Source of the DNA: a virus
Taxonomy: Duplodnaviria > Caudoviricetes
Direction: 5' to 3' (one strand)
Length of the DNA stretch: 53,960 nt
IMG/VR virus record: IMGVR_UViG_3300042464_000289
Location: 1-53,960 of that record
Part shown: in pieces, positions 1 through 53,960 of the stretch
Layout of the letters: each line of letters opens with the position of its first letter
How positions within the stretch are numbered: the first letter of the stretch is position 1
The notes under the pieces: generated by a model
What the model was told of the DNA's origin: nothing
What the model saw: only the letters and a program-made list of their open reading frames with translations
Database searches by the model: none
Program-made: the position numbers and the translations under genes

Positions 1-155
1 GTGATAGCTGAAGAACATTGTATAGCTAGCCAGTAGATACCAGGTTGTAACGTTATGTTTATAGTGCCTTCCTTCTCACCTGTAGTAGTGGTACTTATGT
101 TACCGCTATTAGCTATAGGTGTGCCGCTAGGGACACCAGGGTTAGCAGGGTTAGA
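1..155. repeat. Terminal direct repeat, left copy (circular overlap)
   Basis: Identical to 53806-53960 except position 127 (C) vs 53932 (T); the fibre reading frame is continuous across the join. Confidence 0.95.
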
Positions 156-2819
156 TCCGAATACTGCCATTAGTAGGTTCCACCCTGTAGCGCCTACAGT
201 AAGGTTACACCCTATCTTAGTAAAGGTAGTAGTGGCTCTTACTATGAACGGCACATAGTATATTCTACCTGATGATAGGGCCTTAGCTGCTACATCAGTA
301 GAGCAATAGCAGGAGTAATATCTAGCAGCTACATAATGGCAGTGATGCCTTGAGATGTCACCGTAGAATATTACATCGTCTGCAGTAGCGGAGGACAGTA
401 CATTTATACCTACAGTACCTGTAGTAACTAAGTCTGCAGAAGAGCCGCTAGTATACCTAGGAATTCTGTTTGCTGCAGGTGTAAGTGCGTTAATAGCAGT
501 TAGCGCTGCATTCAACGTAGGGACACCTAAAGTAGCTCTAGCAGTAGTAGCGTCTGCATCATCTAACAGCGTACGCGCGAAGGCAGTGAACGTAGCCAGC
601 GCAGCAGTACCGCTACCAGTGAAATAAGGCAGCTTATCGGCAGCGCTTGTAAGTCCTGCCACTGCCTGAAGGTTAGGGTTCTGTGCTTGTACGTTAGTGC
701 CTATTACTAGGCCTAACGTAGCCCTTCCTGCTGTGGCGTCTGCGTCGTCTGCTATAGACCTTCCAAAGGCAGTAAAGTTAGCTAGAGCCATAGCTCCAGC
801 GCCTGTGAAATATGGTAGCCTGTCAGCAGCGCCTGTCAGCCCTGCTAGTGCTGATAGATTAGTTACTGATGCAAGGCCTGCAATGGTTCCTAGGTTAGCT
901 ATAGAAGCGTAGCCTATGAACGTAGTAAGGTTAGCTATAGAGGCGTAGCCTGCTATAGTTACTAAGTGCGATACAGACGCTAGTCCTGACAAGCTCTGTA
1001 AGTTAGCGTGGTAAGCTTGTACGGCAGTGCCTATGCCTACTCCTAATGTAGTTCTAGCTGAAGCTGCGTCTACGTCATCTAGTAGAGTTCTGCTGTAAGC
1101 TGTTACACTGGTTACGGCAGCACTGCCTGAACCAGTGTAATAGATCATAGTATCGGCAGAAGTGCTAGCGCCTGCTATAGCAGCTAGGTTACTGTTAAAG
1201 GCTTGAACGTTAGTACCTATAACCAGACCTAAGTGAACTCTAGCGTCTGTAGAATTAGCTACTGCTACTAGGTCCCTAGCGTATGCAGTGAAGACGTTAA
1301 CTGCTAGAACGTCTGCATCTGTGAAGTAGGGTAGCCTGTCTGCTGCTGCAGTAAGGTTAGACAGTGACTGCAGCTTAGCGTTTTGCGCTTGTACGTTAGT
1401 GCCTAGTACTAGACCTAAAGTAACTCTAGCAGTAGTAGAGTCTACATCGTCTAAGAGTGTACGCGCGAAGGCAGTGAACGTAGCCAGCGCAGCAGTACCG
1501 CTACCAGTGAAATAAGGCAGCGTATCGGCAGCGCTTACTAGGGTAGACAGGGCTAGTAGTTCAGGGTCAGAACTAGGGCTACCCGTAGGTCCTGCAGGTC
1601 CCGTAGCTCCCGTAGCTCCCGTAGCTCCCGTAGGCCCTGTAGCTCCCGTAGGTCCTGCAGGTCCTGTAGCTCCTGCAGGTCCCGTAGGTCCTGTAGCTCC
1701 AGTAGGGCCTACGTCTCCTGTTAACCCTGTAGAGCCTGCAGGCCCTGCAGGGCCTGCAGGTCCCGTAGCTCCCGTAGGGCCTGCAGGTCCCGTTAATCCT
1801 GTAGCTCCCGTTAATCCTGTAGCTCCCGTAGCTCCTGCAGGTCCCGTAGGTCCTGCAGGTCCCGTAGCTCCCGTAGGGCCTGCAGGTCCAGTTAATCCTG
1901 TAGCTCCTGTAGGTCCTGCAGGTCCAGTTAATCCTATAGGGCCTGTAGCTCCTGTAGGCCCTGTTAATCCCTGAGGCCCCTGGTCGCCCTGTATTCCCTG
2001 AGGGCCTTGCGCTCCCGTAGGTCCTGCAGGCCCTGTTAATCCTGTAGCTCCCGTAGGTCCCGTAGCTCCTGCTACGCCTGCTGCTCCTGCTGTTCCCGTA
2101 GCTCCTGTAGGTCCAGTTAATCCGGTAGGACCTGTTAACCCCTGAGGCCCTGTAAGGCCTGTAGCTCCAGTAGCTCCCGTAGCTCCCGTAGGGCCTGCAG
2201 GCCCTGTGTCTCCTGTATCTCCTTTATCGCCCTTAGGCCCTGCTACTCCTGCAGGTCCCTGAGGCCCTGTAGCTCCTGTAGCTCCTGTAGCGCCGGTTAA
2301 TCCCGTAGCTCCTGCAGGTCCCGTAGCTCCTGCAGGTCCCGTTAATCCCGTAGCTCCAGTAGGTCCTGTAGCTCCTGCTACTCCCTGAGGTCCCTGAGGT
2401 CCCTGAGGTCCTGCGTCTCCTGTATCGCCCTTAGGTCCTTGTGGTCCTGTAGCACCAGTAGCGCCGACACCTGCAGCGCCTGTAGCTCCTGTAGGTCCTG
2501 TTAATCCTATAGGGCCTGCTACTCCCTGTAAGCCCTGAGGTCCTGTAGGTCCCGCTACTCCTGCAGGTCCTGTAGCTCCTGCAGGTCCCGTAGGTCCTGT
2601 AGGCCCTGCTACTCCCTGCGCTCCCTGAGGTCCTGCAGGCCCTGGTGTAGAGCTAACTGAGTTTACTAGGGTAGTAATCTGCGCGGACGTTAGGAGGTCT
2701 AGTAGCGTACGTACTTCTGCAGGTGTTTTAACTACAGGAGTGTCGTTAGACCCTCCTACTACGAAGTTGTCTACAGGTATACCAGAAACATCCTGATAAG
2801 CACTGCCTGTACCTGGCAT
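1..2819 (-). CDS. Collagen-like tail fibre/adhesin, 5' part (continues across the join to 53616; ~1002 aa total)
   Basis: ATG at 2819 ([15 protein letters not shown]...), Gly-X-Y run ~2642-1585, then ~60 aa repeats ([28 protein letters not shown]) and a C-terminal globular domain (...[11 protein letters not shown]...). Not in the ORF track because it has no stop before base 1; both ends translated by hand are in the same frame. Confidence 0.9.
571..1536. repeat. 78 bp near-exact intragenic direct repeat (571-648 and 1459-1536)
   Basis: gtacgcgcgaaggcagtgaacgtagccagc...tatcggcagcgctt occurs twice with one mismatch; these are two of about six degenerate ~60 aa repeats. Confidence 0.9.
1585..2642 (-). 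repeat. Collagen (Gly-X-Y)n tandem 9-nt repeats
   Basis: Recurrent gga gct acg / gga cct gca / gga cct acg codon triplets ([15 protein letters not shown]). Confidence 0.95.
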
Positions 2820-2824
2820 AAGTA

Positions 2825-3172
2825 TTACTGCCTAGACGATAAAAACACCTGAACTAACACACGAAGTATTAGAAGTAGTACCCTTTCCGAAGTGAGTAGG
2901 CGCAAAATCCAGGGGATTAGAGGCAGTACTATAGGCAGTAGCTTAGTATGAAAATCAAAGTCCTGCTCTATCTGTTCCCTCGTATAGCCGCCTAGAGTTT
3001 CTAGGCCAGTACTGGCATCTGCCTTATATACCCTTAGAAAAGCTTTAGACACTCTAGGCAGTTTAGCTCTAGCCTTACCTAGGTCTTCTGCATTGTATAG
3101 AGAGGAACCGCAGAGAAGGCGATTGCCTGACAACATTGTAAGCGCCAGTGCGTTTAGTTGGTTTTCATTCAC
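2825..3172 (-). CDS. Hypothetical protein with hydrophobic C-terminus
   Basis: 115 aa, overlaps upstream stop; C-terminal [16 protein letters not shown]...[13 protein letters not shown]. Confidence 0.65.
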
Positions 3173-3558
3173 TTAAGTCTAACCCTTAGTAAGCCTGTCT
3201 TAAACCTAATGACTACAGATTCCTTCTCTGCTTCTAAGGCTGTTACAGTAAGTCTTACCGGAACGCCTGCAGCTTTACCTGTTACAGTTACACCTGACAC
3301 AATACTAGCGCCGCTAGTATTAAGTCTAATGTAAGCGCCTTCTGCTACCTCTACTGTCCAGTCCCCTGCCTTATGTCTTCCAGTACGTAGCATAGACACA
3401 GCTACCGCTACTGCGTCATCTGCTAGGTCTAGCTCTACATCGTATAAGGAACCTACTGGTAGCTCCTTTGGTTCTACTATAACGGAAGTACTCCTGTTAG
3501 CCCATAAGACTACCAGGAGTACAGCGCCGACAAGTGCAAAGGCTCTTATCTTGTCCAC
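3169..3558 (-). CDS. N-terminally membrane-anchored hypothetical protein
   Basis: AFALVGAVLLVVLW anchor followed by beta-rich region; coupled to neighbours. Confidence 0.65.
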   Translation of the reverse strand: MDKIRAFALVGAVLLVVLWANRSTSVIVEPKELPVGSLYDVELDLADDAVAVAVSMLRTGRHKAGDWTVEVAEGAYIRLNTSGASIVSGVTVTGKAAGVPVRLTVTALEAEKESVVIRFKTGLLRVRLK

Positions 3559-4481
3559 GTTATTACGCGCCTTCTGTTATTGCCTTTGATAGTGTAGTTA
3601 GGTGTAGTTCTAGTGGGAGGGTGTAAGGAATTGTGTAGCGCTTCTATCTGCTCATCTGTCATGGAATCCAGCCTGTACTGAGGTACTCCATGATCGTCTC
3701 TCAGGTGGTAGTAGTTCGGTATCCTAGGAGCGCCGTCTACGCTACCCTTAGCCGCCTGCTGTGATATGCCTGCCTGCCTTACAATGTCCTGCCATTTCAT
3801 AGGTCCTAGGCCGCGCCATATTTCTACGCCGTCTCTGTTCCTTAGAATGAACGTAGGCAGCTTAGTAACTCCTAGAAGCTTAGCGCTATCAGAGTTAGCA
3901 GTGTAGTTAATCTTATTTAGTACGCCTGTAGGATATGTGTCCGCCCATGCGTTAGCGTCAAAGAACCTACATGGTTCGCACCATGTATCTGTCCACATGT
4001 CTACAGTATACTCAGGTCCTTCTGCCTTAGCAGGTTCTTCCTCTACAGCCTTGCTGAGTGCGCCTAAGTCTGTACGTAGCTTAGCAGACACTGCTACAGC
4101 TATACGTTCTACGTCTTCGTCTGAAAGCCTGTACTGCCCTGCTACCTCCTTAGCTAACCTGTCTACGTCTTCAGCAGTAAGGCCAGGCGCCTTATATGCC
4201 TGTTCCTGTACTTTGGCTACTGCTTCCTCTAGGCCTTCTATGTCGTCTGACATTACCCTTACAGAGGTAGCTAGGTTCTGCTGTTCGCAGTCTTCCTCTG
4301 CAGCCTGCTGTACTACTGTCTGTAGTACTTCCTCCTGCTCTGCAGGCTTACTAGCTGTTAGTTCCTTCAGCGCTCTACTAGCTGAGTCTATGCCTACGTG
4401 CTCTACCTTTAGAGTAGTCCCGCACCCTGCTAGCGCCATAGCTAACATGAATACTAAGACCTTCTGCGTTTTGTGTCCCAC
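3546..4481 (-). CDS. Lipoprotein with coiled coil and thioredoxin-like CxxC domain
   Basis: Signal peptide with lipobox LAGC; coiled-coil middle; WTDTWCEPCR active-site-like motif and GVTKLPTFIL cis-Pro loop; His-rich C-terminal motif HLRDDHG...LHNSLH. Confidence 0.8.
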   Translation of the reverse strand: MGHKTQKVLVFMLAMALAGCGTTLKVEHVGIDSASRALKELTASKPAEQEEVLQTVVQQAAEEDCEQQNLATSVRVMSDDIEGLEEAVAKVQEQAYKAPGLTAEDVDRLAKEVAGQYRLSDEDVERIAVAVSAKLRTDLGALSKAVEEEPAKAEGPEYTVDMWTDTWCEPCRFFDANAWADTYPTGVLNKINYTANSDSAKLLGVTKLPTFILRNRDGVEIWRGLGPMKWQDIVRQAGISQQAAKGSVDGAPRIPNYYHLRDDHGVPQYRLDSMTDEQIEALHNSLHPPTRTTPNYTIKGNNRRRVITWTR

Positions 4482-4493
4482 TGTGCCGTTCTC

Positions 4494-5321
4494 CTACCTT
4501 GTTACAGGGCGTGCGATGTAGTCCCACCTAGGGGCTACAATGCCCTTAGCTGTGGTCATGCCCCACATTGTTGTATACCGAGCGCTAAACATCCCGTCTA
4601 ACACCCTACGCTTAAGTAGCGTAGTACCTTTGTCTGCCCAGCGTATGCTGTGCGAATTTATAAGCCTAGGGCAGGTATCGCCGTTAAGCTTCTTATAGCC
4701 TGCTATGGTCACACTGTGTCCGCCTGCGCTGCGTCCTGAGTAGTTCTCTACTATAGGCCCTGCGCCAGACAATGACGATAGCCAGGATATACCTATATGT
4801 AGAGGCCCCTGATTAGATTCTACCCACGTTATAACATCATCTGGTGAAGTCATACGGAAGAACTTAACCACTGAGTAAACGCGGTTAGCTTCTGCTTCCT
4901 GGCGTGTACCTGGCGCAGGTGGTTGTCTTGTGTATCGCTGCGGGTATGTCCAGAACTTCTCTAGGCACAGGCCCTTAGTTATAACGTTAAGTCCGTTACG
5001 TACTGTAGAGCCTTCGTCTCCGTTAATCCCGTCTAGCTCCTGCGTCCATATGTAGGCGCCCATACGGGTTAGCTGCAGTATCTCGCCTGTCTCCAGGTAG
5101 ATTACAATTTCGCCTGACGTTGCAAGGCTGTTGCCCTGGCAGCTTCCTATAGGTAACTGGTCTTCTATTCTAAGCCAGGCTCTATAGTCTATCTCAGGAG
5201 GTACGTCGGACTTCGCATAATCAGCGCAGGCAGACTTAGAAATAACGTCTGCTTCACTCATAGCGTTAAGCAGGTCAAAGTCTTCTAGGTCATAACGCCA
5301 GGTGTTAATAGTTTCCGCCAT
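4494..5321 (-). CDS. Papain-like cysteine peptidase (C1 family)
   Basis: VPPEIDYR, DQLPIGSC (oxyanion Gln, catalytic Cys), GGHSVTIAGY (His), INSHSIRWADKG (Asn). Confidence 0.9.
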   Translation of the reverse strand: MAETINTWRYDLEDFDLLNAMSEADVISKSACADYAKSDVPPEIDYRAWLRIEDQLPIGSCQGNSLATSGEIVIYLETGEILQLTRMGAYIWTQELDGINGDEGSTVRNGLNVITKGLCLEKFWTYPQRYTRQPPAPGTRQEAEANRVYSVVKFFRMTSPDDVITWVESNQGPLHIGISWLSSLSGAGPIVENYSGRSAGGHSVTIAGYKKLNGDTCPRLINSHSIRWADKGTTLLKRRVLDGMFSARYTTMWGMTTAKGIVAPRWDYIARPVTR

Positions 5322-5322
5322 G

Positions 5323-5442
5323 CTACCTAATCCTTAGTAGGGCCTTACACATGAACACAAAAAGTCTTACTGCTGCTAGTATGACTGCGCACACAGTGAC
5401 TATGAAAAACACTAGACCTAGCAGGCCTATTATGCAGGTCAT
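5323..5442 (-). CDS. 39 aa single-TM membrane peptide (not in ORF track)
   Basis: MTCIIGLLGLVFFIVTVCAVILAAVRLFVFMCKALLRIR; ATGA overlap with the upstream stop, ends 1 nt before the peptidase ATG. Confidence 0.7.
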   Translation of the reverse strand: MTCIIGLLGLVFFIVTVCAVILAAVRLFVFMCKALLRIR

Positions 5443-5885
5443 TTTTCTTCCGCCTTAGGCTGTAGGCCTGCCTTCAAAAGCTTAGAGTCTAACTCTTCTA
5501 AGGCCTTAGTAATGTTACCGTAGACTTCCCTAGCCTTTGCTGGCGTCCAGGTACTTTTCTTACTGCCTTCATCAGGTGCAAAGGCTTTACTAAGGTACTC
5601 ATCTAGAGGCAGGTAGGCCTGGTTAGTAGCTTCCTTCTGCAGCTTCAACAGAGACTCATTGAACTGCGTTTCTGTGGTAGTGTCTGTTAGCTGCTCTAGT
5701 GCTGCCTTATAGGCGCCTGCACTGTATGACACTAGCCTAGGCGTAACATGTGCTGCGGGGTGCGTTAGTCCTGTAGGCCGCGCGTCCTTGTCTCTGGTAG
5801 CGTTAGAGTAGATAGCGCTGCCTACGAACATAGCGCACAGCAGTAGCATTATTTTTCTGTAGTCTACTTCACCCATTAGAAACAT
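5439..5885 (-). CDS. Membrane-anchored/exported hypothetical protein
   Basis: N-terminal IMLLLCAMFVGSAIY hydrophobic segment, helical remainder. Confidence 0.65.
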   Translation of the reverse strand: MFLMGEVDYRKIMLLLCAMFVGSAIYSNATRDKDARPTGLTHPAAHVTPRLVSYSAGAYKAALEQLTDTTTETQFNESLLKLQKEATNQAYLPLDEYLSKAFAPDEGSKKSTWTPAKAREVYGNITKALEELDSKLLKAGLQPKAEEK

Positions 5886-6495
5886 CCTCTGACCACTGCG
5901 CCGCCATAGCTGTGGCTATACCGGCATACGTTAAGGACCTTAGCTTGCCTCTATTAGGTCCAGGGGACATGTTATGAACTTTACTTTCCCTGCCGTCTAC
6001 TATGTTGGTAGGCAGTAGGTTAGGCAGGCCCTTAAGCCATAGACAGGTAGCCTTAGTTTCACCGTGTCCGAATTGCCAGGGCTGTATAATCTGGCTAGGC
6101 TTTCTAAGCCTGCTAGATATAATGCTGATAGGGTTCTCAATTGCAAGGTGTGCAACAGGCAGGCCTAGCATATACTCTACTAGCTTAAGCGCTGCTTCCT
6201 GTTCTGCTTCGTACTTATGGAAGTGAAGGGCGCCGCTAACTGCTAGCCTAGTACAGGGAGGGTGTGCTATTACTAGGTCGTACTTAAGCCTACCTTCGTA
6301 GATGCCCTTAAGTACGTCCCATATGTCACCCTGTATATGCAAGCCTGGTGATTCTGTTGGCAGTAAGTCACAAGACCAGGCCTCGTGTCCTCTAGCTGTG
6401 AAGGCATCCCTAACACGTCCGGAGTATTCACAAGCTACTATAACCTTAAGCTTGCCTTTAGGCCCTAGATACGGAAGTCTTACTACGTTAGCCAT
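5869..6495 (-). CDS. Short phage-type DNA cytosine methyltransferase-like protein
   Basis: VIVACEYSG, WSCDLLP, HPPCT (catalytic PC), AIENP and RSLTYAGIATAMAAQW motifs. Confidence 0.8.
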   Translation of the reverse strand: MANVVRLPYLGPKGKLKVIVACEYSGRVRDAFTARGHEAWSCDLLPTESPGLHIQGDIWDVLKGIYEGRLKYDLVIAHPPCTRLAVSGALHFHKYEAEQEAALKLVEYMLGLPVAHLAIENPISIISSRLRKPSQIIQPWQFGHGETKATCLWLKGLPNLLPTNIVDGRESKVHNMSPGPNRGKLRSLTYAGIATAMAAQWSEDVSNG

Positions 6496-6643
6496 TAGTG
6501 CCTCTATCCACGCCCTAGATATTAGAACGCTGCAGGTACTGACCCTGCTATCCTTCCCATACGTACTGCTTATACTAAGTCTAGACCCTAGTACGGCATC
6601 TGGCCAGATAATACATAGAACGTGGATAGAGGCACTAAGTGTG

Positions 6644-7177
6644 CTACTTAACTACAGAAGACACTACAGAGGCCTTAGGCCTTGCGTCGATAGACTCCAT
6701 CGGAACCGTTAGGCCACCTGAAAGCTTAGCCCAGGCCTGGCTTAGTTCCTTACTTAAGTCTATGTCCGGGCGTTTGCTATGCTCTGTAGTAAGCAGCGCC
6801 AGAATACCTATGATAAGGTCTGGAAGTTTGCCGTCTGCCTTACCTACAGAGAACTGTAGTAGTCTGATTAGTTCGCTAGTAACCAGCGCCCTAGAATCAG
6901 GGGACTGGCTTATCAGTGTAGATAGTTCCTGGACTAGCGCAGGAAGGCGAGTGATAGCCTGCTGCTCTGTGATAGGAAGATTCTCGCCTATTACAGGCTT
7001 CTTAGAAAAGAAAGCCTGTAGTGCCTTTAAGATAGGCTGTACTGGTGACGGGATAGCTACGCCTACCGTAACTAGAATAGCTACGATAGCCATAAGGCTG
7101 TTTTGTGATAAGGTGAAGTTCAGTAGGTCAGACATGGGCGTTAGCCTTAGAAGTGTGTAGAAAGTTACCTCTACCAT
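6644..7177 (-). CDS. Membrane-anchored hypothetical protein
   Basis: LMAIVAILVTVGVAI TM segment; true start may be MSDLLNF. Confidence 0.6.
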   Translation of the reverse strand: MVEVTFYTLLRLTPMSDLLNFTLSQNSLMAIVAILVTVGVAIPSPVQPILKALQAFFSKKPVIGENLPITEQQAITRLPALVQELSTLISQSPDSRALVTSELIRLLQFSVGKADGKLPDLIIGILALLTTEHSKRPDIDLSKELSQAWAKLSGGLTVPMESIDARPKASVVSSVVK

Positions 7178-7205
7178 AGTACTCCTAAGGCTCTTACGCC
7201 GTACA

Positions 7206-7565
7206 TTATTTTTGTGTCTCTATAGTTGATATAGAGTCTGGTCTGCCTTCTTCATCCCTAGCGTCTCTTTCGGCTAGCTCATCCCTTATATCCTGTTCGC
7301 GCTCTGCTACTGCTGCGCGTACGCTTAGTGCTGTTACTGTGTCCTTAACTTCAGAGAATTCTTTGTGCATGTCCTCTATCCTAGCGAACAGCTTAAGCCT
7401 GTCTTCCTCGCACTCCTTTAGCTTAGTACGTATGAAGTTAAAGACAGTAGCGCAGGCTGTAGTCAGAATACCTCCTGCCCATAATATAAAAGTCTGGACA
7501 GGGTCATTAGTGGTTGTAGCTGTTTGGGCTATGGTTAGTATAACCCCTAATGAAGAATAAATCAT
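7206..7565 (-). CDS. TM plus coiled-coil protein (holin-like or lysis-associated?)
   Basis: Hydrophobic N-half (FILWAGGILTTACATVF), then charged coiled coil; overlaps the portal stop. Confidence 0.55.
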   Translation of the reverse strand: MIYSSLGVILTIAQTATTTNDPVQTFILWAGGILTTACATVFNFIRTKLKECEEDRLKLFARIEDMHKEFSEVKDTVTALSVRAAVAEREQDIRDELAERDARDEEGRPDSISTIETQK

Positions 7566-8956
7566 ACCCCTACTGTGCCTCCTGTTGCTGGATCTATTGT
7601 GCCTTCTGTTGTTCCGCCGTTTGCATCTAAGCCGCGCTTCAGTACGTCTAATGGTGAACCGTCCTGGCCTGCTAGAGCAGGGTCCCTAGATGGTATGCCT
7701 GTTATGTCCCTAATAGCCGCCATGTCTACAGAATCGAAGTCTAGTAGTGCAAGGTCTGCGTTTCCTAGTATCTGCTTATATAGGTCCCTTAGGAATAGCT
7801 TTTCGTCTGCCCCTACAGGTGAGCTAATAACCTTAACAGACTTAGCAGCTTCAGGCCCGAAGTTCATGTAGAGGCCTGCGTAGACAGGGCCTTTGTTTAA
7901 GGTAGCTAGTACATAGTCTACCCTATCTGCAGCTACAGTAAGCGCTACGTCTGCGTGCGCTTCTGCTTCTGCCTTTGTTCCATGTTTACCTTCCAGGATA
8001 GCTCGTTCTGGTAACCCTAAGCCTCTCACCTTAAGGGTGTCTAAGTACTGTGCCCTAGCTAGGAAGGAGGCAGCGCCCCCTGCACCTGTTTCCTTAAACT
8101 CTATTTCCCAGTCGTTAGCTGTAATAATCTTGTTATAGGGTTGTCCGCCTGTGGCAGGGCCTAGCGCTGAACTTATGGCAGCAGGTATGCAAAGGCCTCC
8201 ATTAGACTTAATGGAGGCTAAGAGGCTCTTAGCTATAAACAGATTATCTGTCATAGCTCCAGCGTACATTGTCTGCCCTACAGGGTATCTAACTACCCAT
8301 GTACCGCCAGCGCTTTTTTCGTCGTACTTATCAGCGTTAGACATTGTCTTATCGTATCGCTGCATAGTCTGGTCTAAGTCTTCTAGGTCCCCTACTCCAT
8401 AGAAGTTAGAGCCTTCCTGGTACTGGTTGAATAGTACCGCCTTAGCCATGCCTGAGATAGTAAGCTCTGTGTCCTTACCTTTAGCGTCTTTGAACTTCTG
8501 TTGAAAGCCTACAAAGTCTGCTGTAGTAGGGTCTATCAGAATCTTAGTTATGTCTACCAGTAGATTAGTAAAACGATCTACTACCCACTGTCCTGCTTCG
8601 TTAGCTACCCATACAGGCTCTAGCCCGCACCACCCATAATCTATCATAGAAAACAGTGCAGCTTTTAGTATGCTCTGCTTATGCTCTACGAAGCTTTCTA
8701 CTACGTAGTCCTCTGCGCCTTCAGGTGCGCCCTCTGTTGCTTCTACTGTCCAGTCTGCTGCAAGTGCTGGAGCTATACATAGAAGGCGCGCTAACTTAAC
8801 TACAGGGTCCCTTCTTACCTCTCGTGCGCGTGCATACGTAACAGCGCGCGAGTAATCAATGGTAGAGGTCTTATCGTCAAACGTTAGACCCTGTACCATT
8901 TGAAGCGTAGCGAAAGCGCTATCGTCTATCTTTACTGCTTCTACTTCGGTCGGCAT
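7562..8956 (-). CDS. Portal protein (Mu gp29/DUF935-like)
   Basis: 464 aa directly after TerL; DYGWCGLEPVW, NFYGVG, G-T-K-A-E-A-E-A-H pattern. Confidence 0.8.
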   Translation of the reverse strand: MPTEVEAVKIDDSAFATLQMVQGLTFDDKTSTIDYSRAVTYARAREVRRDPVVKLARLLCIAPALAADWTVEATEGAPEGAEDYVVESFVEHKQSILKAALFSMIDYGWCGLEPVWVANEAGQWVVDRFTNLLVDITKILIDPTTADFVGFQQKFKDAKGKDTELTISGMAKAVLFNQYQEGSNFYGVGDLEDLDQTMQRYDKTMSNADKYDEKSAGGTWVVRYPVGQTMYAGAMTDNLFIAKSLLASIKSNGGLCIPAAISSALGPATGGQPYNKIITANDWEIEFKETGAGGAASFLARAQYLDTLKVRGLGLPERAILEGKHGTKAEAEAHADVALTVAADRVDYVLATLNKGPVYAGLYMNFGPEAAKSVKVISSPVGADEKLFLRDLYKQILGNADLALLDFDSVDMAAIRDITGIPSRDPALAGQDGSPLDVLKRGLDANGGTTEGTIDPATGGTVGV

Positions 8957-8959
8957 TTG

Positions 8960-10252
8960 TTACCCTACAAGCTCAAAGCTAAGGCCTGAGTATATGACTG
9001 CTTCTGTCTTAGCTATAACGTCTATAGGTCTAAGGTAGCAGATAAGATAGCCTAGCGCATCGCTACTGTGTCCTATGGTCTTGTCCCTGTGGTCTACGTC
9101 ACTGGTAGAAGGCTTAAAGGCCTGCTGCTTCAAGTCTGTTATAAGTCCTAGACATGTAGGATGTATAAAGACATGGCGCTTACCGTCTCCAGAACGTAGC
9201 GCTGCGTTTGTAACCGCGAACCTAGTAGCTAAGCTAGGGTTACTGTCCGGATATATAATACTCTTATCACCGAATCTAAGGTCATTATTTATGATTAGAT
9301 AGTCAGTGTAATCAGATGAAGTACTGCGCTGCCTAGAGGCTGCGTCTCCCGTGAAGGTCCACCCTGCTCTATGGTTAGAGTAACGGCTATACAGATAATC
9401 TAATGTTCTCTGTGTAGTAGTGTTGCGTATCTTAATTTCGTCAAACACTACTATGTTGCCATTAACGTAGTGAGCTAGAACCCAGGACATAGGATCTACG
9501 TTAAAGTCTGAACCTACATAGATAGGCCTGTTTCGGTCATACTGTGCAGCGCTGGTTACGTTAGCTATTTCAGAGAACTCTACATACACACCACCCATAG
9601 CACTTAACCAGGTAGCGTTAAACTGCTCTTGAAAGTCTGCATCTGATAGCTGTGATTTAACCTCATTTAGTTTGTCTAGTCCTAGGATATCTGAACTAGG
9701 CCAGGAGGCGCAGTATCTATCTGATTCCTTAGCGTGGAACCACTGCCTGTACTCTGTAGCACTACTTCCGAAGCGCTTAGGTACGCCTATACGCCAACAG
9801 AATCTACAGTGGTGCATGAGGGCAGGCACTAAGGACCTAGACCATACGCCCTCCTTATAGTCGCACGCTTCATCTACTACCCCGCCTGACCACTGCACGC
9901 CTTCTATACGTTCTGACTTATCTCCGCCTAGAACGTATAGCGTAGAACCAAACTTAGTGGTAATGGTCATATCTGAAACAGATACATCTTTAACCCACTG
10001 TTTAGGTATTAGGTTTAGTAAGTCGCCCCACGCTACGCGCTTAGCCTGCGCCACTGTAGGAAGCAGGTAGAAGTAGATAGGATTAGCAAGGCCAGGCGTA
10101 GACTCTGCAAGGCCTCTAACTAATCGCATCTTAGCTAACATACTTTTGCCTGAACCACGCCCGCACGCTAGGCCTACAAACTTCTCAGGCGCGAAGAATG
10201 CTCTACGTTGTTTCGGGTGTGGTTGTCTAGGCTTAAGGTCTGTTATGGACAT
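8960..10252 (-). CDS. terL: Terminase large subunit
   Basis: PHPKQ, Walker A GRGSGKS, Walker B VVDEA, nuclease GSDFNVDP and HSSDALGY. Confidence 0.95.
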   Translation of the reverse strand: MSITDLKPRQPHPKQRRAFFAPEKFVGLACGRGSGKSMLAKMRLVRGLAESTPGLANPIYFYLLPTVAQAKRVAWGDLLNLIPKQWVKDVSVSDMTITTKFGSTLYVLGGDKSERIEGVQWSGGVVDEACDYKEGVWSRSLVPALMHHCRFCWRIGVPKRFGSSATEYRQWFHAKESDRYCASWPSSDILGLDKLNEVKSQLSDADFQEQFNATWLSAMGGVYVEFSEIANVTSAAQYDRNRPIYVGSDFNVDPMSWVLAHYVNGNIVVFDEIKIRNTTTQRTLDYLYSRYSNHRAGWTFTGDAASRQRSTSSDYTDYLIINNDLRFGDKSIIYPDSNPSLATRFAVTNAALRSGDGKRHVFIHPTCLGLITDLKQQAFKPSTSDVDHRDKTIGHSSDALGYLICYLRPIDVIAKTEAVIYSGLSFELVG

Positions 10253-10611
10253 TAGTGTAGCTGCGTCTCTGAGTAGTTAGGTACTGCTGCCTGTGGTATA
10301 GCTCTAGGCTTAGCTACTGCGTCTGCCTCCTGCTTCTTTAGCCAGGCCTCTAGCTCTGCAGTGTCGATACTGTAACGCGCTGCCAGTATGCGCCTACCAT
10401 AGTCTAGGGCCTTAAGCAGCGATAGAAGGCCTGCAGTCCTGCTTAAGACAAGGTGTCTTACAACGTACTTAATAACGTTGCCTTCTGCGAATGGTATATC
10501 GTTAGCGCAGATAAAGGTTATAGGCTGTATAGCGTAGCCTGTGTAGTGCGTTCCGCCCTGCTGCTTATCACTAGCCCAATTCTCTACTACTTCTGTTTCC
10601 CTAGTCATCAC
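10252..10611 (-). CDS. DUF3310-like (nucleotide kinase-associated) protein
   Basis: QQGGTHY...IQPITFI...FAEGNVIKYVVR...LLKALDY. Confidence 0.8.
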   Translation of the reverse strand: MMTRETEVVENWASDKQQGGTHYTGYAIQPITFICANDIPFAEGNVIKYVVRHLVLSRTAGLLSLLKALDYGRRILAARYSIDTAELEAWLKKQEADAVAKPRAIPQAAVPNYSETQLH

Positions 10612-11213
10612 ATAGCCTCTAACTCTGCAAGTGTCTTGAACGTTGGCGCTACTTCCTCAGGGCCTGCAGTAGCTTGTATAGTTTCTACGTACTCGCCTTC
10701 TGCCTTAGGTATCAGCGCGTCTATCTGTGCTACAGTCTCTGCAGGGCTAAGTATCTCAGGCCCTTCCGTAGTACTTAGCATATGGAAGACCGTCGATAGC
10801 TCATGCTCTATCTCATCTAGTAGCGCCGGATCGTGTCCACACAATCTAACTACAGTACTCTGTAGAGTCTGTGCAAGTGCTGCCACCATAGCAGGCTGTA
10901 CGCGCATACTAGACTCTATATCTGCTGCAGTCTTAGCCATACGCCTGACTGTGTCTAGTGCTTCTCTTACCAGTGGTTGCAAGCTGCCTATAGACTTAAG
11001 CAGCAGCGCGTTGTCTCCTGCGTCCATAGCCTGCGTTGTAGCTGCTTCGTACGCTATGACTACGTCCGATAGCTGCTGCCTAGCTAGGGCTAATTCCTCT
11101 AGCGTAGATAGCTGAGATACTGTAGGCCCTCGCATGAAGCAGCTAACAGCAGTAGATATTCTACCGCCTGCTGCGCCATAACGTTGTACGTAACTATGTC
11201 TTTCCGCTATCAT
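10608..11213 (-). CDS. Helical protein, possible terminase small subunit
   Basis: Position two genes upstream of TerL; STLEELALAR and coiled-coil character; positional inference only. Confidence 0.5.
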   Translation of the reverse strand: MIAERHSYVQRYGAAGGRISTAVSCFMRGPTVSQLSTLEELALARQQLSDVVIAYEAATTQAMDAGDNALLLKSIGSLQPLVREALDTVRRMAKTAADIESSMRVQPAMVAALAQTLQSTVVRLCGHDPALLDEIEHELSTVFHMLSTTEGPEILSPAETVAQIDALIPKAEGEYVETIQATAGPEEVAPTFKTLAELEAM

Positions 11214-11220
11214 GTTAGCC

Positions 11221-12114
11221 CTAGCTTATTCGAACTACTTTGCTAGGTCCTGTATACTCTGTTCTAGGAAAGTTAGTCCAAAGATGTTCTAACTTCGTTG
11301 CCTTAGTACTAGAGCTAGAGCTATGTAGCGGTACAGACATAATGTGCGCCTTCCACCCGTTACGCCTAGCGTAGTACTCATACATACTAGAGGCATAACC
11401 AGACAGGTAGAAACTGCCTTCTATAGTCTGCAGTCTAGTTAGCAGTGCTTCGTGTTGCTCTGCTGTCATTTCGTGCGCGTAGCTATCCCTATCTGACCTT
11501 GTCTCATGCAGGTAGGGAGGGTCTAGGTAGAATACTGTAGTAGGGCTATCGTACTTCCTAATAACCTCTAGCGCGTCGCTATTGAGGATAGTAACCCTGC
11601 GTAGTCTTTGTGCAACAGGTCCTAAGCCTTCTATAGCGCTTAGGTATGCGCTAACGCTTTCACCCATACCACCACGAAGCCTAGTACTCTGTGTAGCGAA
11701 GTCCTTCATAAGGGCCTGGCGTGATTGTCGCACAGCTACAAATAGACTAGCTGCTACCTCTACCTGTTGCCCTAGGTCTAGTGGTACGTCTGCTGCTGCC
11801 ATTAGGTCTATTAAGTCTAAGGCCTGCTCTAGTGAGTCCTCTGCGAATGGTGTAAGAGTTAGCCTCTGCTGTAGTGCTGGTAGCTGTTCTCTCAGTACGC
11901 GCCAGAACGTTACTAGGCTCTTAGACTTGTCCGATACTACTTCTGCTATACCGTCGTAGTGTTGATTATGCAGCAGTACAGAACCGCCTCCAAAGTAAGG
12001 CTCTACATAGCAGGCATTACTAGGTAACTGTATAAGGCTTAGAATCCACTTCGCTAGTTTGCCGTTATGGGCGCCCTTGCCTCCATGCCACTTAAGTGGT
12101 AGGTGTAGTGACAT
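11221..12114 (-). CDS. DNA adenine methyltransferase (D12/Dam-like class)
   Basis: PLKWHGGK, YVEPYFGGGSV (motif I), FYLDPPY (motif IV), LSGY, EHLWTNF. Confidence 0.92.
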   Translation of the reverse strand: MSLHLPLKWHGGKGAHNGKLAKWILSLIQLPSNACYVEPYFGGGSVLLHNQHYDGIAEVVSDKSKSLVTFWRVLREQLPALQQRLTLTPFAEDSLEQALDLIDLMAAADVPLDLGQQVEVAASLFVAVRQSRQALMKDFATQSTRLRGGMGESVSAYLSAIEGLGPVAQRLRRVTILNSDALEVIRKYDSPTTVFYLDPPYLHETRSDRDSYAHEMTAEQHEALLTRLQTIEGSFYLSGYASSMYEYYARRNGWKAHIMSVPLHSSSSSTKATKLEHLWTNFPRTEYTGPSKVVRIS

Positions 12115-12117
12115 GGT

Positions 12118-12471
12118 CTAGGCTTCCTTAAGTACAGTTAGTTTGCCGTCTACTAGCTCTACTGAAATACCATTCCAGTTAAGTAGCGGGCGAAGTGTAG
12201 GCCTAGCTGCTGTACCTGTCATAGTCCAGGTTTTTCCTGCGCTGTTCCTGTGCCCATTAACTGCAAAGTCTACCTCTATGGTATTGCCCTGGAATGGTAG
12301 GCGTAGCACTACATGTGTTACGTATGTAGGCCATACAGGCTTAACCTGGTAGACGTACCTAACAGCCCCTAGGCCTATAGCCTTAGATTGTGCTTCGTCT
12401 TCACATGGTGTGACTGTTAAGGTTCTCTGCTCTGCCTGTGGCTTAGGCTTATTAGTTTTGCGTCTGCTCAT
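12118..12471 (-). CDS. Hypothetical protein (DUF6527-like)
   Basis: WTMTGTAARPTLRPLL resembles the WxxxGxxxxPTxxPS motif. Confidence 0.55.
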   Translation of the reverse strand: MSRRKTNKPKPQAEQRTLTVTPCEDEAQSKAIGLGAVRYVYQVKPVWPTYVTHVVLRLPFQGNTIEVDFAVNGHRNSAGKTWTMTGTAARPTLRPLLNWNGISVELVDGKLTVLKEA

Positions 12472-12510
12472 GTGCTTACCTGTGTTAATGTGTTAGATAT
12501 GTTAGCGCAT

Positions 12511-13250
12511 ACAAAAGCCCCTGCCTAAGTCACCGAATGTAGTACGTACTCTATGAGGCTTTAACGCTTGGCCTGGCTAACAAACAGACCTGGTCTTCAC
12601 CTGTAGTTGTACGACTTGTTCTATTAGGCAGGGGCTTAGATTAAGGAGGCACTAAGACTTAGGCATCGTTACCCTTAGTCTAAGCCTTAGTGCTGTCCTA
12701 GTATCGGCTAGGAAGGTCGTCTCAGGTCCCTCCCTAGCTTAGGCCTAAGGCTTTTACACTCTTAGGCTATGTGTCTGAGGTATCACCTAACTACTGGTAC
12801 TATATGGCATTCTGCTAGCTGCCCTGCAAATAGCCTACCGTCTTAGACTAACTGCTTCAGGCAGAAGATATGTGCTTCTAATAACTTCGCTAGACTCTAC
12901 CTCTCAGGGTAGCACAGCATACTAGGACTAAACGATTCAAAGCTAGAAACTATACTATTGCTAAGTATAGCTACGCCTCTACTAGGCTTAGGTCTTCTGC
13001 TAACTGCTAGCCGTCTGGTTCCGCCTGCCACATTGGTTAACAGCAACAGTACCTAAGGAGCTAACGCTAGGTCTTGTATATGCTCGACAATGTAGCAGGC
13101 TATTTCAAGGGCTAGCCTAGTGGCTCACCTAGACTACCCTTAGGCCATATAGGCCTGTCTCTGTGTACGTAGGGCTAGGTATTGCCTCCTAGCCCTTTGT
13201 GCCTATAGGATTCTTTCCTTTAGGTCTTAAACCCTCCCAGGTTCTCTCTT
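12511..13250 (-). ncRNA. Candidate large structured non-coding RNA / 5' leader
   Basis: 811 nt gap with no ORF of 60 aa or more; many local hairpins plus nested long-range stems (13095-13105 with 12828-12838; 12993-13000 with 12861-12868; 12624-12637 with 12515-12528). Confidence 0.65.
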
Positions 13251-13251
13251 A

Positions 13252-13285
13252 TGTACCTGCCTTCAGTCCGTTACGCTGAAAATTA
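13252..13285 (-). promoter_or_regulatory. CAGGTACA-type putative phage-specific promoter
   Basis: GCAGGTACA preceded by an AT-rich tract; same core as intergenic sites at 26679, 29568 and 38774. Confidence 0.45.
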
Positions 13286-14014
13286 TTTCTGCCGTCTAAG
13301 GTCCTTAGATTTCTTCTTAGCTAAGGCCCTTCGTCCTGCCCTGTTAAGCTTAGAAGGGTCTACGGAAGGGCGTTCCTTATACATGGTCTTAGCATAGTCT
13401 AGAGCGTCTATAGCGTTTAGCTCTGCTAAGGTCTTCCCTAGTCTTCGCGCTGGTTGTATGTGTACAGCCTTAAACCCTCTAGACTCTAGTGCCTCTGCAT
13501 CTACTGCAACGTCTGGAAGACCTATAACTAGCTGCCCTGATGCAAGGTAGAGACAGGCGGACATAATCTCTAACATGTCCTGCTTAGACATTACGTGCAT
13601 ACGCAGGGAGGTAGGCAGCGCACAGCAGATAGCAGTGTTGCTATGTAGTAGTCCATTCTTAGCTAGGTCCTTACGGGTTAGCCTAGTCTCTATCCCGTTA
13701 GGGTCTTTGACTACTACGCATACAGAATCTAAGGCCCTGTTCTGTATGTCTATAACCTCCTTAGGTATCAATAGTGTACTGTCCCCAGGGCATGGGTTGA
13801 GCAGTACATGTAGGGCGGTAGTAGTGATAGCGTTAAGACCAGTTACTGCCCTAGGCTCTGTATCTGTTTCCTCTACTAGGAAGGCCTCTACACTGTCTTC
13901 AAAACAGCGCGGCCCTAGGCTACCTAATGACTCTACTACAGTAGGGCCTGGCCTCTCTTCACCAGTGCAGTAGCCGTATAGCCTCCCGTCTGGTAGCTTC
14001 ATTAAATCCCTCAT
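13283..14014 (-). CDS. Hypothetical protein, basic C-terminus
   Basis: 243 aa coupled to upstream gene; LNRAGRRALAKKK tail. Confidence 0.65.
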   Translation of the reverse strand: MRDLMKLPDGRLYGYCTGEERPGPTVVESLGSLGPRCFEDSVEAFLVEETDTEPRAVTGLNAITTTALHVLLNPCPGDSTLLIPKEVIDIQNRALDSVCVVVKDPNGIETRLTRKDLAKNGLLHSNTAICCALPTSLRMHVMSKQDMLEIMSACLYLASGQLVIGLPDVAVDAEALESRGFKAVHIQPARRLGKTLAELNAIDALDYAKTMYKERPSVDPSKLNRAGRRALAKKKSKDLRRQK

Positions 14015-15321
14015 AACTTCTTTCCGCCTTCCTGTTGTCTAGCCTTCTTACTGTGGTCTTCTCTGCTGTGGTTGTAGGTCATCTTAGCAGCTACTGCCTG
14101 AGGTAGTCTAAGCTTAAGACCGTAGGCCATGTCCGCTATCCTTATTAGGGCGTCTGCTAGCTCTACCTCTAAGGACATGAACTCAGGGCAGTGCTCATCT
14201 GGCTTATCTTTCCTGTACCCTTCGTAGGCCTCAGACACTTCCGTATGTATCAGCGCTATCTGGTCTCCTACTGCCTTACTACCCTTAGGGCGTTCCCCTG
14301 CAGGGTAATTACAGCCTAGGTATTCTCCTGTCTTAAGGTCTGACCACCATCCGCGCCCATGTGACCAGAGGCCTACGTTTAGGACTAGCTTAGACACTGC
14401 CTCTACATATGTAGACTCTGCTTCAGGGCTACGCTCTAGCTCTGTAGTGTCGTCGTCTTCCTCCTGCCCCTGGAATGTAGAACCTAGTATCTTAGACAGT
14501 GCTACATGGTCTACGTCTCCTGTAACTGCCTGCGTAGCTAGGGTGTTAACGTCGATAGGCTTAAGGTTCATGTCTAGAAGGTAAGGGTCTAAGTGTACCT
14601 TATGAGACACTAGAAGCGCTCTAGCCTGTTCTTCAGTACCTAGCCTTAGTACTGTGTCTAGTTCATCCTCTGTGGTTAGCCCTGCTGCCTCCCTATCAAA
14701 CAACAGAGGCGTAGGCGTAGGTAGTGATAGCTTAAGGTCTCTTACTGTTGCAATCTCTGCGCCTACTAGGTCTAGTCTGTCCAGTACTTTCTGAAGGCCT
14801 TCTGCGTTAGACTCTAGAGCCTCAGGCTTAGGCGTTACCTCTGAACGGTCTACGTCTGCTGTACTCTGCTTAGCTGCGTCTACGTGCCCTACGTACATGT
14901 AGCTACGCCCCTGCTTCTGTAGCGTTGTCTTGAGCAGGTCCCCTGTGTTAGTGGGCGTTATCAGTGCGAAGGTGTTATCGTAGGCGCCTTTACCTATAAG
15001 GCTCTTATGGTGCAGGCTAGCGCCGTACTCTACCTTACCACGTACGTTAGCCGCGCCGATGTTTACGGCCCTTACTATGACGAAGTACAGAGCGCGTGTT
15101 AGTACGTCTGCTCTAGACTCTGCAGCAGGCTCTGTAGCGCTGTAGGCCTCAGACTGCTTAATAGCGTTAAGCAGGTTAGCGAATGTTAGGAGGTCTGCTA
15201 TCTGCTGCAGGAACAGCCTAATAGAATAGTCCAGGTCCCTTACCTGGTCATTATAGACAGCGCGCTGCGCTAGGTCCTTTGTAGCCTGTGGTACGTTGTT
15301 AGCTTCTGTGTCTGCGTTCAT
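14011..15321 (-). CDS. Protein with C-terminal MazG-like NTP pyrophosphohydrolase domain
   Basis: IALIHTEVSEAYEGYRK...LEVELADALIRIADM...KMTYNHSR; ~300 aa N-terminus unrecognised. Confidence 0.8.
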   Translation of the reverse strand: MNADTEANNVPQATKDLAQRAVYNDQVRDLDYSIRLFLQQIADLLTFANLLNAIKQSEAYSATEPAAESRADVLTRALYFVIVRAVNIGAANVRGKVEYGASLHHKSLIGKGAYDNTFALITPTNTGDLLKTTLQKQGRSYMYVGHVDAAKQSTADVDRSEVTPKPEALESNAEGLQKVLDRLDLVGAEIATVRDLKLSLPTPTPLLFDREAAGLTTEDELDTVLRLGTEEQARALLVSHKVHLDPYLLDMNLKPIDVNTLATQAVTGDVDHVALSKILGSTFQGQEEDDDTTELERSPEAESTYVEAVSKLVLNVGLWSHGRGWWSDLKTGEYLGCNYPAGERPKGSKAVGDQIALIHTEVSEAYEGYRKDKPDEHCPEFMSLEVELADALIRIADMAYGLKLRLPQAVAAKMTYNHSREDHSKKARQQEGGKKL

Positions 15322-15323
15322 GG

Positions 15324-15387
15324 TTCAGGGCCTTAGGTGTTAGGAAGTGTGTATCTGGTACACCTTCTTAATACCTCAGGCCCTGAA
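15324..15387. other. Long imperfect intergenic stem-loop
   Basis: ttcagggcc-ttaggtgttaggaag ... cttcttaatacctca-ggccctgaa; covers the ribosome-binding region of the MazG-like gene. Confidence 0.55.
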
Positions 15388-15419
15388 AGACGTATAAAAT
15401 TGTTTGCCTCTAGTACTGT

Positions 15420-16049
15420 CTATGTTTCCTCGTTCAACAGTCTACGCATAGCAGAGAGGGCGCCTCTGTGAATGTTAGAGACACTGTGCCTAGACAGGTT
15501 CATAGATATCGCTATAGAGTCTAGGCTATGCCCTCTGCTGTGATTCCATAGAATGTAGCTCTGGTCTGGTGTAAGCTTAGGCAGGTTATCCTTTATAAGC
15601 TGCAGGCGCTGTTCTGCTAAGGTTACGTCTTCTGCCTCTAGTGCAACGTCTACAGGCGTTACCTTGTCTACAGGCTCTACTACGCTTCCTGAGTAGTCTT
15701 CTGTAGCCTGGCCTACGCTTACGCCTCCCTGCTTATGGGAAGCAGTACGTGCCTTAAAGTAAGTTCTGCCCACAATGTAGTAGAACTCTATAACACAGAA
15801 GTCTTCAAAGGTCTTACCCTTAGTAGCGTCAAACTTCTGGACATAGTGTGCATACCTAAGGCAGAAGTGTGTGTTAACCAGTTCATCTCTAGTAGCTGTT
15901 CTGTCTGAGTCTCTCACCATCATAGGGCAGTTAACGAAGGTAACACTAGCTATCTTAGCTGCTACCTTGCATAGTCTAGTATAGAGCTTTTCTGTAAGTC
16001 CTTCTGCAAGTGTGGCAGGTACAGTGTTAGCGTCTAGTATAGCGTTCAA
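15420..16049 (-). CDS. Phage-encoded sigma70-family sigma factor
   Basis: Region 2-like KFDATKGKTFEDF; region 4 HTH LTPDQSYIL...SLDSIAISMNLSRHSVSNIHRGALSAMR; TTG start. Confidence 0.75.
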   Translation of the reverse strand: MNAILDANTVPATLAEGLTEKLYTRLCKVAAKIASVTFVNCPMMVRDSDRTATRDELVNTHFCLRYAHYVQKFDATKGKTFEDFCVIEFYYIVGRTYFKARTASHKQGGVSVGQATEDYSGSVVEPVDKVTPVDVALEAEDVTLAEQRLQLIKDNLPKLTPDQSYILWNHSRGHSLDSIAISMNLSRHSVSNIHRGALSAMRRLLNEET

Positions 16050-16103
16050 GTCTCTATCCTTTGTTCATGTTGAGTAACCTAGCCCGTTCTTCCACTATCG
16101 GCT

Positions 16104-16132
16104 ATGGTAGCAGACCCTCTACAGTTTGTCTA
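16104..16132 (-). promoter_or_regulatory. Sigma70-like promoter for the sigma factor gene
   Basis: TAGACA-N17-TACCAT. Confidence 0.5.
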
Positions 16133-16617
16133 CGGTTAAAATTGCAAATTTCTGATTCTAGTACTGTACAGGTCTACTGAACATCTGCTTTGGCCTCAGG
16201 CCGCTATTAACCCGCATTGCAAATTTTGGGCATTACGATAAAAGTCACACATAGGGTATACACTCTATATACCTTAATACATGTTTCTCCAATGTTTTTA
16301 CTGCTTTTCAGTGTTTTCAATGGTGAACAAACTACCTTCCTGAGAGAACCAATTCTACCACCCTACAAACTGAGGCCTAAAAGCTCTGGACCTTCGTTTT
16401 GTAACCCTGTTTCCACTCTGCTGTACAGCACTTTGGCAGCATAAAAAGCAGGCTTTTCATCAAAACAGTACACCCTATGTGGGACTTTTCGCGTTTCTCC
16501 CTGTTTTCGCGTTTCAGTGTTCAGTGCCTCCTGTCCTGAAGCGTTTGACCAGTGTACAGAATCCCGGAAAAACAAGAAAACCTGCCATACCTGAGTAGAC
16601 AGGCCCTCTTTAATATG

Positions 16618-17613
16618 CTAGAGCCAAAAAGCTGCTAGCATATCCTCAACCTCTGACGTACTTCCGTAGACTGCATCTGCCTGCGTATAATCTCGCCACT
16701 TAAGCCTATAGGCTCTTTCCTTTGCATGTATAGGCTTACCAGTACTACATAGTAGTTCCTCTACATCTCCCCTAGTGTCGAAGTACGGCGCTACTATACG
16801 CTCTGTAGCTGCTACCAGTGAAGCAGCAAACAACATGCCTTCACAGAGTACCCTAGCCCTTAGCTGTTCTGTTTCCATGCAGAGTACAGGACCTAAGTTC
16901 TTCCTAGCCTGTGCGCTGTGAATGTACGTTGCACACCTTAGGCACTGCCCTCCTGCCCTGCTAAACGTGAAGGACTGACTACCCTTTATTAGTAGCTCCT
17001 TCCCTACTTCGTCCATATAAGGGCAGGGCGTATGCTCTGCGTAAACCTCCTTAGTTAGTGCATCCCGTCGGCGCCAGAACCTGCCAGCGCAAGAGCCTCT
17101 ACATAGCCTCTTAATAAGCTTCGCAATGTGGTTACTTAGTCTGTAGCGCACATGTCTAAGCTGCCTGGCCTTAGAACTCATCCATATAGGCCATAGGCCA
17201 GGGTGGCAGTAGCTATGCACTTCCTCTACGTATAGCCTAGACTCTAGCAGGTAGGCCTGCAGTCTAAGCGCTTCCTCTGGTAGCTCTAAGTCTAGGCCCT
17301 TCTTAACTGCTATGCAGTCTTCGCAGTAAGCCTTACCGCTATCATACACGAAAGCGCTAGGCGCCTTCTTAGACTTACAGGAAGGACAGACTAGGCCTAA
17401 CGGCGCTAAGGCCTTCTGTACGTCTTCCACCGTAGGAAGGTGAAGGCCTAGCCCTATTAGCTCTAGCATTTCAGGGCCTAGGCCGTCGAAGCCTCTAGGG
17501 TGGTCTGAGGCATAGACCCTAAGCCTGTGTGCTGCTGTGTACTTCCACCGAGCTATCGCCTCTAAGCTAGCCTTAGCTCTAACTACTACCTTACTGCCGT
17601 CTCTGTGTGCCAT
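16618..17613 (-). CDS. Cys-rich (Zn-finger) hypothetical protein
   Basis: CPSC, CEDC, CRGSC and CLRC pairs. Confidence 0.65.
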   Translation of the reverse strand: MAHRDGSKVVVRAKASLEAIARWKYTAAHRLRVYASDHPRGFDGLGPEMLELIGLGLHLPTVEDVQKALAPLGLVCPSCKSKKAPSAFVYDSGKAYCEDCIAVKKGLDLELPEEALRLQAYLLESRLYVEEVHSYCHPGLWPIWMSSKARQLRHVRYRLSNHIAKLIKRLCRGSCAGRFWRRRDALTKEVYAEHTPCPYMDEVGKELLIKGSQSFTFSRAGGQCLRCATYIHSAQARKNLGPVLCMETEQLRARVLCEGMLFAASLVAATERIVAPYFDTRGDVEELLCSTGKPIHAKERAYRLKWRDYTQADAVYGSTSEVEDMLAAFWL

Positions 17614-17616
17614 GTC

Positions 17617-18201
17617 TTATAGCCTTTCTACTAGGGCCTTAGCCTGCAAAACGTCTGCCCGTACTTTGTCTAGTGCAGCGTATACTGCTGCCAGTATTTC
17701 GTCGTTCTGCTCTTTCCTTAGCTCATAGCCAGGGCCTGGCCTAACAGGTTCTTCGTCTGCGCCTTCAGGCTCTAAGGGCGTCTGTAGGTTCTCCTGTATC
17801 TGCAGATACATAGCGTCTAGACGTTTAGCTACTGCTGTTAGTATGCAGTCTGTAGCTACCTTCAGCGCGTCGAAGGCCTGGTTAGTGTCTTCCTTAGGCA
17901 GCATACAGACACCTAAGGGCCTAGCAACGTTAGCTGCTGCTTCTACTTCCTGCTCTAGCAGGCTAGCGCGTACTTCATCTAACATCTGGCTAACGCCTAG
18001 CGTGTAGCCTACGCGCCTGAAGGCCTGCCTAGCGTCCCCGCTATAAGCTTCTAGGCCTGCTGCCTTCCTACGCGATGCAGTACTAGAAGGGTAGGCCTCT
18101 CTAGCCTTAGCCCTGTCCTCTGTTACCTTCCTGCTTAGCAGGTTCTGCCTTTGCAGTATAAGGGCTACTGCTGCCTGTCCTAACGTTTTCTTAGTGTCCA
18201 T
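17617..18201 (-). CDS. Hypothetical helical protein
   Basis: 194 aa with genome-typical codon use; AAGGTAG upstream. Confidence 0.65.
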   Translation of the reverse strand: MDTKKTLGQAAVALILQRQNLLSRKVTEDRAKAREAYPSSTASRRKAAGLEAYSGDARQAFRRVGYTLGVSQMLDEVRASLLEQEVEAAANVARPLGVCMLPKEDTNQAFDALKVATDCILTAVAKRLDAMYLQIQENLQTPLEPEGADEEPVRPGPGYELRKEQNDEILAAVYAALDKVRADVLQAKALVERL

Positions 18202-18227
18202 AGCTCTACCTTCTTTCCTAGTTAAAG

Positions 18228-18578
18228 TTACTGCCCACCGAATAGAATAGTCTTAAGGCCCTTAGGTGTGCCCTTCTCATATGGGCTAGGGTCAGTGCCT
18301 TCGCTACCCCAATAGTCTACCACTACAGCTACTGACAAGTTCGAAACGTAGTAGCGCCCGTTTCTGTCCTGCATTGCTACGATCCAGGAGTAGAGGCTAC
18401 AGTAGCCTCCTACCATAGACCAGAAGCGCCCGTCTAGATTCACGTAGACATTGTAGGGCCTGTTCTTTCTGCAGACTACCTTGCGCTGTCCGTTCTCAGG
18501 GCAGGACATTGGAAAGCCTGCAAGTCGCAGAGCTTCGTCTACTGTCTTAAGTTCGTCTTCTGGTACGTATGAAAACAT
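18228..18578 (-). CDS. Hypothetical protein
   Basis: 116 aa; AGGAG upstream. Confidence 0.65.
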   Translation of the reverse strand: MFSYVPEDELKTVDEALRLAGFPMSCPENGQRKVVCRKNRPYNVYVNLDGRFWSMVGGYCSLYSWIVAMQDRNGRYYVSNLSVAVVVDYWGSEGTDPSPYEKGTPKGLKTILFGGQ

Positions 18579-18609
18579 GTGGCTAGCTCCTGTGTGCTGT
18601 GTGCGATGT

Positions 18610-18638
18610 AGGAGGGCCTAGCCTGTCTAGGCCCTCCT
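18610..18638. terminator. Perfect 12 bp hairpin without U-tract
   Basis: aggagggcctag-cctgt-ctaggccctcct just after the RadC stop. Confidence 0.55.
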
Positions 18639-18647
18639 GTTGTTGAA

Positions 18648-19250
18648 CTACTTCCAGGTGTTACCAGACCGCCATTCTTGAATAGACTGTGTAGCGCCAT
18701 TGCGCCCCACTACAATATGGTCTACTACTGGAATACCGATAAGCTCTGCTGCAGACTCCAGGCGTTCTGTAACGCTGATATCTTGACTAGAAGGAGTACA
18801 GTCCCCGCTAGGGTGATTGTGTACCACGATACAGCAATTAGCTGCGTCTGCAATGCAAGGCCGGAAGACTTCTCTAGGGTGCACTAGGCTGTTCCGTAGT
18901 GTGCCCTTAGTAACCTGGTGCGCCTTGATTGGTACGTTCTTAGTGTCCAGAGACACTACCCAAAATTCCTCCTGTGTCCCGTAGTTTGCAAGCTCTGCAA
19001 AGTGTGCCGCGCACCAGGCACAGGCCTCTGCAGGTGACAGGATTCTAGTAGAGAAGTCTAGTGTAGGCTTAGCTACTTCTGTAGCTATCTGGAAAGCTGC
19101 TTCCAGGTTCTGCGCCTGCTTAGGTGTTAGGCCTGCTTCGATGAAGTCCCAGGCAGACATTGCGCGAAGTGCTGTAAGGTCCTGAGGCAGAAGTTCTACG
19201 TTTGAACCTACCAGAGCGCGGATAGCTTTAACCAGTGTTGAAGTAATCAT
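18648..19250 (-). CDS. radC: RadC-like JAB/MPN domain protein
   Basis: QEEFWVVSLDTKN, GTLRNSLVHPREVF, HNHPSGDCTPSSQD, VVDHIVVG. Confidence 0.93.
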   Translation of the reverse strand: MITSTLVKAIRALVGSNVELLPQDLTALRAMSAWDFIEAGLTPKQAQNLEAAFQIATEVAKPTLDFSTRILSPAEACAWCAAHFAELANYGTQEEFWVVSLDTKNVPIKAHQVTKGTLRNSLVHPREVFRPCIADAANCCIVVHNHPSGDCTPSSQDISVTERLESAAELIGIPVVDHIVVGRNGATQSIQEWRSGNTWK

Positions 19251-19255
19251 TAGGC

Positions 19256-19330
19256 CTGTGTCCTTAGGAACGTTTCAGGTGAGCAAGTGAACCACTGCAG
19301 GAAGTATATCGTCTGTCTGCCCTGTGTCAA
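19256..19330 (-). promoter_or_regulatory. Early sigma70-like promoter plus conserved leader
   Basis: TTGACA-N16-TATACT (19330-19303), then CCTGAAACGTTCCTAAGGACACAG before ATG. Confidence 0.8.
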
Positions 19331-19369
19331 TTACTCTGTTCTGCTATTTTTCAAGTTTGGCGAGAAATA

Positions 19370-19397
19370 GCCAGGCCCTGATTCTGCAGGGCCTGGC
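19370..19397 (-). terminator. Hairpin terminator candidate
   Basis: gccaggccctg-attctg-cagggcctggc; followed by TATTTCT on the minus strand. Confidence 0.6.
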
Positions 19398-19406
19398 CTG
19401 AGGCCT

Positions 19407-19793
19407 CTAGACTGCAGGGCCTCTTACTACTCCTACGCTGTCTACCTGATTCCAGTCTAGGCCTAGCTTCTTTAGTGCGTCGTTCTGTGCGTTGGTGAAT
19501 CCCTGCCCTTCATCCCGAAAGCTTACTACCTGAATTTTCTTTCCTGCTCTAACCGTTACGGTTAGTACTGGTGTAGTATGTACGCAAGTGTAGCCAGCGC
19601 CGATAACTCCATGCCGCACCTTTAACCCGCCTACCTGCTCTACAGCCTGTTTAACGTTAGCATAGAACTGCTTAACCCCGAATTTGTCCTTAAGCTTCAT
19701 GTCAGACGTTGCATAGATGATGCCTGAAGGTTCCTGCTCTACTGTTACTGCCTGTCCGTTTACTGCTACCGTTACTGTCTGTCCGTTAAACAT
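19407..19793 (-). CDS. Early hypothetical protein
   Basis: 128 aa with its own promoter/leader and downstream hairpin. Confidence 0.75.
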   Translation of the reverse strand: MFNGQTVTVAVNGQAVTVEQEPSGIIYATSDMKLKDKFGVKQFYANVKQAVEQVGGLKVRHGVIGAGYTCVHTTPVLTVTVRAGKKIQVVSFRDEGQGFTNAQNDALKKLGLDWNQVDSVGVVRGPAV

Positions 19794-19794
19794 G

Positions 19795-19866
19795 TCTCTG
19801 TGTCCTTTAGAACGTTTCAGAATTGAACCACTGCCAGGAGTGTATCGACACCCTGGCCACTGTCAA
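19795..19866 (-). promoter_or_regulatory. Early promoter plus 41 bp repeated leader
   Basis: TTGACA-N16-TACACT; 19795-19835 identical to 20046-20086. Confidence 0.85.
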
Positions 19867-19870
19867 CAGT

Positions 19871-20044
19871 TTATCTGACTATTTTTATAGTCCAGGTAGA
19901 AATTGTGTTTTTCTCTGTTTCTGTTAGCTGCCTGCGTACCTTGATGATAGCCACATTAGAGGTAGTAGCTTCAATTCTGAAGGTACGGCTAGCCGTCATG
20001 TCTGCAGAAGTCCAAACTATGTCCCATGTCTTCATGTCTAACAT
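19871..20044 (-). CDS. 57 aa early protein (not in ORF track)
   Basis: MLDMKTWDIVWTSADMTASRTFRIEATTSNVAIIKVRRQLTETEKNTISTWTIKIVR behind the conserved leader. Confidence 0.75.
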   Translation of the reverse strand: MLDMKTWDIVWTSADMTASRTFRIEATTSNVAIIKVRRQLTETEKNTISTWTIKIVR

Positions 20045-20045
20045 T

Positions 20046-20117
20046 TCTCTGTGTCCTTTAGAACGTTTCAGAATTGAACCACTGCCGAAAGTGTACCCTA
20101 GCTTTCGGCAGTGTCAA
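20046..20117 (-). promoter_or_regulatory. Early promoter plus 41 bp repeated leader, -10 box inside a 12 bp inverted repeat
   Basis: TTGACA-N16-TACACT; cactgccgaaag (20080-20091) / ctttcggcagtg (20102-20113). Confidence 0.85.
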
Positions 20118-20127
20118 GCGCAGGCCT

Positions 20128-20307
20128 CTACCTTTTTGGTACGGATTTCGAAAGAATTGCAGAGACCTGGTCTAGGCGTACTGTTCTGTTCTCCATGTAG
20201 AGGCCTTTAGCCTGCTCCATGTTCTCTGCCAATATGAAGCGCCCTGTCTTCATTGCCTGACCTATTACGTAAACGTAATAGGTCTTAGCGTTGTTAATGT
20301 CTGCCAT
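20128..20307 (-). CDS. 59 aa early protein (not in ORF track)
   Basis: MADINNAKTYYVYVIGQAMKTGRFILAENMEQAKGLYMENRTVRLDQVSAILSKSVPKR behind an AAACGTTTAAGGACACAG leader. Confidence 0.75.
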   Translation of the reverse strand: MADINNAKTYYVYVIGQAMKTGRFILAENMEQAKGLYMENRTVRLDQVSAILSKSVPKR

Positions 20308-20340
20308 GTGCCTCTGTGTCCTTAAACGTTTCTAGGTTAT

Positions 20341-20940
20341 TTAGGGGGTCCGTTTCAGACTATAGCTGCGCACAGTAGGTGCGTCTATAGGGTGGCCTTC
20401 TTTTTTCCTGATTATCCAGGAATTAACTACCAAGTCAGGCAGGATGTTATCGTCTTCCGTAGTCTCTACCTCCATTAGGCTTAGGCCTGTGTGACGACAG
20501 AACGCAGCTACAGCTAGCTGTACCTCTAAGCAGTTTGAGTAGTCATGCCCTGCCAGTATTCCACCATACTCTATCTTATGCCACCATAGCACACACTGCG
20601 TGAAGGTGTCGCAAAAATCGTGAGCGCTGTCCACATACACAAAAGATAGGCTACGGTCTGCGAATTCATCTACAATGAACTCCGCGCGTCCTACGATAAC
20701 CTTAGAGCGTTCACCATGTCTAGACAGTAGGCGCCTGCAGTGCGCTAAGTCTGTGTCTGCCTTATCCTGCGTTGCATACCCTGGAAGGCTAGCGTTCCAG
20801 GGGTCTATAGAGTACAGGGTACTAAGCTTAGAATGTTCTAGCAGGTAATCTGAGTAGGCGCCAGACCCTACGCCTACCTCTACACCCTGCCGCGCTCCTA
20901 TGCTATCTAGTAGCGCGGGTATCTCGTTTCTGCTTCTCAT
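20341..20940 (-). CDS. Class I SAM-dependent methyltransferase (Methyltransf_24-like)
   Basis: GVEVGVGSG, YSIDPW, FVYVDSAH, GGILAGHDY. Confidence 0.88.
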   Translation of the reverse strand: MRSRNEIPALLDSIGARQGVEVGVGSGAYSDYLLEHSKLSTLYSIDPWNASLPGYATQDKADTDLAHCRRLLSRHGERSKVIVGRAEFIVDEFADRSLSFVYVDSAHDFCDTFTQCVLWWHKIEYGGILAGHDYSNCLEVQLAVAAFCRHTGLSLMEVETTEDDNILPDLVVNSWIIRKKEGHPIDAPTVRSYSLKRTP

Positions 20941-21158
20941 CGTGCGTTTAGTCCATTCTTTGTTATGTAGTTTTCACAAGACTTAATAGCCTTAGCCTCT
21001 GTTGCAAAGGTCCTGCCTTTGTACCCATGTATAACGTTGTTGCTGCCGTCTTTATCTACTCTAACCACTAGAGCGTACCAGTCCCCGCCTTCACCGTTTT
21101 GACGTACTGCAGGAGCGTAGTAGGAAGTCTTACCAGGTAGGATTGTTGCGTCTAACAT
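20937..21158 (-). CDS. Small early hypothetical protein
   Basis: 73 aa downstream of promoter 21204-21231. Confidence 0.7.
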   Translation of the reverse strand: MLDATILPGKTSYYAPAVRQNGEGGDWYALVVRVDKDGSNNVIHGYKGRTFATEAKAIKSCENYITKNGLNAR

Positions 21159-21203
21159 TGTCAGGCCTTCTGTGTTAGTTGGTGTCTGTTACTTGTTCGG
21201 CTA

Positions 21204-21231
21204 AGTATAGCAGGCCTCTAGACTATGTCCA
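21204..21231 (-). promoter_or_regulatory. Sigma70-like promoter
   Basis: TGGACA-N16-TATACT. Confidence 0.6.
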
Positions 21232-21405
21232 CCACTTCCCGTCAGATTCACACCAGTTTGCAGGAACTTTTACCGGGTTAGCCTCCAGCTTAGCGCGTCG
21301 GATTGCGTACAGTTCCTCTGAGGCGTTCTTCCATTCTACAGAATTGAAGTCTGCAGAGTTAAGGATAGCTGCTAAGGCTGTTTCTCTTTTAGAAGGCTTA
21401 GACAT
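21223..21405 (-). CDS. Small early hypothetical protein
   Basis: 60 aa downstream of promoter 21459-21486. Confidence 0.7.
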   Translation of the reverse strand: MSKPSKRETALAAILNSADFNSVEWKNASEELYAIRRAKLEANPVKVPANWCESDGKWWT

Positions 21406-21458
21406 GGTTAGGCTCTTTCTTAGTGCTGTGTGCTGGTTAACGTTTCAACTCTGCAGGT

Positions 21459-21486
21459 ACTATAACAGCTATCGGCCATAGGTCAA
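21459..21486 (-). promoter_or_regulatory. Sigma70-like promoter
   Basis: TTGACC-N16-TATAGT followed by the TGAAACGTT leader core. Confidence 0.7.
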
Positions 21487-21611
21487 ACGCTGTCCTACTG
21501 TTTTCTACCCTTTTTGGAAAGATTTTCGAACTACCCTAGAGGACCTGCCCTGACCGATAACCGGATGTACACCGATTTTCGAATTTGTTCCGGGACTGAA
21601 AGCGCCAGACA

Positions 21612-21643
21612 CTCAGGAAGGCCTCAGGAAGGCCTCAGGAGGC
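21612..21643 (+). repeat. Short tandem repeat
   Basis: ctcaggaaggc twice, then ctcaggaggc. Confidence 0.75.
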
Positions 21644-21692
21644 GAAGTTACAGACAGGCGGACATTGACACAGAAAACGGAAAACTCTGCTT

Positions 21693-21760
21693 CCTGCGCA
21701 ATTTGGAACAATATCAAATGTTCACTACTGGACAGCTACTTATTTGGCACAGGATATGCT
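21693..21760 (+). promoter_or_regulatory. Composite element ending in a sigma54-like -24/-12 motif, copy A
   Basis: CCTGCGCAATT-N11-CAAATGTTCACTA-N15-TTTGGCA-N6-ATGC. Confidence 0.65.
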
Positions 21761-21772
21761 CAAAAATAATTT

Positions 21773-21805
21773 AAGCCAGGCGTAGACTACTGTCTACCCT
21801 GGCTT
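21773..21805. terminator. Hairpin terminator candidate after the nuclease gene
   Basis: aagccagg-c-gtagac-tact-gtctac-cctggctt; minus strand continues AAATTATTTTT. Confidence 0.6.
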
Positions 21806-21824
21806 GTATACATTTGTACACCTG

Positions 21825-22520
21825 TTAATCTACCTGCTCTACTGCTAGCTTTCCTACGTCACTACGTAGACACCATGCAGAGACAGAGTCTAGACCAGTA
21901 GTAGCCCTAATAGCTAGGCCAGGGCTATACGTACGGAAGTAGTGTGTAGTAACTGCCCTGCCTGTCAGTGTAACCTTATACGTATGTTTCAAGCTAGCCC
22001 TAGGGAGGGCATAGCCGTCTACCATTTCGTCTATCTCTTCCTCTGTAGTTCCTTTGATTACAGGGCAGGAGGCGCAGTAGATAGCGTCTATAAAAGCCTG
22101 AGGGTTACAGAGGGCATCTACTTTAGCTACCTCTGCTATAGACTTCCTGCCTCTGATTATGCCTAGGACGTTAGGCATAGCGTACAGGAAGCAGCATAGC
22201 CTACCGCTACCGTAAAAGGTCTTAGCGTTCATTGCACGCGCTGCCTGAACCTGGTTCTCTCTTATTACAGCGCCTTCGTCTAACCTAGCCTTAAACTCTA
22301 TGTAGAGCGCTCCGCAATTGCCTATAACAGTCTTATCTGGCGCTCCGTTACTGGCTAGCGTTGAATGCTGCTGCACTACCATTAGCCCTGATTCTGTTAG
22401 CCTCTCTGCGCAGTGCCTGTACCATACTACTTCGGAAGGCTCTGCCATTCCTGTGAAGGTATAGCCTGAAAATCCTTCTGTCCTACATGCAGGAGGCATA
22501 ACCACCCTTAGCCTGTTCAT
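21825..22520 (-). CDS. VRR-NUC / PD-(D/E)xK nuclease domain protein
   Basis: NGAPD...LYIEFK...IRENQ. Confidence 0.75.
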   Translation of the reverse strand: MNRLRVVMPPACRTEGFSGYTFTGMAEPSEVVWYRHCAERLTESGLMVVQQHSTLASNGAPDKTVIGNCGALYIEFKARLDEGAVIRENQVQAARAMNAKTFYGSGRLCCFLYAMPNVLGIIRGRKSIAEVAKVDALCNPQAFIDAIYCASCPVIKGTTEEEIDEMVDGYALPRASLKHTYKVTLTGRAVTTHYFRTYSPGLAIRATTGLDSVSAWCLRSDVGKLAVEQVD

Positions 22521-22843
22521 GTTGTTTCCCCCTTTATGCTGTATGTTCTATCGTCGTTAAGCCTATATACGTAGGTCCTGCTTATGCGCCATGGTTCGCA
22601 CTGGTAGCCTAAGCCTTCTGCGTAGTAGGTAACGTAGTACCCCTTATCTACAGCCTGAACCAATACTACCATTACCTGTACTTCCCACATGTCAGGCTTA
22701 ACGCAGCGCGAGTAACCTACAGGAGGTAGAGTAGCACAGAAATTAAAGGACTTAGCCAGGTCAGTTATTGCCGATATCATCTCAGTGTGTAACGTCTTCG
22801 GCATAACCCTTCCTAGGTCCTTAGCCCTGCTTACACTATTCAT
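22517..22843 (-). CDS. Hypothetical protein
   Basis: 108 aa, overlaps both neighbours. Confidence 0.6.
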   Translation of the reverse strand: MNSVSRAKDLGRVMPKTLHTEMISAITDLAKSFNFCATLPPVGYSRCVKPDMWEVQVMVVLVQAVDKGYYVTYYAEGLGYQCEPWRISRTYVYRLNDDRTYSIKGETT

Positions 22844-23288
22844 CTTTAACCCTTCTGAAAGTTAGTTTACCACCGTTAGCTTCGTTCTTGCATCTGCCAT
22901 GTATAAGATGCCTGCTAGGCGCTCTGTGCCTTTTGGCTACTACCTTATTACAGTCTAGACAGATAACCTCTACCTTCCGTACGTAAGGTGCAAAGGTGTC
23001 GTCTGCTCTAGCCTGTGCTAGCGCTCCTATCTCACGGCACTTAGCCTGCCAAACTTCATCATGTACATGTCCAGGCGTTAGAGCGTGCGCTATCTCATGT
23101 AGTATAGTATCTATAATCTGCATGTTAGTGTGCGTCTCCAAGTGCTCTTTAGCTATCTGTATTTCACGCCTTCTATAGTGGCAGCGCCCTAAGTTAGACT
23201 TAGAGTGTATTAGGCGGAACTTCCAGGAAGGTAGATTATACTTCTGCAGGAAGGTTAGCGTTATCTGTTCTGCAAGTTCCGGAGACAT
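22836..23288 (-). CDS. SprT-like zinc metalloprotease
   Basis: LGRC, TILHEIAH (HExxH), HDEVWQAKCREIG, C-terminal CLDC. Confidence 0.9.
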   Translation of the reverse strand: MSPELAEQITLTFLQKYNLPSWKFRLIHSKSNLGRCHYRRREIQIAKEHLETHTNMQIIDTILHEIAHALTPGHVHDEVWQAKCREIGALAQARADDTFAPYVRKVEVICLDCNKVVAKRHRAPSRHLIHGRCKNEANGGKLTFRRVKDE

Positions 23289-23289
23289 G

Positions 23290-23454
23290 TTAGCGCCCTC
23301 TAGAAAACTTTAGCCAGTGCCTATCTGTTAGAAACTCTAGCCTAGCGCCATAGCCCTTCTTACGTCCGAAGAATATAGCTAGGCCTGCTATGTGTAGGCA
23401 GAAGAATACTCCGTATGCCTGCGTGTATGTTGTACCTGTCTTTACACTAATCAC
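23290..23454 (-). CDS. 54 aa small protein with hydrophobic stretch (not in ORF track)
   Basis: GTG start overlapping upstream TGA; ...AYGVFFCLHIAGLAIFFGRKKG...; ends 1 nt before the SprT ATG. Confidence 0.55.
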   Translation of the reverse strand: MISVKTGTTYTQAYGVFFCLHIAGLAIFFGRKKGYGARLEFLTDRHWLKFSRGR

Positions 23455-23804
23455 ACTAGAACCCTCTTAACTGCACATGTTAGGGCAATACTATTGCCTA
23501 CTCCTACGCTCTGTGTGTCATCGTTCCCACCTGCTTCAATAATGTTGAACAGGTCAAAGGCTAGGGAGGCAGAAGACCTTTCTACGTCCTGCAGTTTATA
23601 CACTGCCTCAGACTCTGTTAACCTAAGTACTGCTGTCTTAGTACCTTCGTCTAAAGCTCCTACAGCTATCACGTAGTAGTAGCTGTGGCTACCGCTAATA
23701 ACTGCTATAGATGTTATACCTACATCTGTTAGCTTAGCCGCTAACAGAGTCCTAGTAGCCTGTAGAAGTTCATGTAGAAGGTGCATCAGATAAAGCCTTT
23801 GCAA
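23451..23804 (-). CDS. Hypothetical protein
   Basis: 117 aa; start uncertain. Confidence 0.55.
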   Translation of the reverse strand: MQRLYLMHLLHELLQATRTLLAAKLTDVGITSIAVISGSHSYYYVIAVGALDEGTKTAVLRLTESEAVYKLQDVERSSASLAFDLFNIIEAGGNDDTQSVGVGNSIALTCAVKRVLV

Positions 23805-24684
23805 GTTCGGGCGATTGATTAACGCTGCAGTCTTCCGGCGCTTTGTCTTCCCTTATTCGTACTAGCCTAGGGAAGCGTAGGCTAGCCTTAGACACAGAAT
23901 CGAAAGCTACCTCTACTACCTTCCCTATAATCTTAGACATGTCTAACATGTATACAGAGCGTTCCTCTAGCTTCAGGCCTGAGGATACCCTGCAGACTGT
24001 ATGCCCTTCCGACGTTTGCAATACTAAGGCGCCTACGATTCCTGCGTAGTCGTCTTTACCTTCCTCTACAGCAGTTACTATAAGGTCTATAGTCTCTACT
24101 GGCTTTTCCTTAGCTAGGCCTGCTAGCTGTCCGTTCCTGTAGACGTAGCCTTCTATACCTGTAGGCAGTTCGTGCAACAGGTAAGGCTTTTCGTTTAGAG
24201 TTAGACCTAGGCTAGGGGACCTGAAAGGCGCTACGCCTTTAACTGCTAGGCCTTCCTCTGTTAGTCCCCACCTGACAAACTTAAAGCCTTTAGAAGTACA
24301 GTAAGTTTCTGCAGCAGACATGGTAGCGCTGTACTGCATAGTAGGAACGCCAAAGGCACAGAACTCTAGATCCTTAGAACCTTCTTTGAGTGCTGTTATA
24401 ACACTAGCGCTAGTAGTGTTAGTGTGTACTTCCCCTACAATAGTAGCGCCAGGAGGTAGGTTCTGCATAGCTAGGCCGTAGTCTTCAAGCGCTTTGAAGT
24501 ACTGTGTGTAGTCTTCACCTGTTCTAGTAAAGGCTACTACAGCGCCGCTAGGCCTCTTATGGACATAGAGGCAGTAGCCGTCTAGTTTAAGGCTCCAGTA
24601 TGTGTAAACCTTCTTAGGGTTATACTTAGCTACGTTAAGCTTATAGCAGTAGGCTAAGAACTTGGTGGTATGTCCCGGAGTCAC
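23770..24684 (-). CDS. ATP-dependent DNA ligase
   Basis: Motif I KLDG, IVGE, EGYV, KEKP, OB-fold ETIDLIV, SLRFPR...REDK. Confidence 0.9.
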   Translation of the reverse strand: MTPGHTTKFLAYCYKLNVAKYNPKKVYTYWSLKLDGYCLYVHKRPSGAVVAFTRTGEDYTQYFKALEDYGLAMQNLPPGATIVGEVHTNTTSASVITALKEGSKDLEFCAFGVPTMQYSATMSAAETYCTSKGFKFVRWGLTEEGLAVKGVAPFRSPSLGLTLNEKPYLLHELPTGIEGYVYRNGQLAGLAKEKPVETIDLIVTAVEEGKDDYAGIVGALVLQTSEGHTVCRVSSGLKLEERSVYMLDMSKIIGKVVEVAFDSVSKASLRFPRLVRIREDKAPEDCSVNQSPELAKALSDAPST

Positions 24685-24719
24685 GTTGTAGCCTTATAGG
24701 GTGGTCTGTGTGTGCGTAG

Positions 24720-24793
24720 TAGGCCCTCAGGGACTTGAACCCTGAACCAACAGATTATGAGTCTGCTGCTCTAACCAATTGAGCTAAGAGCCT
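24720..24793 (-). tRNA. tRNA with CAT anticodon, probably tRNA-Ile2 (lysidine-modified, reads AUA)
   Basis: AGGCTCT TAGCTCAATTGGTTAGAGC A GCAGA CTCATAA TCTGT TGGTT CAGGG TTCAAGT CCCTG AGGGCCT A; full cloverleaf, Ile-like acceptor (A1, C4-G69), no encoded CCA. Confidence 0.92.
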
Positions 24794-24873
24794 AGAAGTA
24801 AACGGCGCTCTGTGTACTCACTAGTAGCGCCGTACCTGGTAGCAAGCTAGCAGGCTTTAGACTGTTGCAGTAT

Positions 24874-25023
24874 CTAGACGAAACCACTAGGCCAAAACCT
24901 TAGTCTACGCGCCTTAGTTGGTGTTAGGCTACAGCGTTCCTTATAGGTGTCTGTAGTCGTCGCACTGTCTGCAGGTGTAGATATGCAGACAGTGTACCAC
25001 AACAGGAAGAATGTAGAATACAT
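24874..25023 (-). CDS. Possible 49 aa peptide within a structured region
   Basis: AGGAGG then MYSTFFLLWYTVCISTPADS...FWPSGFV; SD and ATG lie in a hairpin. Confidence 0.4.
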   Translation of the reverse strand: MYSTFFLLWYTVCISTPADSATTTDTYKERCSLTPTKARRLRFWPSGFV

Positions 25024-25050
25024 TACGCCCTCCTGTATGTGTATGATGCC

Positions 25051-25458
25051 TTAGACTTCTGCTAGTTCGTCAGGTACACCAGTCACGTCTAAAATGCTCT
25101 TAGCCTTTGCAAGGGCTAGCAGAATGTTGAACAGCTTAATAGACTGATTAGCTTCTGCCCTGGCCTGGCCTATATCGTGCCTAGCCTGGCCTGAACCTTT
25201 ACGGTACATCTCTAGCTGCTTCGTTAAGGTCCTCATAGCCTTAGCGTGAGCTTCTTCGCGCTCTGCTACCTGCTTCTCTAGCGTAGCTATTTCAGAAGCT
25301 AGCCTTTCGTCTGACCAATGGGCAGTTACTAGGTAGCCTTTAAGGTCCTCTAGTTTAGCCCGTGCGTTGATTGCGTCGCGCTGTGCTGTGCCTAGCATTT
25401 CTGATATAGCTGAAGTGCTTAGACTGGCTACAGCTTTTAGTATGTCGGTCGATTGCAT
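25051..25458 (-). CDS. Coiled-coil hypothetical protein
   Basis: Start reassigned to MQSTDIL (AGGCTAACAAA leader; the upstream extension overlaps a hairpin at ~25499-25533). Confidence 0.65.
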   Translation of the reverse strand: MQSTDILKAVASLSTSAISEMLGTAQRDAINARAKLEDLKGYLVTAHWSDERLASEIATLEKQVAEREEAHAKAMRTLTKQLEMYRKGSGQARHDIGQARAEANQSIKLFNILLALAKAKSILDVTGVPDELAEV

Positions 25459-25561
25459 TTTGTTAGCCTGCAAGTGTGTAGGGTGTATTGTGTAGTGTAG
25501 GGCCTGTAGTATCTCAACACTACTACAGGCCCTGCTACTGCCTAGCATAGGCTAGACAGGT

Positions 25562-25876
25562 CTACTTAACTGCTGAGGGAGCAGCAGGAGTTACCGTAGC
25601 AGCAGGGGCTACTACAGCAACAGGAGCTACCGGAGTAGCAGGTGTGGTTACTTCTGTTGTTGAACTTGCAGTAACTGTAGCTTCTGCTACTGCTGCTAAG
25701 TTACTCAAAGCGATTGCAACAGGAGCAGACTCTACCTGCCCACCATTAGCGGCACTTACTAGGACCCTCTTAGGGTCAGGTCCTGCAGAGACTAGCAGAC
25801 CCATAGGGGCTAACGTAGCTTCTGCTCTTTTAACATCCCCGCAGGGATTATCAAAAGTGTACTGTGGTCCATTCAT
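25562..25876 (-). CDS. Small protein with Ala/Pro/Thr-rich tail
   Basis: 104 aa flanked by hairpins. Confidence 0.65.
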   Translation of the reverse strand: MNGPQYTFDNPCGDVKRAEATLAPMGLLVSAGPDPKRVLVSAANGGQVESAPVAIALSNLAAVAEATVTASSTTEVTTPATPVAPVAVVAPAATVTPAAPSAVK

Positions 25877-25962
25877 CTTAAAACATTCCAGATAGAGGAT
25901 ACAGAAGGGCCTAGAAGTCTAGGCCCTTAGGCTATATGTAACAGGCTCTAAGGCCTGGTTGA

Positions 25963-26589
25963 TTATACGGCAGGAGCAGGAGCAGGAGCAGAAGTAGCTG
26001 CCATTCGCTTAGTAAGTTCAGCGAGGATAGCGGCCAGGTCTGTAGTTCCGCCAAGTTCAGCAGACAGGCTCTGAAGTTCGTTCATCAGATTCGCAGTCTT
26101 CTTAGCTTTGTTCTGCTGTTCCTTAGCTACGCCGTCCCGTGCGTCAATGAACTCCTGGCGTGCAGACATGAACTTACCATGTGCTTCGTGCATACGGTAG
26201 AAGTAGTAGCCTGCATTGCTAGAGAAGCAATCGCGAGTAAGGGCTAGATACTGAGTACGGTTATGTCCTGTCCAGGGCAGTGGAATGGTAGCGCCTTCTG
26301 CGTCCTGTGAAAGTGGCCATTCAGGAACAACAGGGAGCAGAGAGATATCGAAGTGAACGTTACCGTCTGTTCCAGGCTCTGAACGAAAGACACCACCAAC
26401 AGAAGCCAGGGCTGGAAAGGCTACGCGCCCTTCAGGCTTAACACCTTCAGGAGCTTCGCAGCCTGGTGCAGCTTCCATGCCTGCTGTAGGAGCTTCAGCA
26501 GCTACAGGCATTTCAGAACCTGCAACGTCTCCAACAGATTCGGCAGACAGGAGGATAGCAGACAGAAAGTTGATGTTACGAATAAACAT
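25963..26589 (-). CDS. Hypothetical protein, likely highly expressed
   Basis: Codon use shifts to CTG/ATC/TTC; follows a CCAGGTACA motif. Confidence 0.7.
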   Translation of the reverse strand: MFIRNINFLSAILLSAESVGDVAGSEMPVAAEAPTAGMEAAPGCEAPEGVKPEGRVAFPALASVGGVFRSEPGTDGNVHFDISLLPVVPEWPLSQDAEGATIPLPWTGHNRTQYLALTRDCFSSNAGYYFYRMHEAHGKFMSARQEFIDARDGVAKEQQNKAKKTANLMNELQSLSAELGGTTDLAAILAELTKRMAATSAPAPAPAV

Positions 26590-26668
26590 AGTAGAACCCT
26601 TTGTGCAAAGTGCGACGAATTGAAGTGAAACCGTTTAGGACTTGTTTGCGTTTCGCGTTGTTAGTCCC

Positions 26669-26725
26669 TCTGTTACTGTGTACCTGGTTCAAATTGTTGG
26701 ACCAGGCATTTTCTAGATTATTTTT
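26669..26725 (-). promoter_or_regulatory. CCAGGTACA-type putative phage promoter
   Basis: GTCCAAC-N8-CCAGGTACA; 19 bp identical to 38764-38782. Confidence 0.6.
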
Positions 26726-27155
26726 GAAGTGCTGGTCTGCCTTTTTCAAAGGCCTCTGACTGGTGCGGCAGAGTCAGGGCCTGCATTACGGAAGGACGAA
26801 AACAGCGCGGGTAAGCAGACTGTAGAATATCAGACTCTAACCACTGGTCTACCTGTTCGCGCTGGTGCGCCCTGTACTCGCTACGGAAGGTAGCAGTGTT
26901 CAGGAGACCTAACACTGCGTACAGGTCTACAGAGCCTTCTAGCTCTAGGAGCAGCGTATAGAGCGCTCTGGAGATTGTAGGCGGTACTCTGTGAAACAGG
27001 AACAGGCGCTTAACCTTCGCTAGCTCACCCTCTACCAGTTCTCCTAGGTCTAGAGCCTCTGGTAGCCAGTCTGGAACAAACAGGCTTAGCCTTTCACAGG
27101 CAACAGGCTTAGCGTCTGCAAGGTGTCTTGATAATCCGTAAAAGGTCTTAGGCAT
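26718..27155 (-). CDS. Hypothetical protein
   Basis: 145 aa, coupled to upstream gene. Confidence 0.6.
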   Translation of the reverse strand: MPKTFYGLSRHLADAKPVACERLSLFVPDWLPEALDLGELVEGELAKVKRLFLFHRVPPTISRALYTLLLELEGSVDLYAVLGLLNTATFRSEYRAHQREQVDQWLESDILQSAYPRCFRPSVMQALTLPHQSEAFEKGRPALQK

Positions 27156-27552
27156 TGTACGCCCTTTCTGCTGCGCGGAACCTGCGCTGAAACAATTCGT
27201 TAGCCACTATGGCTAACTGTACTTCGTCACGTTGTACGGGTGATAGTTTGCATAACCTGTAATGCTCTACCTCTAGTTCCTCTGTAGGCATGTCTGTAGA
27301 TTCGTGGGACCATTTAACAGCCCTTAGCCCTGTACGCTTCTTTCTGCCTTCCAGGTGGTAAGGTGACATAGTGCCAAACGGTAGCAGGGCTACTATAGAC
27401 TGTAGCAGGCATGGAGGTAGGTCCTCCTGCTTAACGCTGCCGATGTAATGTGCGTGCGCTAACTCCATTAGCACCATTTGAAAGCCTAGGAAGCTTATTT
27501 CCTGGCCGTCTTCCGTTACCATGCCTATCGAGCTAATTTCGTCTAGTCTCAT
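27148..27552 (-). CDS. Hypothetical early protein
   Basis: Preceded by the AACGTTTGCTAAGGACACAGG leader. Confidence 0.7.
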   Translation of the reverse strand: MRLDEISSIGMVTEDGQEISFLGFQMVLMELAHAHYIGSVKQEDLPPCLLQSIVALLPFGTMSPYHLEGRKKRTGLRAVKWSHESTDMPTEELEVEHYRLCKLSPVQRDEVQLAIVANELFQRRFRAAERAYNA

Positions 27553-27588
27553 TGTTCCTGTGTCCTTAGCAAACGTTACAGGGAAAGA

Positions 27589-27613
27589 AGGCTAGCCTAG
27601 CGTAGGCTAGCCT
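27589..27613 (-). terminator. Hairpin terminator candidate
   Basis: aggctagccta-gcg-taggctagcct; TCTTT follows on the minus strand. Confidence 0.55.
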
Positions 27614-27627
27614 GTGTGCGGTATGTT

Positions 27628-27957
27628 CTAGAATGGTACTTCGTTAGACTGCGCCGCTAGTTTGCGTTCTAGTCTAAGGGCCTTAAGCGCTCTGAAGGAC
27701 CTAGCAGCTACTACTGCCTTAATACGCTTAACGAAGTTAGCAGGGCCTGTAACCATACAGCCTAGCTCTGTTTCGTCGTTATCGTTTCGGCGCTGGCAGT
27801 CTGCTATAGCTGCCTCTACTGTGTCAAACGTTGCACAGACTGCAGTATAGTAGCTGTTACGGGTTACCATGTCGCCCTCTACAATCACGGTAGTCTGAAC
27901 ATCAAACTTACCAGACTTGCTAGGCTTTGTGATAAGTAGAATGGATTCTGTTAGCAT
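27628..27957 (-). CDS. Hypothetical early protein
   Basis: Preceded by the AACGTTCTAAAGGACACAGG leader and a promoter. Confidence 0.7.
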   Translation of the reverse strand: MLTESILLITKPSKSGKFDVQTTVIVEGDMVTRNSYYTAVCATFDTVEAAIADCQRRNDNDETELGCMVTGPANFVKRIKAVVAARSFRALKALRLERKLAAQSNEVPF

Positions 27958-28025
27958 TGTCCTGTGTCCTTTAGAACGTTGTCAGGTGTTAGGCTCTAGC
28001 GTTTTGCGTTGGCCTTGTGTGGTGA

Positions 28026-28053
28026 AGTCTAGAGTATGTTTCGACCATTGCAA
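28026..28053 (-). promoter_or_regulatory. Sigma70-like promoter
   Basis: TTGCAA-N16-TAGACT with upstream AT-rich tract. Confidence 0.6.
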
Positions 28054-28096
28054 GGCCTAGCCTCTAGTTTTCTCGAAAGATTTTCGGCAGTTTGTG

Positions 28097-28462
28097 CTAA
28101 GTCCTTACAGGGCCTAGGGTTAGAGCAGGGCGAAAATCTTTCAACACTATCTCACCTACTGCGTTTCTCTGTACTTCTGAACAGGCTACTAGCGCTCCTT
28201 TAACCTTATAGTCTAGTACCCAATAACCTACGCAGGCTCTAGGAGCTACAGAACAGCCTAGCAGCGTAGCTAGCCTAGCAGGGTTAGCAGGGTAGATGCC
28301 GTGCAATTGTCTGTGCGCTATGTTCTCTATGTGGTCAGGCCTGAACAGCAGGAAGGGAAAGCCTGAGGGCAGGCAGACCAGGCCAGAGTAGTCTGACCTT
28401 ATGCCCTTAGTGGTGTACCCTAGTACACTAGCTAGGCTAAGTTTGATGCGTGCAATTGCCAT
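28097..28462 (-). CDS. Hypothetical protein (uncertain)
   Basis: 121 aa ORF whose ATG lies inside the sigma54-like motif. Confidence 0.4.
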   Translation of the reverse strand: MAIARIKLSLASVLGYTTKGIRSDYSGLVCLPSGFPFLLFRPDHIENIAHRQLHGIYPANPARLATLLGCSVAPRACVGYWVLDYKVKGALVACSEVQRNAVGEIVLKDFRPALTLGPVRT

Positions 28463-28518
28463 GCCAAAGCGCTCTTTAGCCTCTAGTGTACATTTGCTTT
28501 TTTACTGAATTGCGCAGG
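28451..28518 (-). promoter_or_regulatory. Composite element ending in a sigma54-like -24/-12 motif, copy B
   Basis: CCTGCGCAATT-N11-CAAATGTACACTA-N15-TTTGGCA-N6-TTGCA. Confidence 0.7.
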
Positions 28519-28622
28519 CCGCGAAGTTGTAGGCTAGTCCGATGCCTAGGACCTGTTAAGGCTCTAGTGCGTCCTACGCTATCCTAGAGCCTCTGGCGCT
28601 ACAGGGTTAACCTATGTACAGG

Positions 28623-29522
28623 TTACTGCAGTCTTCCCTGCTTTCGAAGTTCTGACCTGTACAGGTTAATTTGGTCGCAGCAGCTTTTGTATGCGCTGCC
28701 TGCCTTCATAGTGGGGAAGTACTTTTGAGTACATAGCCAGTAGCTACCCTTAGACCACCCGTTAAGAAGGCCGTAGGTAAACAGGCTACGTAGGCTCTGC
28801 GTAACTGCTGCAGGTAACGCTGCTACCTGCTCTGCTGTAAGGTCTGTAGCTGCCTGCGTTGCAACAACAGCAGGCGCTGCACTGGTAGATACTGCCTTAG
28901 GCTTAGCAGTAACGTTAGGCACTGGTAAGGCTATAGGAACCACCCTTACAACAACAGGACGAACAACAGCAACAACAGGAGCAGCAACAACAGGAGCAGG
29001 AGCAGGCGGAACCTCTACCACTGCTTCGACAACAGGAGCAGGCGGAACCTCTACCACTGCCTCTACCACTGCTTCGACAACAGGAGCAGGCGGAACCTCT
29101 ACCACTGCCTCTACCACTGCTTCGACAACAGGAGGAGGCGGAACCTCTACCACTGCCTCTACCACTGCTTCGACAACAGGCGGAACAGTGACAACAACAG
29201 GCGGAACAGGTACAACAGGCGGCGCTGTAGCAGGTACACTAGGCGCTGCTGCCTGTTCCTGTAGTATGCTGCCAGTCTTTCGGACTAACAGGCTAGGGGC
29301 AATTGATAGCGGTACTGTGGCGCCTTCGAATAGGACCTCTACCGCCTTAGCTGAACCGTGATTTACTTTCCATACTACTGTACCGCTAGCGTCGTCTGTC
29401 TCAAAAGTGTCGCCAGGCTCTAAGGTAATCAGGGATACGCAGGAGGCGTTAACCTCTGTGCGCGTTACCATGTCTTCCTCTGTTAGCTGTTCTGTCTGTG
29501 TCTGTGCCGTTACTGTTGACAT
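28623..29522 (-). CDS. Two-domain protein with Val/Pro/Glu/Ala repeat linker
   Basis: VVEAVVEAVVEVPP(A/P)P tandem repeats (48 nt units, ~29005-29185). Confidence 0.8.
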   Translation of the reverse strand: MSTVTAQTQTEQLTEEDMVTRTEVNASCVSLITLEPGDTFETDDASGTVVWKVNHGSAKAVEVLFEGATVPLSIAPSLLVRKTGSILQEQAAAPSVPATAPPVVPVPPVVVTVPPVVEAVVEAVVEVPPPPVVEAVVEAVVEVPPAPVVEAVVEAVVEVPPAPVVEAVVEVPPAPAPVVAAPVVAVVRPVVVRVVPIALPVPNVTAKPKAVSTSAAPAVVATQAATDLTAEQVAALPAAVTQSLRSLFTYGLLNGWSKGSYWLCTQKYFPTMKAGSAYKSCCDQINLYRSELRKQGRLQ

Positions 29523-29567
29523 TGCGGTTAGCCTTTGTAAGTGTGTGCTGTAGTGCCTCTGTCTAGA

Positions 29568-29612
29568 TGTACCTGGCAGCTAGTGTTGAACGGGAAAGAA
29601 TTTTCAAGATTT
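29568..29612 (-). promoter_or_regulatory. CCAGGTACA-type putative phage promoter
   Basis: GTTCAAC-N8-CCAGGTACA with upstream AT-rich tract. Confidence 0.6.
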
Positions 29613-31577
29613 TCCGCGCTTGTGCCAGTCCGAGCGCTCTAGGGGGTACTTAGCCTCTACCTTAGAGGCCTTAAGCCAGGATTCTCTAGAAGTACCGTAG
29701 CTGCAGCGTACAGGCACACTGAACTGCACTAGAGGTTCAGGTTTCTCCATGATAGCCAGAACTTCTCTAAGGAATCCTTCAGACTCTATAACCTCTATAG
29801 GTCCCTGGAATAAAATTTCATCATGGACGATAGCGACAATAGATACACCACATGAGGCACAGACAGGGGCTAGCCTTATTATAGCCTCCTTAATGAAGTC
29901 TGCAGCAGTACCCTGGCAGGCGCTGTTGAATGCAATGTGGGACCTTTCCTTAGACAGGTGTCTTCGTCTCTTATACAGGTTCTTAATGTAGCCCTGCCCT
30001 AGCGCTGCCTCTGTAGCCTGGTACGTTGTACGTTTAAGGTTAGGTAAGGTCCTGTGGTAAGTATCGTAGATACCTTCTGCAAGCTTACGCGCCTTATCCT
30101 TAAAGTGCTTTTCACATAGCTCATAGCTAACCCCGTTAGCCGCCATTATATCCACTTCTGCCTTAATGCTGCCTACTAGGTCAGGGTCCTTCATAAGAGC
30201 TTTAATCAACGTTTCTTTACCCCCACCGTAACCCATTAGGAAGTTTACAGTCTTAGCAGGCTTACGCGCTATGTGTGCTAAGTCTGCTACCCACTGGTGG
30301 AAGTCTGTGTCAGGATTTTCGTTGTATGCCTTCAGCGCTCTAGCGTCTCTAATGAAGTGCGCGATACCTCTAAACTCAATTTGACTCTGGTCTACTGATA
30401 GAAAAGCCTGGCCTGCCTTAGGCTCTACTAGGCTTTTAGCTACTGCGTCTAGCTGCTGTGTGTTAGGTTGCTTGCAGGCCATACGGCCCGTTCTGATTAG
30501 CTGCGTATAGCTTGCATGTATTCGCCCGTTTACATGGTGGCTAGCGTAAGGCTTAAGAAAGCCAGAGTAAAACTTATCTAGCTTTCTAATCTTGATAACC
30601 TCAGACACTACCTCTATAGGCGCCTTAGGATGTACTAGATATTCTGCTAGCGCCTCCTTACCGAAAGACGGGTTACTAGGCTTTTCGTCGTCGTCTTCGT
30701 TAGTCCATTTCAGAACAGGCAGGCCTAGCCTGTTACAAAATAGTTCGTTCATGCACTTAGGGCTAGAAGGTGTAAAGCCTGGATAGCCTACCTTCTGCGT
30801 AAGTGCGTCTAGGCGCATAGTAATTTCTAAGCCTGTTGTGTACTGCTGTACCTTCAGCTTATGAGGGTCTACAGTAAGGCCTTCCTGCTCTGCATTGAAC
30901 AGTGCAAGCGTTACAGCCCTCTCCATTTTGCGGACTGTATCTAATTCAGCAGGCAGGCTCTTAGATATGCTTTCCCATACCTCTCTAACAGCTATAACGT
31001 CCTCTGCAGCGTAGGGCGCCATAACGTCAACAGGAATTCTACCGTAGTCTTGATTGTCTACCTTGTAAGGCTTTAGCGCGTCTTCTAGTGGCGATATATC
31101 CACGCCCCTGAATTCATTACTAAGCGCCGTCAGGTCATACTGCATTTTGTCGGTGTTCTGTACCTTAGCTAAGGTTAGAAGACACTCTACAGCGCAGTCA
31201 GGAATCCAGCCTAGGTCATTATAAAGCGCGTGCAGGTCGTACTTTATATTCTGGTTAACCCATAAGAGCCAGGTAGACGTTATACTCTTAAGCGCTTCTA
31301 AGACTCTGCGCTTATCTAAATTATGTTTAGCAAATAACGTTACTTCGTGTCCTACAGGAATGTAGTACGCAGGACGGTCTCCCTCTACAGTTATAGCTAT
31401 TCCTGCTAGGCTGCAGTCTCTATGAGGGTTTAAGCTTTTCTTAGTCTTATCACCTGAAGTAGTTTCTAAGTCTAGAAAGCCTGTAGTAGCACCTGCTAGA
31501 ACTCTTACCACTTCGTCTAGGTCTTCGTAGGTTTCTACTAGATACCTAGGCGCTGTATACTGCCCTGCGTACTTCAT
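29604..31577 (-). CDS. polA: DNA polymerase family A with 3'-5' exonuclease
   Basis: Exo DLET / NIKYD / YAAED; RTGRMAC..PNTQQL; motif A DQSQIEFR, motif B RKPAKTVNFLMGYG, motif C VHDE. Confidence 0.95.
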   Translation of the reverse strand: MKYAGQYTAPRYLVETYEDLDEVVRVLAGATTGFLDLETTSGDKTKKSLNPHRDCSLAGIAITVEGDRPAYYIPVGHEVTLFAKHNLDKRRVLEALKSITSTWLLWVNQNIKYDLHALYNDLGWIPDCAVECLLTLAKVQNTDKMQYDLTALSNEFRGVDISPLEDALKPYKVDNQDYGRIPVDVMAPYAAEDVIAVREVWESISKSLPAELDTVRKMERAVTLALFNAEQEGLTVDPHKLKVQQYTTGLEITMRLDALTQKVGYPGFTPSSPKCMNELFCNRLGLPVLKWTNEDDDEKPSNPSFGKEALAEYLVHPKAPIEVVSEVIKIRKLDKFYSGFLKPYASHHVNGRIHASYTQLIRTGRMACKQPNTQQLDAVAKSLVEPKAGQAFLSVDQSQIEFRGIAHFIRDARALKAYNENPDTDFHQWVADLAHIARKPAKTVNFLMGYGGGKETLIKALMKDPDLVGSIKAEVDIMAANGVSYELCEKHFKDKARKLAEGIYDTYHRTLPNLKRTTYQATEAALGQGYIKNLYKRRRHLSKERSHIAFNSACQGTAADFIKEAIIRLAPVCASCGVSIVAIVHDEILFQGPIEVIESEGFLREVLAIMEKPEPLVQFSVPVRCSYGTSRESWLKASKVEAKYPLERSDWHKRGKS

Positions 31578-31581
31578 AACA

Positions 31582-31848
31582 TTAACCCTGGGAGTTTATT
31601 TTGTTTTGATTATGTTTCTGAATATCTAGGAACCTCCTAGATACTTCATCACTAAATCCGTTATAGCCTTTGCGTTTAGCTATGGCCATTATTGTTATGT
31701 ACTGCGTTAGCAGTAGTTCAGGAGTAAGCTCTGCTTCTGCAGCGCCTGCACTTACCTCTGCAGCTATGTCTTCAGATGCAGTAGCTATTACATCGCACAT
31801 ATCCTGCTGTAACTTAATTACGCTAGAACTCATTTGGGCCGTCCTCAA
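31582..31848 (-). CDS. Small hypothetical protein
   Basis: Between helicase and polymerase; likely start MSSSVIK. Confidence 0.55.
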   Translation of the reverse strand: MRTAQMSSSVIKLQQDMCDVIATASEDIAAEVSAGAAEAELTPELLLTQYITIMAIAKRKGYNGFSDEVSRRFLDIQKHNQNKINSQG

Positions 31849-34699
31849 AAGTACCTGGAACGCAGGCCCTTAGGAACTCCCTAAGGGCGCCTGTAACTAT
31901 CATAGACGAAGACTTAAACTCTATGCCGCCTGCGCGTGTTAGCACTCCTAGTAATGATCTAACGCTGTCCGGCGGTATGTTTCCTACATAGCCTAACTCT
32001 TCCTTGTTTACGAAGGTCCTAGCGCTTAGATAGTCTGCTATAGACTTAGCGAAAGGCTGAGTCTGTATAGCCTTTAGTACTAGCTCGCGCTTCTCATCTG
32101 TAAAAGCGCTTAGGGCCTTCTGCTTATCAGAGAAGGCCTTGTATCCCATAGCGTTACCATCGTAGATAGTACGTAACATGTTAGCAGCGCACTTAACGTG
32201 CCTAGGCTGCACGTCTACAGATTCCCCGTCCCTAGTGCTGTAGGTTCTACATGCAATAGCTGCGGCTATTCTTGCAAGCTTAAGTCGTATAGTGCCCCTA
32301 TCTACTATAGGTACTGTGTCTGAGTACCTAGCTGCTAGTTCCTGCGCTTCTGAGAATACTACATCCTTAACCACACTGGTTAGCGTTACCTGCTCTGCTG
32401 TTCTAGTCCATGCCCACGATGCAAGCTTGTGGCACACATTAGACTTCAACAGGTTAGGTACGTTAGGCCTGTCTACAGAATGTACTACGTCCCCGTCTAA
32501 GTCATCTGCGCTGATAGCGTAGCACATGTCAAAACGTCTCACGTCTTCAGGATTACCTATTAGCTCTAGTACTGCGTCTACACCGCTACCGTAGGTACGA
32601 AGGAATCTATCGCTTCTAGTGTTGCTTAGAGCTATTACCCTAGGGCGTGCCGCCTTAGTACCTGCTCTGATCTTGTTAATTCTAGCTATCCCGCTAGATC
32701 TTACTTCAGTAAGGCTAGCTATAACTTGTACTGGCGCGCGCTTCAGTTCTTCCATAATTATTAGGCCTCTGTCGTTAGCAGGCCAGGCGCCCCAGGTAAC
32801 TAGCCACATACCCGCTATCTGCTGATTACCTCCTATGAGTCCTGCCGTAGAAGTGTTAGCGCAGTCTATAAGGTGTCCTAACTTGTAGTGCTGCATAAGG
32901 GCAGTAGCTGCCTTAGACTTACCCTGCCCTGTGTCGCCTATAATCAAAGACTCTACATAGCCCTTAGTCACTGTGCCTTCCATAGTTATGTACAGAGGTG
33001 AATGATAGGTCATATCTATCACTCTATGAAGGTAAGGGCGTCTGTATATCTTTGTAACGTTGCACGCTAGGTCTAACTCTATCTCTGCTAGCTTACGCTC
33101 TAAGGCCTCTAAGCTTTCCCCTTCTGGTTGAAATATCTGTAAGTCTGTAGGGTCTGATATCTCTACAGAGTCTAGCGCGTCTGTTAGCCTCTCTGCCTCT
33201 ACCGCTATTAGTACAGTTTCCTGCGTGTCAGGTGAAGGCTGAGAACGTACACTAAAACGGTAGCCTGTGTTAAGCTCTATACCGTCTCCTACTGCCAGTA
33301 CTTTCTGCACTGCCCTGGAATCAGAGTCTGTAGTAGCTTGTAGGCCTATAGGTTGAGAGATAGCAGCTAACTCTGCGCTAACCCTCTCTTCTATAATCAG
33401 AGTGTTATTCTTGCAGGCAGTTGGTATGCCTATTATGTCTGATCGTATGCGCTTACCTAGTACTGCGTCTGTAGCGTCGCACATTGCAATCAGCGAAGGA
33501 TGTTCTAAAGGCACTGCAAACTGCGGGTTAGTTTTCCTTCCGTACACATTGCAGTGCAGACAATGTTCTGTGTCCATGTTACAGCTAACGCGCACTGTCT
33601 TAGGCAGACTGAACCTTTCTTCTGATACACCTATTACCATGCCGTCTACCATAGACCTTCTGCCTATGTTCTTAGCTGCTATAGCTCCTGATATTGTCCT
33701 CGCTTCGTAGTCACCTGTTTCTAGTTCCTCTAGATTATTGGACTGCGTAGGAGTGTACTCTACAGAGTTATCCTGTAGCGCTGCGTACAGGCTCTTACCT
33801 TCGATAGCTACTAGGTCGTTAATGTCTCCCTTAGGATGTTTAACAGGGTCTAAGGGAAGGTTAACCACATAAACTAGGGAGGCAGTTTTATACAGGAGCT
33901 TAGCAAGCTTCTTAGCTGCCTTACGTCCGCCTTCGTCTATGTCCATTATGACATACAGAACCTTACCCTTAAGGTACGGTTCAAATTCTTTGTCCCATGT
34001 ACCTTCTGAACCTGTAACACAGACTGCGCCTATGTTGTGCTTATTAAGTTCCTGCTGCGCTACTAGGGCCTTAGTTTCGCCTCCGCATATGCAGACAGTG
34101 TCGTAGGCTAACTGGTCTTGTGGGAATAGCTTAGGCTTAGACCTGCCCTGTATATTCTTCATCTTCTCAGGGCCTGGAGCGTTAGGAAGATACTTCCTAA
34201 CATTCACAAAGGCAGTGCCTGAAACGTTTAGAATAGGTAGCCAGATTCTACCTCCATCATAGCCAATTTTATACTTCTCTACGGTAGCTAACGTAACGCC
34301 CTTTGCAAGGAAGGCAGTTATTATAGGGTTAGCTAGAAACGTAGTGAAGTTTAAGTGAGCAGCTAGGATAGGGTCAGTAGCTAGTGGCGCTTCCCCTTCA
34401 GGGGCTAGCCTGTACTTACGGACTAGGAGCGCTTCCATAGTCTCCCTAGTACAGGCCTTAGAGGTTACTACCTCTGTTATCCTAGCTAAGAACGCTAGCC
34501 AGTCTACGCGCCTGCCACAAGCTGCGCTCCTACATTCAAAGCGCTGAGAGGTAGTGTATAGCGTAGCACTAGGCTTAGTGTCTTCATGGAACGGGCAACA
34601 TACTCGGAAAGTATCTTCCCCGCTAGCTTCTAGTTTGTGTGTCTTTATCGCACCTAACTCTTCTAAGTAGGTGATAAGGACAGGTGTAGGAATATCCAT
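31823..34699 (-). CDS. CHC2 zinc finger-TOPRIM primase fused to MCM-type AAA+ helicase
   Basis: CCPFHEDTKPS; DIDEGG; Walker A GDTGQGKS; TSTAGLIGG; GAWPANDRGLIIMEEL; RRFD arginine finger. Confidence 0.85.
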   Translation of the reverse strand: MDIPTPVLITYLEELGAIKTHKLEASGEDTFRVCCPFHEDTKPSATLYTTSQRFECRSAACGRRVDWLAFLARITEVVTSKACTRETMEALLVRKYRLAPEGEAPLATDPILAAHLNFTTFLANPIITAFLAKGVTLATVEKYKIGYDGGRIWLPILNVSGTAFVNVRKYLPNAPGPEKMKNIQGRSKPKLFPQDQLAYDTVCICGGETKALVAQQELNKHNIGAVCVTGSEGTWDKEFEPYLKGKVLYVIMDIDEGGRKAAKKLAKLLYKTASLVYVVNLPLDPVKHPKGDINDLVAIEGKSLYAALQDNSVEYTPTQSNNLEELETGDYEARTISGAIAAKNIGRRSMVDGMVIGVSEERFSLPKTVRVSCNMDTEHCLHCNVYGRKTNPQFAVPLEHPSLIAMCDATDAVLGKRIRSDIIGIPTACKNNTLIIEERVSAELAAISQPIGLQATTDSDSRAVQKVLAVGDGIELNTGYRFSVRSQPSPDTQETVLIAVEAERLTDALDSVEISDPTDLQIFQPEGESLEALERKLAEIELDLACNVTKIYRRPYLHRVIDMTYHSPLYITMEGTVTKGYVESLIIGDTGQGKSKAATALMQHYKLGHLIDCANTSTAGLIGGNQQIAGMWLVTWGAWPANDRGLIIMEELKRAPVQVIASLTEVRSSGIARINKIRAGTKAARPRVIALSNTRSDRFLRTYGSGVDAVLELIGNPEDVRRFDMCYAISADDLDGDVVHSVDRPNVPNLLKSNVCHKLASWAWTRTAEQVTLTSVVKDVVFSEAQELAARYSDTVPIVDRGTIRLKLARIAAAIACRTYSTRDGESVDVQPRHVKCAANMLRTIYDGNAMGYKAFSDKQKALSAFTDEKRELVLKAIQTQPFAKSIADYLSARTFVNKEELGYVGNIPPDSVRSLLGVLTRAGGIEFKSSSMIVTGALREFLRACVPGTFEDGPNEF

Positions 34700-34776
34700 A
34701 GAAAGCCTTAACGCCTGCAGGGCGCTCCTGCAGGCGTTTATTGAGAAGGTAAGGCTATGCAGGCTACATGCTCTGC

Positions 34777-35646
34777 TTAGTTAGCAAACTGGTTAGCTTC
34801 TACCGTCTCAGTGTCGGTAGGATCTTCATAGCTAGCATCGAGCATGTTAGATTCGAATACATCCTTCATTTTTCGATACTCTGCTGACATCATAGGCAGC
34901 ATTTCTCTAGGGGTCCATCCCTGGTTAATCAGCGCTGAGTTAGAAGGATTGAAGCCCTGCCAAACGTCCCCGCCCTGGTTAGCATGTTCTCCTACTTCCA
35001 GGCAGTAGACACCTGCGTAGATAGAACGCTGACGAAGTTCGATAAGCGTTGCAAGCTTTCGCCCGTACTTCGTCTCTGCCTTCATAAAGGTGATAAGCGC
35101 GAACAGGCCAGGCCCGTGAAGGTAGCAGATAAAGTTAAGGGCCTCTACGCAAGTTACTTTCCAGGGTTCTGTCTGCCCCTGGATCTTAGCGCCTTCCGGG
35201 TTAGGATAGGCTAGGCGGTTCTTAGCATCTCGTGCAAGCTTAGAGCGCGTGTCTGAGGTCTTCTCTCTAATAAAGAACTGACCTGACTTCCTATCGTTAA
35301 GCGCCAGGAATTCTGTCCATGAGAAGACAGGAGTAACATGTAGCGGATTAGCTGCGTCACCGATTTTGATGTTAGCAGGGCTAAGTACAATGTCTCCTAC
35401 CTGAAAGCCTAGGGCCTTAAGTTCTCTAGACATGTCCTGCACCACCTTTACGCGCGGCGGAACAGTCATCTTAGAGATAGCGTCTAAGCCTTCTACCTCT
35501 GTCTCCTCCTGCAGGTAGTCAGGAATAATCATGCCACCAGCTACAGTTGTCCTAGGAATTGCAATAGACAATTCTGTAGTAGGTCCTGCCTGCGCTGTAT
35601 GGTCTGCTACAGGTACTACGCTAGTTACTGGTACTACTTGACTCAT
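34777..35646 (-). CDS. Putative ssDNA-binding/annealing protein
   Basis: PPRVKVVQDMS motif, acidic C-terminal tail, position in replication block. Confidence 0.55.
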   Translation of the reverse strand: MSQVVPVTSVVPVADHTAQAGPTTELSIAIPRTTVAGGMIIPDYLQEETEVEGLDAISKMTVPPRVKVVQDMSRELKALGFQVGDIVLSPANIKIGDAANPLHVTPVFSWTEFLALNDRKSGQFFIREKTSDTRSKLARDAKNRLAYPNPEGAKIQGQTEPWKVTCVEALNFICYLHGPGLFALITFMKAETKYGRKLATLIELRQRSIYAGVYCLEVGEHANQGGDVWQGFNPSNSALINQGWTPREMLPMMSAEYRKMKDVFESNMLDASYEDPTDTETVEANQFAN

Positions 35647-35687
35647 TACATTACGTCCTTAGCTGAAGTTAACCTTAGGCAGTACAG

Positions 35688-36290
35688 CTATACTCTGCCA
35701 GGGTATTTTGCCAGGTCTACAGTAGACTCTGGCAGTAAAGACTTTTCTCGCCTCTTAGTTACTTTGAAGTTATACTCTGTGTAACTCTTAGGCAGTAGTT
35801 CCTCAGGGATGTTAACCCCGCTACGTAGCTGATTAGTTAGCCATTCTCGAAAGTGTACATAGTGAATAACTATAGACCCTGAGGCTATCACAGATTCGTC
35901 TTGCACCTTCAGTACTTCTCGCAAGAACCTATCGTACACTTCTTCGTTGCCTTCGCGCTTTATGTTAGGAATAGCCTTCTTAGGGTCAGGCATACCAGTT
36001 ACATATTCTGCGTCTACTTTGAATTCCTCAGGAGGCGCCTGCGTGAAGGCTACACAGGCTGCGTGTTGCGCTTCCTCATACCTTCTAGACACTTCCTTCC
36101 GAAGACTATCTAAAAGCTTCTCAGACTCGCGAAGCACGTAGACTAGGTCTGCAAGGTTTTCCAGGGGCGTAGCCCTTGTGTCTTGTATAGCCTTATCTAC
36201 TCCAGGCAGTTCGTGAGCTATCGTAGCTCCTACTACCGCAGATAGTTTTACTAGCTTTCTGTACGCTTCTAGTGCGCTAGGGTGTAGCAT
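35688..36290 (-). CDS. Conserved-type phage replication-region protein
   Basis: N-terminal coiled coil and IHY..FREWL...G.NIP motif. Confidence 0.55.
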   Translation of the reverse strand: MLHPSALEAYRKLVKLSAVVGATIAHELPGVDKAIQDTRATPLENLADLVYVLRESEKLLDSLRKEVSRRYEEAQHAACVAFTQAPPEEFKVDAEYVTGMPDPKKAIPNIKREGNEEVYDRFLREVLKVQDESVIASGSIVIHYVHFREWLTNQLRSGVNIPEELLPKSYTEYNFKVTKRREKSLLPESTVDLAKYPGRV

Positions 36291-36314
36291 TTGTGTTAGC
36301 CTTTGCTGTGTGCG

Positions 36315-36680
36315 TTACTGCCTGTGTATACTTACTTCCGAGCTTGTACCTTCTTTCAGTACAACAGGCGCAAAACGGTTCTCTGCCTTAGAGAAGGCTA
36401 GAACCGTTACACTGTAGGGTGCATGGTCCTGTACCGTTATAACCTGTATAACCTGAGAGATAGCCAGTAGTGTGCCTACTAGGGCTACTGCGTCTGTCTC
36501 ACTATTGTAGCCTACGTTACGCAGGGCCTTAGCTGCCCATAGCGCGAAGTTCTCAGTAGACCAGAACGAAGGCATAGGCACTGCCCTAGACAGTACTACT
36601 ATCTGCCCTACAGACTCTAGCATAACTAAGTCTTCTGCGTTCCTCAGTTCGTCGTACAGTATAACGCGCTTAATCGGCAT
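36315..36680 (-). CDS. Hypothetical protein
   Basis: 121 aa coupled to the SNF2 helicase. Confidence 0.6.
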   Translation of the reverse strand: MPIKRVILYDELRNAEDLVMLESVGQIVVLSRAVPMPSFWSTENFALWAAKALRNVGYNSETDAVALVGTLLAISQVIQVITVQDHAPYSVTVLAFSKAENRFAPVVLKEGTSSEVSIHRQ

Positions 36681-38727
36681 CTAAGTTCCCCTTAACCATG
36701 TCGTTCAAAATATCTTCTACGTCTGTCATGTTGAACGCTATAAGCTCCTTAGCGTCCAGAGCTTCGTTAATCTTTACCTCTACAGTGCCGAATCCTACTA
36801 GGGTCTGTACTCTTACAGGTTCCCTAGTGCCTACTCTGTGCGCTCTAGCGTCTGACTGTGCGCGGTTAATCCTAGAATAGTCGTAGACGTACCTGATAAC
36901 TCTGCTAGCGTTGCAGGGAGACAATTCAGGGCGCCCTATAGGGTAGCCTAGAAGGTTAAGGCCTGGACCTGCTGCAGCTTGATTAGCTACCATAACTCTT
37001 ACTGCTGTAGGTCCTGTAGGATCGTAGCTAGCTGAGGTCTTAAGCGCTTCATCGTTAAAGGTATCTACAGCTACCTGCCTGTCCTTCTCTGAAGTCTCAC
37101 CATTGAACCTTACAGCTACTATTCCTTCTGCTTCTAGCCGTCTTAGTATCATGTCCTGCGCGTATGTCTGACAGGCCCACACAATAAACTTTTCTGTGCT
37201 TGGCGCCTCTTTAATCTGCTCTACTAGCCAGTCTAGCTTAGGCACTTCTGCAAATTCTTCGAACCATGCAGGCTTAACTACTTCCTCTGTTACAGGGTCC
37301 TTCACTGCGTCATACTTAAGGAAGCCAGAGATAACCTGCGTTAGCTTAAGAGACTTAGTCAGGGCGTTCTGTATTAGTATGTTTCTGTCACTGTTAGCCC
37401 TGCTGTTTACCTTAAGGCCGTCCATGTCCTCTGTGATAGATAGGGCTAACTCTGTTGCCAGTCTCTTATAGCATAGCTTCTGTTGCTTAGTTAGCGGTAC
37501 TGTTACTACCTCATACATAAGCGCTGGAAGGTGTGGCAGGGCCTGCGCCTTAGTTACTACGAAGGCGTTCCGCGCTATACGTTCTCTAAGCAGAGGCATG
37601 TTAAGCGCTGCGTCTAATCGTTGCACACTAGAGGCGTACTGCGGGACAGGCTTAGAGTAGTACTTCTTAAAGTCAGGGAAGGTAGTAAAGCCTGAACAGC
37701 CTGCATACAGAAACTCTAGTTGTGACCATAGATCATAGATAGAGTTTCCTATAGGAGTACCTGTTAGAATGATACGCTTACGAAACATCCCTCTAGCTGC
37801 TAGCAGAGACTTAGTTATGCCTGCGCTAGGGTTCTTTATCGTGTGTGATTCGTCTACTATGCAAACGTCTAAGGCGTCTATCTGTAGCAGTGTGAATAGT
37901 CTGCATAGCTCTGCTGCGCTGGCATAGCTTACAATAGCTATAGCACCATCATGTGTGCCCTGGTTCTTAGTGGTTACAAACAATTCGTGTACGGTAGCTA
38001 TCCTCTGCGGTAGTCCGCCTACTACCATTTTAGCCTTGATAGGTACAGGGCTAAATTTAGCTATTTCACGTTCCCAATTCAACCTAACGTTGTTAGGGCA
38101 TACCACTAGGCCACGAAAGAAGCGCTTACCCTTCTTAGCCTTTATAGCTTCCCACGCTGCAGCTATGATAGCCGCAAAAGTTTTACCTGTGCCCTGCTCC
38201 ATTAGCATTGCGAAGCCAGGAGCAGTTATAGCGTTAAGTGCTGCTACTGACTGGTAGCTGTTCGGTACTGTATCGGGCTTTAACTCTAGCGGTAGAGTAA
38301 CGGTCTTACCTGAGTCCATCCAGGCATTAAAACGCGCTGCGTTTGCTTCACCTGCTAGGAACCGCATAAGGCAGTTTGTGTAGGTTAACTCTGTCTGCTG
38401 GTCTTCAAAAGTTACCTGTGCCTTATCCCATGAATTCTCTACCCGCAGAACAGTGAAGTCTGATACATGAAGCGTATAGTAGCTTCCCTGTACGTGCTGA
38501 CTCTTCTTAACTCTAGCGAAGCCAGGAGTAGCTGTAGCCCAATTGCAAGACCTAGGCCCAGCAAACGTTGGTTGATAGCCAGGGACAGAACGGTTAATCC
38601 TAGCTATGAACTTGTTACCGTCATTGTTAAGCCCTAGGTGTAGCTTGTCGGAAGGGTCTACCGTCTCTGAATCCCGCAGCATAGCTAGGCTAGCTGCGCT
38701 TAAGTTCAGGCCTTTGGGTAGTGGCAT
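36670..38727 (-). CDS. SNF2-family SF2 helicase
   Basis: MEQGTGKT, VDESHTIKN, LTGTPIGN, GPGLNL, QSDARAHRVG. Confidence 0.93.
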   Translation of the reverse strand: MPLPKGLNLSAASLAMLRDSETVDPSDKLHLGLNNDGNKFIARINRSVPGYQPTFAGPRSCNWATATPGFARVKKSQHVQGSYYTLHVSDFTVLRVENSWDKAQVTFEDQQTELTYTNCLMRFLAGEANAARFNAWMDSGKTVTLPLELKPDTVPNSYQSVAALNAITAPGFAMLMEQGTGKTFAAIIAAAWEAIKAKKGKRFFRGLVVCPNNVRLNWEREIAKFSPVPIKAKMVVGGLPQRIATVHELFVTTKNQGTHDGAIAIVSYASAAELCRLFTLLQIDALDVCIVDESHTIKNPSAGITKSLLAARGMFRKRIILTGTPIGNSIYDLWSQLEFLYAGCSGFTTFPDFKKYYSKPVPQYASSVQRLDAALNMPLLRERIARNAFVVTKAQALPHLPALMYEVVTVPLTKQQKLCYKRLATELALSITEDMDGLKVNSRANSDRNILIQNALTKSLKLTQVISGFLKYDAVKDPVTEEVVKPAWFEEFAEVPKLDWLVEQIKEAPSTEKFIVWACQTYAQDMILRRLEAEGIVAVRFNGETSEKDRQVAVDTFNDEALKTSASYDPTGPTAVRVMVANQAAAGPGLNLLGYPIGRPELSPCNASRVIRYVYDYSRINRAQSDARAHRVGTREPVRVQTLVGFGTVEVKINEALDAKELIAFNMTDVEDILNDMVKGNLDAD

Positions 38728-38763
38728 TTTGAAGGCTCTTTGTGTGCGTTGTTACTGTGTGCG

Positions 38764-38822
38764 TCTGTTACTGTGTACCTGGCTGCGCTTCATGGAATCC
38801 CGAAAATCTCGAAAGATTTTTG
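38764..38822 (-). promoter_or_regulatory. CCAGGTACA-type putative promoter heading the replication block
   Basis: CCAGGTACACAGTAACAGA identical to 26669-26687; AT-rich upstream tract. Confidence 0.6.
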
Positions 38823-38841
38823 ACTGTTCCTCTTTACACCC

Positions 38842-39711
38842 TTACGGGTTAGCTAGCCAGTCCTGCGCCCTTTGTCTAGCCTCTAGTATGCCTGAGGCTA
38901 GCCACTGGCTAGAGGTACTGCAGTACGTGCCGCCTTCGTTGTATAGCTTAGCAGACGTTACGCTTCTACAGTGGTCTATCATGTGGTCTAGCGTGCGCTG
39001 TGCGTTGCGCTCTGTACCTACCACCTTAACTGTAAGGCCTGCTTCCCTTATCAGGTAGTTAATAAGCAGTTCAGTGTCAGGCCAATTAGGGGAAGTAGCA
39101 GGCGCTATACTATGCTCTGCTGTAATGCCGTCAGGGTGCGCCTTAGTGTTGCAAAGGCGTCTAAGTGACCACCCGGCGCCTATCCTGTCCATAGCTTTCA
39201 TATCGTACATGGTCAGTGTATGTCCTAGCATCCCGCGCCAGTCAGTATGAGGGCGCTCTGTAATCTCGTAGCCTGCTGCTACTGTAGTAGGCTTATCCTG
39301 TGTAAGTGCTGTGTACAAGTCCTGCACTACATGTCTAGACCTTAGGAAACAGTCTGCGTGTGTAGCCAACATGTAAGGCGTAGTGCAAGCGCTGAAGGCT
39401 AGGTCCATAGCTATTGCGGGGAAGTCGCTAGGGTGTCTTACAGCGCGGAACCTTAGACAGTGTACTTCGATATCGTCTGACTCATAGCTTAGCAGCTTGT
39501 CGCGCTCTTGCTTGTCACTGCCTGTATCTATCAGCACTATATGAGGCCTGAGAGATTGTAATCGCAGCAGAGGTATAGCAGCGCCTATAGCTTCTGCTGC
39601 GTTGTAGACAGGTATAGCTACCGTTACAAGTCTTTCCCAGGGCTTAGTAATGCAATCACCTTCCCAGGGCTTATGTACGAAGCTACCGCGCAGTGGTACT
39701 ATATTTGACAT
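38842..39711 (-). CDS. Glycosyltransferase family 2 (GT-A fold)
   Basis: VTVAIPVYN, VLIDTGS, THADC (DxD-equivalent); start reassigned to MSNIVPL. Confidence 0.85.
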   Translation of the reverse strand: MSNIVPLRGSFVHKPWEGDCITKPWERLVTVAIPVYNAAEAIGAAIPLLRLQSLRPHIVLIDTGSDKQERDKLLSYESDDIEVHCLRFRAVRHPSDFPAIAMDLAFSACTTPYMLATHADCFLRSRHVVQDLYTALTQDKPTTVAAGYEITERPHTDWRGMLGHTLTMYDMKAMDRIGAGWSLRRLCNTKAHPDGITAEHSIAPATSPNWPDTELLINYLIREAGLTVKVVGTERNAQRTLDHMIDHCRSVTSAKLYNEGGTYCSTSSQWLASGILEARQRAQDWLANP

Positions 39712-41087
39712 GTCCCGTCTCTCTTCTCGCCCTGAAATGTGCCTGCTGTGTACGGAGGCACTGCAGTATAGCCAGGCCCGCAATTGTTAGATGTTAGTAC
39801 CCAACCTAGTTGGGTAAAGTAGCTTTCCACTGTGTAGTCCCAGGTATATACGCAGGTCTTGTTAGTGCCGTCTTGTATCAGTGCATTGAATATGTTTCTG
39901 CACTGATTGTCGTCTACTCTAAACAGTACTTCTATTACCGGAACAGGGTCTTGAAAACCTATGCACCTGTTTGTAGCAGGCGTAAGCCCGTAAGGTACTT
40001 CAGCTATGTATCCGTACCCCATTAGAGTAGGTGGGCCGTCGTTAGATAGGTCTATGTCGTATGCACTTACATCAGGGAAGTTAGTAACGTCTAGCCATGT
40101 AGCTTCAGTCGTTACGCTATGCAGTTGGTGCAGTTCTTTAGCATTATAAGCAGCTACGTTATTAGGATACCTAACATCGTTAGGCCTGTAATCATTCTGC
40201 CCAGAGCCTCTGTATAGAGTTACATCGCCGTACTGCGCCTGTATCCTGTTTTGAAGTGTCTGCGTAGGGTGTCTAAAGTCTAAGGAAGTAGATATAGTCT
40301 TTGTTGCAGGCGCTATTAGTACTCTGCCGTTCTGAACTAGGACAGGCCTGTAGAAGCTATTAAACTTTCTAAGGCCGTCCTGCCTTGCTGAGGAAACTCC
40401 TACTATTAGTAGTTCGTCCATGTAGGATGTAGACGTTTGCCCTATAAACGATAGTGAAGAAACGACTATAGCAGCTACTTCAGGTCTTAGAACGTCGAAG
40501 TCGTGGTGGCATAGCCAAGTTTCTTTGGCTAGCCTGTACTCCCTAAGGTAGCCCATAGGCGTGAACCTAAGGCTAGGTACGTGAGAAGTAAGAACGCTGC
40601 CTAGCTCTGAACTGTGCCACTGCTTAGAGCCTAGGTAAGGAGTCTTAACGTTAGGGCCTGCTACCTCTACGCCCGTTACCCCTAACTTATTTATAGCTCC
40701 AGTGCGGACAAAAGGATTAGTACACCCAGGGACATACGGATTAGGTGAGACTACGTACCTAAGAACTGGGAAGTGCGTAACCTCTGCGCTTGGCGCTGCT
40801 GTTGTGTGGAAGTAATGCGCCCGTGGCGAAGGGGAAGGCATGTTAGTAGCATTAGCGCCTACGCCTACTCCTACAGTCCTAAGCTCCCTACCATGTACTG
40901 GTACTATTTCGCCTGGAGAATCAGCGGGCTGGTCTGGGACATACAGGCCAGCAGCCTGTAGATTGTCTCTAGCTACACCAAAGGAACTCCATTCTGTGCC
41001 ACTGCCTAACACCTTATGTACTACAGCAGGTGCGCTACCGTACTTATGTTGAAACGTACTGGCAGAAGCTAAGTAGGGGTCAGACAT
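39699..41087 (-). CDS. Probable tail-tip/structural protein
   Basis: 462 aa, fourth gene after tape measure; no recognised family. Confidence 0.6.
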   Translation of the reverse strand: MSDPYLASASTFQHKYGSAPAVVHKVLGSGTEWSSFGVARDNLQAAGLYVPDQPADSPGEIVPVHGRELRTVGVGVGANATNMPSPSPRAHYFHTTAAPSAEVTHFPVLRYVVSPNPYVPGCTNPFVRTGAINKLGVTGVEVAGPNVKTPYLGSKQWHSSELGSVLTSHVPSLRFTPMGYLREYRLAKETWLCHHDFDVLRPEVAAIVVSSLSFIGQTSTSYMDELLIVGVSSARQDGLRKFNSFYRPVLVQNGRVLIAPATKTISTSLDFRHPTQTLQNRIQAQYGDVTLYRGSGQNDYRPNDVRYPNNVAAYNAKELHQLHSVTTEATWLDVTNFPDVSAYDIDLSNDGPPTLMGYGYIAEVPYGLTPATNRCIGFQDPVPVIEVLFRVDDNQCRNIFNALIQDGTNKTCVYTWDYTVESYFTQLGWVLTSNNCGPGYTAVPPYTAGTFQGEKRDGTCQI

Positions 41088-42372
41088 ACAAGCTCCTTAG
41101 ACCTTCTGATAGGTAAGTGCATGACGGCTGTAGTTTTTTCTTCATAAGGGCCATTATAAACTGGTTAGTCTGCCACTGACTCTGTACCACACTGCCGTAG
41201 TAGGTACTACCTAAAGGGACCCAACCTATGGTCAGGACTCTTCCACCATTAGGTAGTACCTCTGCTACAGCCTTTATGTTTAGATACCTATTAGGTCCTG
41301 CTGAGTACGTCCACCCTGATAAGGAGTTAGTATCTATCCTGCCTACAGCATTGCACATTGGCATACACATTAACGCTGTGCCTTGTACGTCTGTTGTTCT
41401 TAGTAAGACCTTGTTGTATTGGTTAGCGCCGTAAGTATTGTAGGTAATAGACTCTGTTCTATTTATAGGGCCGTTTAGTTGGTTCATGCCAGGGTACTCA
41501 GGACTAAACCCTGGACCATTTCTGTACGGTACATTATGTGTACGAAGGTAATCTATACCTGCATTAGCTCCGCCTGTTAGGTCTGTTATGTTATAGGTCT
41601 TAGTCTTGTCGTACCCATAGTAACTAGGGATACCGTTCTGACGGTTAGCGTCAGCTATCATCCTAGCTGTGCTGTAGGTTACAACTCTATTCGCTAGAGG
41701 CATACCAGATGTTAGCCAAGTATCTGGATTATAAGACCACGCAGCGTTTCTAGGGTACATTAGCTGCATAGACTTAACATCTACACCAGTACGCGCAGAC
41801 TCTTCACTAACAGAGGCTACACTAGCCTTAGAACCTATAGCGTATAGAAAAGAATTAAGCTTAGCCCTGTCTGCTGCAAGCGCCTGAAGCTCTGCTATAT
41901 TAGCTTCCTGCTCCGATATAAAGCTAGCTGCTTCATGTGTGGCAGACAGTATAAGTACTCCGCCCTGAGATAAGAAGTCTAATAGCTGATTAAATTCATC
42001 GCTGCCTACAGGAGGAACATACACTTTAGAAAACGGCGCAGCAGGGTTACCTGTGAATGAATTAGGTATGTAGCCATAGTAGACAGCATCTAGTTTAGAT
42101 GTGCCCATACCCTTAGTTCCTGCGTAAGTGCTAGCACTTAGAACGTCTACGTCATCCTCTAAAAAATGCAGTATACTGCTAGTATGCGCCATAATTCCAT
42201 AAGTCTGTTTGAACTCCATGTTAGCGTTTGCAGGTCCTGGAAAGCCTGTGCTATACAAGTGCCTAGCGTTATTATAGTTGCCGTGGCTTTTCCATATCCA
42301 GTACGGTATCCCTATACCTAGGGGCTGAGCGCACTCACCACACTTACATGAGCCTAAGTTACGTCTACCCAT
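41080..42372 (-). CDS. Probable tail-tip/receptor-binding protein
   Basis: N-terminal CKCGEC cluster; Gly/Asn/Tyr-rich body. Confidence 0.6.
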   Translation of the reverse strand: MGRRNLGSCKCGECAQPLGIGIPYWIWKSHGNYNNARHLYSTGFPGPANANMEFKQTYGIMAHTSSILHFLEDDVDVLSASTYAGTKGMGTSKLDAVYYGYIPNSFTGNPAAPFSKVYVPPVGSDEFNQLLDFLSQGGVLILSATHEAASFISEQEANIAELQALAADRAKLNSFLYAIGSKASVASVSEESARTGVDVKSMQLMYPRNAAWSYNPDTWLTSGMPLANRVVTYSTARMIADANRQNGIPSYYGYDKTKTYNITDLTGGANAGIDYLRTHNVPYRNGPGFSPEYPGMNQLNGPINRTESITYNTYGANQYNKVLLRTTDVQGTALMCMPMCNAVGRIDTNSLSGWTYSAGPNRYLNIKAVAEVLPNGGRVLTIGWVPLGSTYYGSVVQSQWQTNQFIMALMKKKLQPSCTYLSEGLRSLYV

Positions 42373-43223
42373 TACGCTGGTTCCTTAGCCTTACCTGTAA
42401 GGCCTGATATAGCAGAGCATGAAGACCAGATAACCCTGAATTCGTTTCTAATGTACCTGATTAGAACATGTGTGCCGTCTTCATATGTTTCGCTAGGGTC
42501 TCTAGGATGTACGTCTACTCTACAGTTTGTTACTTCATCCTTAAGCAGGTCTGCTGTTAAGGCGTAAGGCTTAGCAGCTATTATGCCTGCAACGTAAGTG
42601 CTGCGGTTATCTAGAAAGGCAGTGCCCTGTGTAGAGTCACCGCTAGCAGGCTTTATAATAACTGCGTCCCATACCTCTACAGTGTCCAGCATAGCCCAAC
42701 AATAGTAATCGCCGGAAGACTCTGCAGGATCTTTGAAGGGTTTAGTTAGAAGTATTAGCCCGCCTTCACCTGCGCTTATAGTGCCTTCGTTATCTCGCCT
42801 ACCACACGGCGCGCCCTCTACAAACTTGCGCTTATAGCCTACGTCTGCTGTAGTGTCCCTGCACTTAAGTCTGTACGGTATTCCAGGCTGCAGGTATTCA
42901 GCGTATACCGTAGCGTCTCCGAAGTTAGCGCTAGTTACTCTAAGCGTTAACGGCGCCCTGCCTAGAGTAGCCTGAAGCTTAGGCCTAAGTTCTCTGTCAG
43001 TAGCTGTAGCAGTAAATCCTACAGCGCCTACAAGGGTGTTAGCTTGCAAGTTTACGGGCGTACCGTTTAGCGTTATAGGTGCAAGCTCTAGGCCTTCTAC
43101 TGCGCTGCCTGGTGGAGTACTGTAGGCCTTCTTATTTACTTCATCTACTAGAGAACCCAACCAGGAAGCGCTGTGAATGTTCTGGTCGAAGTCTTCCCCT
43201 ACAGAAGGCCGTCTTACTGTCAT
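42372..43223 (-). CDS. Probable tail protein
   Basis: 283 aa, second gene after tape measure. Confidence 0.6.
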   Translation of the reverse strand: MTVRRPSVGEDFDQNIHSASWLGSLVDEVNKKAYSTPPGSAVEGLELAPITLNGTPVNLQANTLVGAVGFTATATDRELRPKLQATLGRAPLTLRVTSANFGDATVYAEYLQPGIPYRLKCRDTTADVGYKRKFVEGAPCGRRDNEGTISAGEGGLILLTKPFKDPAESSGDYYCWAMLDTVEVWDAVIIKPASGDSTQGTAFLDNRSTYVAGIIAAKPYALTADLLKDEVTNCRVDVHPRDPSETYEDGTHVLIRYIRNEFRVIWSSCSAISGLTGKAKEPA

Positions 43224-44008
43224 AGGAATAAACTCGATAGGTCTGCAGGGAGATAGTTATTATGTCTTACGCTGGCGCCTGAAACGTCTGCCCTATATAT
43301 ATACTCATAGCTGTTAGTTTCAGCGCGAAAATACCTGTTCCAGCCCTGAGGGTTATACAACCAGTTCTGCGTATAGTTCCACCCTTCACTGCCTGTAGTA
43401 GTAATGGTTCTATCGAAGCTAGGTGCGTCGTAGGTTAGAGTCTCTGCTGCAAAGCTAACGCCTAGTAAGGGGCTAGTATAGCTGTTACTGTTGCACTTGC
43501 CAAAGGCAGACATAGCTAGAGAGGGTATAGAAGATAGCCTGTATAGCTTACGTACTATCTTACACTTAGGAAGGAATACACCAGGCGCTTCCTCAGGCGT
43601 TAGCGGTGGTCCGTTCTTAGAACCCCACCTAAACATGCGATAGTCTAGGCGTACGAATTCCCCCATAGGCTCTATACTTTCAGCTACTATAGGAAAGCTA
43701 CCTACTGAGCGCGTAGTAGGCTTACCATAGTTAACTGTTACTATAGAAGTCCTGCAGGTCTGCCCCTGACCTGATGAAGCCCAATTCTGGTCTCCCGGCT
43801 TTATAGAGCATGATAAAGCAACAGGGACAAAAGCGCTAGTTACATAAGGATACGGCCTAGCATTTAGCAGTAGATCATCTGCTAAGTAGAACCTATTTTC
43901 TGTAAGGCAGCGCAGGTCTACAGAGGCTGTTATCTCGCCGTCCTGTAGACTTAGGCTTTCCTTAGCTCCGCCTTCCTGTGCGCAGGCTACAAGTGAAAAC
44001 ACTGTCAT
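43220..44008 (-). CDS. Probable distal tail/hub protein
   Basis: 262 aa directly after tape measure; beta-rich. Confidence 0.6.
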   Translation of the reverse strand: MTVFSLVACAQEGGAKESLSLQDGEITASVDLRCLTENRFYLADDLLLNARPYPYVTSAFVPVALSCSIKPGDQNWASSGQGQTCRTSIVTVNYGKPTTRSVGSFPIVAESIEPMGEFVRLDYRMFRWGSKNGPPLTPEEAPGVFLPKCKIVRKLYRLSSIPSLAMSAFGKCNSNSYTSPLLGVSFAAETLTYDAPSFDRTITTTGSEGWNYTQNWLYNPQGWNRYFRAETNSYEYIYRADVSGASVRHNNYLPADLSSLFL

Positions 44009-44009
44009 A

Positions 44010-45977
44010 CTAACCGCCTAGCTTTGTTTTTGGCTTAGTGTCTTTAACTACTTCTGTTAGAGTGTTAATGGCAGTAACTACGTCTGCCTGTTTGGTCTCT
44101 ACTTTAACGTTAGTAGTGTTAGCGCCGTCGATGCCCTGGCCTAGAGTGTTGTTTCCATACTCTGCTAGGAAACTAGGTTTACTCTTAGGTGTAGGGTTAT
44201 TAGTTGTGAGCCTGGAGTAGTTATCCATAGCCCTGGCAGCGTCTATAGCGTGTTGCCCTTCAGGGCTATCCTCAGGTGCAAACGCTACGCCTTCCTTGTT
44301 CTGCCTAGTTATTGCGTCTCTAGTAGTTCTAGCGCTAATGGCAGCTAACTCTGCTGCTGCCTTAGCTTCGTCTTCTGTATTAGAAGCGCCGAATACTATG
44401 TTGCGCTGCGTCTTCTTAAGGGCTGCATCTTGTATCCTATCGTGAAGCGCTGCAAGGCCGTCGCGCCCTAAGCTGCCTATGTAGTCCTGGTGTCTCTTTT
44501 CTTCTGCTTCTGCAGCTTCGTTAGCCTTCTCTTCTGCTAACTGGTTGGAGTCTCTTAGGCGTTGCTCTGCTGCTTCTTTGGCCTTCTCTTCAGCTAGCTT
44601 AGCGTCTGCCTGCTTCTTTTCGTGCTGGTCTGCCTGCAGCTTCATTCCTGCCCATGCCTGGCGTTCTCCTTCGTTCTGCTTCCTAGCTTTAGCTGCTATG
44701 GCCCTCTTAGTTTCTTCCTCTGCTTCCTTTAGACCTATCTCCTTAAGCCTAGCTTCACTTACTATGCCTTCCTCTAGAACAGCTTTCTTACGCCTGTCCT
44801 CTGCTGCTTCCTCCATTTCCTTCTTACGCTGTTCCTGGTCTAGCTTAGCCTGCGCTTCTGCTGCCTTGCGCTGATCTATTTTAGACTGCTCTATGTCTTC
44901 AGCAGATGTAGCTACATCTTCTCTAAGCCCCTTCAAAAGGTTCTCCATAGGAGAGCCGGGAAGGTTAGGACCTAGAAAGAATTCCTGTGTAGCATTGAAT
45001 GCCTCTACTATACCTAACTGGTAGGCATCTATAAGGCCCTGCCAACTACCTATAGCTGTAGACCACCCTGTAGACCATATACTAACCTGGTTAGCGAAGT
45101 CTTCTGTGCTTAGGCTTCCTGCGCCTGCTGCATCTCCTGCAGCTAGTAAACCGTTTGCAAGTTCTAGGAGCGCGAGCGTAGCACCCATAGCAGGAGCTAT
45201 AATAGCTCCAGCGCTATTAACTGCGCCGTCCATAGCAGGGGTAAAAGGAACTAGGCCGCCTGCTAGCATTCCTCCTATTGCTTCCTTCATCTGGTCAGAC
45301 TTTACAGCTACAGTTCCTAGCTTGTCTGAGAAGGTATCGCCCTTAATGGAAGCGCCGCCGAACTCCTTAGCTAGTTCGTCTAAGATTACTCCCTGTGCTT
45401 CTGCTAGCCTACCAGATTCCTGGTAGATCTTAATTAACTCCTTCTGGCTTTCTGTGAAGCTAACACCTGAACGGCTAAGCGCACTAATACCCGCTACAGG
45501 ATCGTTAAGGGCCTTACCTAACTGCAAGGCGCTAGATTGAAGGTCCCCGCCTAGCACTGCGTTCATATCTAAGGCGCTCTTAATAGCGCTGTCGAATACG
45601 TCGCCCTTAATGTTAGTAAACGTTAGGAGTACCTTCTCTGCATTTACTATCAGGTCCCCTGCTACGTTGGTAGCTTCCTCTAGGCTATCTGCTAGCCCTA
45701 CTAGCTGCTCCTTAGTTCGTCCTGCTGTTTCGCCTGTAGACTTAAGTACCCTGTCTAGTAGCTTCTCTGCGTTAGCCTGTTCCTCGTAGGCAGCTATAGC
45801 GCTAGCGCCAAAGTCGTAAACTTGTCGAGTAAGGTAGGCTATAGTAATGCCTGCCAGTATGCGCTTTACGTTAGATGCAAAAGCGCCCATGTCGGACTGT
45901 GTTTTATCTAACGAAGGCTTAACAGCTCTATCGTCAGCACTTATCCGGACCTTAGCATCAGCTACAGCGCCTGCCAT
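44010..45977 (-). CDS. Tail tape measure protein
   Basis: LLTFTNI, ALQLGKALNDPVAGISALSRSGVSFT motif; Ala-rich and coiled-coil regions. Confidence 0.9.
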   Translation of the reverse strand: MAGAVADAKVRISADDRAVKPSLDKTQSDMGAFASNVKRILAGITIAYLTRQVYDFGASAIAAYEEQANAEKLLDRVLKSTGETAGRTKEQLVGLADSLEEATNVAGDLIVNAEKVLLTFTNIKGDVFDSAIKSALDMNAVLGGDLQSSALQLGKALNDPVAGISALSRSGVSFTESQKELIKIYQESGRLAEAQGVILDELAKEFGGASIKGDTFSDKLGTVAVKSDQMKEAIGGMLAGGLVPFTPAMDGAVNSAGAIIAPAMGATLALLELANGLLAAGDAAGAGSLSTEDFANQVSIWSTGWSTAIGSWQGLIDAYQLGIVEAFNATQEFFLGPNLPGSPMENLLKGLREDVATSAEDIEQSKIDQRKAAEAQAKLDQEQRKKEMEEAAEDRRKKAVLEEGIVSEARLKEIGLKEAEEETKRAIAAKARKQNEGERQAWAGMKLQADQHEKKQADAKLAEEKAKEAAEQRLRDSNQLAEEKANEAAEAEEKRHQDYIGSLGRDGLAALHDRIQDAALKKTQRNIVFGASNTEDEAKAAAELAAISARTTRDAITRQNKEGVAFAPEDSPEGQHAIDAARAMDNYSRLTTNNPTPKSKPSFLAEYGNNTLGQGIDGANTTNVKVETKQADVVTAINTLTEVVKDTKPKTKLGG

Positions 45978-45979
45978 TG

Positions 45980-46231
45980 TTATTCCTCTAACCTGTTCTT
46001 ATATGCCTGGTAGTCCGCCCATGTATCAAACTTCTTAGGCGCTACCTTAGCAGACTTCCTCAGTATAAGGCTTAGTGCTTCTCTCTTAGTTAGTGCCATT
46101 ATCTCTGATATGGGTTGCCCAGGATATGCCTCTAAGAAAGTACTAACAATGTCTAACGTTGTAACTTCTGCGCCCTGCGTTGCTTCCTCGTTAGTTTCGT
46201 CTTTTGACTCGCAGGGCGCGATTGAAAACTT
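45980..46231 (-). CDS. -1 frameshift extension of the tail assembly chaperone (gpGT-like)
   Basis: Overlapping -1 frame ...DETNEEATQGAEVTTLDIVSTFLEAYPGQPISEIMALTKREAL...KNRLEE* ends 2 nt before the TMP ATG. Confidence 0.75.
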   Translation of the reverse strand, partial: KFSIAPCESKDETNEEATQGAEVTTLDIVSTFLEAYPGQPISEIMALTKREALSLILRKSAKVAPKKFDTWADYQAYKNRLEE

Positions 46232-46692
46232 GACGAAGGTATACCGTACTCTTCTACATTGTTGTTAGCTCTAAGCAGCTTAAGGACTTCCTGCCAGTTT
46301 TCTGGTAGACATAGTAGTTCTCTTAGGCCCTCCCTAGTTAGGTTAGGGTGGCTACTGCCTATAGAACATAACGCTACTAGCGTTAGGCCGTCTACAGAGC
46401 CTAGAAGCTCTACGCCTCTCTGCCCTGTAAAAGTCATTAGCGCTATATTCTTAGCTGCTGCAGTAAGTACCTCTAGCTTCTCTGCTGTTGGCAGGCCCTG
46501 ACAGGCTTCTGAAGTTATCTCCATATGGCGCTGTCTAACCCACATGTCAAGACGTTCCACTGCTGCAAGGTCTAGCGGCCTTGCGTTATAAGTCTTAAGA
46601 CCTAGTCTAGGGTCCTCAGTAAGTTTAACGCAGGCGCCGCTATCGTCCCTCTTAACGTCCCATAGCTTTATGTCGAAAGTAGCTCCGAACAA
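46153..46692 (-). CDS. Tail assembly chaperone (lambda gpG-like)
   Basis: Between tail tube and tape measure, with an overlapping -1 frame. Confidence 0.75.
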   Translation of the reverse strand: MFGATFDIKLWDVKRDDSGACVKLTEDPRLGLKTYNARPLDLAAVERLDMWVRQRHMEITSEACQGLPTAEKLEVLTAAAKNIALMTFTGQRGVELLGSVDGLTLVALCSIGSSHPNLTREGLRELLCLPENWQEVLKLLRANNNVEEYGIPSSSFQSRPASQKTKLTRKQRRAQKLQR

Positions 46693-46704
46693 TTTACTGC
46701 TCCG

Positions 46705-47541
46705 TTAGTTTGTGTACGGCCAAACGTTGGCAACAGTTTCGCCAGGCTTTCTAATAAAGCCTACTACACCTGTTGTAGGGTGACTGGCTAACATAGCTAC
46801 GTTAACCGTCTGAGTGTCCACTTGGTCTGTGCCAGGCTTACAGGTAATGTCTGTAGTGTCACCTACTAGGGCGTCTGAGAACCACCATGATTCTGTGGCG
46901 TTAACACCTAGCTTAAGGTTCTGTAGGTGCGTACCTGGTGTAGCTAGCTGAGTATGCCCGTGAGCAGGTATAGCTAAGGTCCAGTCTAACGTTCCGCGCT
47001 CGCGTGTCATGCTACCGCTAGTAGCAGCGTTAGCATACGCGCTAGCGCTGTTACTGATAGTAAGCGTAGCTGTAGTTCTAGTAGTAAGGAAAGGCACTGC
47101 CGCGCCGGAGACAAAGGCGCAGTCACTAGACTTAGCTTTCTTGACGCTAGTAGAGTCTACTATAGCTGCGCCAGAAGCTATGCCTAGTAGTCCTTTACCT
47201 CCAAACTGAACGGTATGCTTAACAATGGTATTCTTAGCGAAGTCCCACTGTACTACCACCTGAGTTACAATAGCGTCTACTGTGTAGCGCATACCTACAG
47301 TTCCTGCTACGTCTGACGTAGGGGAAGTGTAGCCAATAAACTGAAAGGTATCGCCAGGGAATACAGCAGGCGCGCCGCCGTGCGCTTCATAGCTTCCAGT
47401 ACAGTCCTTAGTTCCTAGGATTCTGTCTGTACCTGCCTTAGTAGCGCTGTTAACGATCTTGTCTTCTGCGTTAGTTTCCTTAACGTTCCAGGAAGCTACG
47501 TTACCTATGCCGTTAATTGCTGCGAATCTACCCGAGTACAT
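46705..47541 (-). CDS. Major tail tube protein
   Basis: Position; Thr/Gly/Ala-rich beta protein; VASWNV...NSAT.AG.DRI.G.KDCTGSY pattern occurs twice. Confidence 0.75.
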   Translation of the reverse strand: MYSGRFAAINGIGNVASWNVKETNAEDKIVNSATKAGTDRILGTKDCTGSYEAHGGAPAVFPGDTFQFIGYTSPTSDVAGTVGMRYTVDAIVTQVVVQWDFAKNTIVKHTVQFGGKGLLGIASGAAIVDSTSVKKAKSSDCAFVSGAAVPFLTTRTTATLTISNSASAYANAATSGSMTRERGTLDWTLAIPAHGHTQLATPGTHLQNLKLGVNATESWWFSDALVGDTTDITCKPGTDQVDTQTVNVAMLASHPTTGVVGFIRKPGETVANVWPYTN

Positions 47542-48034
47542 ATAAAGACCTTTCGAAGTGTATCTCTGTTCTAATGTCTACATTAGCAGCGTGCCCTATC
47601 TTTGTTCTGTTCTCTGTGTCCATAGTATAGCCTATGGTAGAGTCCATAACTCCGATAGAGTGAAGGATAGCGCCTGTAATCAACGTTTGATCTACTGTAG
47701 TACGCTCTAAGTGTCCTATAAGCCTAAAAATGCGCCATACTAAGAACGGCAGCTTATTGTAGAACTGCATATCTCCAGTAGATAGCGTAAACCTAAATAT
47801 GCACACTAAGGTGTCATGCGCTGAGTCTAATCCTTCAGGAGTAGCTGAAGGCATAGTTAGCACTACTTCAGGAAGGTCTGCGTCCTGTACTACTGCTTTA
47901 ACTTTCTGCGGAGTGTCAAAGGTTACTCTGTTACCTAGTCGCACATCGTTGAACAGTCCGCACGATTCAAACGCTTCCCATATAAGCCTAGATGTAGCGC
48001 TTATAGGGTCTAGTGGCTCATCTCCAAAACTCAT
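47528..48034 (-). CDS. Tail terminator-like protein
   Basis: 168 aa directly before the tail tube; ADLPEVVL. Confidence 0.55.
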   Translation of the reverse strand: MSFGDEPLDPISATSRLIWEAFESCGLFNDVRLGNRVTFDTPQKVKAVVQDADLPEVVLTMPSATPEGLDSAHDTLVCIFRFTLSTGDMQFYNKLPFLVWRIFRLIGHLERTTVDQTLITGAILHSIGVMDSTIGYTMDTENRTKIGHAANVDIRTEIHFERSLYVLG

Positions 48035-48834
48035 AGTACTGCCTCTCTATCTATTATAAATTGTTGCGCTGCCATAGCTTCGTTTGCTATAAGCTGCGTA
48101 GTATTAAAGTCGGGCTGTACTACAATAGGCCTGGCAGGTAAGTTACGTGCCTTATTGCCTTCCTGATGTATGCCTGCTATCTGTGCTATTGTTAGCCTGC
48201 CTTCGTTAGGGTCTTCATCGCTTCCAGGGTGTATGTCCACGCCTCCATACCCTACGAATAAATAGCGGCCCTCCCTAGACTCTACAGAGCCTGCCCCAGG
48301 CTTAACAGGGCTAAGCACTGTGAACAGTGTAGAAGTGTCCCTTAGAATGGCAGGAGCTACTGCAACGAATCGTTTACTAATACGCCCTAGGTAAGCCTTC
48401 TTAGCCTTAGACTTAGCTGCTCCCTTTAGTCCGCCTTTGTTGTTCCTAGATACTCTGTAGGACCCTTTAGCATACCTCTTAGAAAGTGCTAACCTGCCTT
48501 CGAATTGCCTAGTCTTCTCGCGCATAAACTTTCTAAAGCGCTTCTTATTAGCTTCCCTATCCCTAGGCCTTTCGCGCTTCAATGGTTGCCATGTACCATC
48601 GCCCCTAGAAGCCTTAACGAATCGCTGTTGTGCGAAGCTTCTATAGAAGACTGCCCAGCGCTTAAACATGGTAGCTATGCGCGGGTCTGTAGAAGTTCCC
48701 ATATCTAACAAGGTCTTAAGCTTGTCTAAGGGTCCTGCGTTGACTACTACTTCAGGCTTTATGAACGTCACCATGCAAAAGACCCTTGCTAATATAATTA
48801 GCAAGGGTCTTATAAGTTTGTCTAGCCCTTGCAA
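48031..48834 (-). CDS. Virion morphogenesis protein (Mu gpG-like)
   Basis: QQRF...GTWQPLK, ILRDTSTL, AGIHQEG, LPARP; likely start MVTFIKPE; long basic insertion. Confidence 0.8.
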   Translation of the reverse strand: MQGLDKLIRPLLIILARVFCMVTFIKPEVVVNAGPLDKLKTLLDMGTSTDPRIATMFKRWAVFYRSFAQQRFVKASRGDGTWQPLKRERPRDREANKKRFRKFMREKTRQFEGRLALSKRYAKGSYRVSRNNKGGLKGAAKSKAKKAYLGRISKRFVAVAPAILRDTSTLFTVLSPVKPGAGSVESREGRYLFVGYGGVDIHPGSDEDPNEGRLTIAQIAGIHQEGNKARNLPARPIVVQPDFNTTQLIANEAMAAQQFIIDREAVL

Positions 48835-48855
48835 CAGGAGCAGGCTAGGTATCTA

Positions 48856-49872
48856 CTAAGCAGATACGCCTTTCTTGAGCAGGGCAGGACGTACACACAT
48901 AAACAGAGGATTACTCTGTGTGTGAATCTGCACGCCCATGTCATGGTCTAAGCGCTTCTGGCTAGCGTAGTATTTGATACCTACAGTGTTCACTGTCTCT
49001 GCGAAGTTAGCAGGCGCCATGTAGTGATTGTAGAGGCCTGGCATACCAGTAGGGTAGAATCGTGCTACGTTAGTACTGCCAAAGAAGTTTACAGTACCAA
49101 TGTTAGCGCGGTAGCGCTTCCATGTGATGCCGCCCCAGGTGATAACGTCACCACCTGCTTCGATGTTCTCACGTCGAAAGTTGTTGTCGTCTTCCCAGGC
49201 AGAACGAAGGCCTGCGCTGTTCATCATAGCAGAAAAGAAAACGTCATCTACCAGAGCGCTAACAGCTACTATACCTGTACCGCCTACAGCGTTACCAATA
49301 GCCGTCTTAACTTCCATGCACTTCATCTGAAGTGCAGCTTCTGTACCTGCAGAGAAGTTAAACGTAAACACGTCTTCTGTAAGACCGAATTCAGTGAAGA
49401 CGTTGTTAAGCGTAGTACCGTCTGCGTCTTTGATAAGCCCGCAGATAGCAGCAGCGCGATGGAATTCCCAGGTAGCTTCGTGAGCGTCTGCATGGAGCGC
49501 CAAGTGCTCATCTATCTTAGCGGGCATAGTCTCCATGTCGGTCTCCTTACCGAACATTCTAACGCCGATAACTTCGTGCGCTTGAATGGTAGAGACTACA
49601 GGGATGTGCGGAATAGGGAAGGAGCGAATAATGCGCCCTGGCTCTGATAGAGAAGAACCTAGCGTACCTCTCATGCCGTAAGGCATGATAGTAAACACGC
49701 CGTTCTTATATTCTACCTGCGCAGAATAGGTAGTGATACCCTTCTCTGCAAATAGAGCCTCTGCCCCGATAGCCTGAGGCTTAACGGGCTGCAGCAGCAG
49801 GGACTGCGTTAGATTAGCTACGTTGTAAGCCTTACCTGCTAAGGCATCCAAAACATTACCCATGATATTCAT
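48856..49872 (-). CDS. Major capsid protein (lambda gpE-like family)
   Basis: 338 aa; RSFPIPH, TWEFHRAAAICG.IKDADG, TQSNPLFMCVRPALL. Confidence 0.9.
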   Translation of the reverse strand: MNIMGNVLDALAGKAYNVANLTQSLLLQPVKPQAIGAEALFAEKGITTYSAQVEYKNGVFTIMPYGMRGTLGSSLSEPGRIIRSFPIPHIPVVSTIQAHEVIGVRMFGKETDMETMPAKIDEHLALHADAHEATWEFHRAAAICGLIKDADGTTLNNVFTEFGLTEDVFTFNFSAGTEAALQMKCMEVKTAIGNAVGGTGIVAVSALVDDVFFSAMMNSAGLRSAWEDDNNFRRENIEAGGDVITWGGITWKRYRANIGTVNFFGSTNVARFYPTGMPGLYNHYMAPANFAETVNTVGIKYYASQKRLDHDMGVQIHTQSNPLFMCVRPALLKKGVSA

Positions 49873-49931
49873 CCCTAAACAGGAAAGACTTATAAACGAA
49901 AGAAAGAACCTACAGCCTAACTAGGCTTAGG

Positions 49932-50381
49932 TTATGTTGACTGCGTTACAGTGTTGGTAGCCTGTACCGTTGTAAGGATAGGCGGAGACACTGCAAGTAG
50001 CGCAGTCTTGACTGTTGCCAGTGTGATAGCTGCGCCTGCTGCGTCAAGAAGTCTAATAGCACCTTCACGCATAATAGCAGGGCCGCGAACTAGGCACAGA
50101 GCCTTAACAGCACTGTCTGTAACAGTGGCCAGGTTTACAATGCTATCATCGGCCTCAAGAATAAGGGCGTTGATAGTGTTGATAGTGGCTGCAGTGGTTA
50201 GCTGTGCCTTACCTGAAACAATAGCTACCGGAAGGTTAACCATGTTGTCCTGTGTGATAGACACAGTAACAGCATGATTATTTCTAACGATGCAGACCTG
50301 GAGGCTATAAGCCTTATTCCAAAGGTCTATAAGACCGTTAAAAGGGCGGCGCCCTAAGGTCTGAGAAGCAAACGCAGGCAT
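49932..50381 (-). CDS. Head decoration protein (gpD-like)
   Basis: 149 aa between protease and MCP; ALCLVRGPAI. Confidence 0.6.
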   Translation of the reverse strand: MPAFASQTLGRRPFNGLIDLWNKAYSLQVCIVRNNHAVTVSITQDNMVNLPVAIVSGKAQLTTAATINTINALILEADDSIVNLATVTDSAVKALCLVRGPAIMREGAIRLLDAAGAAITLATVKTALLAVSPPILTTVQATNTVTQST

Positions 50382-50435
50382 GTATACGCCCCTTATAAAG
50401 TCCAGAAAGAAGTGAGATACTTAGCTAGGTACTAC

Positions 50436-51449
50436 CTAGCTTTTAGCAAGTGCTTCAGCCTTAGCCTTAGCCAGTGTTAGAGGCGTTACCTCTGTAGATT
50501 CTGTGTGTCCAGGGTCCCCAACATTAGGCAGTGTTTTACCTAGGATGTTAGTAGAAGGCAGCATAGACAGGGCCACAACTACGCCGTCAAAGACAGGGTC
50601 TTCAACGTCTGCGCCGTCTGCAGACAAAGCTACTACATCCTTCGAAGCGAAAGACTTAGATAGTTCTACCTTCATAGCAGGAGTAATCTTCTGCTCTGCT
50701 ACAAGCTTGTCCAATGACAGGCCGCGCGTCTTAGTTACCATGCTACGAACAGCAGCAGGAATAACACTACCTACTGACTGCTCAATAGGCTTAGCTAACG
50801 CCTTCACTGCTGCAAACTCTGCAGAGATAGCGTTAGATATTTCTTCCTCTGTAGCAGACTCTGCTACAGTTACGCCTAGTGAAGTAGCCAGGGCTAGAAG
50901 TGCGTTCATGTTCTCAGTGTCCTCTGTTGTTATTGACAAGGCTACAAACTTGTCTAGGCCATGTACTACAGGTTTAAGGGTTAGCATTAAATGCCGTATA
51001 GGTCTAGCGTAGACCTTACCTGAACCTGGTACGTACGAAGCAGGTTGATAGATGGAAACGTCTGCTACTTTAGATAGCTCTGCTGCCTTCTCTTCTGTTG
51101 CGAATTCACAGACAAAGAATAGGGCGTAACGCCCTTTAGAATCAGTACCAGTGGTAGCGTCTATTACTAGGCCGCTAGCCTCTTCTACATTCTCAGTGTC
51201 TTTGTGCGTACCCTGAATAGGTATGGCTATACCATCCCTTATCTGTTCTTTAACAGAGTCGCGCCAGTGGTCTAACGTTTCCTTAGTTATAGGGTAGCCT
51301 CTCTTAAGCTTCCCTGTAACCTGGTCATAGTGTCCGAAGTTACCTACGTAGGCTACTTCCTTAAGGAACGTTCTGCCGTTAGACAACGAACTAACAGGCA
51401 GGTCTAAGCCTGTCTTAATTAGGTTCACAGTGTCTAAGTCGTGCAGCAT
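50436..51449 (-). CDS. Prohead protease/scaffold (Mu gpI-like)
   Basis: IPIQGTH, DVSI, LMLTLKPVVHGL; helical C-terminal scaffold region starting MNALLALA. Confidence 0.75.
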   Translation of the reverse strand: MLHDLDTVNLIKTGLDLPVSSLSNGRTFLKEVAYVGNFGHYDQVTGKLKRGYPITKETLDHWRDSVKEQIRDGIAIPIQGTHKDTENVEEASGLVIDATTGTDSKGRYALFFVCEFATEEKAAELSKVADVSIYQPASYVPGSGKVYARPIRHLMLTLKPVVHGLDKFVALSITTEDTENMNALLALATSLGVTVAESATEEEISNAISAEFAAVKALAKPIEQSVGSVIPAAVRSMVTKTRGLSLDKLVAEQKITPAMKVELSKSFASKDVVALSADGADVEDPVFDGVVVALSMLPSTNILGKTLPNVGDPGHTESTEVTPLTLAKAKAEALAKS

Positions 51450-51464
51450 AATTAGAATCCTTAT

Positions 51465-52319
51465 TTACTCTATACCTGAAAACAATTCCCCAGGGTTAAA
51501 AATAAATCCCTTATCAGGTCCTTTGTATTCTGTAGGCGGTTTTCTAATGTCAGGAGACTCGAATAGAGGTATAACCTGGCACCTACAGTTCCACCCATTA
51601 GGAGGGTAGTTAGTTTTCCAGAAAGGGTCTTCCTTAGGCAGGGTCACGCCGTCTATTAGGGCATGTTCCTCTCTCACCCTAGCATCTCCTACAGTAGCCA
51701 TAGTGTAACCCCATAGAACAGCAGCTATATCGGGGTCTGTCTCTGCAGTGTATTTACCAGCGTTAAAGGCTATCTGTGTCTGCGTTCTAGCTATGGCCTC
51801 TATAGTATGGTCTGCTACTCCTATCACTCCTGCCTTACTTAGTTCGTCTGTAAGGTCGTTAATGATAGTGTCTATGGGTACGCCTTCAGAAAACGCATCA
51901 GCTAGCCTGTTCCGTAGTCTTAGTTCTACGTACTCGCTAGCACCCTTTAGTATGTCTACAGCGCGTGTGTCGTACCTAAGCCGTATATACTCTAGGGTGG
52001 CTGCATTAGCCTCCCTATAAGTTCCACGTATGGTAGCTGTAAGGTCTAACGCTATGGTAAGGCCTTCTACATTCTTCCTAGTCCTGTTATCGCCTAACAT
52101 GTGGGCGTATGCCATAGCCGTAGACAGTGCCTTTACTGCCCCAGTCTCATAGCGTACATAGTCCACTATAGACGGCAGCTTTTTATTCTTCCTTACGAAG
52201 GTCCTTATAGCTCTAGCTAATTTAGCCATAGCCTTAGACAGACCAGGCTTAGCTAGTCTTTCCGCTATTCGTAGGTCTTGAACATATCCCATAGCTAGGG
52301 CGTGTATGTTAGATGCCAT
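51465..52319 (-). CDS. Head morphogenesis protein (Mu gpF/SPP1 gp7 family)
   Basis: IARTQTQIAFNAG, TVGDARVREEH, FWKTNYPPNGWNCRC. Confidence 0.93.
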   Translation of the reverse strand: MASNIHALAMGYVQDLRIAERLAKPGLSKAMAKLARAIRTFVRKNKKLPSIVDYVRYETGAVKALSTAMAYAHMLGDNRTRKNVEGLTIALDLTATIRGTYREANAATLEYIRLRYDTRAVDILKGASEYVELRLRNRLADAFSEGVPIDTIINDLTDELSKAGVIGVADHTIEAIARTQTQIAFNAGKYTAETDPDIAAVLWGYTMATVGDARVREEHALIDGVTLPKEDPFWKTNYPPNGWNCRCQVIPLFESPDIRKPPTEYKGPDKGFIFNPGELFSGIE

Positions 52320-52324
52320 ATTAG

Positions 52325-53326
52325 CTACTCTGTCCAGGTAGGCGCTGCGTCTGTTATCAAAGACTTAAGAGGTGATAGGTCTAATGTCCCTGCCTTTACT
52401 GAGGCTATGAACTGGTCTGTACGCTTCCTATGTAGTGATAGGGCGTGCTGCGCTTCTCCTTCAGGGTCATAGGATAGGACACCCTTATTATCGTACAGTT
52501 CTACTCCTGCTCTACAGGCTACGAAGTACGATAATATAGCAGGGCATATATCTCCTGACTCTGGCAGTTTCCACCTAGACTGTGCAAGTGCTGCTCTGAA
52601 GTAAGAGTCTGATATAGTTATAGCCCATGTTATCTGTGCTGCTATGTCGTCTACGTCTTCGTTGTTTTCAATGTCTGCCCACTTAGCTACGTTAGTAGGC
52701 CCGAAGATTTTTTCTATGTCTCCACGCTCACACATAGCAGAGCCTATAGGAACAGTAACTACACTGCTGCTAAGTGTGAGTAGAGCTAGCTTCTGCTTAG
52801 CGAAGGCTATGTCTTCTAGCGTCCACATGGAGCTAGCGCCGTTAGGCCCTAGCTGCAGAGCTACAGCGTTAAAGGCTGCAGTTACCCCTGTGCCTGTTGT
52901 CATGTCGAACAGCCTACCTAAGGCTGTAGCTGCGTTAGCTGTAAGCCTAGCTAACAACGTTGCAACGTTGTTAGCTACTGTTGCTAAGGCAGTGCCTGTA
53001 GCGTAGTCCCCTGCAGGCTCTGAAGGTGTAGCGAATGTTACTACTACTTCGCCGTCTACTCCTGTAGCTCTGCCGTACCCATAAGAGTCTACGCGCCCCT
53101 GTGAATCTAGTATTTGTACTAGGTACATAGATACAGGAAGCGCAGCCCCTATTACGTATGTAACTACGAACTGCCCTTTACACAGTGCATCTTCTCTAAC
53201 ATGGTTATTAGATGCAAGCGCTGTATACAGTGGCGCGGAATCTAAGGCTGCATTGAAGGCCCTTAACTCTGCAGAGTGCGGGGTTCTTCCCTGTATACCT
53301 AAGACCTTGAAATAGTGTGTAGTCAT
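52325..53326 (-). CDS. Mu gp36/DUF1320-like head-tail adaptor with long N-terminal extension
   Basis: C-terminal ~135 aa MCERGDIEKIFG...WKLP...FIASVKAGTLDL fits the gp36 pattern. Confidence 0.6.
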   Translation of the reverse strand: MTTHYFKVLGIQGRTPHSAELRAFNAALDSAPLYTALASNNHVREDALCKGQFVVTYVIGAALPVSMYLVQILDSQGRVDSYGYGRATGVDGEVVVTFATPSEPAGDYATGTALATVANNVATLLARLTANAATALGRLFDMTTGTGVTAAFNAVALQLGPNGASSMWTLEDIAFAKQKLALLTLSSSVVTVPIGSAMCERGDIEKIFGPTNVAKWADIENNEDVDDIAAQITWAITISDSYFRAALAQSRWKLPESGDICPAILSYFVACRAGVELYDNKGVLSYDPEGEAQHALSLHRKRTDQFIASVKAGTLDLSPLKSLITDAAPTWTE

Positions 53327-53631
53327 GGGGTTATAATCTCAGACTTTCTTTGTTCGGTTAACAGGCCCTTAGCCACTAACAGAGATAGGCAGTTAGCTAG
53401 CTCTGTGCTTTGTAGGTCTATAGTCTCCCTGGCCTGTAGCCTAAGCCTTAGGACAGTTACAGAATCGTCTAACGATTCGTCTATTCCTACCATTTCAGGC
53501 ACAGTGAATCTAAGCAGAAACTGCTCCGCGCTTATAACCGGATTAGGTGCAGGGTCTGGTATAGTTTCTACACTTACTAACACACCATCTAACCACGTTT
53601 CTCTAGTGCCCATTGTTACAGCCTTAGCCAT
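53323..53631 (-). CDS. Small protein after the fibre (fibre assembly chaperone-like)
   Basis: ISAEQFLLRFTVPE...LVAKGLLTEQRKSEI pattern typical of fibre-adjacent phage proteins. Confidence 0.6.
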   Translation of the reverse strand: MAKAVTMGTRETWLDGVLVSVETIPDPAPNPVISAEQFLLRFTVPEMVGIDESLDDSVTVLRLRLQARETIDLQSTELANCLSLLVAKGLLTEQRKSEIITP

Positions 53632-53960
53632 AGTTTAGGAGGAAGGTTAGTAGAGCCTGTCTGCTCTGTTAGCGGGTAGCTAGGACTAGCGTAGGAAGCG
53701 TAGGCTATGTCTTTAGTGTAGTGTGTAGCTTCACCTGTAGCACCTGAAGAACTTCCTAACATAGCTACGCTAGTAGTCTTACCTGCTATGTCTTCGCCTG
53801 TTACTGTGATAGCTGAAGAACATTGTATAGCTAGCCAGTAGATACCAGGTTGTAACGTTATGTTTATAGTGCCTTCCTTCTCACCTGTAGTAGTGGTACT
53901 TATGTTACCGCTATTAGCTATAGGTGTGCCGTTAGGGACACCAGGGTTAGCAGGGTTAGA
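53616..53960 (-). CDS. Collagen-like fibre gene, 3' end
   Basis: In frame with 1-2819 across the join: ...AITVTGEDIAGK...TNLPPKLWLRL* (TAA at 53616-53618). Confidence 0.85.
   Translation of the reverse strand, partial: SNPANPGVPNGTPIANSGNISTTTTGEKEGTINITLQPGIYWLAIQCSSAITVTGEDIAGKTTSVAMLGSSSGATGEATHYTKDIAYASYASPSYPLTEQTGSTNLPPKLWLRL
53806..53960. repeat. Terminal direct repeat, right copy
   Basis: Matches 1-155 with one mismatch. Confidence 0.95.

Follow-up and report, generated by a model that had tools for sequence, protein, structure and literature searches.

A conserved protease and thioredoxin cassette as a candidate lysis module of phages that most likely infect planctomycetes

INTRODUCTION

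The lysis cassette of phage lambda includes the holin S, the endolysin R and the spanins Rz/Rz1, that is, small membrane proteins, a signal-less hydrolase and an exported pair anchored by a transmembrane (TM) segment or a lipobox, all encoded by tightly packed late genes. Periplasmic thiol chemistry can control or complete lysis: P1 Lyz is activated by disulfide isomerisation and Rz-Rz1 form intermolecular disulfides, relying in both cases on their own cysteines and on host Dsb enzymes. ResA, TlpA and CcmG are extracytoplasmic membrane-anchored thioredoxin-like reductases, ResA with a CEPC motif. Lysis-cassette enzymes may also be directed against a lineage-specific envelope layer other than peptidoglycan, as reported in work on mycobacteriophage LysA and LysB (PMC6116114, PMC3314691).

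Here we describe a block of phage genes with the same kinds of components as the lambda cassette, in a similarly compact late arrangement. In contrast to lambda, its hydrolase is a papain-family (C1) protease instead of a muralytic enzyme, one of its exported proteins carries a thioredoxin domain, and no sequence match to holin, endolysin or spanin families was obtained in Pfam or PHROGs. As for LysB, the target may be a layer peculiar to the host lineage; however, LysB is a lipid esterase always found alongside the peptidoglycan hydrolase LysA, whereas no LysA equivalent is detectable here. The exported thioredoxin is phage-encoded, unlike the Dsb enzymes used by P1 Lyz and Rz-Rz1. It shares with ResA, TlpA and CcmG a membrane or lipid anchor, a thioredoxin fold predicted to face the periplasm and a WCxPC motif, but its profile is closest to classical cytoplasmic-type thioredoxins and its gene accompanies that of a protease in a phage cassette. 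The best solved relatives of the peptidase are xylellain from Xylella fastidiosa (PDB 3ois) and cathepsins S and B (MEROPS C1A), with Gln/Cys/His/Asn in the expected places. Unlike these, the cassette peptidase is phage-borne, forms a distinct subfamily and always comes with an exported partner, and some of its genes are interrupted by an intein at the catalytic Cys. As far as the literature was searched, this cassette has not been described.

RESULTS

A membrane-protein cluster between portal and tail-fibre genes

The window, i.e. the whole stretch of DNA analysed, is 53,960 nucleotides long. The phage comes from lake water. End-to-end comparison of the record showed that bases 1-155 are repeated at 53806-53960 with one mismatch. 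Despite an IMG/VR entry as linear with a CheckV estimate of 85%, the genome is thus closed or terminally redundant, in line with an earlier note on this DNA that took it as complete; its closed size is 53.8 kb.

Positions 2825-7565 carry eight genes, all on the minus strand and arranged head to tail with intergenic gaps of -17 to +148 nt, encoding five small membrane proteins, a thioredoxin-domain lipoprotein, a cytoplasmic C1 peptidase and a DNA methyltransferase (Table 1). Hydrophobic proteins are encoded by 6 of these 8 genes versus 8 of 62 elsewhere (Fisher p 5e-4), and the block is the sole membrane-protein cluster of the genome. The earlier note had counted six TM proteins. Five genes besides the lipoprotein do carry a hydrophobic segment as judged by hydropathy (7206-7565, 6644-7177, 5439-5885, 3169-3558 and 2825-3172) whereas 5869-6495, the methyltransferase, has none. 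The first cassette gene (7206-7565) begins in overlap with the portal stop codon and, at the other end, the tail-fibre ORF runs over the circular junction into 53619-53960, for a total of ~1002 aa according to the end overlap. About half of the window ORFs have no annotation in Pfam and PHROGs.

Table 1. Genes of the block and of its flanks
Feature	Coordinates	Strand	Evidence
Mu-type portal protein (flank)	7562..8956	-	PF06074, E 2.8e-14
Small membrane protein, 119 aa, holin-like candidate	7206..7565	-	Hydropathy; L001 homologue
Membrane protein, 177 aa, possible holin or holin regulator	6644..7177	-	Hydropathy; L001 homologue
DNA methyltransferase, 208 aa	5869..6495	-	phrog_757, E 1.4e-64
Exported partner protein (family A4/A5), 148 aa	5439..5885	-	Alignments A4 and A5; AlphaFold model; local HMM
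Papain-family (C1) cysteine peptidase, 275 aa	4494..5321	-	PF00112, 3ois, conserved catalytic residues
Thioredoxin lipoprotein, 311 aa	3546..4481	-	LAGC lipobox, WCEPC motif, PF00085
Signal-anchor protein, 129 aa, short exported domain	3169..3558	-	Hydropathy; L001 homologue
C-terminally anchored protein, 115 aa	2825..3172	-	Hydropathy; L001 homologue by jackhmmer
Collagen-repeat tail-fibre protein (flank)	3..2819	-	PF01391, E 3.9e-52; tail-fibre PHROGs

The C1 peptidase

The peptidase matches PF00112 with E 5.1e-5 and 23.9 bits (cut-off 20.7) and, among solved structures, xylellain with E 3.8e-8 and cathepsin S with 3e-4; cathepsin B was also matched. Residues Q55, C61, H202 and N222 are invariant in 10/10 aligned homologues, which bears out the intact active site read in the earlier note. 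No hydrophobic N-terminus or signal peptide was observed by hydropathy, and a short N-terminal extension is present instead of an I29 prodomain; xylellain also has such an extension. The subfamily comprises 352 clusters at E<=1e-30 and is set apart by scores of at least 190 bits, where other bacterial C1 genes reach no more than ~110. Full-length cassette C1 genes left out of the model score at least 230 bits, compared to at most 110 bits for 70 other bacterial C1 loci.

Among the best 150 relatives, five have an N-terminal hydrophobic anchor and a ~200-aa helical domain before the C1 domain, and P0058 is a sixth relative with the same extension. This helical domain shows a weak likeness to the A4 partner (hhalign probability 60%, E 8e-5). 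An intein lies exactly at the catalytic Cys in 16 of the best 150 relatives. Since inteins mostly occupy such sites within indispensable genes, this argues that the C1 gene is indispensable to the phage. On the other hand, P0026 is an apparent C1-TM-thioredoxin fusion whose topology would keep the peptidase on the cytoplasmic side, against a periplasmic action. We propose the C1 peptidase as the cassette effector.

The thioredoxin lipoprotein and the other proteins of the block

In the lipoprotein, the lipobox is followed by charged helices over ~120 aa, the thioredoxin domain at ~155-237 and, at ~255-290, a C-terminal module rich in His. It matches PF00085 (E 4.7e-5, 23.8 bits; cut-off 23.5) and the NCBIfam thioredoxin TIGR01068 (E 2.6e-5), and 8/8 homologues keep both Cys and the cis-Pro, so that this assignment, already made from the motifs, is upheld. 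Compared to PDB, the family profile recovered classical reducing thioredoxins (best single domain 6x0b, E 1.4e-11), with no DsbA-type oxidase among the best 60 matches. Predicted structures cover two proteins. The model of the lipoprotein is poor overall (pLDDT 54.5), its thioredoxin part being modelled as beta-alpha-beta-alpha-beta-beta-alpha. That of the partner 5439-5885 (AlphaFold, pLDDT 85.8), with a TM helix at 9-29 and helices at 43-64, 72-101 and 115-138, predicts an N-terminal signal anchor followed by an exported three-helix bundle, for which no known fold or family was matched.

The remaining membrane proteins gave no family match in Pfam or PHROGs, nor in NCBIfam and PADLOC for 7206-7565. 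This protein has one or two N-terminal hydrophobic segments and a helical, highly charged C-terminal half; its homologue in the syntenic relative L001 occupies the same place (37% identity). In 6644-7177 (43% identity to L001), a TM segment at about residues 28-46 precedes a helical C-terminal domain, while in 3169-3558 (30%) the signal anchor is N-terminal and the exported domain appears beta-rich as judged by eye. The last protein, 2825-3172, has a basic N-terminal domain, and its C-terminal tail is both amphipathic and hydrophobic. An analogous protein with a C-terminal anchor is also the last of the cassette in L001, the L009 group, L010, L011, L013, L015 and L018, seven other lineages in all; in L003, such a protein is found upstream of the C1 gene instead. 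Holin and spanin analogues had been suggested earlier among these proteins, but no match to known holin or spanin families in PHROGs or Pfam supports these roles.

The methyltransferase gene is missing in L001 between the homologues of its neighbours. It is an insertion into the cassette and probably outside its function.

Conservation and spread of the cassette

Comparison of loci showed the cassette to be a conserved, mobile unit, whose predicted core occurs in a fixed order: exported three-helix partner, C1 peptidase and an exported thioredoxin with a membrane or lipid anchor. Genes for small membrane proteins surround this trio. All seven non-methyltransferase genes are found in order in L001, six of them at 28-55% identity (BLASTP) and the seventh via jackhmmer; outside L001, the flanking membrane proteins showed no detectable homology. 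The A4 partner lies directly upstream of the cassette-type C1 gene in 15/17 lineages, the other two being truncated upstream by contig ends. A local partner HMM also finds it there in loci outside its training (L014, L016, L092, L102, L103 and L104). The thioredoxin is directly downstream of C1 in 11 of the 15 lineages with downstream sequence; it is absent from L011, L018 and L016, and L012 carries a different CxxC lipoprotein instead. Both neighbours are present in the three later-found loci (L102-L104), whereas neither was found next to any of the 70 other bacterial C1 loci.

The cassette moves between differing gene layouts, always among late genes, and also occurs in prophages, e.g. of Thalassoglobus neptunius. 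This conserved unit and its late-operon position agree with the cluster resembling a lysis cassette, as originally noted. In the window and L001, the cassette extends from portal to fibre, in L011 and L018 from baseplate to fibres, and in L003 from regulatory/early genes to fibres. In L015 and L010 it immediately precedes the terminase and a lambda-type portal, at the site where lysis genes are found in lambdoid phages.

In the window and L001, the C1 gene has the portal gene on one side and the fibre and MuF genes on the other, as expected if the peptidase served in the virion, in entry or in morphogenesis and were encoded beside head and fibre genes. We regard this as extremely unlikely. The cassette is away from head genes in other phages and its constant companions are membrane and exported proteins. 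Furthermore, Pfam and PHROGs point to a separate head maturation protease candidate in the window (50436-51449) and the Thalassoglobus prophage encodes one of ClpP type. A role in virion maturation had been listed as a possible refutation; head maturation is not carried out by the C1 peptidase.

A large fibre-like gene comes after the cassette in most loci, and exclusion lipoproteins are known beside receptor-binding genes, e.g. T5 Llp. The block could then be an accessory envelope module tied to the adjoining fibre gene, acting in superinfection exclusion, in receptor or surface remodelling or in virion release from debris, with lysis left to an unrecognisably divergent endolysin among the many unannotated ORFs; the inserted methyltransferase shows that the region tolerates added genes. 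However, a cytoplasmic signal-less protease could not reach surface receptors in an intact cell, and the genome offers no second membrane-protein cluster as a candidate for the true lysis cassette. The place upstream of the terminase in L015 and L010 and the active-site inteins, which argue for an indispensable gene, also make this explanation improbable.

Orphan chromosomal copies exist amid housekeeping genes at least in G212 and G161, with no phage structural gene within ~20 kb, and probably in G003:C2, on weaker evidence; the copy of L017 is frameshifted. The module may therefore also serve the cell. It could even belong primarily to the cell, or be a selfish device for autolysis or abortive infection in planctomycetes that phages acquired, rather than a dedicated phage lysis system. 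This is very unlikely, since most copies with readable context are part of late regions in phages or prophages, a comparison with known defence families gave no match, and with 4/401 sampled planctomycete genomes positive, the module looks more like prophage cargo or a remnant than like a core function of the cell. Bacteria commonly retain orphan holin-endolysin cassettes as remnants.

Host and wall

Planctomycete bacteria are most likely the hosts, as the earlier note had guessed. Cassette-type hits in GTDB species genomes number four, all Planctomycetota. In phylum samples, the cassette was present in 4/401 Planctomycetota versus 0/401 and 0/301 in two other phyla (0/702), although the contrast is weak on its own (3/400 vs 0/700, p 0.048). 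YTV repeats are encoded in 7/7 cassette-bearing planctomycete genomes compared to 0/14 controls, and two YTV proteins of these hosts are exported and contain 11.7% and 12.4% Cys, in agreement with the cysteine-rich envelope protein that the earlier note gave as described for the PVC superphylum. Such wall proteins are described as exclusive to the class Planctomycetia (PMC12673574). The further idea of a protein wall in place of peptidoglycan is outdated because planctomycetes are reported to have peptidoglycan (PMC4432640). Lysis without a peptidoglycan hydrolase would thus be unexpected.

Search for a muralytic enzyme

No muralytic family was found by Pfam and PHROGs in the 60 window ORFs of at least 90 aa, and the 49 unannotated window ORFs gave no muralytic match at Pfam E<=1. 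Four six-frame family searches were likewise negative in the window, while positive controls matched in 4 to 8 of 14 genomes. In the Thalassoglobus neptunius prophage, from the beta-clamp gene to the integrase, no muralytic domain was detected (24/30 ORFs of L015, 23/23 of L089 and 22/22 of L090 scanned). The absence of an endolysin, as claimed earlier, therefore holds as a non-detection by sequence profiles, and a divergent one could hide among ~35 unannotated ORFs.

Alternatively, the C1 peptidase could itself be an unusual endolysin of an ordinary holin-endolysin-spanin cassette, cutting stem peptides or cross-links of the host peptidoglycan, with the thioredoxin only protecting the catalytic Cys in the periplasm. 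Like a soluble endolysin, the peptidase lacks a signal peptide and is encoded at the matching position; the N-terminal anchor of some relatives is a feature of signal-anchor-release endolysins too, and no other muralytic enzyme is detectable. CHAP and NlpC/P60 peptidoglycan enzymes share the papain-like fold. Nevertheless, the peptidase matches true C1 proteases, with no CHAP or NlpC/P60 match in Pfam, and we know of no C1-family member that cuts peptidoglycan. Nor would a peptidoglycan enzyme need to be confined to one phylum, whereas all bacterial genomes in which the subfamily was found belong to Planctomycetota. The cassettes of L011 and L018 open with another classical protease, of matrixin type and carrying a pro-domain (PF00413, E 2e-36), and include no glycosidase or amidase. 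Such an endolysin is therefore unlikely.

DISCUSSION

On balance, and judging from sequence comparisons, we favour the reading that the block serves a tailed phage of Planctomycetia as its lysis module, the effector being a protease aided by thiol reduction. In this lysis module, one or more of 7206-7565, 6644-7177 and 2825-3172 would permeabilise the cytoplasmic membrane late in infection, in a holin-like manner, and the signal-less peptidase would then gain the periplasm; in some relatives, fusion to a preceding N-terminal membrane anchor would allow its direct export. There it would cut envelope proteins, the likeliest targets being wall proteins of the YTV type, which are rich in disulfides and restricted to these hosts. 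The thioredoxin lipoprotein would provide thiol reduction, either opening substrate disulfides or keeping the catalytic Cys reduced in an oxidising compartment. A spanin-like bridge between both membranes may also be formed by the two exported anchored proteins; holin and spanin roles are meant here as analogies. The cassette is probably an undescribed means of bursting a host that has much cysteine-linked protein in its wall.

Organization of the block between the portal and fibre genes

All window genes are carried by the minus strand. Eight genes occupy the block between the portal and fibre genes (see table), which is coupled to the portal gene and therefore holds a late-operon position. 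Six of the eight encode hydrophobic proteins, against 8 of 62 genes elsewhere, several of the 8 being obvious false positives (Fisher p 5e-4), and no second cluster of membrane proteins was found in the window genome. The sole sizeable membrane protein outside the block, a 299-aa product with three hydrophobic segments encoded in the early/replication region, matched no family. Leaving aside the peptidase and the lipoprotein, the earlier note had counted six TM proteins; five of these hold, and the sixth, the 208-aa protein, is a DNA methyltransferase without TM segment. Its gene overlaps the next one by 17 nt and is an insertion, since it is absent from L001, an otherwise syntenic relative.

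The 119-aa protein has the form of a holin, a small membrane protein with a charged C-terminus, and matched no holin family. A spanin-pair topology is displayed, judging from sequence and model, by the 148-aa protein (signal anchor and three-helix bundle) and the lipoprotein, neither of which gave an Rz/Rz1 match. PADLOC profiles run on 15 proteins revealed no defence-system family, only two coiled-coil chance matches (E 0.004-0.009). The ESM Atlas offered nothing usable for the 148-aa and 177-aa proteins. In the region 2000-11500, a promoter and terminator scan returned fewer promoter-like sites than shuffled sequences and yielded no usable signal. The window sequence is contained in lake-water metagenome runs, and no RNA run occurs among the sequencing runs listed for it.

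Besides the packaging, head and tail modules, the window carries replication genes (SNF2 helicase, primase-MCM helicase, family A DNA polymerase and ligase), a tRNA-Met gene and several methyltransferases. IMG/VR labels the record linear, with a CheckV completeness estimate of 85%. However, positions 1-155 repeat positions 53806-53960 save one mismatch at position 127, and a collagen-repeat fibre gene runs on across the 53960/1 junction; we therefore treated the genome as closed, with a length of about 53.8 kb. The mismatch replaces Ser by Asn close to the C-terminal end of the fibre; it probably reflects variation within the population at the point where the assembly was joined, and is the reason for the linear label.

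Coordinates of the genes and loci discussed in the text
Feature	Record	Coordinates	Strand	Remark
119-aa protein, hydrophobic N-terminal segments, charged helical tail	window	7206-7565	-	start overlaps portal stop codon
177-aa protein, one TM segment	window	6644-7177	-	
208-aa DNA methyltransferase	window	5869-6495	-	phrog_757, E 1.4e-64
148-aa protein with signal anchor	window	5439-5885	-	
275-aa C1 peptidase	window	4494-5321	-	
311-aa lipoprotein	window	3546-4481	-	
129-aa protein with signal anchor	window	3169-3558	-	
115-aa protein with hydrophobic C-terminal tail	window	2825-3172	-	
Large terminase	window	8960-10252	-	packaging/head module
Mu-type portal	window	7562-8956	-	packaging/head module
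MuF-like head protein	window	51465-52319	-	packaging/head module
Protease/scaffold candidate	window	50436-51449	-	packaging/head module
Major capsid protein	window	48856-49872	-	packaging/head module
Tape measure protein	window	44010-45977	-	tail module
Family 2 glycosyltransferase	window	38842-39783	-	adjoins tail genes
299-aa membrane protein	window	28623-29522	-	early/replication region
tRNA-Met gene	window	24719-24793	-	
SprT-like metalloprotease	window	22836-23288	-	
Methyltransferase	window	20341-20940	-	
RadC-like JAB protein	window	18648-19250	-	
Sigma-70 region 4, weak match	window	15420-16049	-	
Methyltransferase, D12 class	window	11221-12114	-	
Matrixin	L011	8316-9239		directly upstream of cassette
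Matrixin	L018	8338-9240		directly upstream of cassette
Thioredoxin-less lipoprotein	L011	10866-11465		
Orphan cassette	L108 (G212:C5)	~4144-6692		
Orphan cassette	L111 (G161:C1)	~4058-6768		
Orphan cassette	G003:C2	2038879-2041011		judged from translated neighbours alone
Decayed copy	L017	9824-12112		peptidase frameshifted; lipid-desaturase-domain gene (PF10520) between peptidase and thioredoxin genes

A papain-type peptidase with intact catalytic residues

The 275-aa protein matches the papain family (PF00112, MEROPS C1) over residues 41-239 with 23.9 bits for a cut-off of 20.7 (E 5.1e-5), and scores of its relatives rise to 47-51 bits. It also matches a bacterial C1 protease (3ois, E 3.8e-8) and cathepsin S (E 3e-4), in alignments that span Q55, C61, H202 and N222. 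Q55 is the oxyanion-hole glutamine, six residues N-terminal of C61, and N222 orients the histidine; all four residues are unchanged in 10 of 10 aligned homologues. The C1 peptidase with intact Gln/Cys/His/Asn of the earlier note is thus upheld, and both profile and catalytic residues place the protein in papain family C1. The traits of C1A zymogens, an I29 prodomain and a signal peptide, are absent: about 40 residues precede the mature domain and the N-terminus is not hydrophobic. A function as head maturation protease, which would have spoken against a lysis role, was rejected in view of separate protease candidates, the protease/scaffold gene of the window and ClpP in the prophage of Thalassoglobus neptunius.

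When 1.84 billion representative sequences were searched exhaustively with the profile, 352 proteins (clusters at 50% identity) were recovered at E<=1e-30, indicating a sizeable subfamily; the best 150 all score at least 189 bits. Close relatives of the peptidase or portal were not found in IMG/VR, nor were close relatives detected in cultured-phage records by tblastn or in GTDB genomes by a narrow-pattern scan. A word-indexed protein search returned two relatives of the peptidase, one of the lipoprotein and no more.

Among the best 150 relatives, 16 carry an intein (P0008, P0014, P0029, P0037, P0039, P0054, P0070, P0071, P0080, P0096, P0106, P0120, P0127, P0128, P0129 and P0135; none in the window), most with a LAGLIDADG homing endonuclease (16 of 25 long forms scanned). 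The junctions (...IGS/C...HN/CQGNS) locate the intein exactly at the catalytic cysteine, which is the +1 residue. Inteins usually persist at conserved active sites, in genes that are indispensable to the element.

In five of the best 150 relatives (P0020, P0021, P0033, P0051 and P0052) the peptidase is preceded by an N-terminal hydrophobic anchor and then by a roughly 200-aa helical domain, and a sixth, P0058, has the same extension. The extra domain shows weak similarity to the 148-aa partner protein (hhalign probability 60%, E 8e-5, 53 columns). Such fusions would export the peptidase and keep it anchored on the periplasmic side, an arrangement paralleled by signal-anchored endolysins and one that points to the envelope as its site of action. 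Another relative, P0026, looks like a peptidase-TM-thioredoxin fusion; this arrangement would keep the peptidase inside the cell and may be a gene-call artefact.

A thioredoxin lipoprotein and an exported helical partner

The signal peptide of the 311-aa protein ends in a lipobox (MGHKTQKVLVFMLAMALAG followed by C; LAGC, pattern [LVI][ASTVI][GAS]C) at which processing is predicted, and about 120 residues of charged helices follow. The thioredoxin family PF00085 is matched with 23.8 bits for a cut-off of 23.5, and C168, C171 and the cis-proline P209 are unchanged in 8 of 8 homologues, in agreement with the lipobox and thioredoxin motif described in the earlier note. CEPC, CGSC, CGPC, CAPC and CPPC all occur as CxxC variants among the homologues. 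Classical thioredoxins are the nearest solved relatives when the family profile is compared with the PDB (1e-11 to 1e-9), and this is the sole pointer to a putative reductase rather than an oxidase. AlphaFold modelled the full-length lipoprotein with a confidence too low to support a fold search (pLDDT 54.5); the thioredoxin beta-alpha pattern is visible at residues 158-237.

The C-terminus of the lipoprotein (~255-290) is rich in His (HLRDDHG...LHNSLH). Of the loci retrieved, L011 alone has a counterpart of this module, in its thioredoxin-less lipoprotein (HLRSVHG...MHDNLH). The module, which matched no known family, might be a metal site.

The partner protein was modelled with confidence (pLDDT 85.8) as a TM helix and a three-helix bundle. 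No match to this model was obtained in PDB or BFVD at E<=1e-3, and its profile gave nothing below E 0.1 against the PDB. The best BFVD row, A0A6J5RAJ8 (uncultured Caudovirales phage, 141 aa, annotated 'Lipoprotein'; E 0.012, TM 0.44-0.46), may belong to the same family. Complex prediction with the peptidase, lipoprotein residues 22-311 and partner residues 31-148 (the scored chain) gave scores of 0.00 and 0.01, which speak neither for nor against binding.

The cassette is conserved and found among late genes

Loci were collected from a metagenome scan (14 loci) and, with a broader profile, from a set in which a single genome represents each GTDB species (74 loci); for lineage counts, L004-L010 were merged into one. 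L001 lies on a 51.5-kb contig whose terminase is 69% identical to that of the window. It keeps the seven non-methyltransferase genes in unchanged order, six as detected by BLASTP (28-55% identity) and the 115-aa gene by jackhmmer. In distant loci a core of fixed order remains: the exported helical protein, the peptidase (stop and start codons frequently overlap here) and a membrane- or lipid-anchored thioredoxin. The partner lies directly upstream of the peptidase in 15 of 17 lineages with a cassette-type peptidase, the remaining two ending upstream at a contig edge, and the thioredoxin lies directly downstream in 11 of the 15 lineages with downstream sequence. One to three small TM proteins usually precede the core, which in seven other lineages is followed by a protein bearing a TM segment at its C-terminus. 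Among the flanking membrane proteins, homology was detected only between those of the window and L001; diversity of this sort is typical of holins and proves nothing.

Local HMMs built from the first loci recovered neighbours in the unseen loci L014, L016 and G003:C2, and both neighbours in three of three loci of a later survey (L102-L104). Neither neighbour was found at any of 70 other bacterial C1 loci. The peptidases of these 70 loci score at most 110 bits with the peptidase profile, compared with 230-258 bits for full-length cassette members outside the model.

The surroundings of the cassette vary. In the window and L001 it fills the interval between portal and fibre. L015 (the Thalassoglobus prophage) and L010 have it immediately upstream of a terminase of gpA type and a portal of lambda type. 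In L011 and L018 it is flanked by baseplate J and tail-fibre genes, and in L003 it comes after regulatory/early genes and before fibre-like genes. The cassette is therefore mobile between layouts yet always among late genes. Lambdoid phages keep S, R and Rz upstream of the terminase.

Directly upstream of the cassette, the baseplate-bearing phage or prophage loci L011 and L018 encode a matrixin (PF00413, E ~2e-36) with PG_binding_1 and the cysteine-switch-like motif PRCGCPD, which we take to be the usual zymogen/pro-domain combination of matrixins. As a normal matrixin pro-domain would look the same, PG_binding_1 was rejected as proof of peptidoglycan binding; the matrixin is a second classical protease that may have a peptidoglycan-binding role. 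L011, L018 and L016 have no thioredoxin gene, and L012 has a different CxxC lipoprotein, so that reduction is not indispensable in every lineage.

Some copies stand apart from phage genes. Those of the bacterial genomes G212 and G161 are flanked by chromosomal genes (e.g. KaiC/KaiB, SpoIIE phosphatase, ribosomal protein L25), with no phage structural genes within about 20 kb, and translated neighbours, taken without a family scan, indicate a similar setting in G003:C2. Such settings among ordinary chromosomal genes speak against a role in phage lysis alone, and the cassette may have a use for the bacterial cell itself. Alternatively, the orphan copies may be mere remnants; orphan holin-endolysin pairs are frequent remnants in bacteria, and a decayed copy occurs in L017.

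No muralytic domain is detectable

Pfam and PHROGs searches of 60 window ORFs of at least 90 aa revealed no peptidoglycan hydrolase family. Pfam at E<=1 on 49 unannotated window ORFs (11 short, 3 plus-strand) gave no muralytic family, and NCBIfam on 16 window ORFs no endolysin. Six-frame searches of the window with Phage_lysozyme, Amidase_2, SLT and Peptidase_M15_4 were also negative; the controls were positive in 5, 6, 8 and 4 of 14 genomes, respectively. The Thalassoglobus prophage extends over about 40 kb from a beta-clamp gene to an integrase and encodes terminase, portal, ClpP protease, capsid, tail tube and tape measure. Pfam detected no muralytic domain in it, as judged from 24 of 30 ORFs of L015, 23 of 23 of L089 and 22 of 22 of L090; the six other L015 ORFs are five minus-strand ORFs overlapping plus-strand genes and the peptidase, which was identified with the peptidase profile.

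The endolysin-free, complete genome of the earlier note is thus borne out as to closure by the end overlap and as to detection. Absence here means failure to detect: structure models cover only two proteins, and the ~35 unannotated window ORFs may still include a hydrolase.

Host range and envelope

The four best bacterial-genome matches are T. neptunius KOR42, a Bythopirellula MAG, a Planctomycetaceae MAG and a Gemmataceae MAG. At E<=1e-30 the profile hit 4 of 401 Planctomycetota genomes (three new ones and the centre), none of 401 genomes from the phylum to which a gammaproteobacterial MAG belongs and none of 301 from that of a verrucomicrobial MAG. The phylum contrast (3/400 versus 0/700, p 0.048) is weak alone and agrees with the species-wide scan. 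These results corroborate the PVC or planctomycete host proposed earlier. The terminase gave only distant matches, in 36 of 401 planctomycete genomes and at no more than 30% identity when near-full-length; planctomycetes were searched alone, so these matches carry no host inference.

YTV repeats, known from cysteine-rich wall proteins of planctomycetes, are encoded in 7 of 7 cassette-bearing genomes and 0 of 14 controls, and are absent from a Phycisphaerae MAG whose C1 gene is merely of the generic kind. Signal peptides are present in two of the YTV proteins, with cysteine contents of 11.7% and 12.4%. According to PMC12673574, cysteine-rich YTV proteins occur in cell-wall preparations of three planctomycetes and the YTV motif is exclusive to the class Planctomycetia. 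The cysteine-rich protein envelope of the earlier note agrees with the repeats; protein instead of peptidoglycan does not hold, since peptidoglycan is present in planctomycetes (PMC4432640). Next to its prophage, Thalassoglobus has a gene for a LysM L,D-transpeptidase. Given such a wall, the main rival reading is that the peptidase itself is a peptidoglycan peptidase. It appears unlikely to us; neither the peptidase nor any other scanned ORF gave a Pfam match to CHAP (PF05257) or NlpC-P60 (PF00877).

A possible route of lysis and its implications

On balance we slightly favour the reading of the block as a lysis module. The observation of the earlier note is confirmed in part and its interpretation supported in part: the block would be a lysis cassette whose paired effectors are a protease and a thioredoxin, both activities being predicted from sequence. 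One or more of the small membrane proteins could act as holin. The signal-less peptidase would enter the periplasm via the lesion, or be exported directly in the fused relatives, and would cut envelope proteins. The periplasm-tethered thioredoxin could reduce disulfides of cysteine-rich wall proteins or keep the catalytic cysteine of the peptidase reduced in an oxidising compartment, both being plausible. In addition, the two exported proteins with anchors may together form a bridge of the spanin kind.

A wider account, which we advance tentatively and regard as doubtful, is that tailed phages of Planctomycetia open their hosts without any peptidoglycan hydrolase: the thioredoxin would reduce YTV disulfide cross-links, and a holin-released (or Sec-exported) papain-type protease would then digest the YTV layer. 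To our knowledge, the host wall is broken by a muralytic enzyme in all tailed phages studied so far. A papain-type protease with its own exported thioredoxin would represent a new class of lysis effector and, as a family with 352 clusters at 50% identity, not a rare one.

Planctomycetes are hard to lyse and to manipulate genetically, and envelope-opening enzymes would be useful tools for them. Their phage biology is almost unexplored: the word 'phage' occurs once in a century-review of the phylum, and literature searches turned up no paper that deals with lysis by planctomycete phages or with a papain-thioredoxin lysis cassette. Since the cultured T. neptunius KOR42 carries a cassette prophage, experiments are possible. 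Such a lysis effector would bear on the long dispute over whether disulfide protein or peptidoglycan is the load-bearing planctomycete layer, which would become testable with a natural reagent. If the wider account is true, a protein layer, not the thin murein, holds planctomycete cells together against lysis, and their phages possess a lysis system that relies on proteolysis and redox chemistry and is adapted to a single lineage of bacteria.

What the first reader, a model, noticed from the sequence alone, without database searches (positions are those of the whole stretch)
12472..13282. ~770 nt ornate non-coding RNA candidate at the head of the whole virion operon
Seen: the largest ORF-free gap in a tightly packed genome. 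It starts right after a CAGGTACA motif and is almost fully paired: hairpins such as AGGGCUAGG/CCUAGCCCU (13171-13196), GCACUAAGGCUUAGAC/GCCUAAGUCUUAGUGC and GCUAGGGAGG/CCUUCCUAGC, and nested long-range stems AAAUAGCCUGC/GUAGGCUAUUU (enclosing ~255 nt) and GCAGAAGA/UCUUCUGC. Several mismatches resolve as G-U pairs on the minus strand, supporting RNA-level structure on that strand. Known: phages carry large ncRNAs of unknown function (GOLLD, ROOL) and cis-acting antiterminator RNAs (HK022 put). I cannot match it to any. Inference: a new large ncRNA, or a leader controlling the ~27 kb late transcript.
Basis: partly seen in the sequence, partly recalled or inferred. Interest (0 to 1): 0.88.

Follow-up and report, generated by a model that had tools for sequence, protein, structure and literature searches.

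The report
Structured non-coding leader before phage packaging genes
An 811-base gene-free stretch in a lake-water phage folds into many RNA hairpins that a second natural strain preserves, and it probably gates transcription into the packaging and virion genes, though its function is untested.

Summary
The core observation holds. Window 12472-13282 is ORF-free on the coding (minus) strand and folds much better than shuffles (z -5.66). It also folds better than this genome's own palindrome-rich background: 1 of 121 background windows is as low after GC correction.

Three named local hairpins are real. The two named long-range stems are not in the best fold, and natural variation breaks one of them. 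No Rfam family matches, including GOLLD and ROOL.

The strongest new evidence comes from a roughly 5% divergent strain in another lake metagenome. Of its 12 substitutions at predicted paired positions, 11 keep the pair, 7 sit at G.U pairs and one pair is compensatory (P about 0.0002). The neighbouring gene shows no such effect. The nearest relative, L050 (TerL 69%), has a 688-nt gap at the same junction. It is equally structured but shares no sequence with the window's gap.

In the window and in L050 the gap ends in a long stem plus U-run 22-43 nt before the next gene; a third relative, L051, has a similar stem plus U-run about 185 nt before its TerS-like gene.

Best reading: a fast-evolving structured leader or attenuator at the early-to-late boundary (confidence about 0.4). 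A free-standing large RNA, a DNA-level element and tolerated hairpin clutter all remain possible. The candidate is novel, but it is supported by only two or three genomes and has no expression data.

The parts
12472..13282 (-). ORF-free, strongly folding non-coding region (811 nt) between the early/nucleotide-metabolism genes and the packaging genes
   Evidence: ORF list. Stops in all frames. MFE z -5.66. 1 of 121 genome windows as low after GC correction. Strain variation keeps pairs.
13252..13259 (-). CAGGTACA core, preceded by the A/T-rich inverted element GAAATAATTTTC (13278-13289) that overlaps the upstream stop codon. Possible promoter; weak evidence.
   Evidence: 15 copies in the window against 3.0 expected. 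5 of 11 minus-strand copies lie in the 10.3% of DNA that is not ORF (P 0.003). The extended 24-nt motif shared by sites 26687, 29576 and 38782 is NOT present here.
13171..13196 (-). 9-bp perfect hairpin AGGGCUAGG/CCUAGCCCU, of the same type as hairpins found after other genes in this genome
   Evidence: pair probability 0.99.
13023..13100 (-). 13-bp helix closing a 78-nt domain
   Evidence: pair probability 0.99. Strain changes 13029 (G.U to A-U) and 13034 (A-U to G.U) keep the pairs.
12948..12972 (-). 9-bp hairpin carrying a compensatory double change between strains
   Evidence: 12953 T>C together with 12967 A>G turns A-U into G-C. 12949 changes U.G to C-G.
12777..12903 (-). 127-nt branched domain: a 13-bp closing helix, inner helices 12879-12885/12796-12802 and 12859-12867/12815-12824, and hairpin 12826-12855
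   Evidence: Strain changes 12790, 12894, 12881 and 12829 (U.G to C-G) and 12854 (C-G to U.G) all keep pairs. 12863 is the single broken pair and sits next to indels.
12707..12738 (-). 10-bp hairpin GCUAGGGAGG/CCUUCCUAGC
   Evidence: pair probability 1.00. No strain differences across 12680-12770.
12644..12699 (-). 19-bp hairpin whose loop is inverted (reverse complement) in the second strain
   Evidence: 12657 changes U.G to C-G and 12679 changes A.C to G-C. The variant loop 12663-12679 matches the reverse complement at 15 of 17 positions, against 9 of 19 in the forward direction.
12508..12637 (-). Terminator-like element: a 14-bp perfect GC-rich stem (12624-12637/12515-12528) closing a folded 95-nt insert, followed by UUUUGUAU
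   Evidence: (I4). It has the same AAG...CUU|UUG shape as the hairpin after the capsid gene (48779-48811). There are 0 strain differences in 12499-12656. The simple terminator scanner did not flag it because its loop limit is 8 nt.
12473..12482 (-). Shine-Dalgarno region (CAGGUAAGCA) of the 117-aa gene, predicted to pair with 12905-12914
   Evidence: 8 bp, span 442 nt, pair probability 0.92. Prediction only; no variation data because X5 does not cover it.
12118..12471 (-). First gene after the gap: a 117-aa orphan
   Evidence: No match in PHROGs, Pfam or NCBIfam. The Atlas gave no usable hit.
13283..14014 (-). Last gene before the gap: a 243-aa orphan
   Evidence: No family found. The second strain has a 96-nt (net) in-frame deletion at 13394-13493.
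15420..16049 (-). 209-aa protein with a weak ECF-type sigma-factor likeness; a possible phage sigma for middle/late promoters
   Evidence: TIGR02937 E 2.4e-6, residues 16-203 on model positions 4-163 of 165, below the curated cut-off. The L050 homolog matches likewise.

Best explanation
The gap is transcribed with the genes (minus strand) and folds into a chain of hairpins and small branched domains. Together they form a long cis-acting leader and insulator at the boundary between the early/nucleotide-metabolism genes and the packaging and virion genes.

It ends in an intrinsic-terminator-like stem plus U-run (12637-12508) only 37-43 nt before the first downstream start codon. Any polymerase that expresses the packaging genes must therefore read through this element. 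The leader would gate entry into the late genes by termination against read-through or antitermination. It may also mask the first ribosome-binding site.

Shown: there is no coding capacity; the fold is unusually stable; pairing is preserved between two natural strains on the minus strand; the nearest relative has an analogue at the same position; and the 3' end has a terminator-like shape.

Inferred: transcription itself, the 5' end, terminator activity, and any antitermination factor.
For: 1. Non-coding. There are 15-29 stops in each of the six frames. The second strain carries 8 indel events of 1-2 nt inside 12664-12957, one of them within the only small ORF.

2. Fold. z is -5.66 against shuffles. 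1 of 121 of the genome's own windows is as low after GC correction.

3. Strain test. 23 substitutions were used; the loop-inversion cluster 12664-12679 was dropped. On the minus-strand fold, 1 pair is broken, 11 are kept (including one compensatory pair) and 11 changes are at unpaired positions.
- 5000 random placements with the same base and substitution type give a mean of 10.6 broken (P 0.0002).
- 7 changes fall at G.U pairs against 1.7 expected (P 0.0002).
- The plus-strand fold gives 3 broken and 5 kept, with no G.U excess.
- One-sided transitions are of G.U type on the minus strand 9 times and of A.C type once.
- Control: in the neighbouring 243-aa gene, 4 are broken and 1 kept of 9, matching the null (P 0.55).

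4. Analogue at the same position. L050 (TerL 69%) has a 688-nt ORF-free gap directly after its MazG-like gene and before its packaging block. It has z -6.02, and 0 of 55 windows of its own locus are as low.

5. The window, L050 and L051 each carry a long stem with a large interior followed by a U-run upstream of the packaging genes. The stem after the capsid gene of this phage has the same tail shape.

6. No sigma-70-like promoter lies between the stem and the start codon.
Against: - No expression data: no RNA run was listed.
- The 5' end is unknown. The CAGGTACA core is common in coding sequence too, and the extended promoter-like motif is absent here.
- The terminator-like stem has a 95-nt interior, so the scanner did not call it. 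On its own it gives z -2.59, with 3 of 200 shuffles as good.
- No Q-like, RinA-like or other antiterminator or activator was recognised nearby.
- There is no sequence conservation with L050.
- Most relatives with TerL identity of 40-50% have no long structured gap. Of 8 gaps tested, only L126 was clearly structured.
- The strain test rests on one variant strain assembled at depth of about 5.7, and on a structure predicted from the window itself.
- The loop inversion and the mismatch-repairing changes in hairpin 12644-12699 could come from DNA template switching within a palindrome rather than from RNA selection.
- L050's gap contains a 65-nt copy of its own TerL gene, which looks like a recombination scar.
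Confidence: 0.4

Rival explanations
1. A free-standing large structured RNA of about 0.75 kb, released at the terminator-like stem and acting in trans (for example as a scaffold, a decoy or a counter-defence RNA), as has been suspected for GOLLD and ROOL.
For: - Its size and number of helices are in the range given for GOLLD, where many members exceed 800 nt (passages).
- It has a terminator-like 3' end.
- Pairing is preserved between strains.
- An analogue of similar size exists in L050, there about 850 nt upstream of a tRNA gene.
Against: - No Rfam match, even at E up to 10, in the window or in L050.
- No shared sequence or obvious shared architecture between the window and L050, whereas GOLLD has a universally conserved 3' region.
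- Variation supports only helices spanning 127 nt or less.
- The centre of the gap (12872-13071) is not locally structured (z +0.33) and is the most variable part.
- In the window the only tRNA found (24719-24793) lies about 11.4 kb from the gap.
Confidence: 0.2
2. Tolerated non-coding clutter. This would be a recombination-prone junction where terminator-type hairpins and DNA scraps pile up; the hairpins are kept or perfected by DNA-level palindrome dynamics, and the region as a whole has no function.
For: - The genome is rich in palindromic words (CTAG 2.8 times and AGGCCT 7.1 times the expected count), and its background fold z is already -1.0.
- Hairpins of the same type sit after many genes.
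- The loop of hairpin 12644-12699 is inverted between strains.
- L050's gap holds a 98.5% identical 65-nt copy of its own TerL gene.
- The sequence evolves fast and carries indels.
- Most relatives lack such a gap.
Against: - The strand asymmetry of tolerated changes (9 of G.U type against 1 of A.C type on the minus strand) and the near absence of pair-breaking changes (1 against 10.6 expected) are not expected for unconstrained DNA.
- 158 nt (12499-12656) have 0 differences, while the rest of the covered gap has 31 in 626 nt.
- Both the window and L050 are among the most stable segments of their own genomes.
Confidence: 0.2
3. A DNA-level element such as a cos/pac packaging site, the genome terminus, or a replication origin or single-strand initiation signal, placed next to the terminase genes and using hairpins in single-stranded DNA.
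For: - It lies just upstream of the TerS-like and TerL genes, where cos and pac sites often lie (recalled general knowledge).
- G.T wobble pairs would be tolerated in single-stranded minus-strand DNA too, so the strain test does not separate RNA from ssDNA.
- The loop inversion is a DNA event.
Against: - There are no repeated short binding motifs or iterons. Only two tiny tandem repeats were found, one at the gap's edge next to the 117-aa start codon (12481-12505) and one in the flank, and the direct repeats are weak.
- There is no AT-rich unwinding stretch: GC is 0.467 against about 0.48 genome-wide.
- The sigma-70-like early promoters cluster elsewhere (19.3-21.8 kb), which suggests the genome 'start' is there.
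- Read ends could not be examined, because only contigs were available.
Confidence: 0.12

Closest known systems
Lambda-type late leader (late promoter, short '6S' leader RNA, terminator tR', read through by Q); recalled knowledge, no call
   Same: A non-coding leader that ends in a terminator placed ahead of the late genes, so that late expression needs read-through. Here the terminator-like stem ends 37-43 nt before the first downstream gene.
   Different: About four times longer and far more structured. No Q-like gene was recognised. The promoter is not identified. It directly precedes the packaging genes rather than lysis genes. Termination has not been shown.
GOLLD and ROOL large ornate RNAs of phages and prophages
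   Same: Phage-borne, hundreds of nucleotides long, many helices, unknown function, and a lake origin as for GOLLD (passages; for the lake origin of this window).
   Different: The Rfam models do not match, even at E up to 10. There is no conserved sequence core between the window and L050. In the window the gap is not near a tRNA island.
RinA-type late-operon control region upstream of terS in staphylococcal phages (PMC3152322; search listing and start of abstract only)
   Same: A control region placed immediately upstream of the small-terminase gene that governs the whole late operon.
   Different: That region is a promoter bound by an activator protein, not a long structured RNA. No RinA-like protein was found here.
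HK022 put RNA (a cis-acting antiterminator RNA); recalled knowledge
   Same: An RNA structure within the transcript itself could make the polymerase resistant to termination.
   Different: put consists of two stem-loops of about 70 nt. Nothing here was matched to it, and no test was possible.
phi29 packaging RNA (pRNA); recalled knowledge
   Same: A phage RNA whose fold is kept while its sequence diverges almost completely among relatives, and which is linked to packaging.
   Different: pRNA is about 170 nt and has a defined fold. There is no evidence that this RNA is part of a packaging motor.

Membership tests
GOLLD RNA (Rfam family) | Match to the family covariance model, including its universally conserved 3' region | tested here: not met
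   cmscan at gathering threshold over the whole window found only tRNA. At E up to 10 over 12300-13450 it found only two chance miRNA rows. The L050 gap gave the same result.
GOLLD / ROOL | Frequent location next to tRNA genes or tRNA islands | tested here: not met
   The only tRNA in the window is at 24719-24793, about 11.4 kb away. In L050 a tRNA lies about 850 nt downstream of the gap.
ROOL RNA (Rfam family) | Match to the family covariance model | tested here: not met
   no row for this family.
Structured RNA in general | Fold more stable than composition predicts | tested here: met
   z -5.66 against dinucleotide shuffles. 1 of 121 of the genome's own windows is as low after GC correction. 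Local 200-nt windows are uneven.
Structured RNA in general | Base pairs preserved by one-sided (G.U) and two-sided changes among natural sequences | tested here: met
   With one variant strain: 1 broken, 11 kept, one compensatory pair, P 0.0002. The coding control matches the null. Only two sequences were available, so no R-scape-type test was possible.
Intrinsic (Rho-independent) terminator | GC-rich stem directly followed by a U-run | tested here: inconclusive
   A 14-bp perfect stem 12624-12637/12515-12528 is followed by UUUUGUAU. However, the interior is 95 nt, outside the scanner's definition, and the element alone gives z -2.59.
Lambda-type late leader with antitermination | Late promoter at the 5' end of the leader | tested here: inconclusive
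   The CAGGTACA core with an A/T-rich element is present, but the extended 24-nt motif is absent. No sigma-70-like site lies on the minus strand within the gap.
Lambda-type late leader with antitermination | Antiterminator protein (Q-like) encoded upstream | tested here: not met
   No such family was found among the neighbours in PHROGs, Pfam or NCBIfam. There is only a weak ECF-sigma-like protein at 15420-16049.
cos/pac or origin region | Repeated protein-binding motifs, an AT-rich stretch, or read termini | tested here: inconclusive
   No iterons and no AT-rich stretch. Termini are not testable because only contigs were laid.

The most novel reading that the evidence does not exclude
The window's gap, the L050 gap and perhaps the L126 gap are members of an unrecognised class of very large (0.6-0.8 kb) phage RNAs. 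The class would be defined by position (the switch from early to packaging genes) and by fold rather than by sequence. These RNAs would be released as discrete molecules at the terminal stem and would act beyond simple attenuation, for example as a scaffold for packaging or assembly, or as a decoy against host defence.
Probability: 0.2. Interest if true: 0.8.

Novelty: new variant of a known kind. Interest (0 to 1): 0.55.

Why it matters
If the reading is right, this uncultured freshwater siphophage lineage controls entry into its whole packaging and virion programme through an unusually long RNA structure that evolves fast in sequence while keeping its pairs. That would add a new form to the small set of known late-gene gates, which are activator-bound promoters, Q-type antitermination and put RNAs. 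It would also give a concrete target of about 0.8 kb, with helices already supported by natural variation, for structure probing and transcript mapping. The work also shows that low-coverage strain variants in public metagenomes can test RNA structure when no alignable homologues exist.

Tried and rejected
- **Known RNA families.** Rfam found nothing in the gap or in the L050 gap.
- **Coding or recoded gene.** Rejected. All six frames carry stops of all kinds. tblastx of the gap against 145 loci found nothing.
- **DNA homologues.** There was no match in the phage records. blastn and nhmmer against the fetched loci gave only chance rows. Searching with the flanking orphan proteins found no relatives in viral contigs. 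An exact 25-mer from the invariant part found nothing in viral contigs.
- **Closer relatives.** TerL searches found no relative closer than 48% (window) or 51% (L050) in viral contigs. In metagenome contigs the closest are L050 at 69%, L057 at 62% (a 1.5-kb fragment) and L051 at 61%. In species genomes there is one 1.8-kb contig binned as Saccharibacteria, which is too short to name a host.
- **Alignment of the window gap to the L050 gap.** Local score 23 against a null of 21.3 +/- 2.2.
- **Sigma-70 promoter and simple terminator scan.** Nothing on the minus strand inside the gap.
- **Extended promoter-like motif.** Not present at the gap. One search was the same search with a mistyped pattern (one letter too many); it found nothing and was corrected.
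- **Tandem repeats.** Only two tiny ones, one at the gap's edge (12481-12505) and one in the flank.
- **Shared 11-mers with other intergenic regions.** Only the genome's common words.
- **Flanking orphans.** The Atlas gave no usable hit. A PDB sequence search with the sigma-like protein found nothing.
- **Expression.** No RNA holder was listed.
- **Coverage limits.** X5 does not cover 12303-12498, so the Shine-Dalgarno helix could not be tested.
- **Minus-minus-plus fold difference.** -14.8 kcal, not unusual: 9 of 121 windows are as low.
- **Gaps in more distant relatives.** 7 of 8 tested are not clearly more structured than their controls.
- **Supplements.** Supplementary files of papers were not consulted.
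Full report
**What the window is.** The window is a whole IMG/VR virus record of 53,960 nt, classed as linear and estimated 85% complete. Near-identical DNA occurs in lake-water metagenomes. All long ORFs lie on the minus strand.

Reading the minus strand, the gene order is as follows:
- prohead protease and major capsid protein (50.4-48.9 kb);
- tape measure and tail genes (46-39 kb);
- helicase, primase-helicase, DNA polymerase and ligase (38.7-23.8 kb);
- tRNA-Met (24719-24793);
- a stretch of small ORFs with the best sigma-70-like promoters (21.8-19.3 kb);
- a weakly ECF-sigma-like 209-aa protein (15420-16049);
- a MazG-like fusion protein (14011-15321) and a 243-aa orphan (13283-14014);
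- the gap (12472-13282);
- a 117-aa orphan, a D12-class adenine methyltransferase, a 201-aa TerS-like protein, a 119-aa protein, TerL (8960-10252), portal (7562-8956), and so on to a collagen-like fibre that runs off the contig end.

Synteny with L050 shows that the two contig ends join within the virion block.

**Check of the observation.** The gap holds no minus-strand ORF of 50 aa or more, and each of the six frames carries 15-29 stops of mixed kinds. It is the longest such stretch once the 73-aa and 60-aa ORFs inside the 884-nt interval 20941-21824 are counted.
- The minus strand folds to -294.1 kcal/mol, z -5.66, with 0 of 20 shuffles as good. The plus strand folds to -279.3 kcal/mol, z -3.89.
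- This genome is rich in palindromic words (CTAG 2.8 times and AGGCCT 7.1 times the expected count), so I also used the genome itself as the control. For 200-nt windows the background z is already -1.01 +/- 1.41, and the four gap windows score -3.07, -1.51, +0.33 and -3.96.
- For 811-nt windows the gap's GC-corrected residual is -42.6 kcal (z -2.79), and 1 of 121 background windows is as low (125 of 132 planned windows were computed before the time limit).
- Perfect inverted repeats are not enriched (2 against 0.89 expected).
The two long-range stems are not.
- 62% of bases are paired, which is ordinary.

**Natural variation.** No RNA run was available, but four DNA runs with partial word matches were laid on 11900-13900. 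Run X5 holds contigs of a strain that differs from the window by 28 substitutions and 9 gap letters in 12499-13076, and by 10 substitutions in 13055-13394. There are no differences in 12499-12656 or in 12680-12770. The flanking genes differ at 7 of 403 and 18 of 408 positions. The 243-aa gene also has an in-frame deletion (98 nt replaced by 2). The indels of 1-2 nt confirm that the gap does not code.

I mapped the substitutions onto the fold predicted for the window.
- I left out the cluster 12664-12679, which is a single event, so 23 substitutions remained.
- On the minus-strand fold, 1 breaks a pair, 11 keep a pair and 11 are at unpaired positions.
- Of the 11 pair-keeping changes, six are U.G to C-G, one is C-G to U.G, one is G.U to A-U, one is A-U to G.U, and two form the compensatory pair 12953/12967.
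- Placing the same substitutions at random on bases of the same kind gives a mean of 10.6 broken (P 0.0002), and 1.7 changes at G.U pairs against 7 observed (P 0.0002).
- On the plus-strand fold the result is 3 broken and 5 kept (P 0.0096), with no G.U excess.
- One-sided transitions within helices are of the G.U type on the minus strand 9 times and of the A.C type once.
- As a control, the 9 listed differences in the adjacent 243-aa gene give 4 broken, 1 kept and 4 unpaired, as the null predicts (P 0.55).

Six helices or hairpins, each spanning 127 nt or less, receive support in this way. The very long closures (345-442 nt) receive none.

Caveats: there is only one variant strain, assembled at a depth of about 5.7; the structure was derived from the window itself; and G.T wobble is also tolerated in single-stranded DNA.

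**A DNA-level event.** In X5 the loop of hairpin 12644-12699 is the reverse complement of the window's loop: 15 of 17 positions match, against 9 of 19 in the forward direction. Both mismatches in that stem become Watson-Crick pairs. This looks like inversion or template switching within a palindrome (the mechanism is recalled, not tested). It shows that the loop sequence of this hairpin is not what matters. It also warns that part of the 'pair-keeping' signal could be mutational rather than selective.

**Relatives.** There is no nucleotide match in 50,697 phage records or in any fetched locus. TerL searches found nothing closer than 48% in IMG/VR. In metagenome contigs they found L050 (69%), L057 (62%, a 1.5-kb fragment) and L051 (61%).

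L050 is syntenic over 18 genes. It has a 688-nt ORF-free gap (5443-6130) directly after its MazG-like gene and ahead of its packaging block.
- That gap folds with z -6.02, and none of 55 windows of its own locus is as low (z -3.19).
- It shows no sequence similarity to the window's gap and matches no Rfam family.
- It also contains a 65-nt, 98.5% identical copy of part of L050's own TerL gene, which looks like a recombination scar.

L051 has only a 362-nt gap, which is not especially structured (z -1.59). Among the other loci with TerL identity of 40-50%, a scan of all 145 loci for same-strand ORF-free stretches of 500 nt or more flagged only L126. L017 had a 719-nt gap at a 70-aa ORF threshold. 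Of 8 shorter gaps tested against controls, only L126 stood out (z -3.80; -4.25 with 100 shuffles). The long structured gap is therefore a feature of the window and its nearest relative, and perhaps of L126, but not of the wider clade.

**Ends of the element.** At the 3' end, a perfect 14-bp GC-rich stem (12624-12637/12515-12528) closes a folded 95-nt insert and is followed by UUUUGUAU. The next start codon is 37-43 nt further on.
- L050 ends its gap with a 16-bp stem, a 49-nt interior and UUUUCUU, about 22 nt before the next ORF.
- L051 has a 12-bp stem, a 56-nt interior and GUUUUUCUUUUU upstream of its TerS-like gene.
- The hairpin after this phage's capsid gene has the same AAG...CUU|UUG form.
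- No promoter-like site fits between the stem and the start codon, so the packaging genes must be expressed by read-through.
- A predicted helix (12905-12914/12473-12482) covers the Shine-Dalgarno region of the 117-aa gene, but it is untested.

At the 5' end, CAGGTACA (13259-13252) follows the upstream stop codon.
- The octamer occurs 15 times against 3.0 expected.
- 5 of 11 minus-strand copies lie in the 10.3% of DNA that is not ORF (P 0.003).
- Three sites ahead of replication genes share a 24-nt block plus an A/T-rich element and look like phage-specific promoters.
- The copy at the gap shares only the core and an A/T-rich element, so a promoter here is a weak inference.

**What it most likely is.** The data fit a transcribed, minus-strand, cis-acting structured leader and insulator that ends in a terminator-like element and gates entry into the packaging and virion genes (confidence about 0.4). 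Shown: the non-coding nature, the unusual stability, preserved pairing with minus-strand asymmetry, an analogue at the same position, and the terminator-like 3' end. Inferred: transcription, the 5' end, termination and read-through control.

Three rivals remain:
- a free-standing large RNA (0.2);
- tolerated hairpin and recombination clutter (0.2);
- a DNA-level cos/pac/origin element (0.12).

**Comparison with known systems.** The region is not a member of GOLLD, ROOL or any other Rfam family. GOLLD and ROOL are described as phage and prophage RNAs that often lie near tRNA islands, with GOLLD having a universally conserved 3' region (passages of bioRxiv 10.1101/2024.12.08.627333). Neither feature is met in the window.

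In logic the gap resembles the lambda late leader with its terminator, and the control regions upstream of terS. For the terS control regions I saw only the search listing and the start of the abstract of PMC3152322. The lambda, HK022 put and phi29 pRNA comparisons are recalled. The gap is several times longer than those leaders and is RNA-structure-rich, and no partner protein was recognised.

I found no description of such an element in three literature searches. Those searches cover only the held library.

**Verdict.** This is a real, unusually structured non-coding element on the coding strand, with first evidence of selection for pairing. It belongs to no known RNA family and is best read as a new variant of a late-operon leader or attenuator. 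The evidence base is thin (two to three genomes, one variant strain, no expression data), so I score interest at 0.55.

Noticed in passing
window 26664-26687, 29553-29576, 38759-38782 (minus strand): Three intergenic sites share a 24-nt block (CCAGGTACA...ACAGAsGsAC) preceded by an A/T-rich inverted element. Each lies 46-90 nt upstream of a replication-module gene. They are likely phage-specific (middle?) promoters, perhaps read by the sigma-like protein at 15420-16049.
   Followed up: partly
window 15420-16049 (minus) and L050 1931-2596: The 209-aa protein and its L050 homolog weakly match the ECF sigma-70 superfamily over almost the whole model (E 2.4e-6 and 2.7e-4, both below the curated cut-off).
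   Followed up: partly
window, whole: Strong word bias: CTAG 2.8 times, CTTAG 4.3 times and AGGCCT 7.1 times the expected count, while GATC (0.12), CCGG (0.15) and TCGA (0.25) are avoided. The phage carries a D12-class adenine methyltransferase at 11221-12114. This bias inflates fold z-scores genome-wide (mean -1.0).
   Followed up: partly
L050 5908-5972 and 10742-10806: A 65-nt, 98.5% identical direct copy of an internal TerL segment sits inside L050's non-coding gap, 4.8 kb upstream of the gene. It could be a recombination scar, an assembly artefact or a regulatory copy; this is unresolved.
   Followed up: partly
window 13394-13493: Strain X5 replaces 98 nt of the 243-aa orphan gene with 2 nt, a net in-frame deletion of 32 codons.
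   Followed up: no
window 19300-21800 (minus strand): A cluster of the best sigma-70-like promoter matches (TTGACA-16-TATACT at 19330-19303, and others at 19866, 20117, 21231 and 21486) lies among small ORFs. This is probably the early region and perhaps the true genome start.
   Followed up: no
window 48779-48811, 18610-18638, 34710-34738, 27589-27613, 25905-25928, 19370-19397: Perfect 10-15-bp hairpins sit just after genes, most without a clear U-run. They share AGGG(C)CTAG-type arms with the hairpins inside the gap and are likely this phage's terminators or RNA-end protectors.
   Followed up: partly
L017 8839-9557: A more distant relative (TerL 41%) has a 719-nt gap upstream of its packaging genes. 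It holds three copies of a GTGCAAnnGAkTGCAC-type palindrome (operator-like sites) and a possible small membrane ORF. It is unrelated in sequence to the window's gap.
   Followed up: no
L126 6831-7401: A relative with TerL identity of 42% has a 571-nt same-strand ORF-free, A-rich region 2.5 kb upstream of TerL that folds with z -4.25 (100 shuffles) and includes a hairpin of about 36 bp. It is a possible third analogue.
   Followed up: partly
window 3-2819 and contig ends: The contig breaks inside a collagen-like repeat tail-fibre gene. Synteny with L050 shows that the two contig ends join within the virion block, so the record is a permuted, slightly incomplete genome.
   Followed up: partly
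L146 (JAGQNT010000068.1, 1798 nt): The only species-genome hit for this TerL type (57% identity) is a 1.8-kb contig binned in a Candidatus Saccharibacteria MAG. It is too short to support a host call.
   Followed up: no
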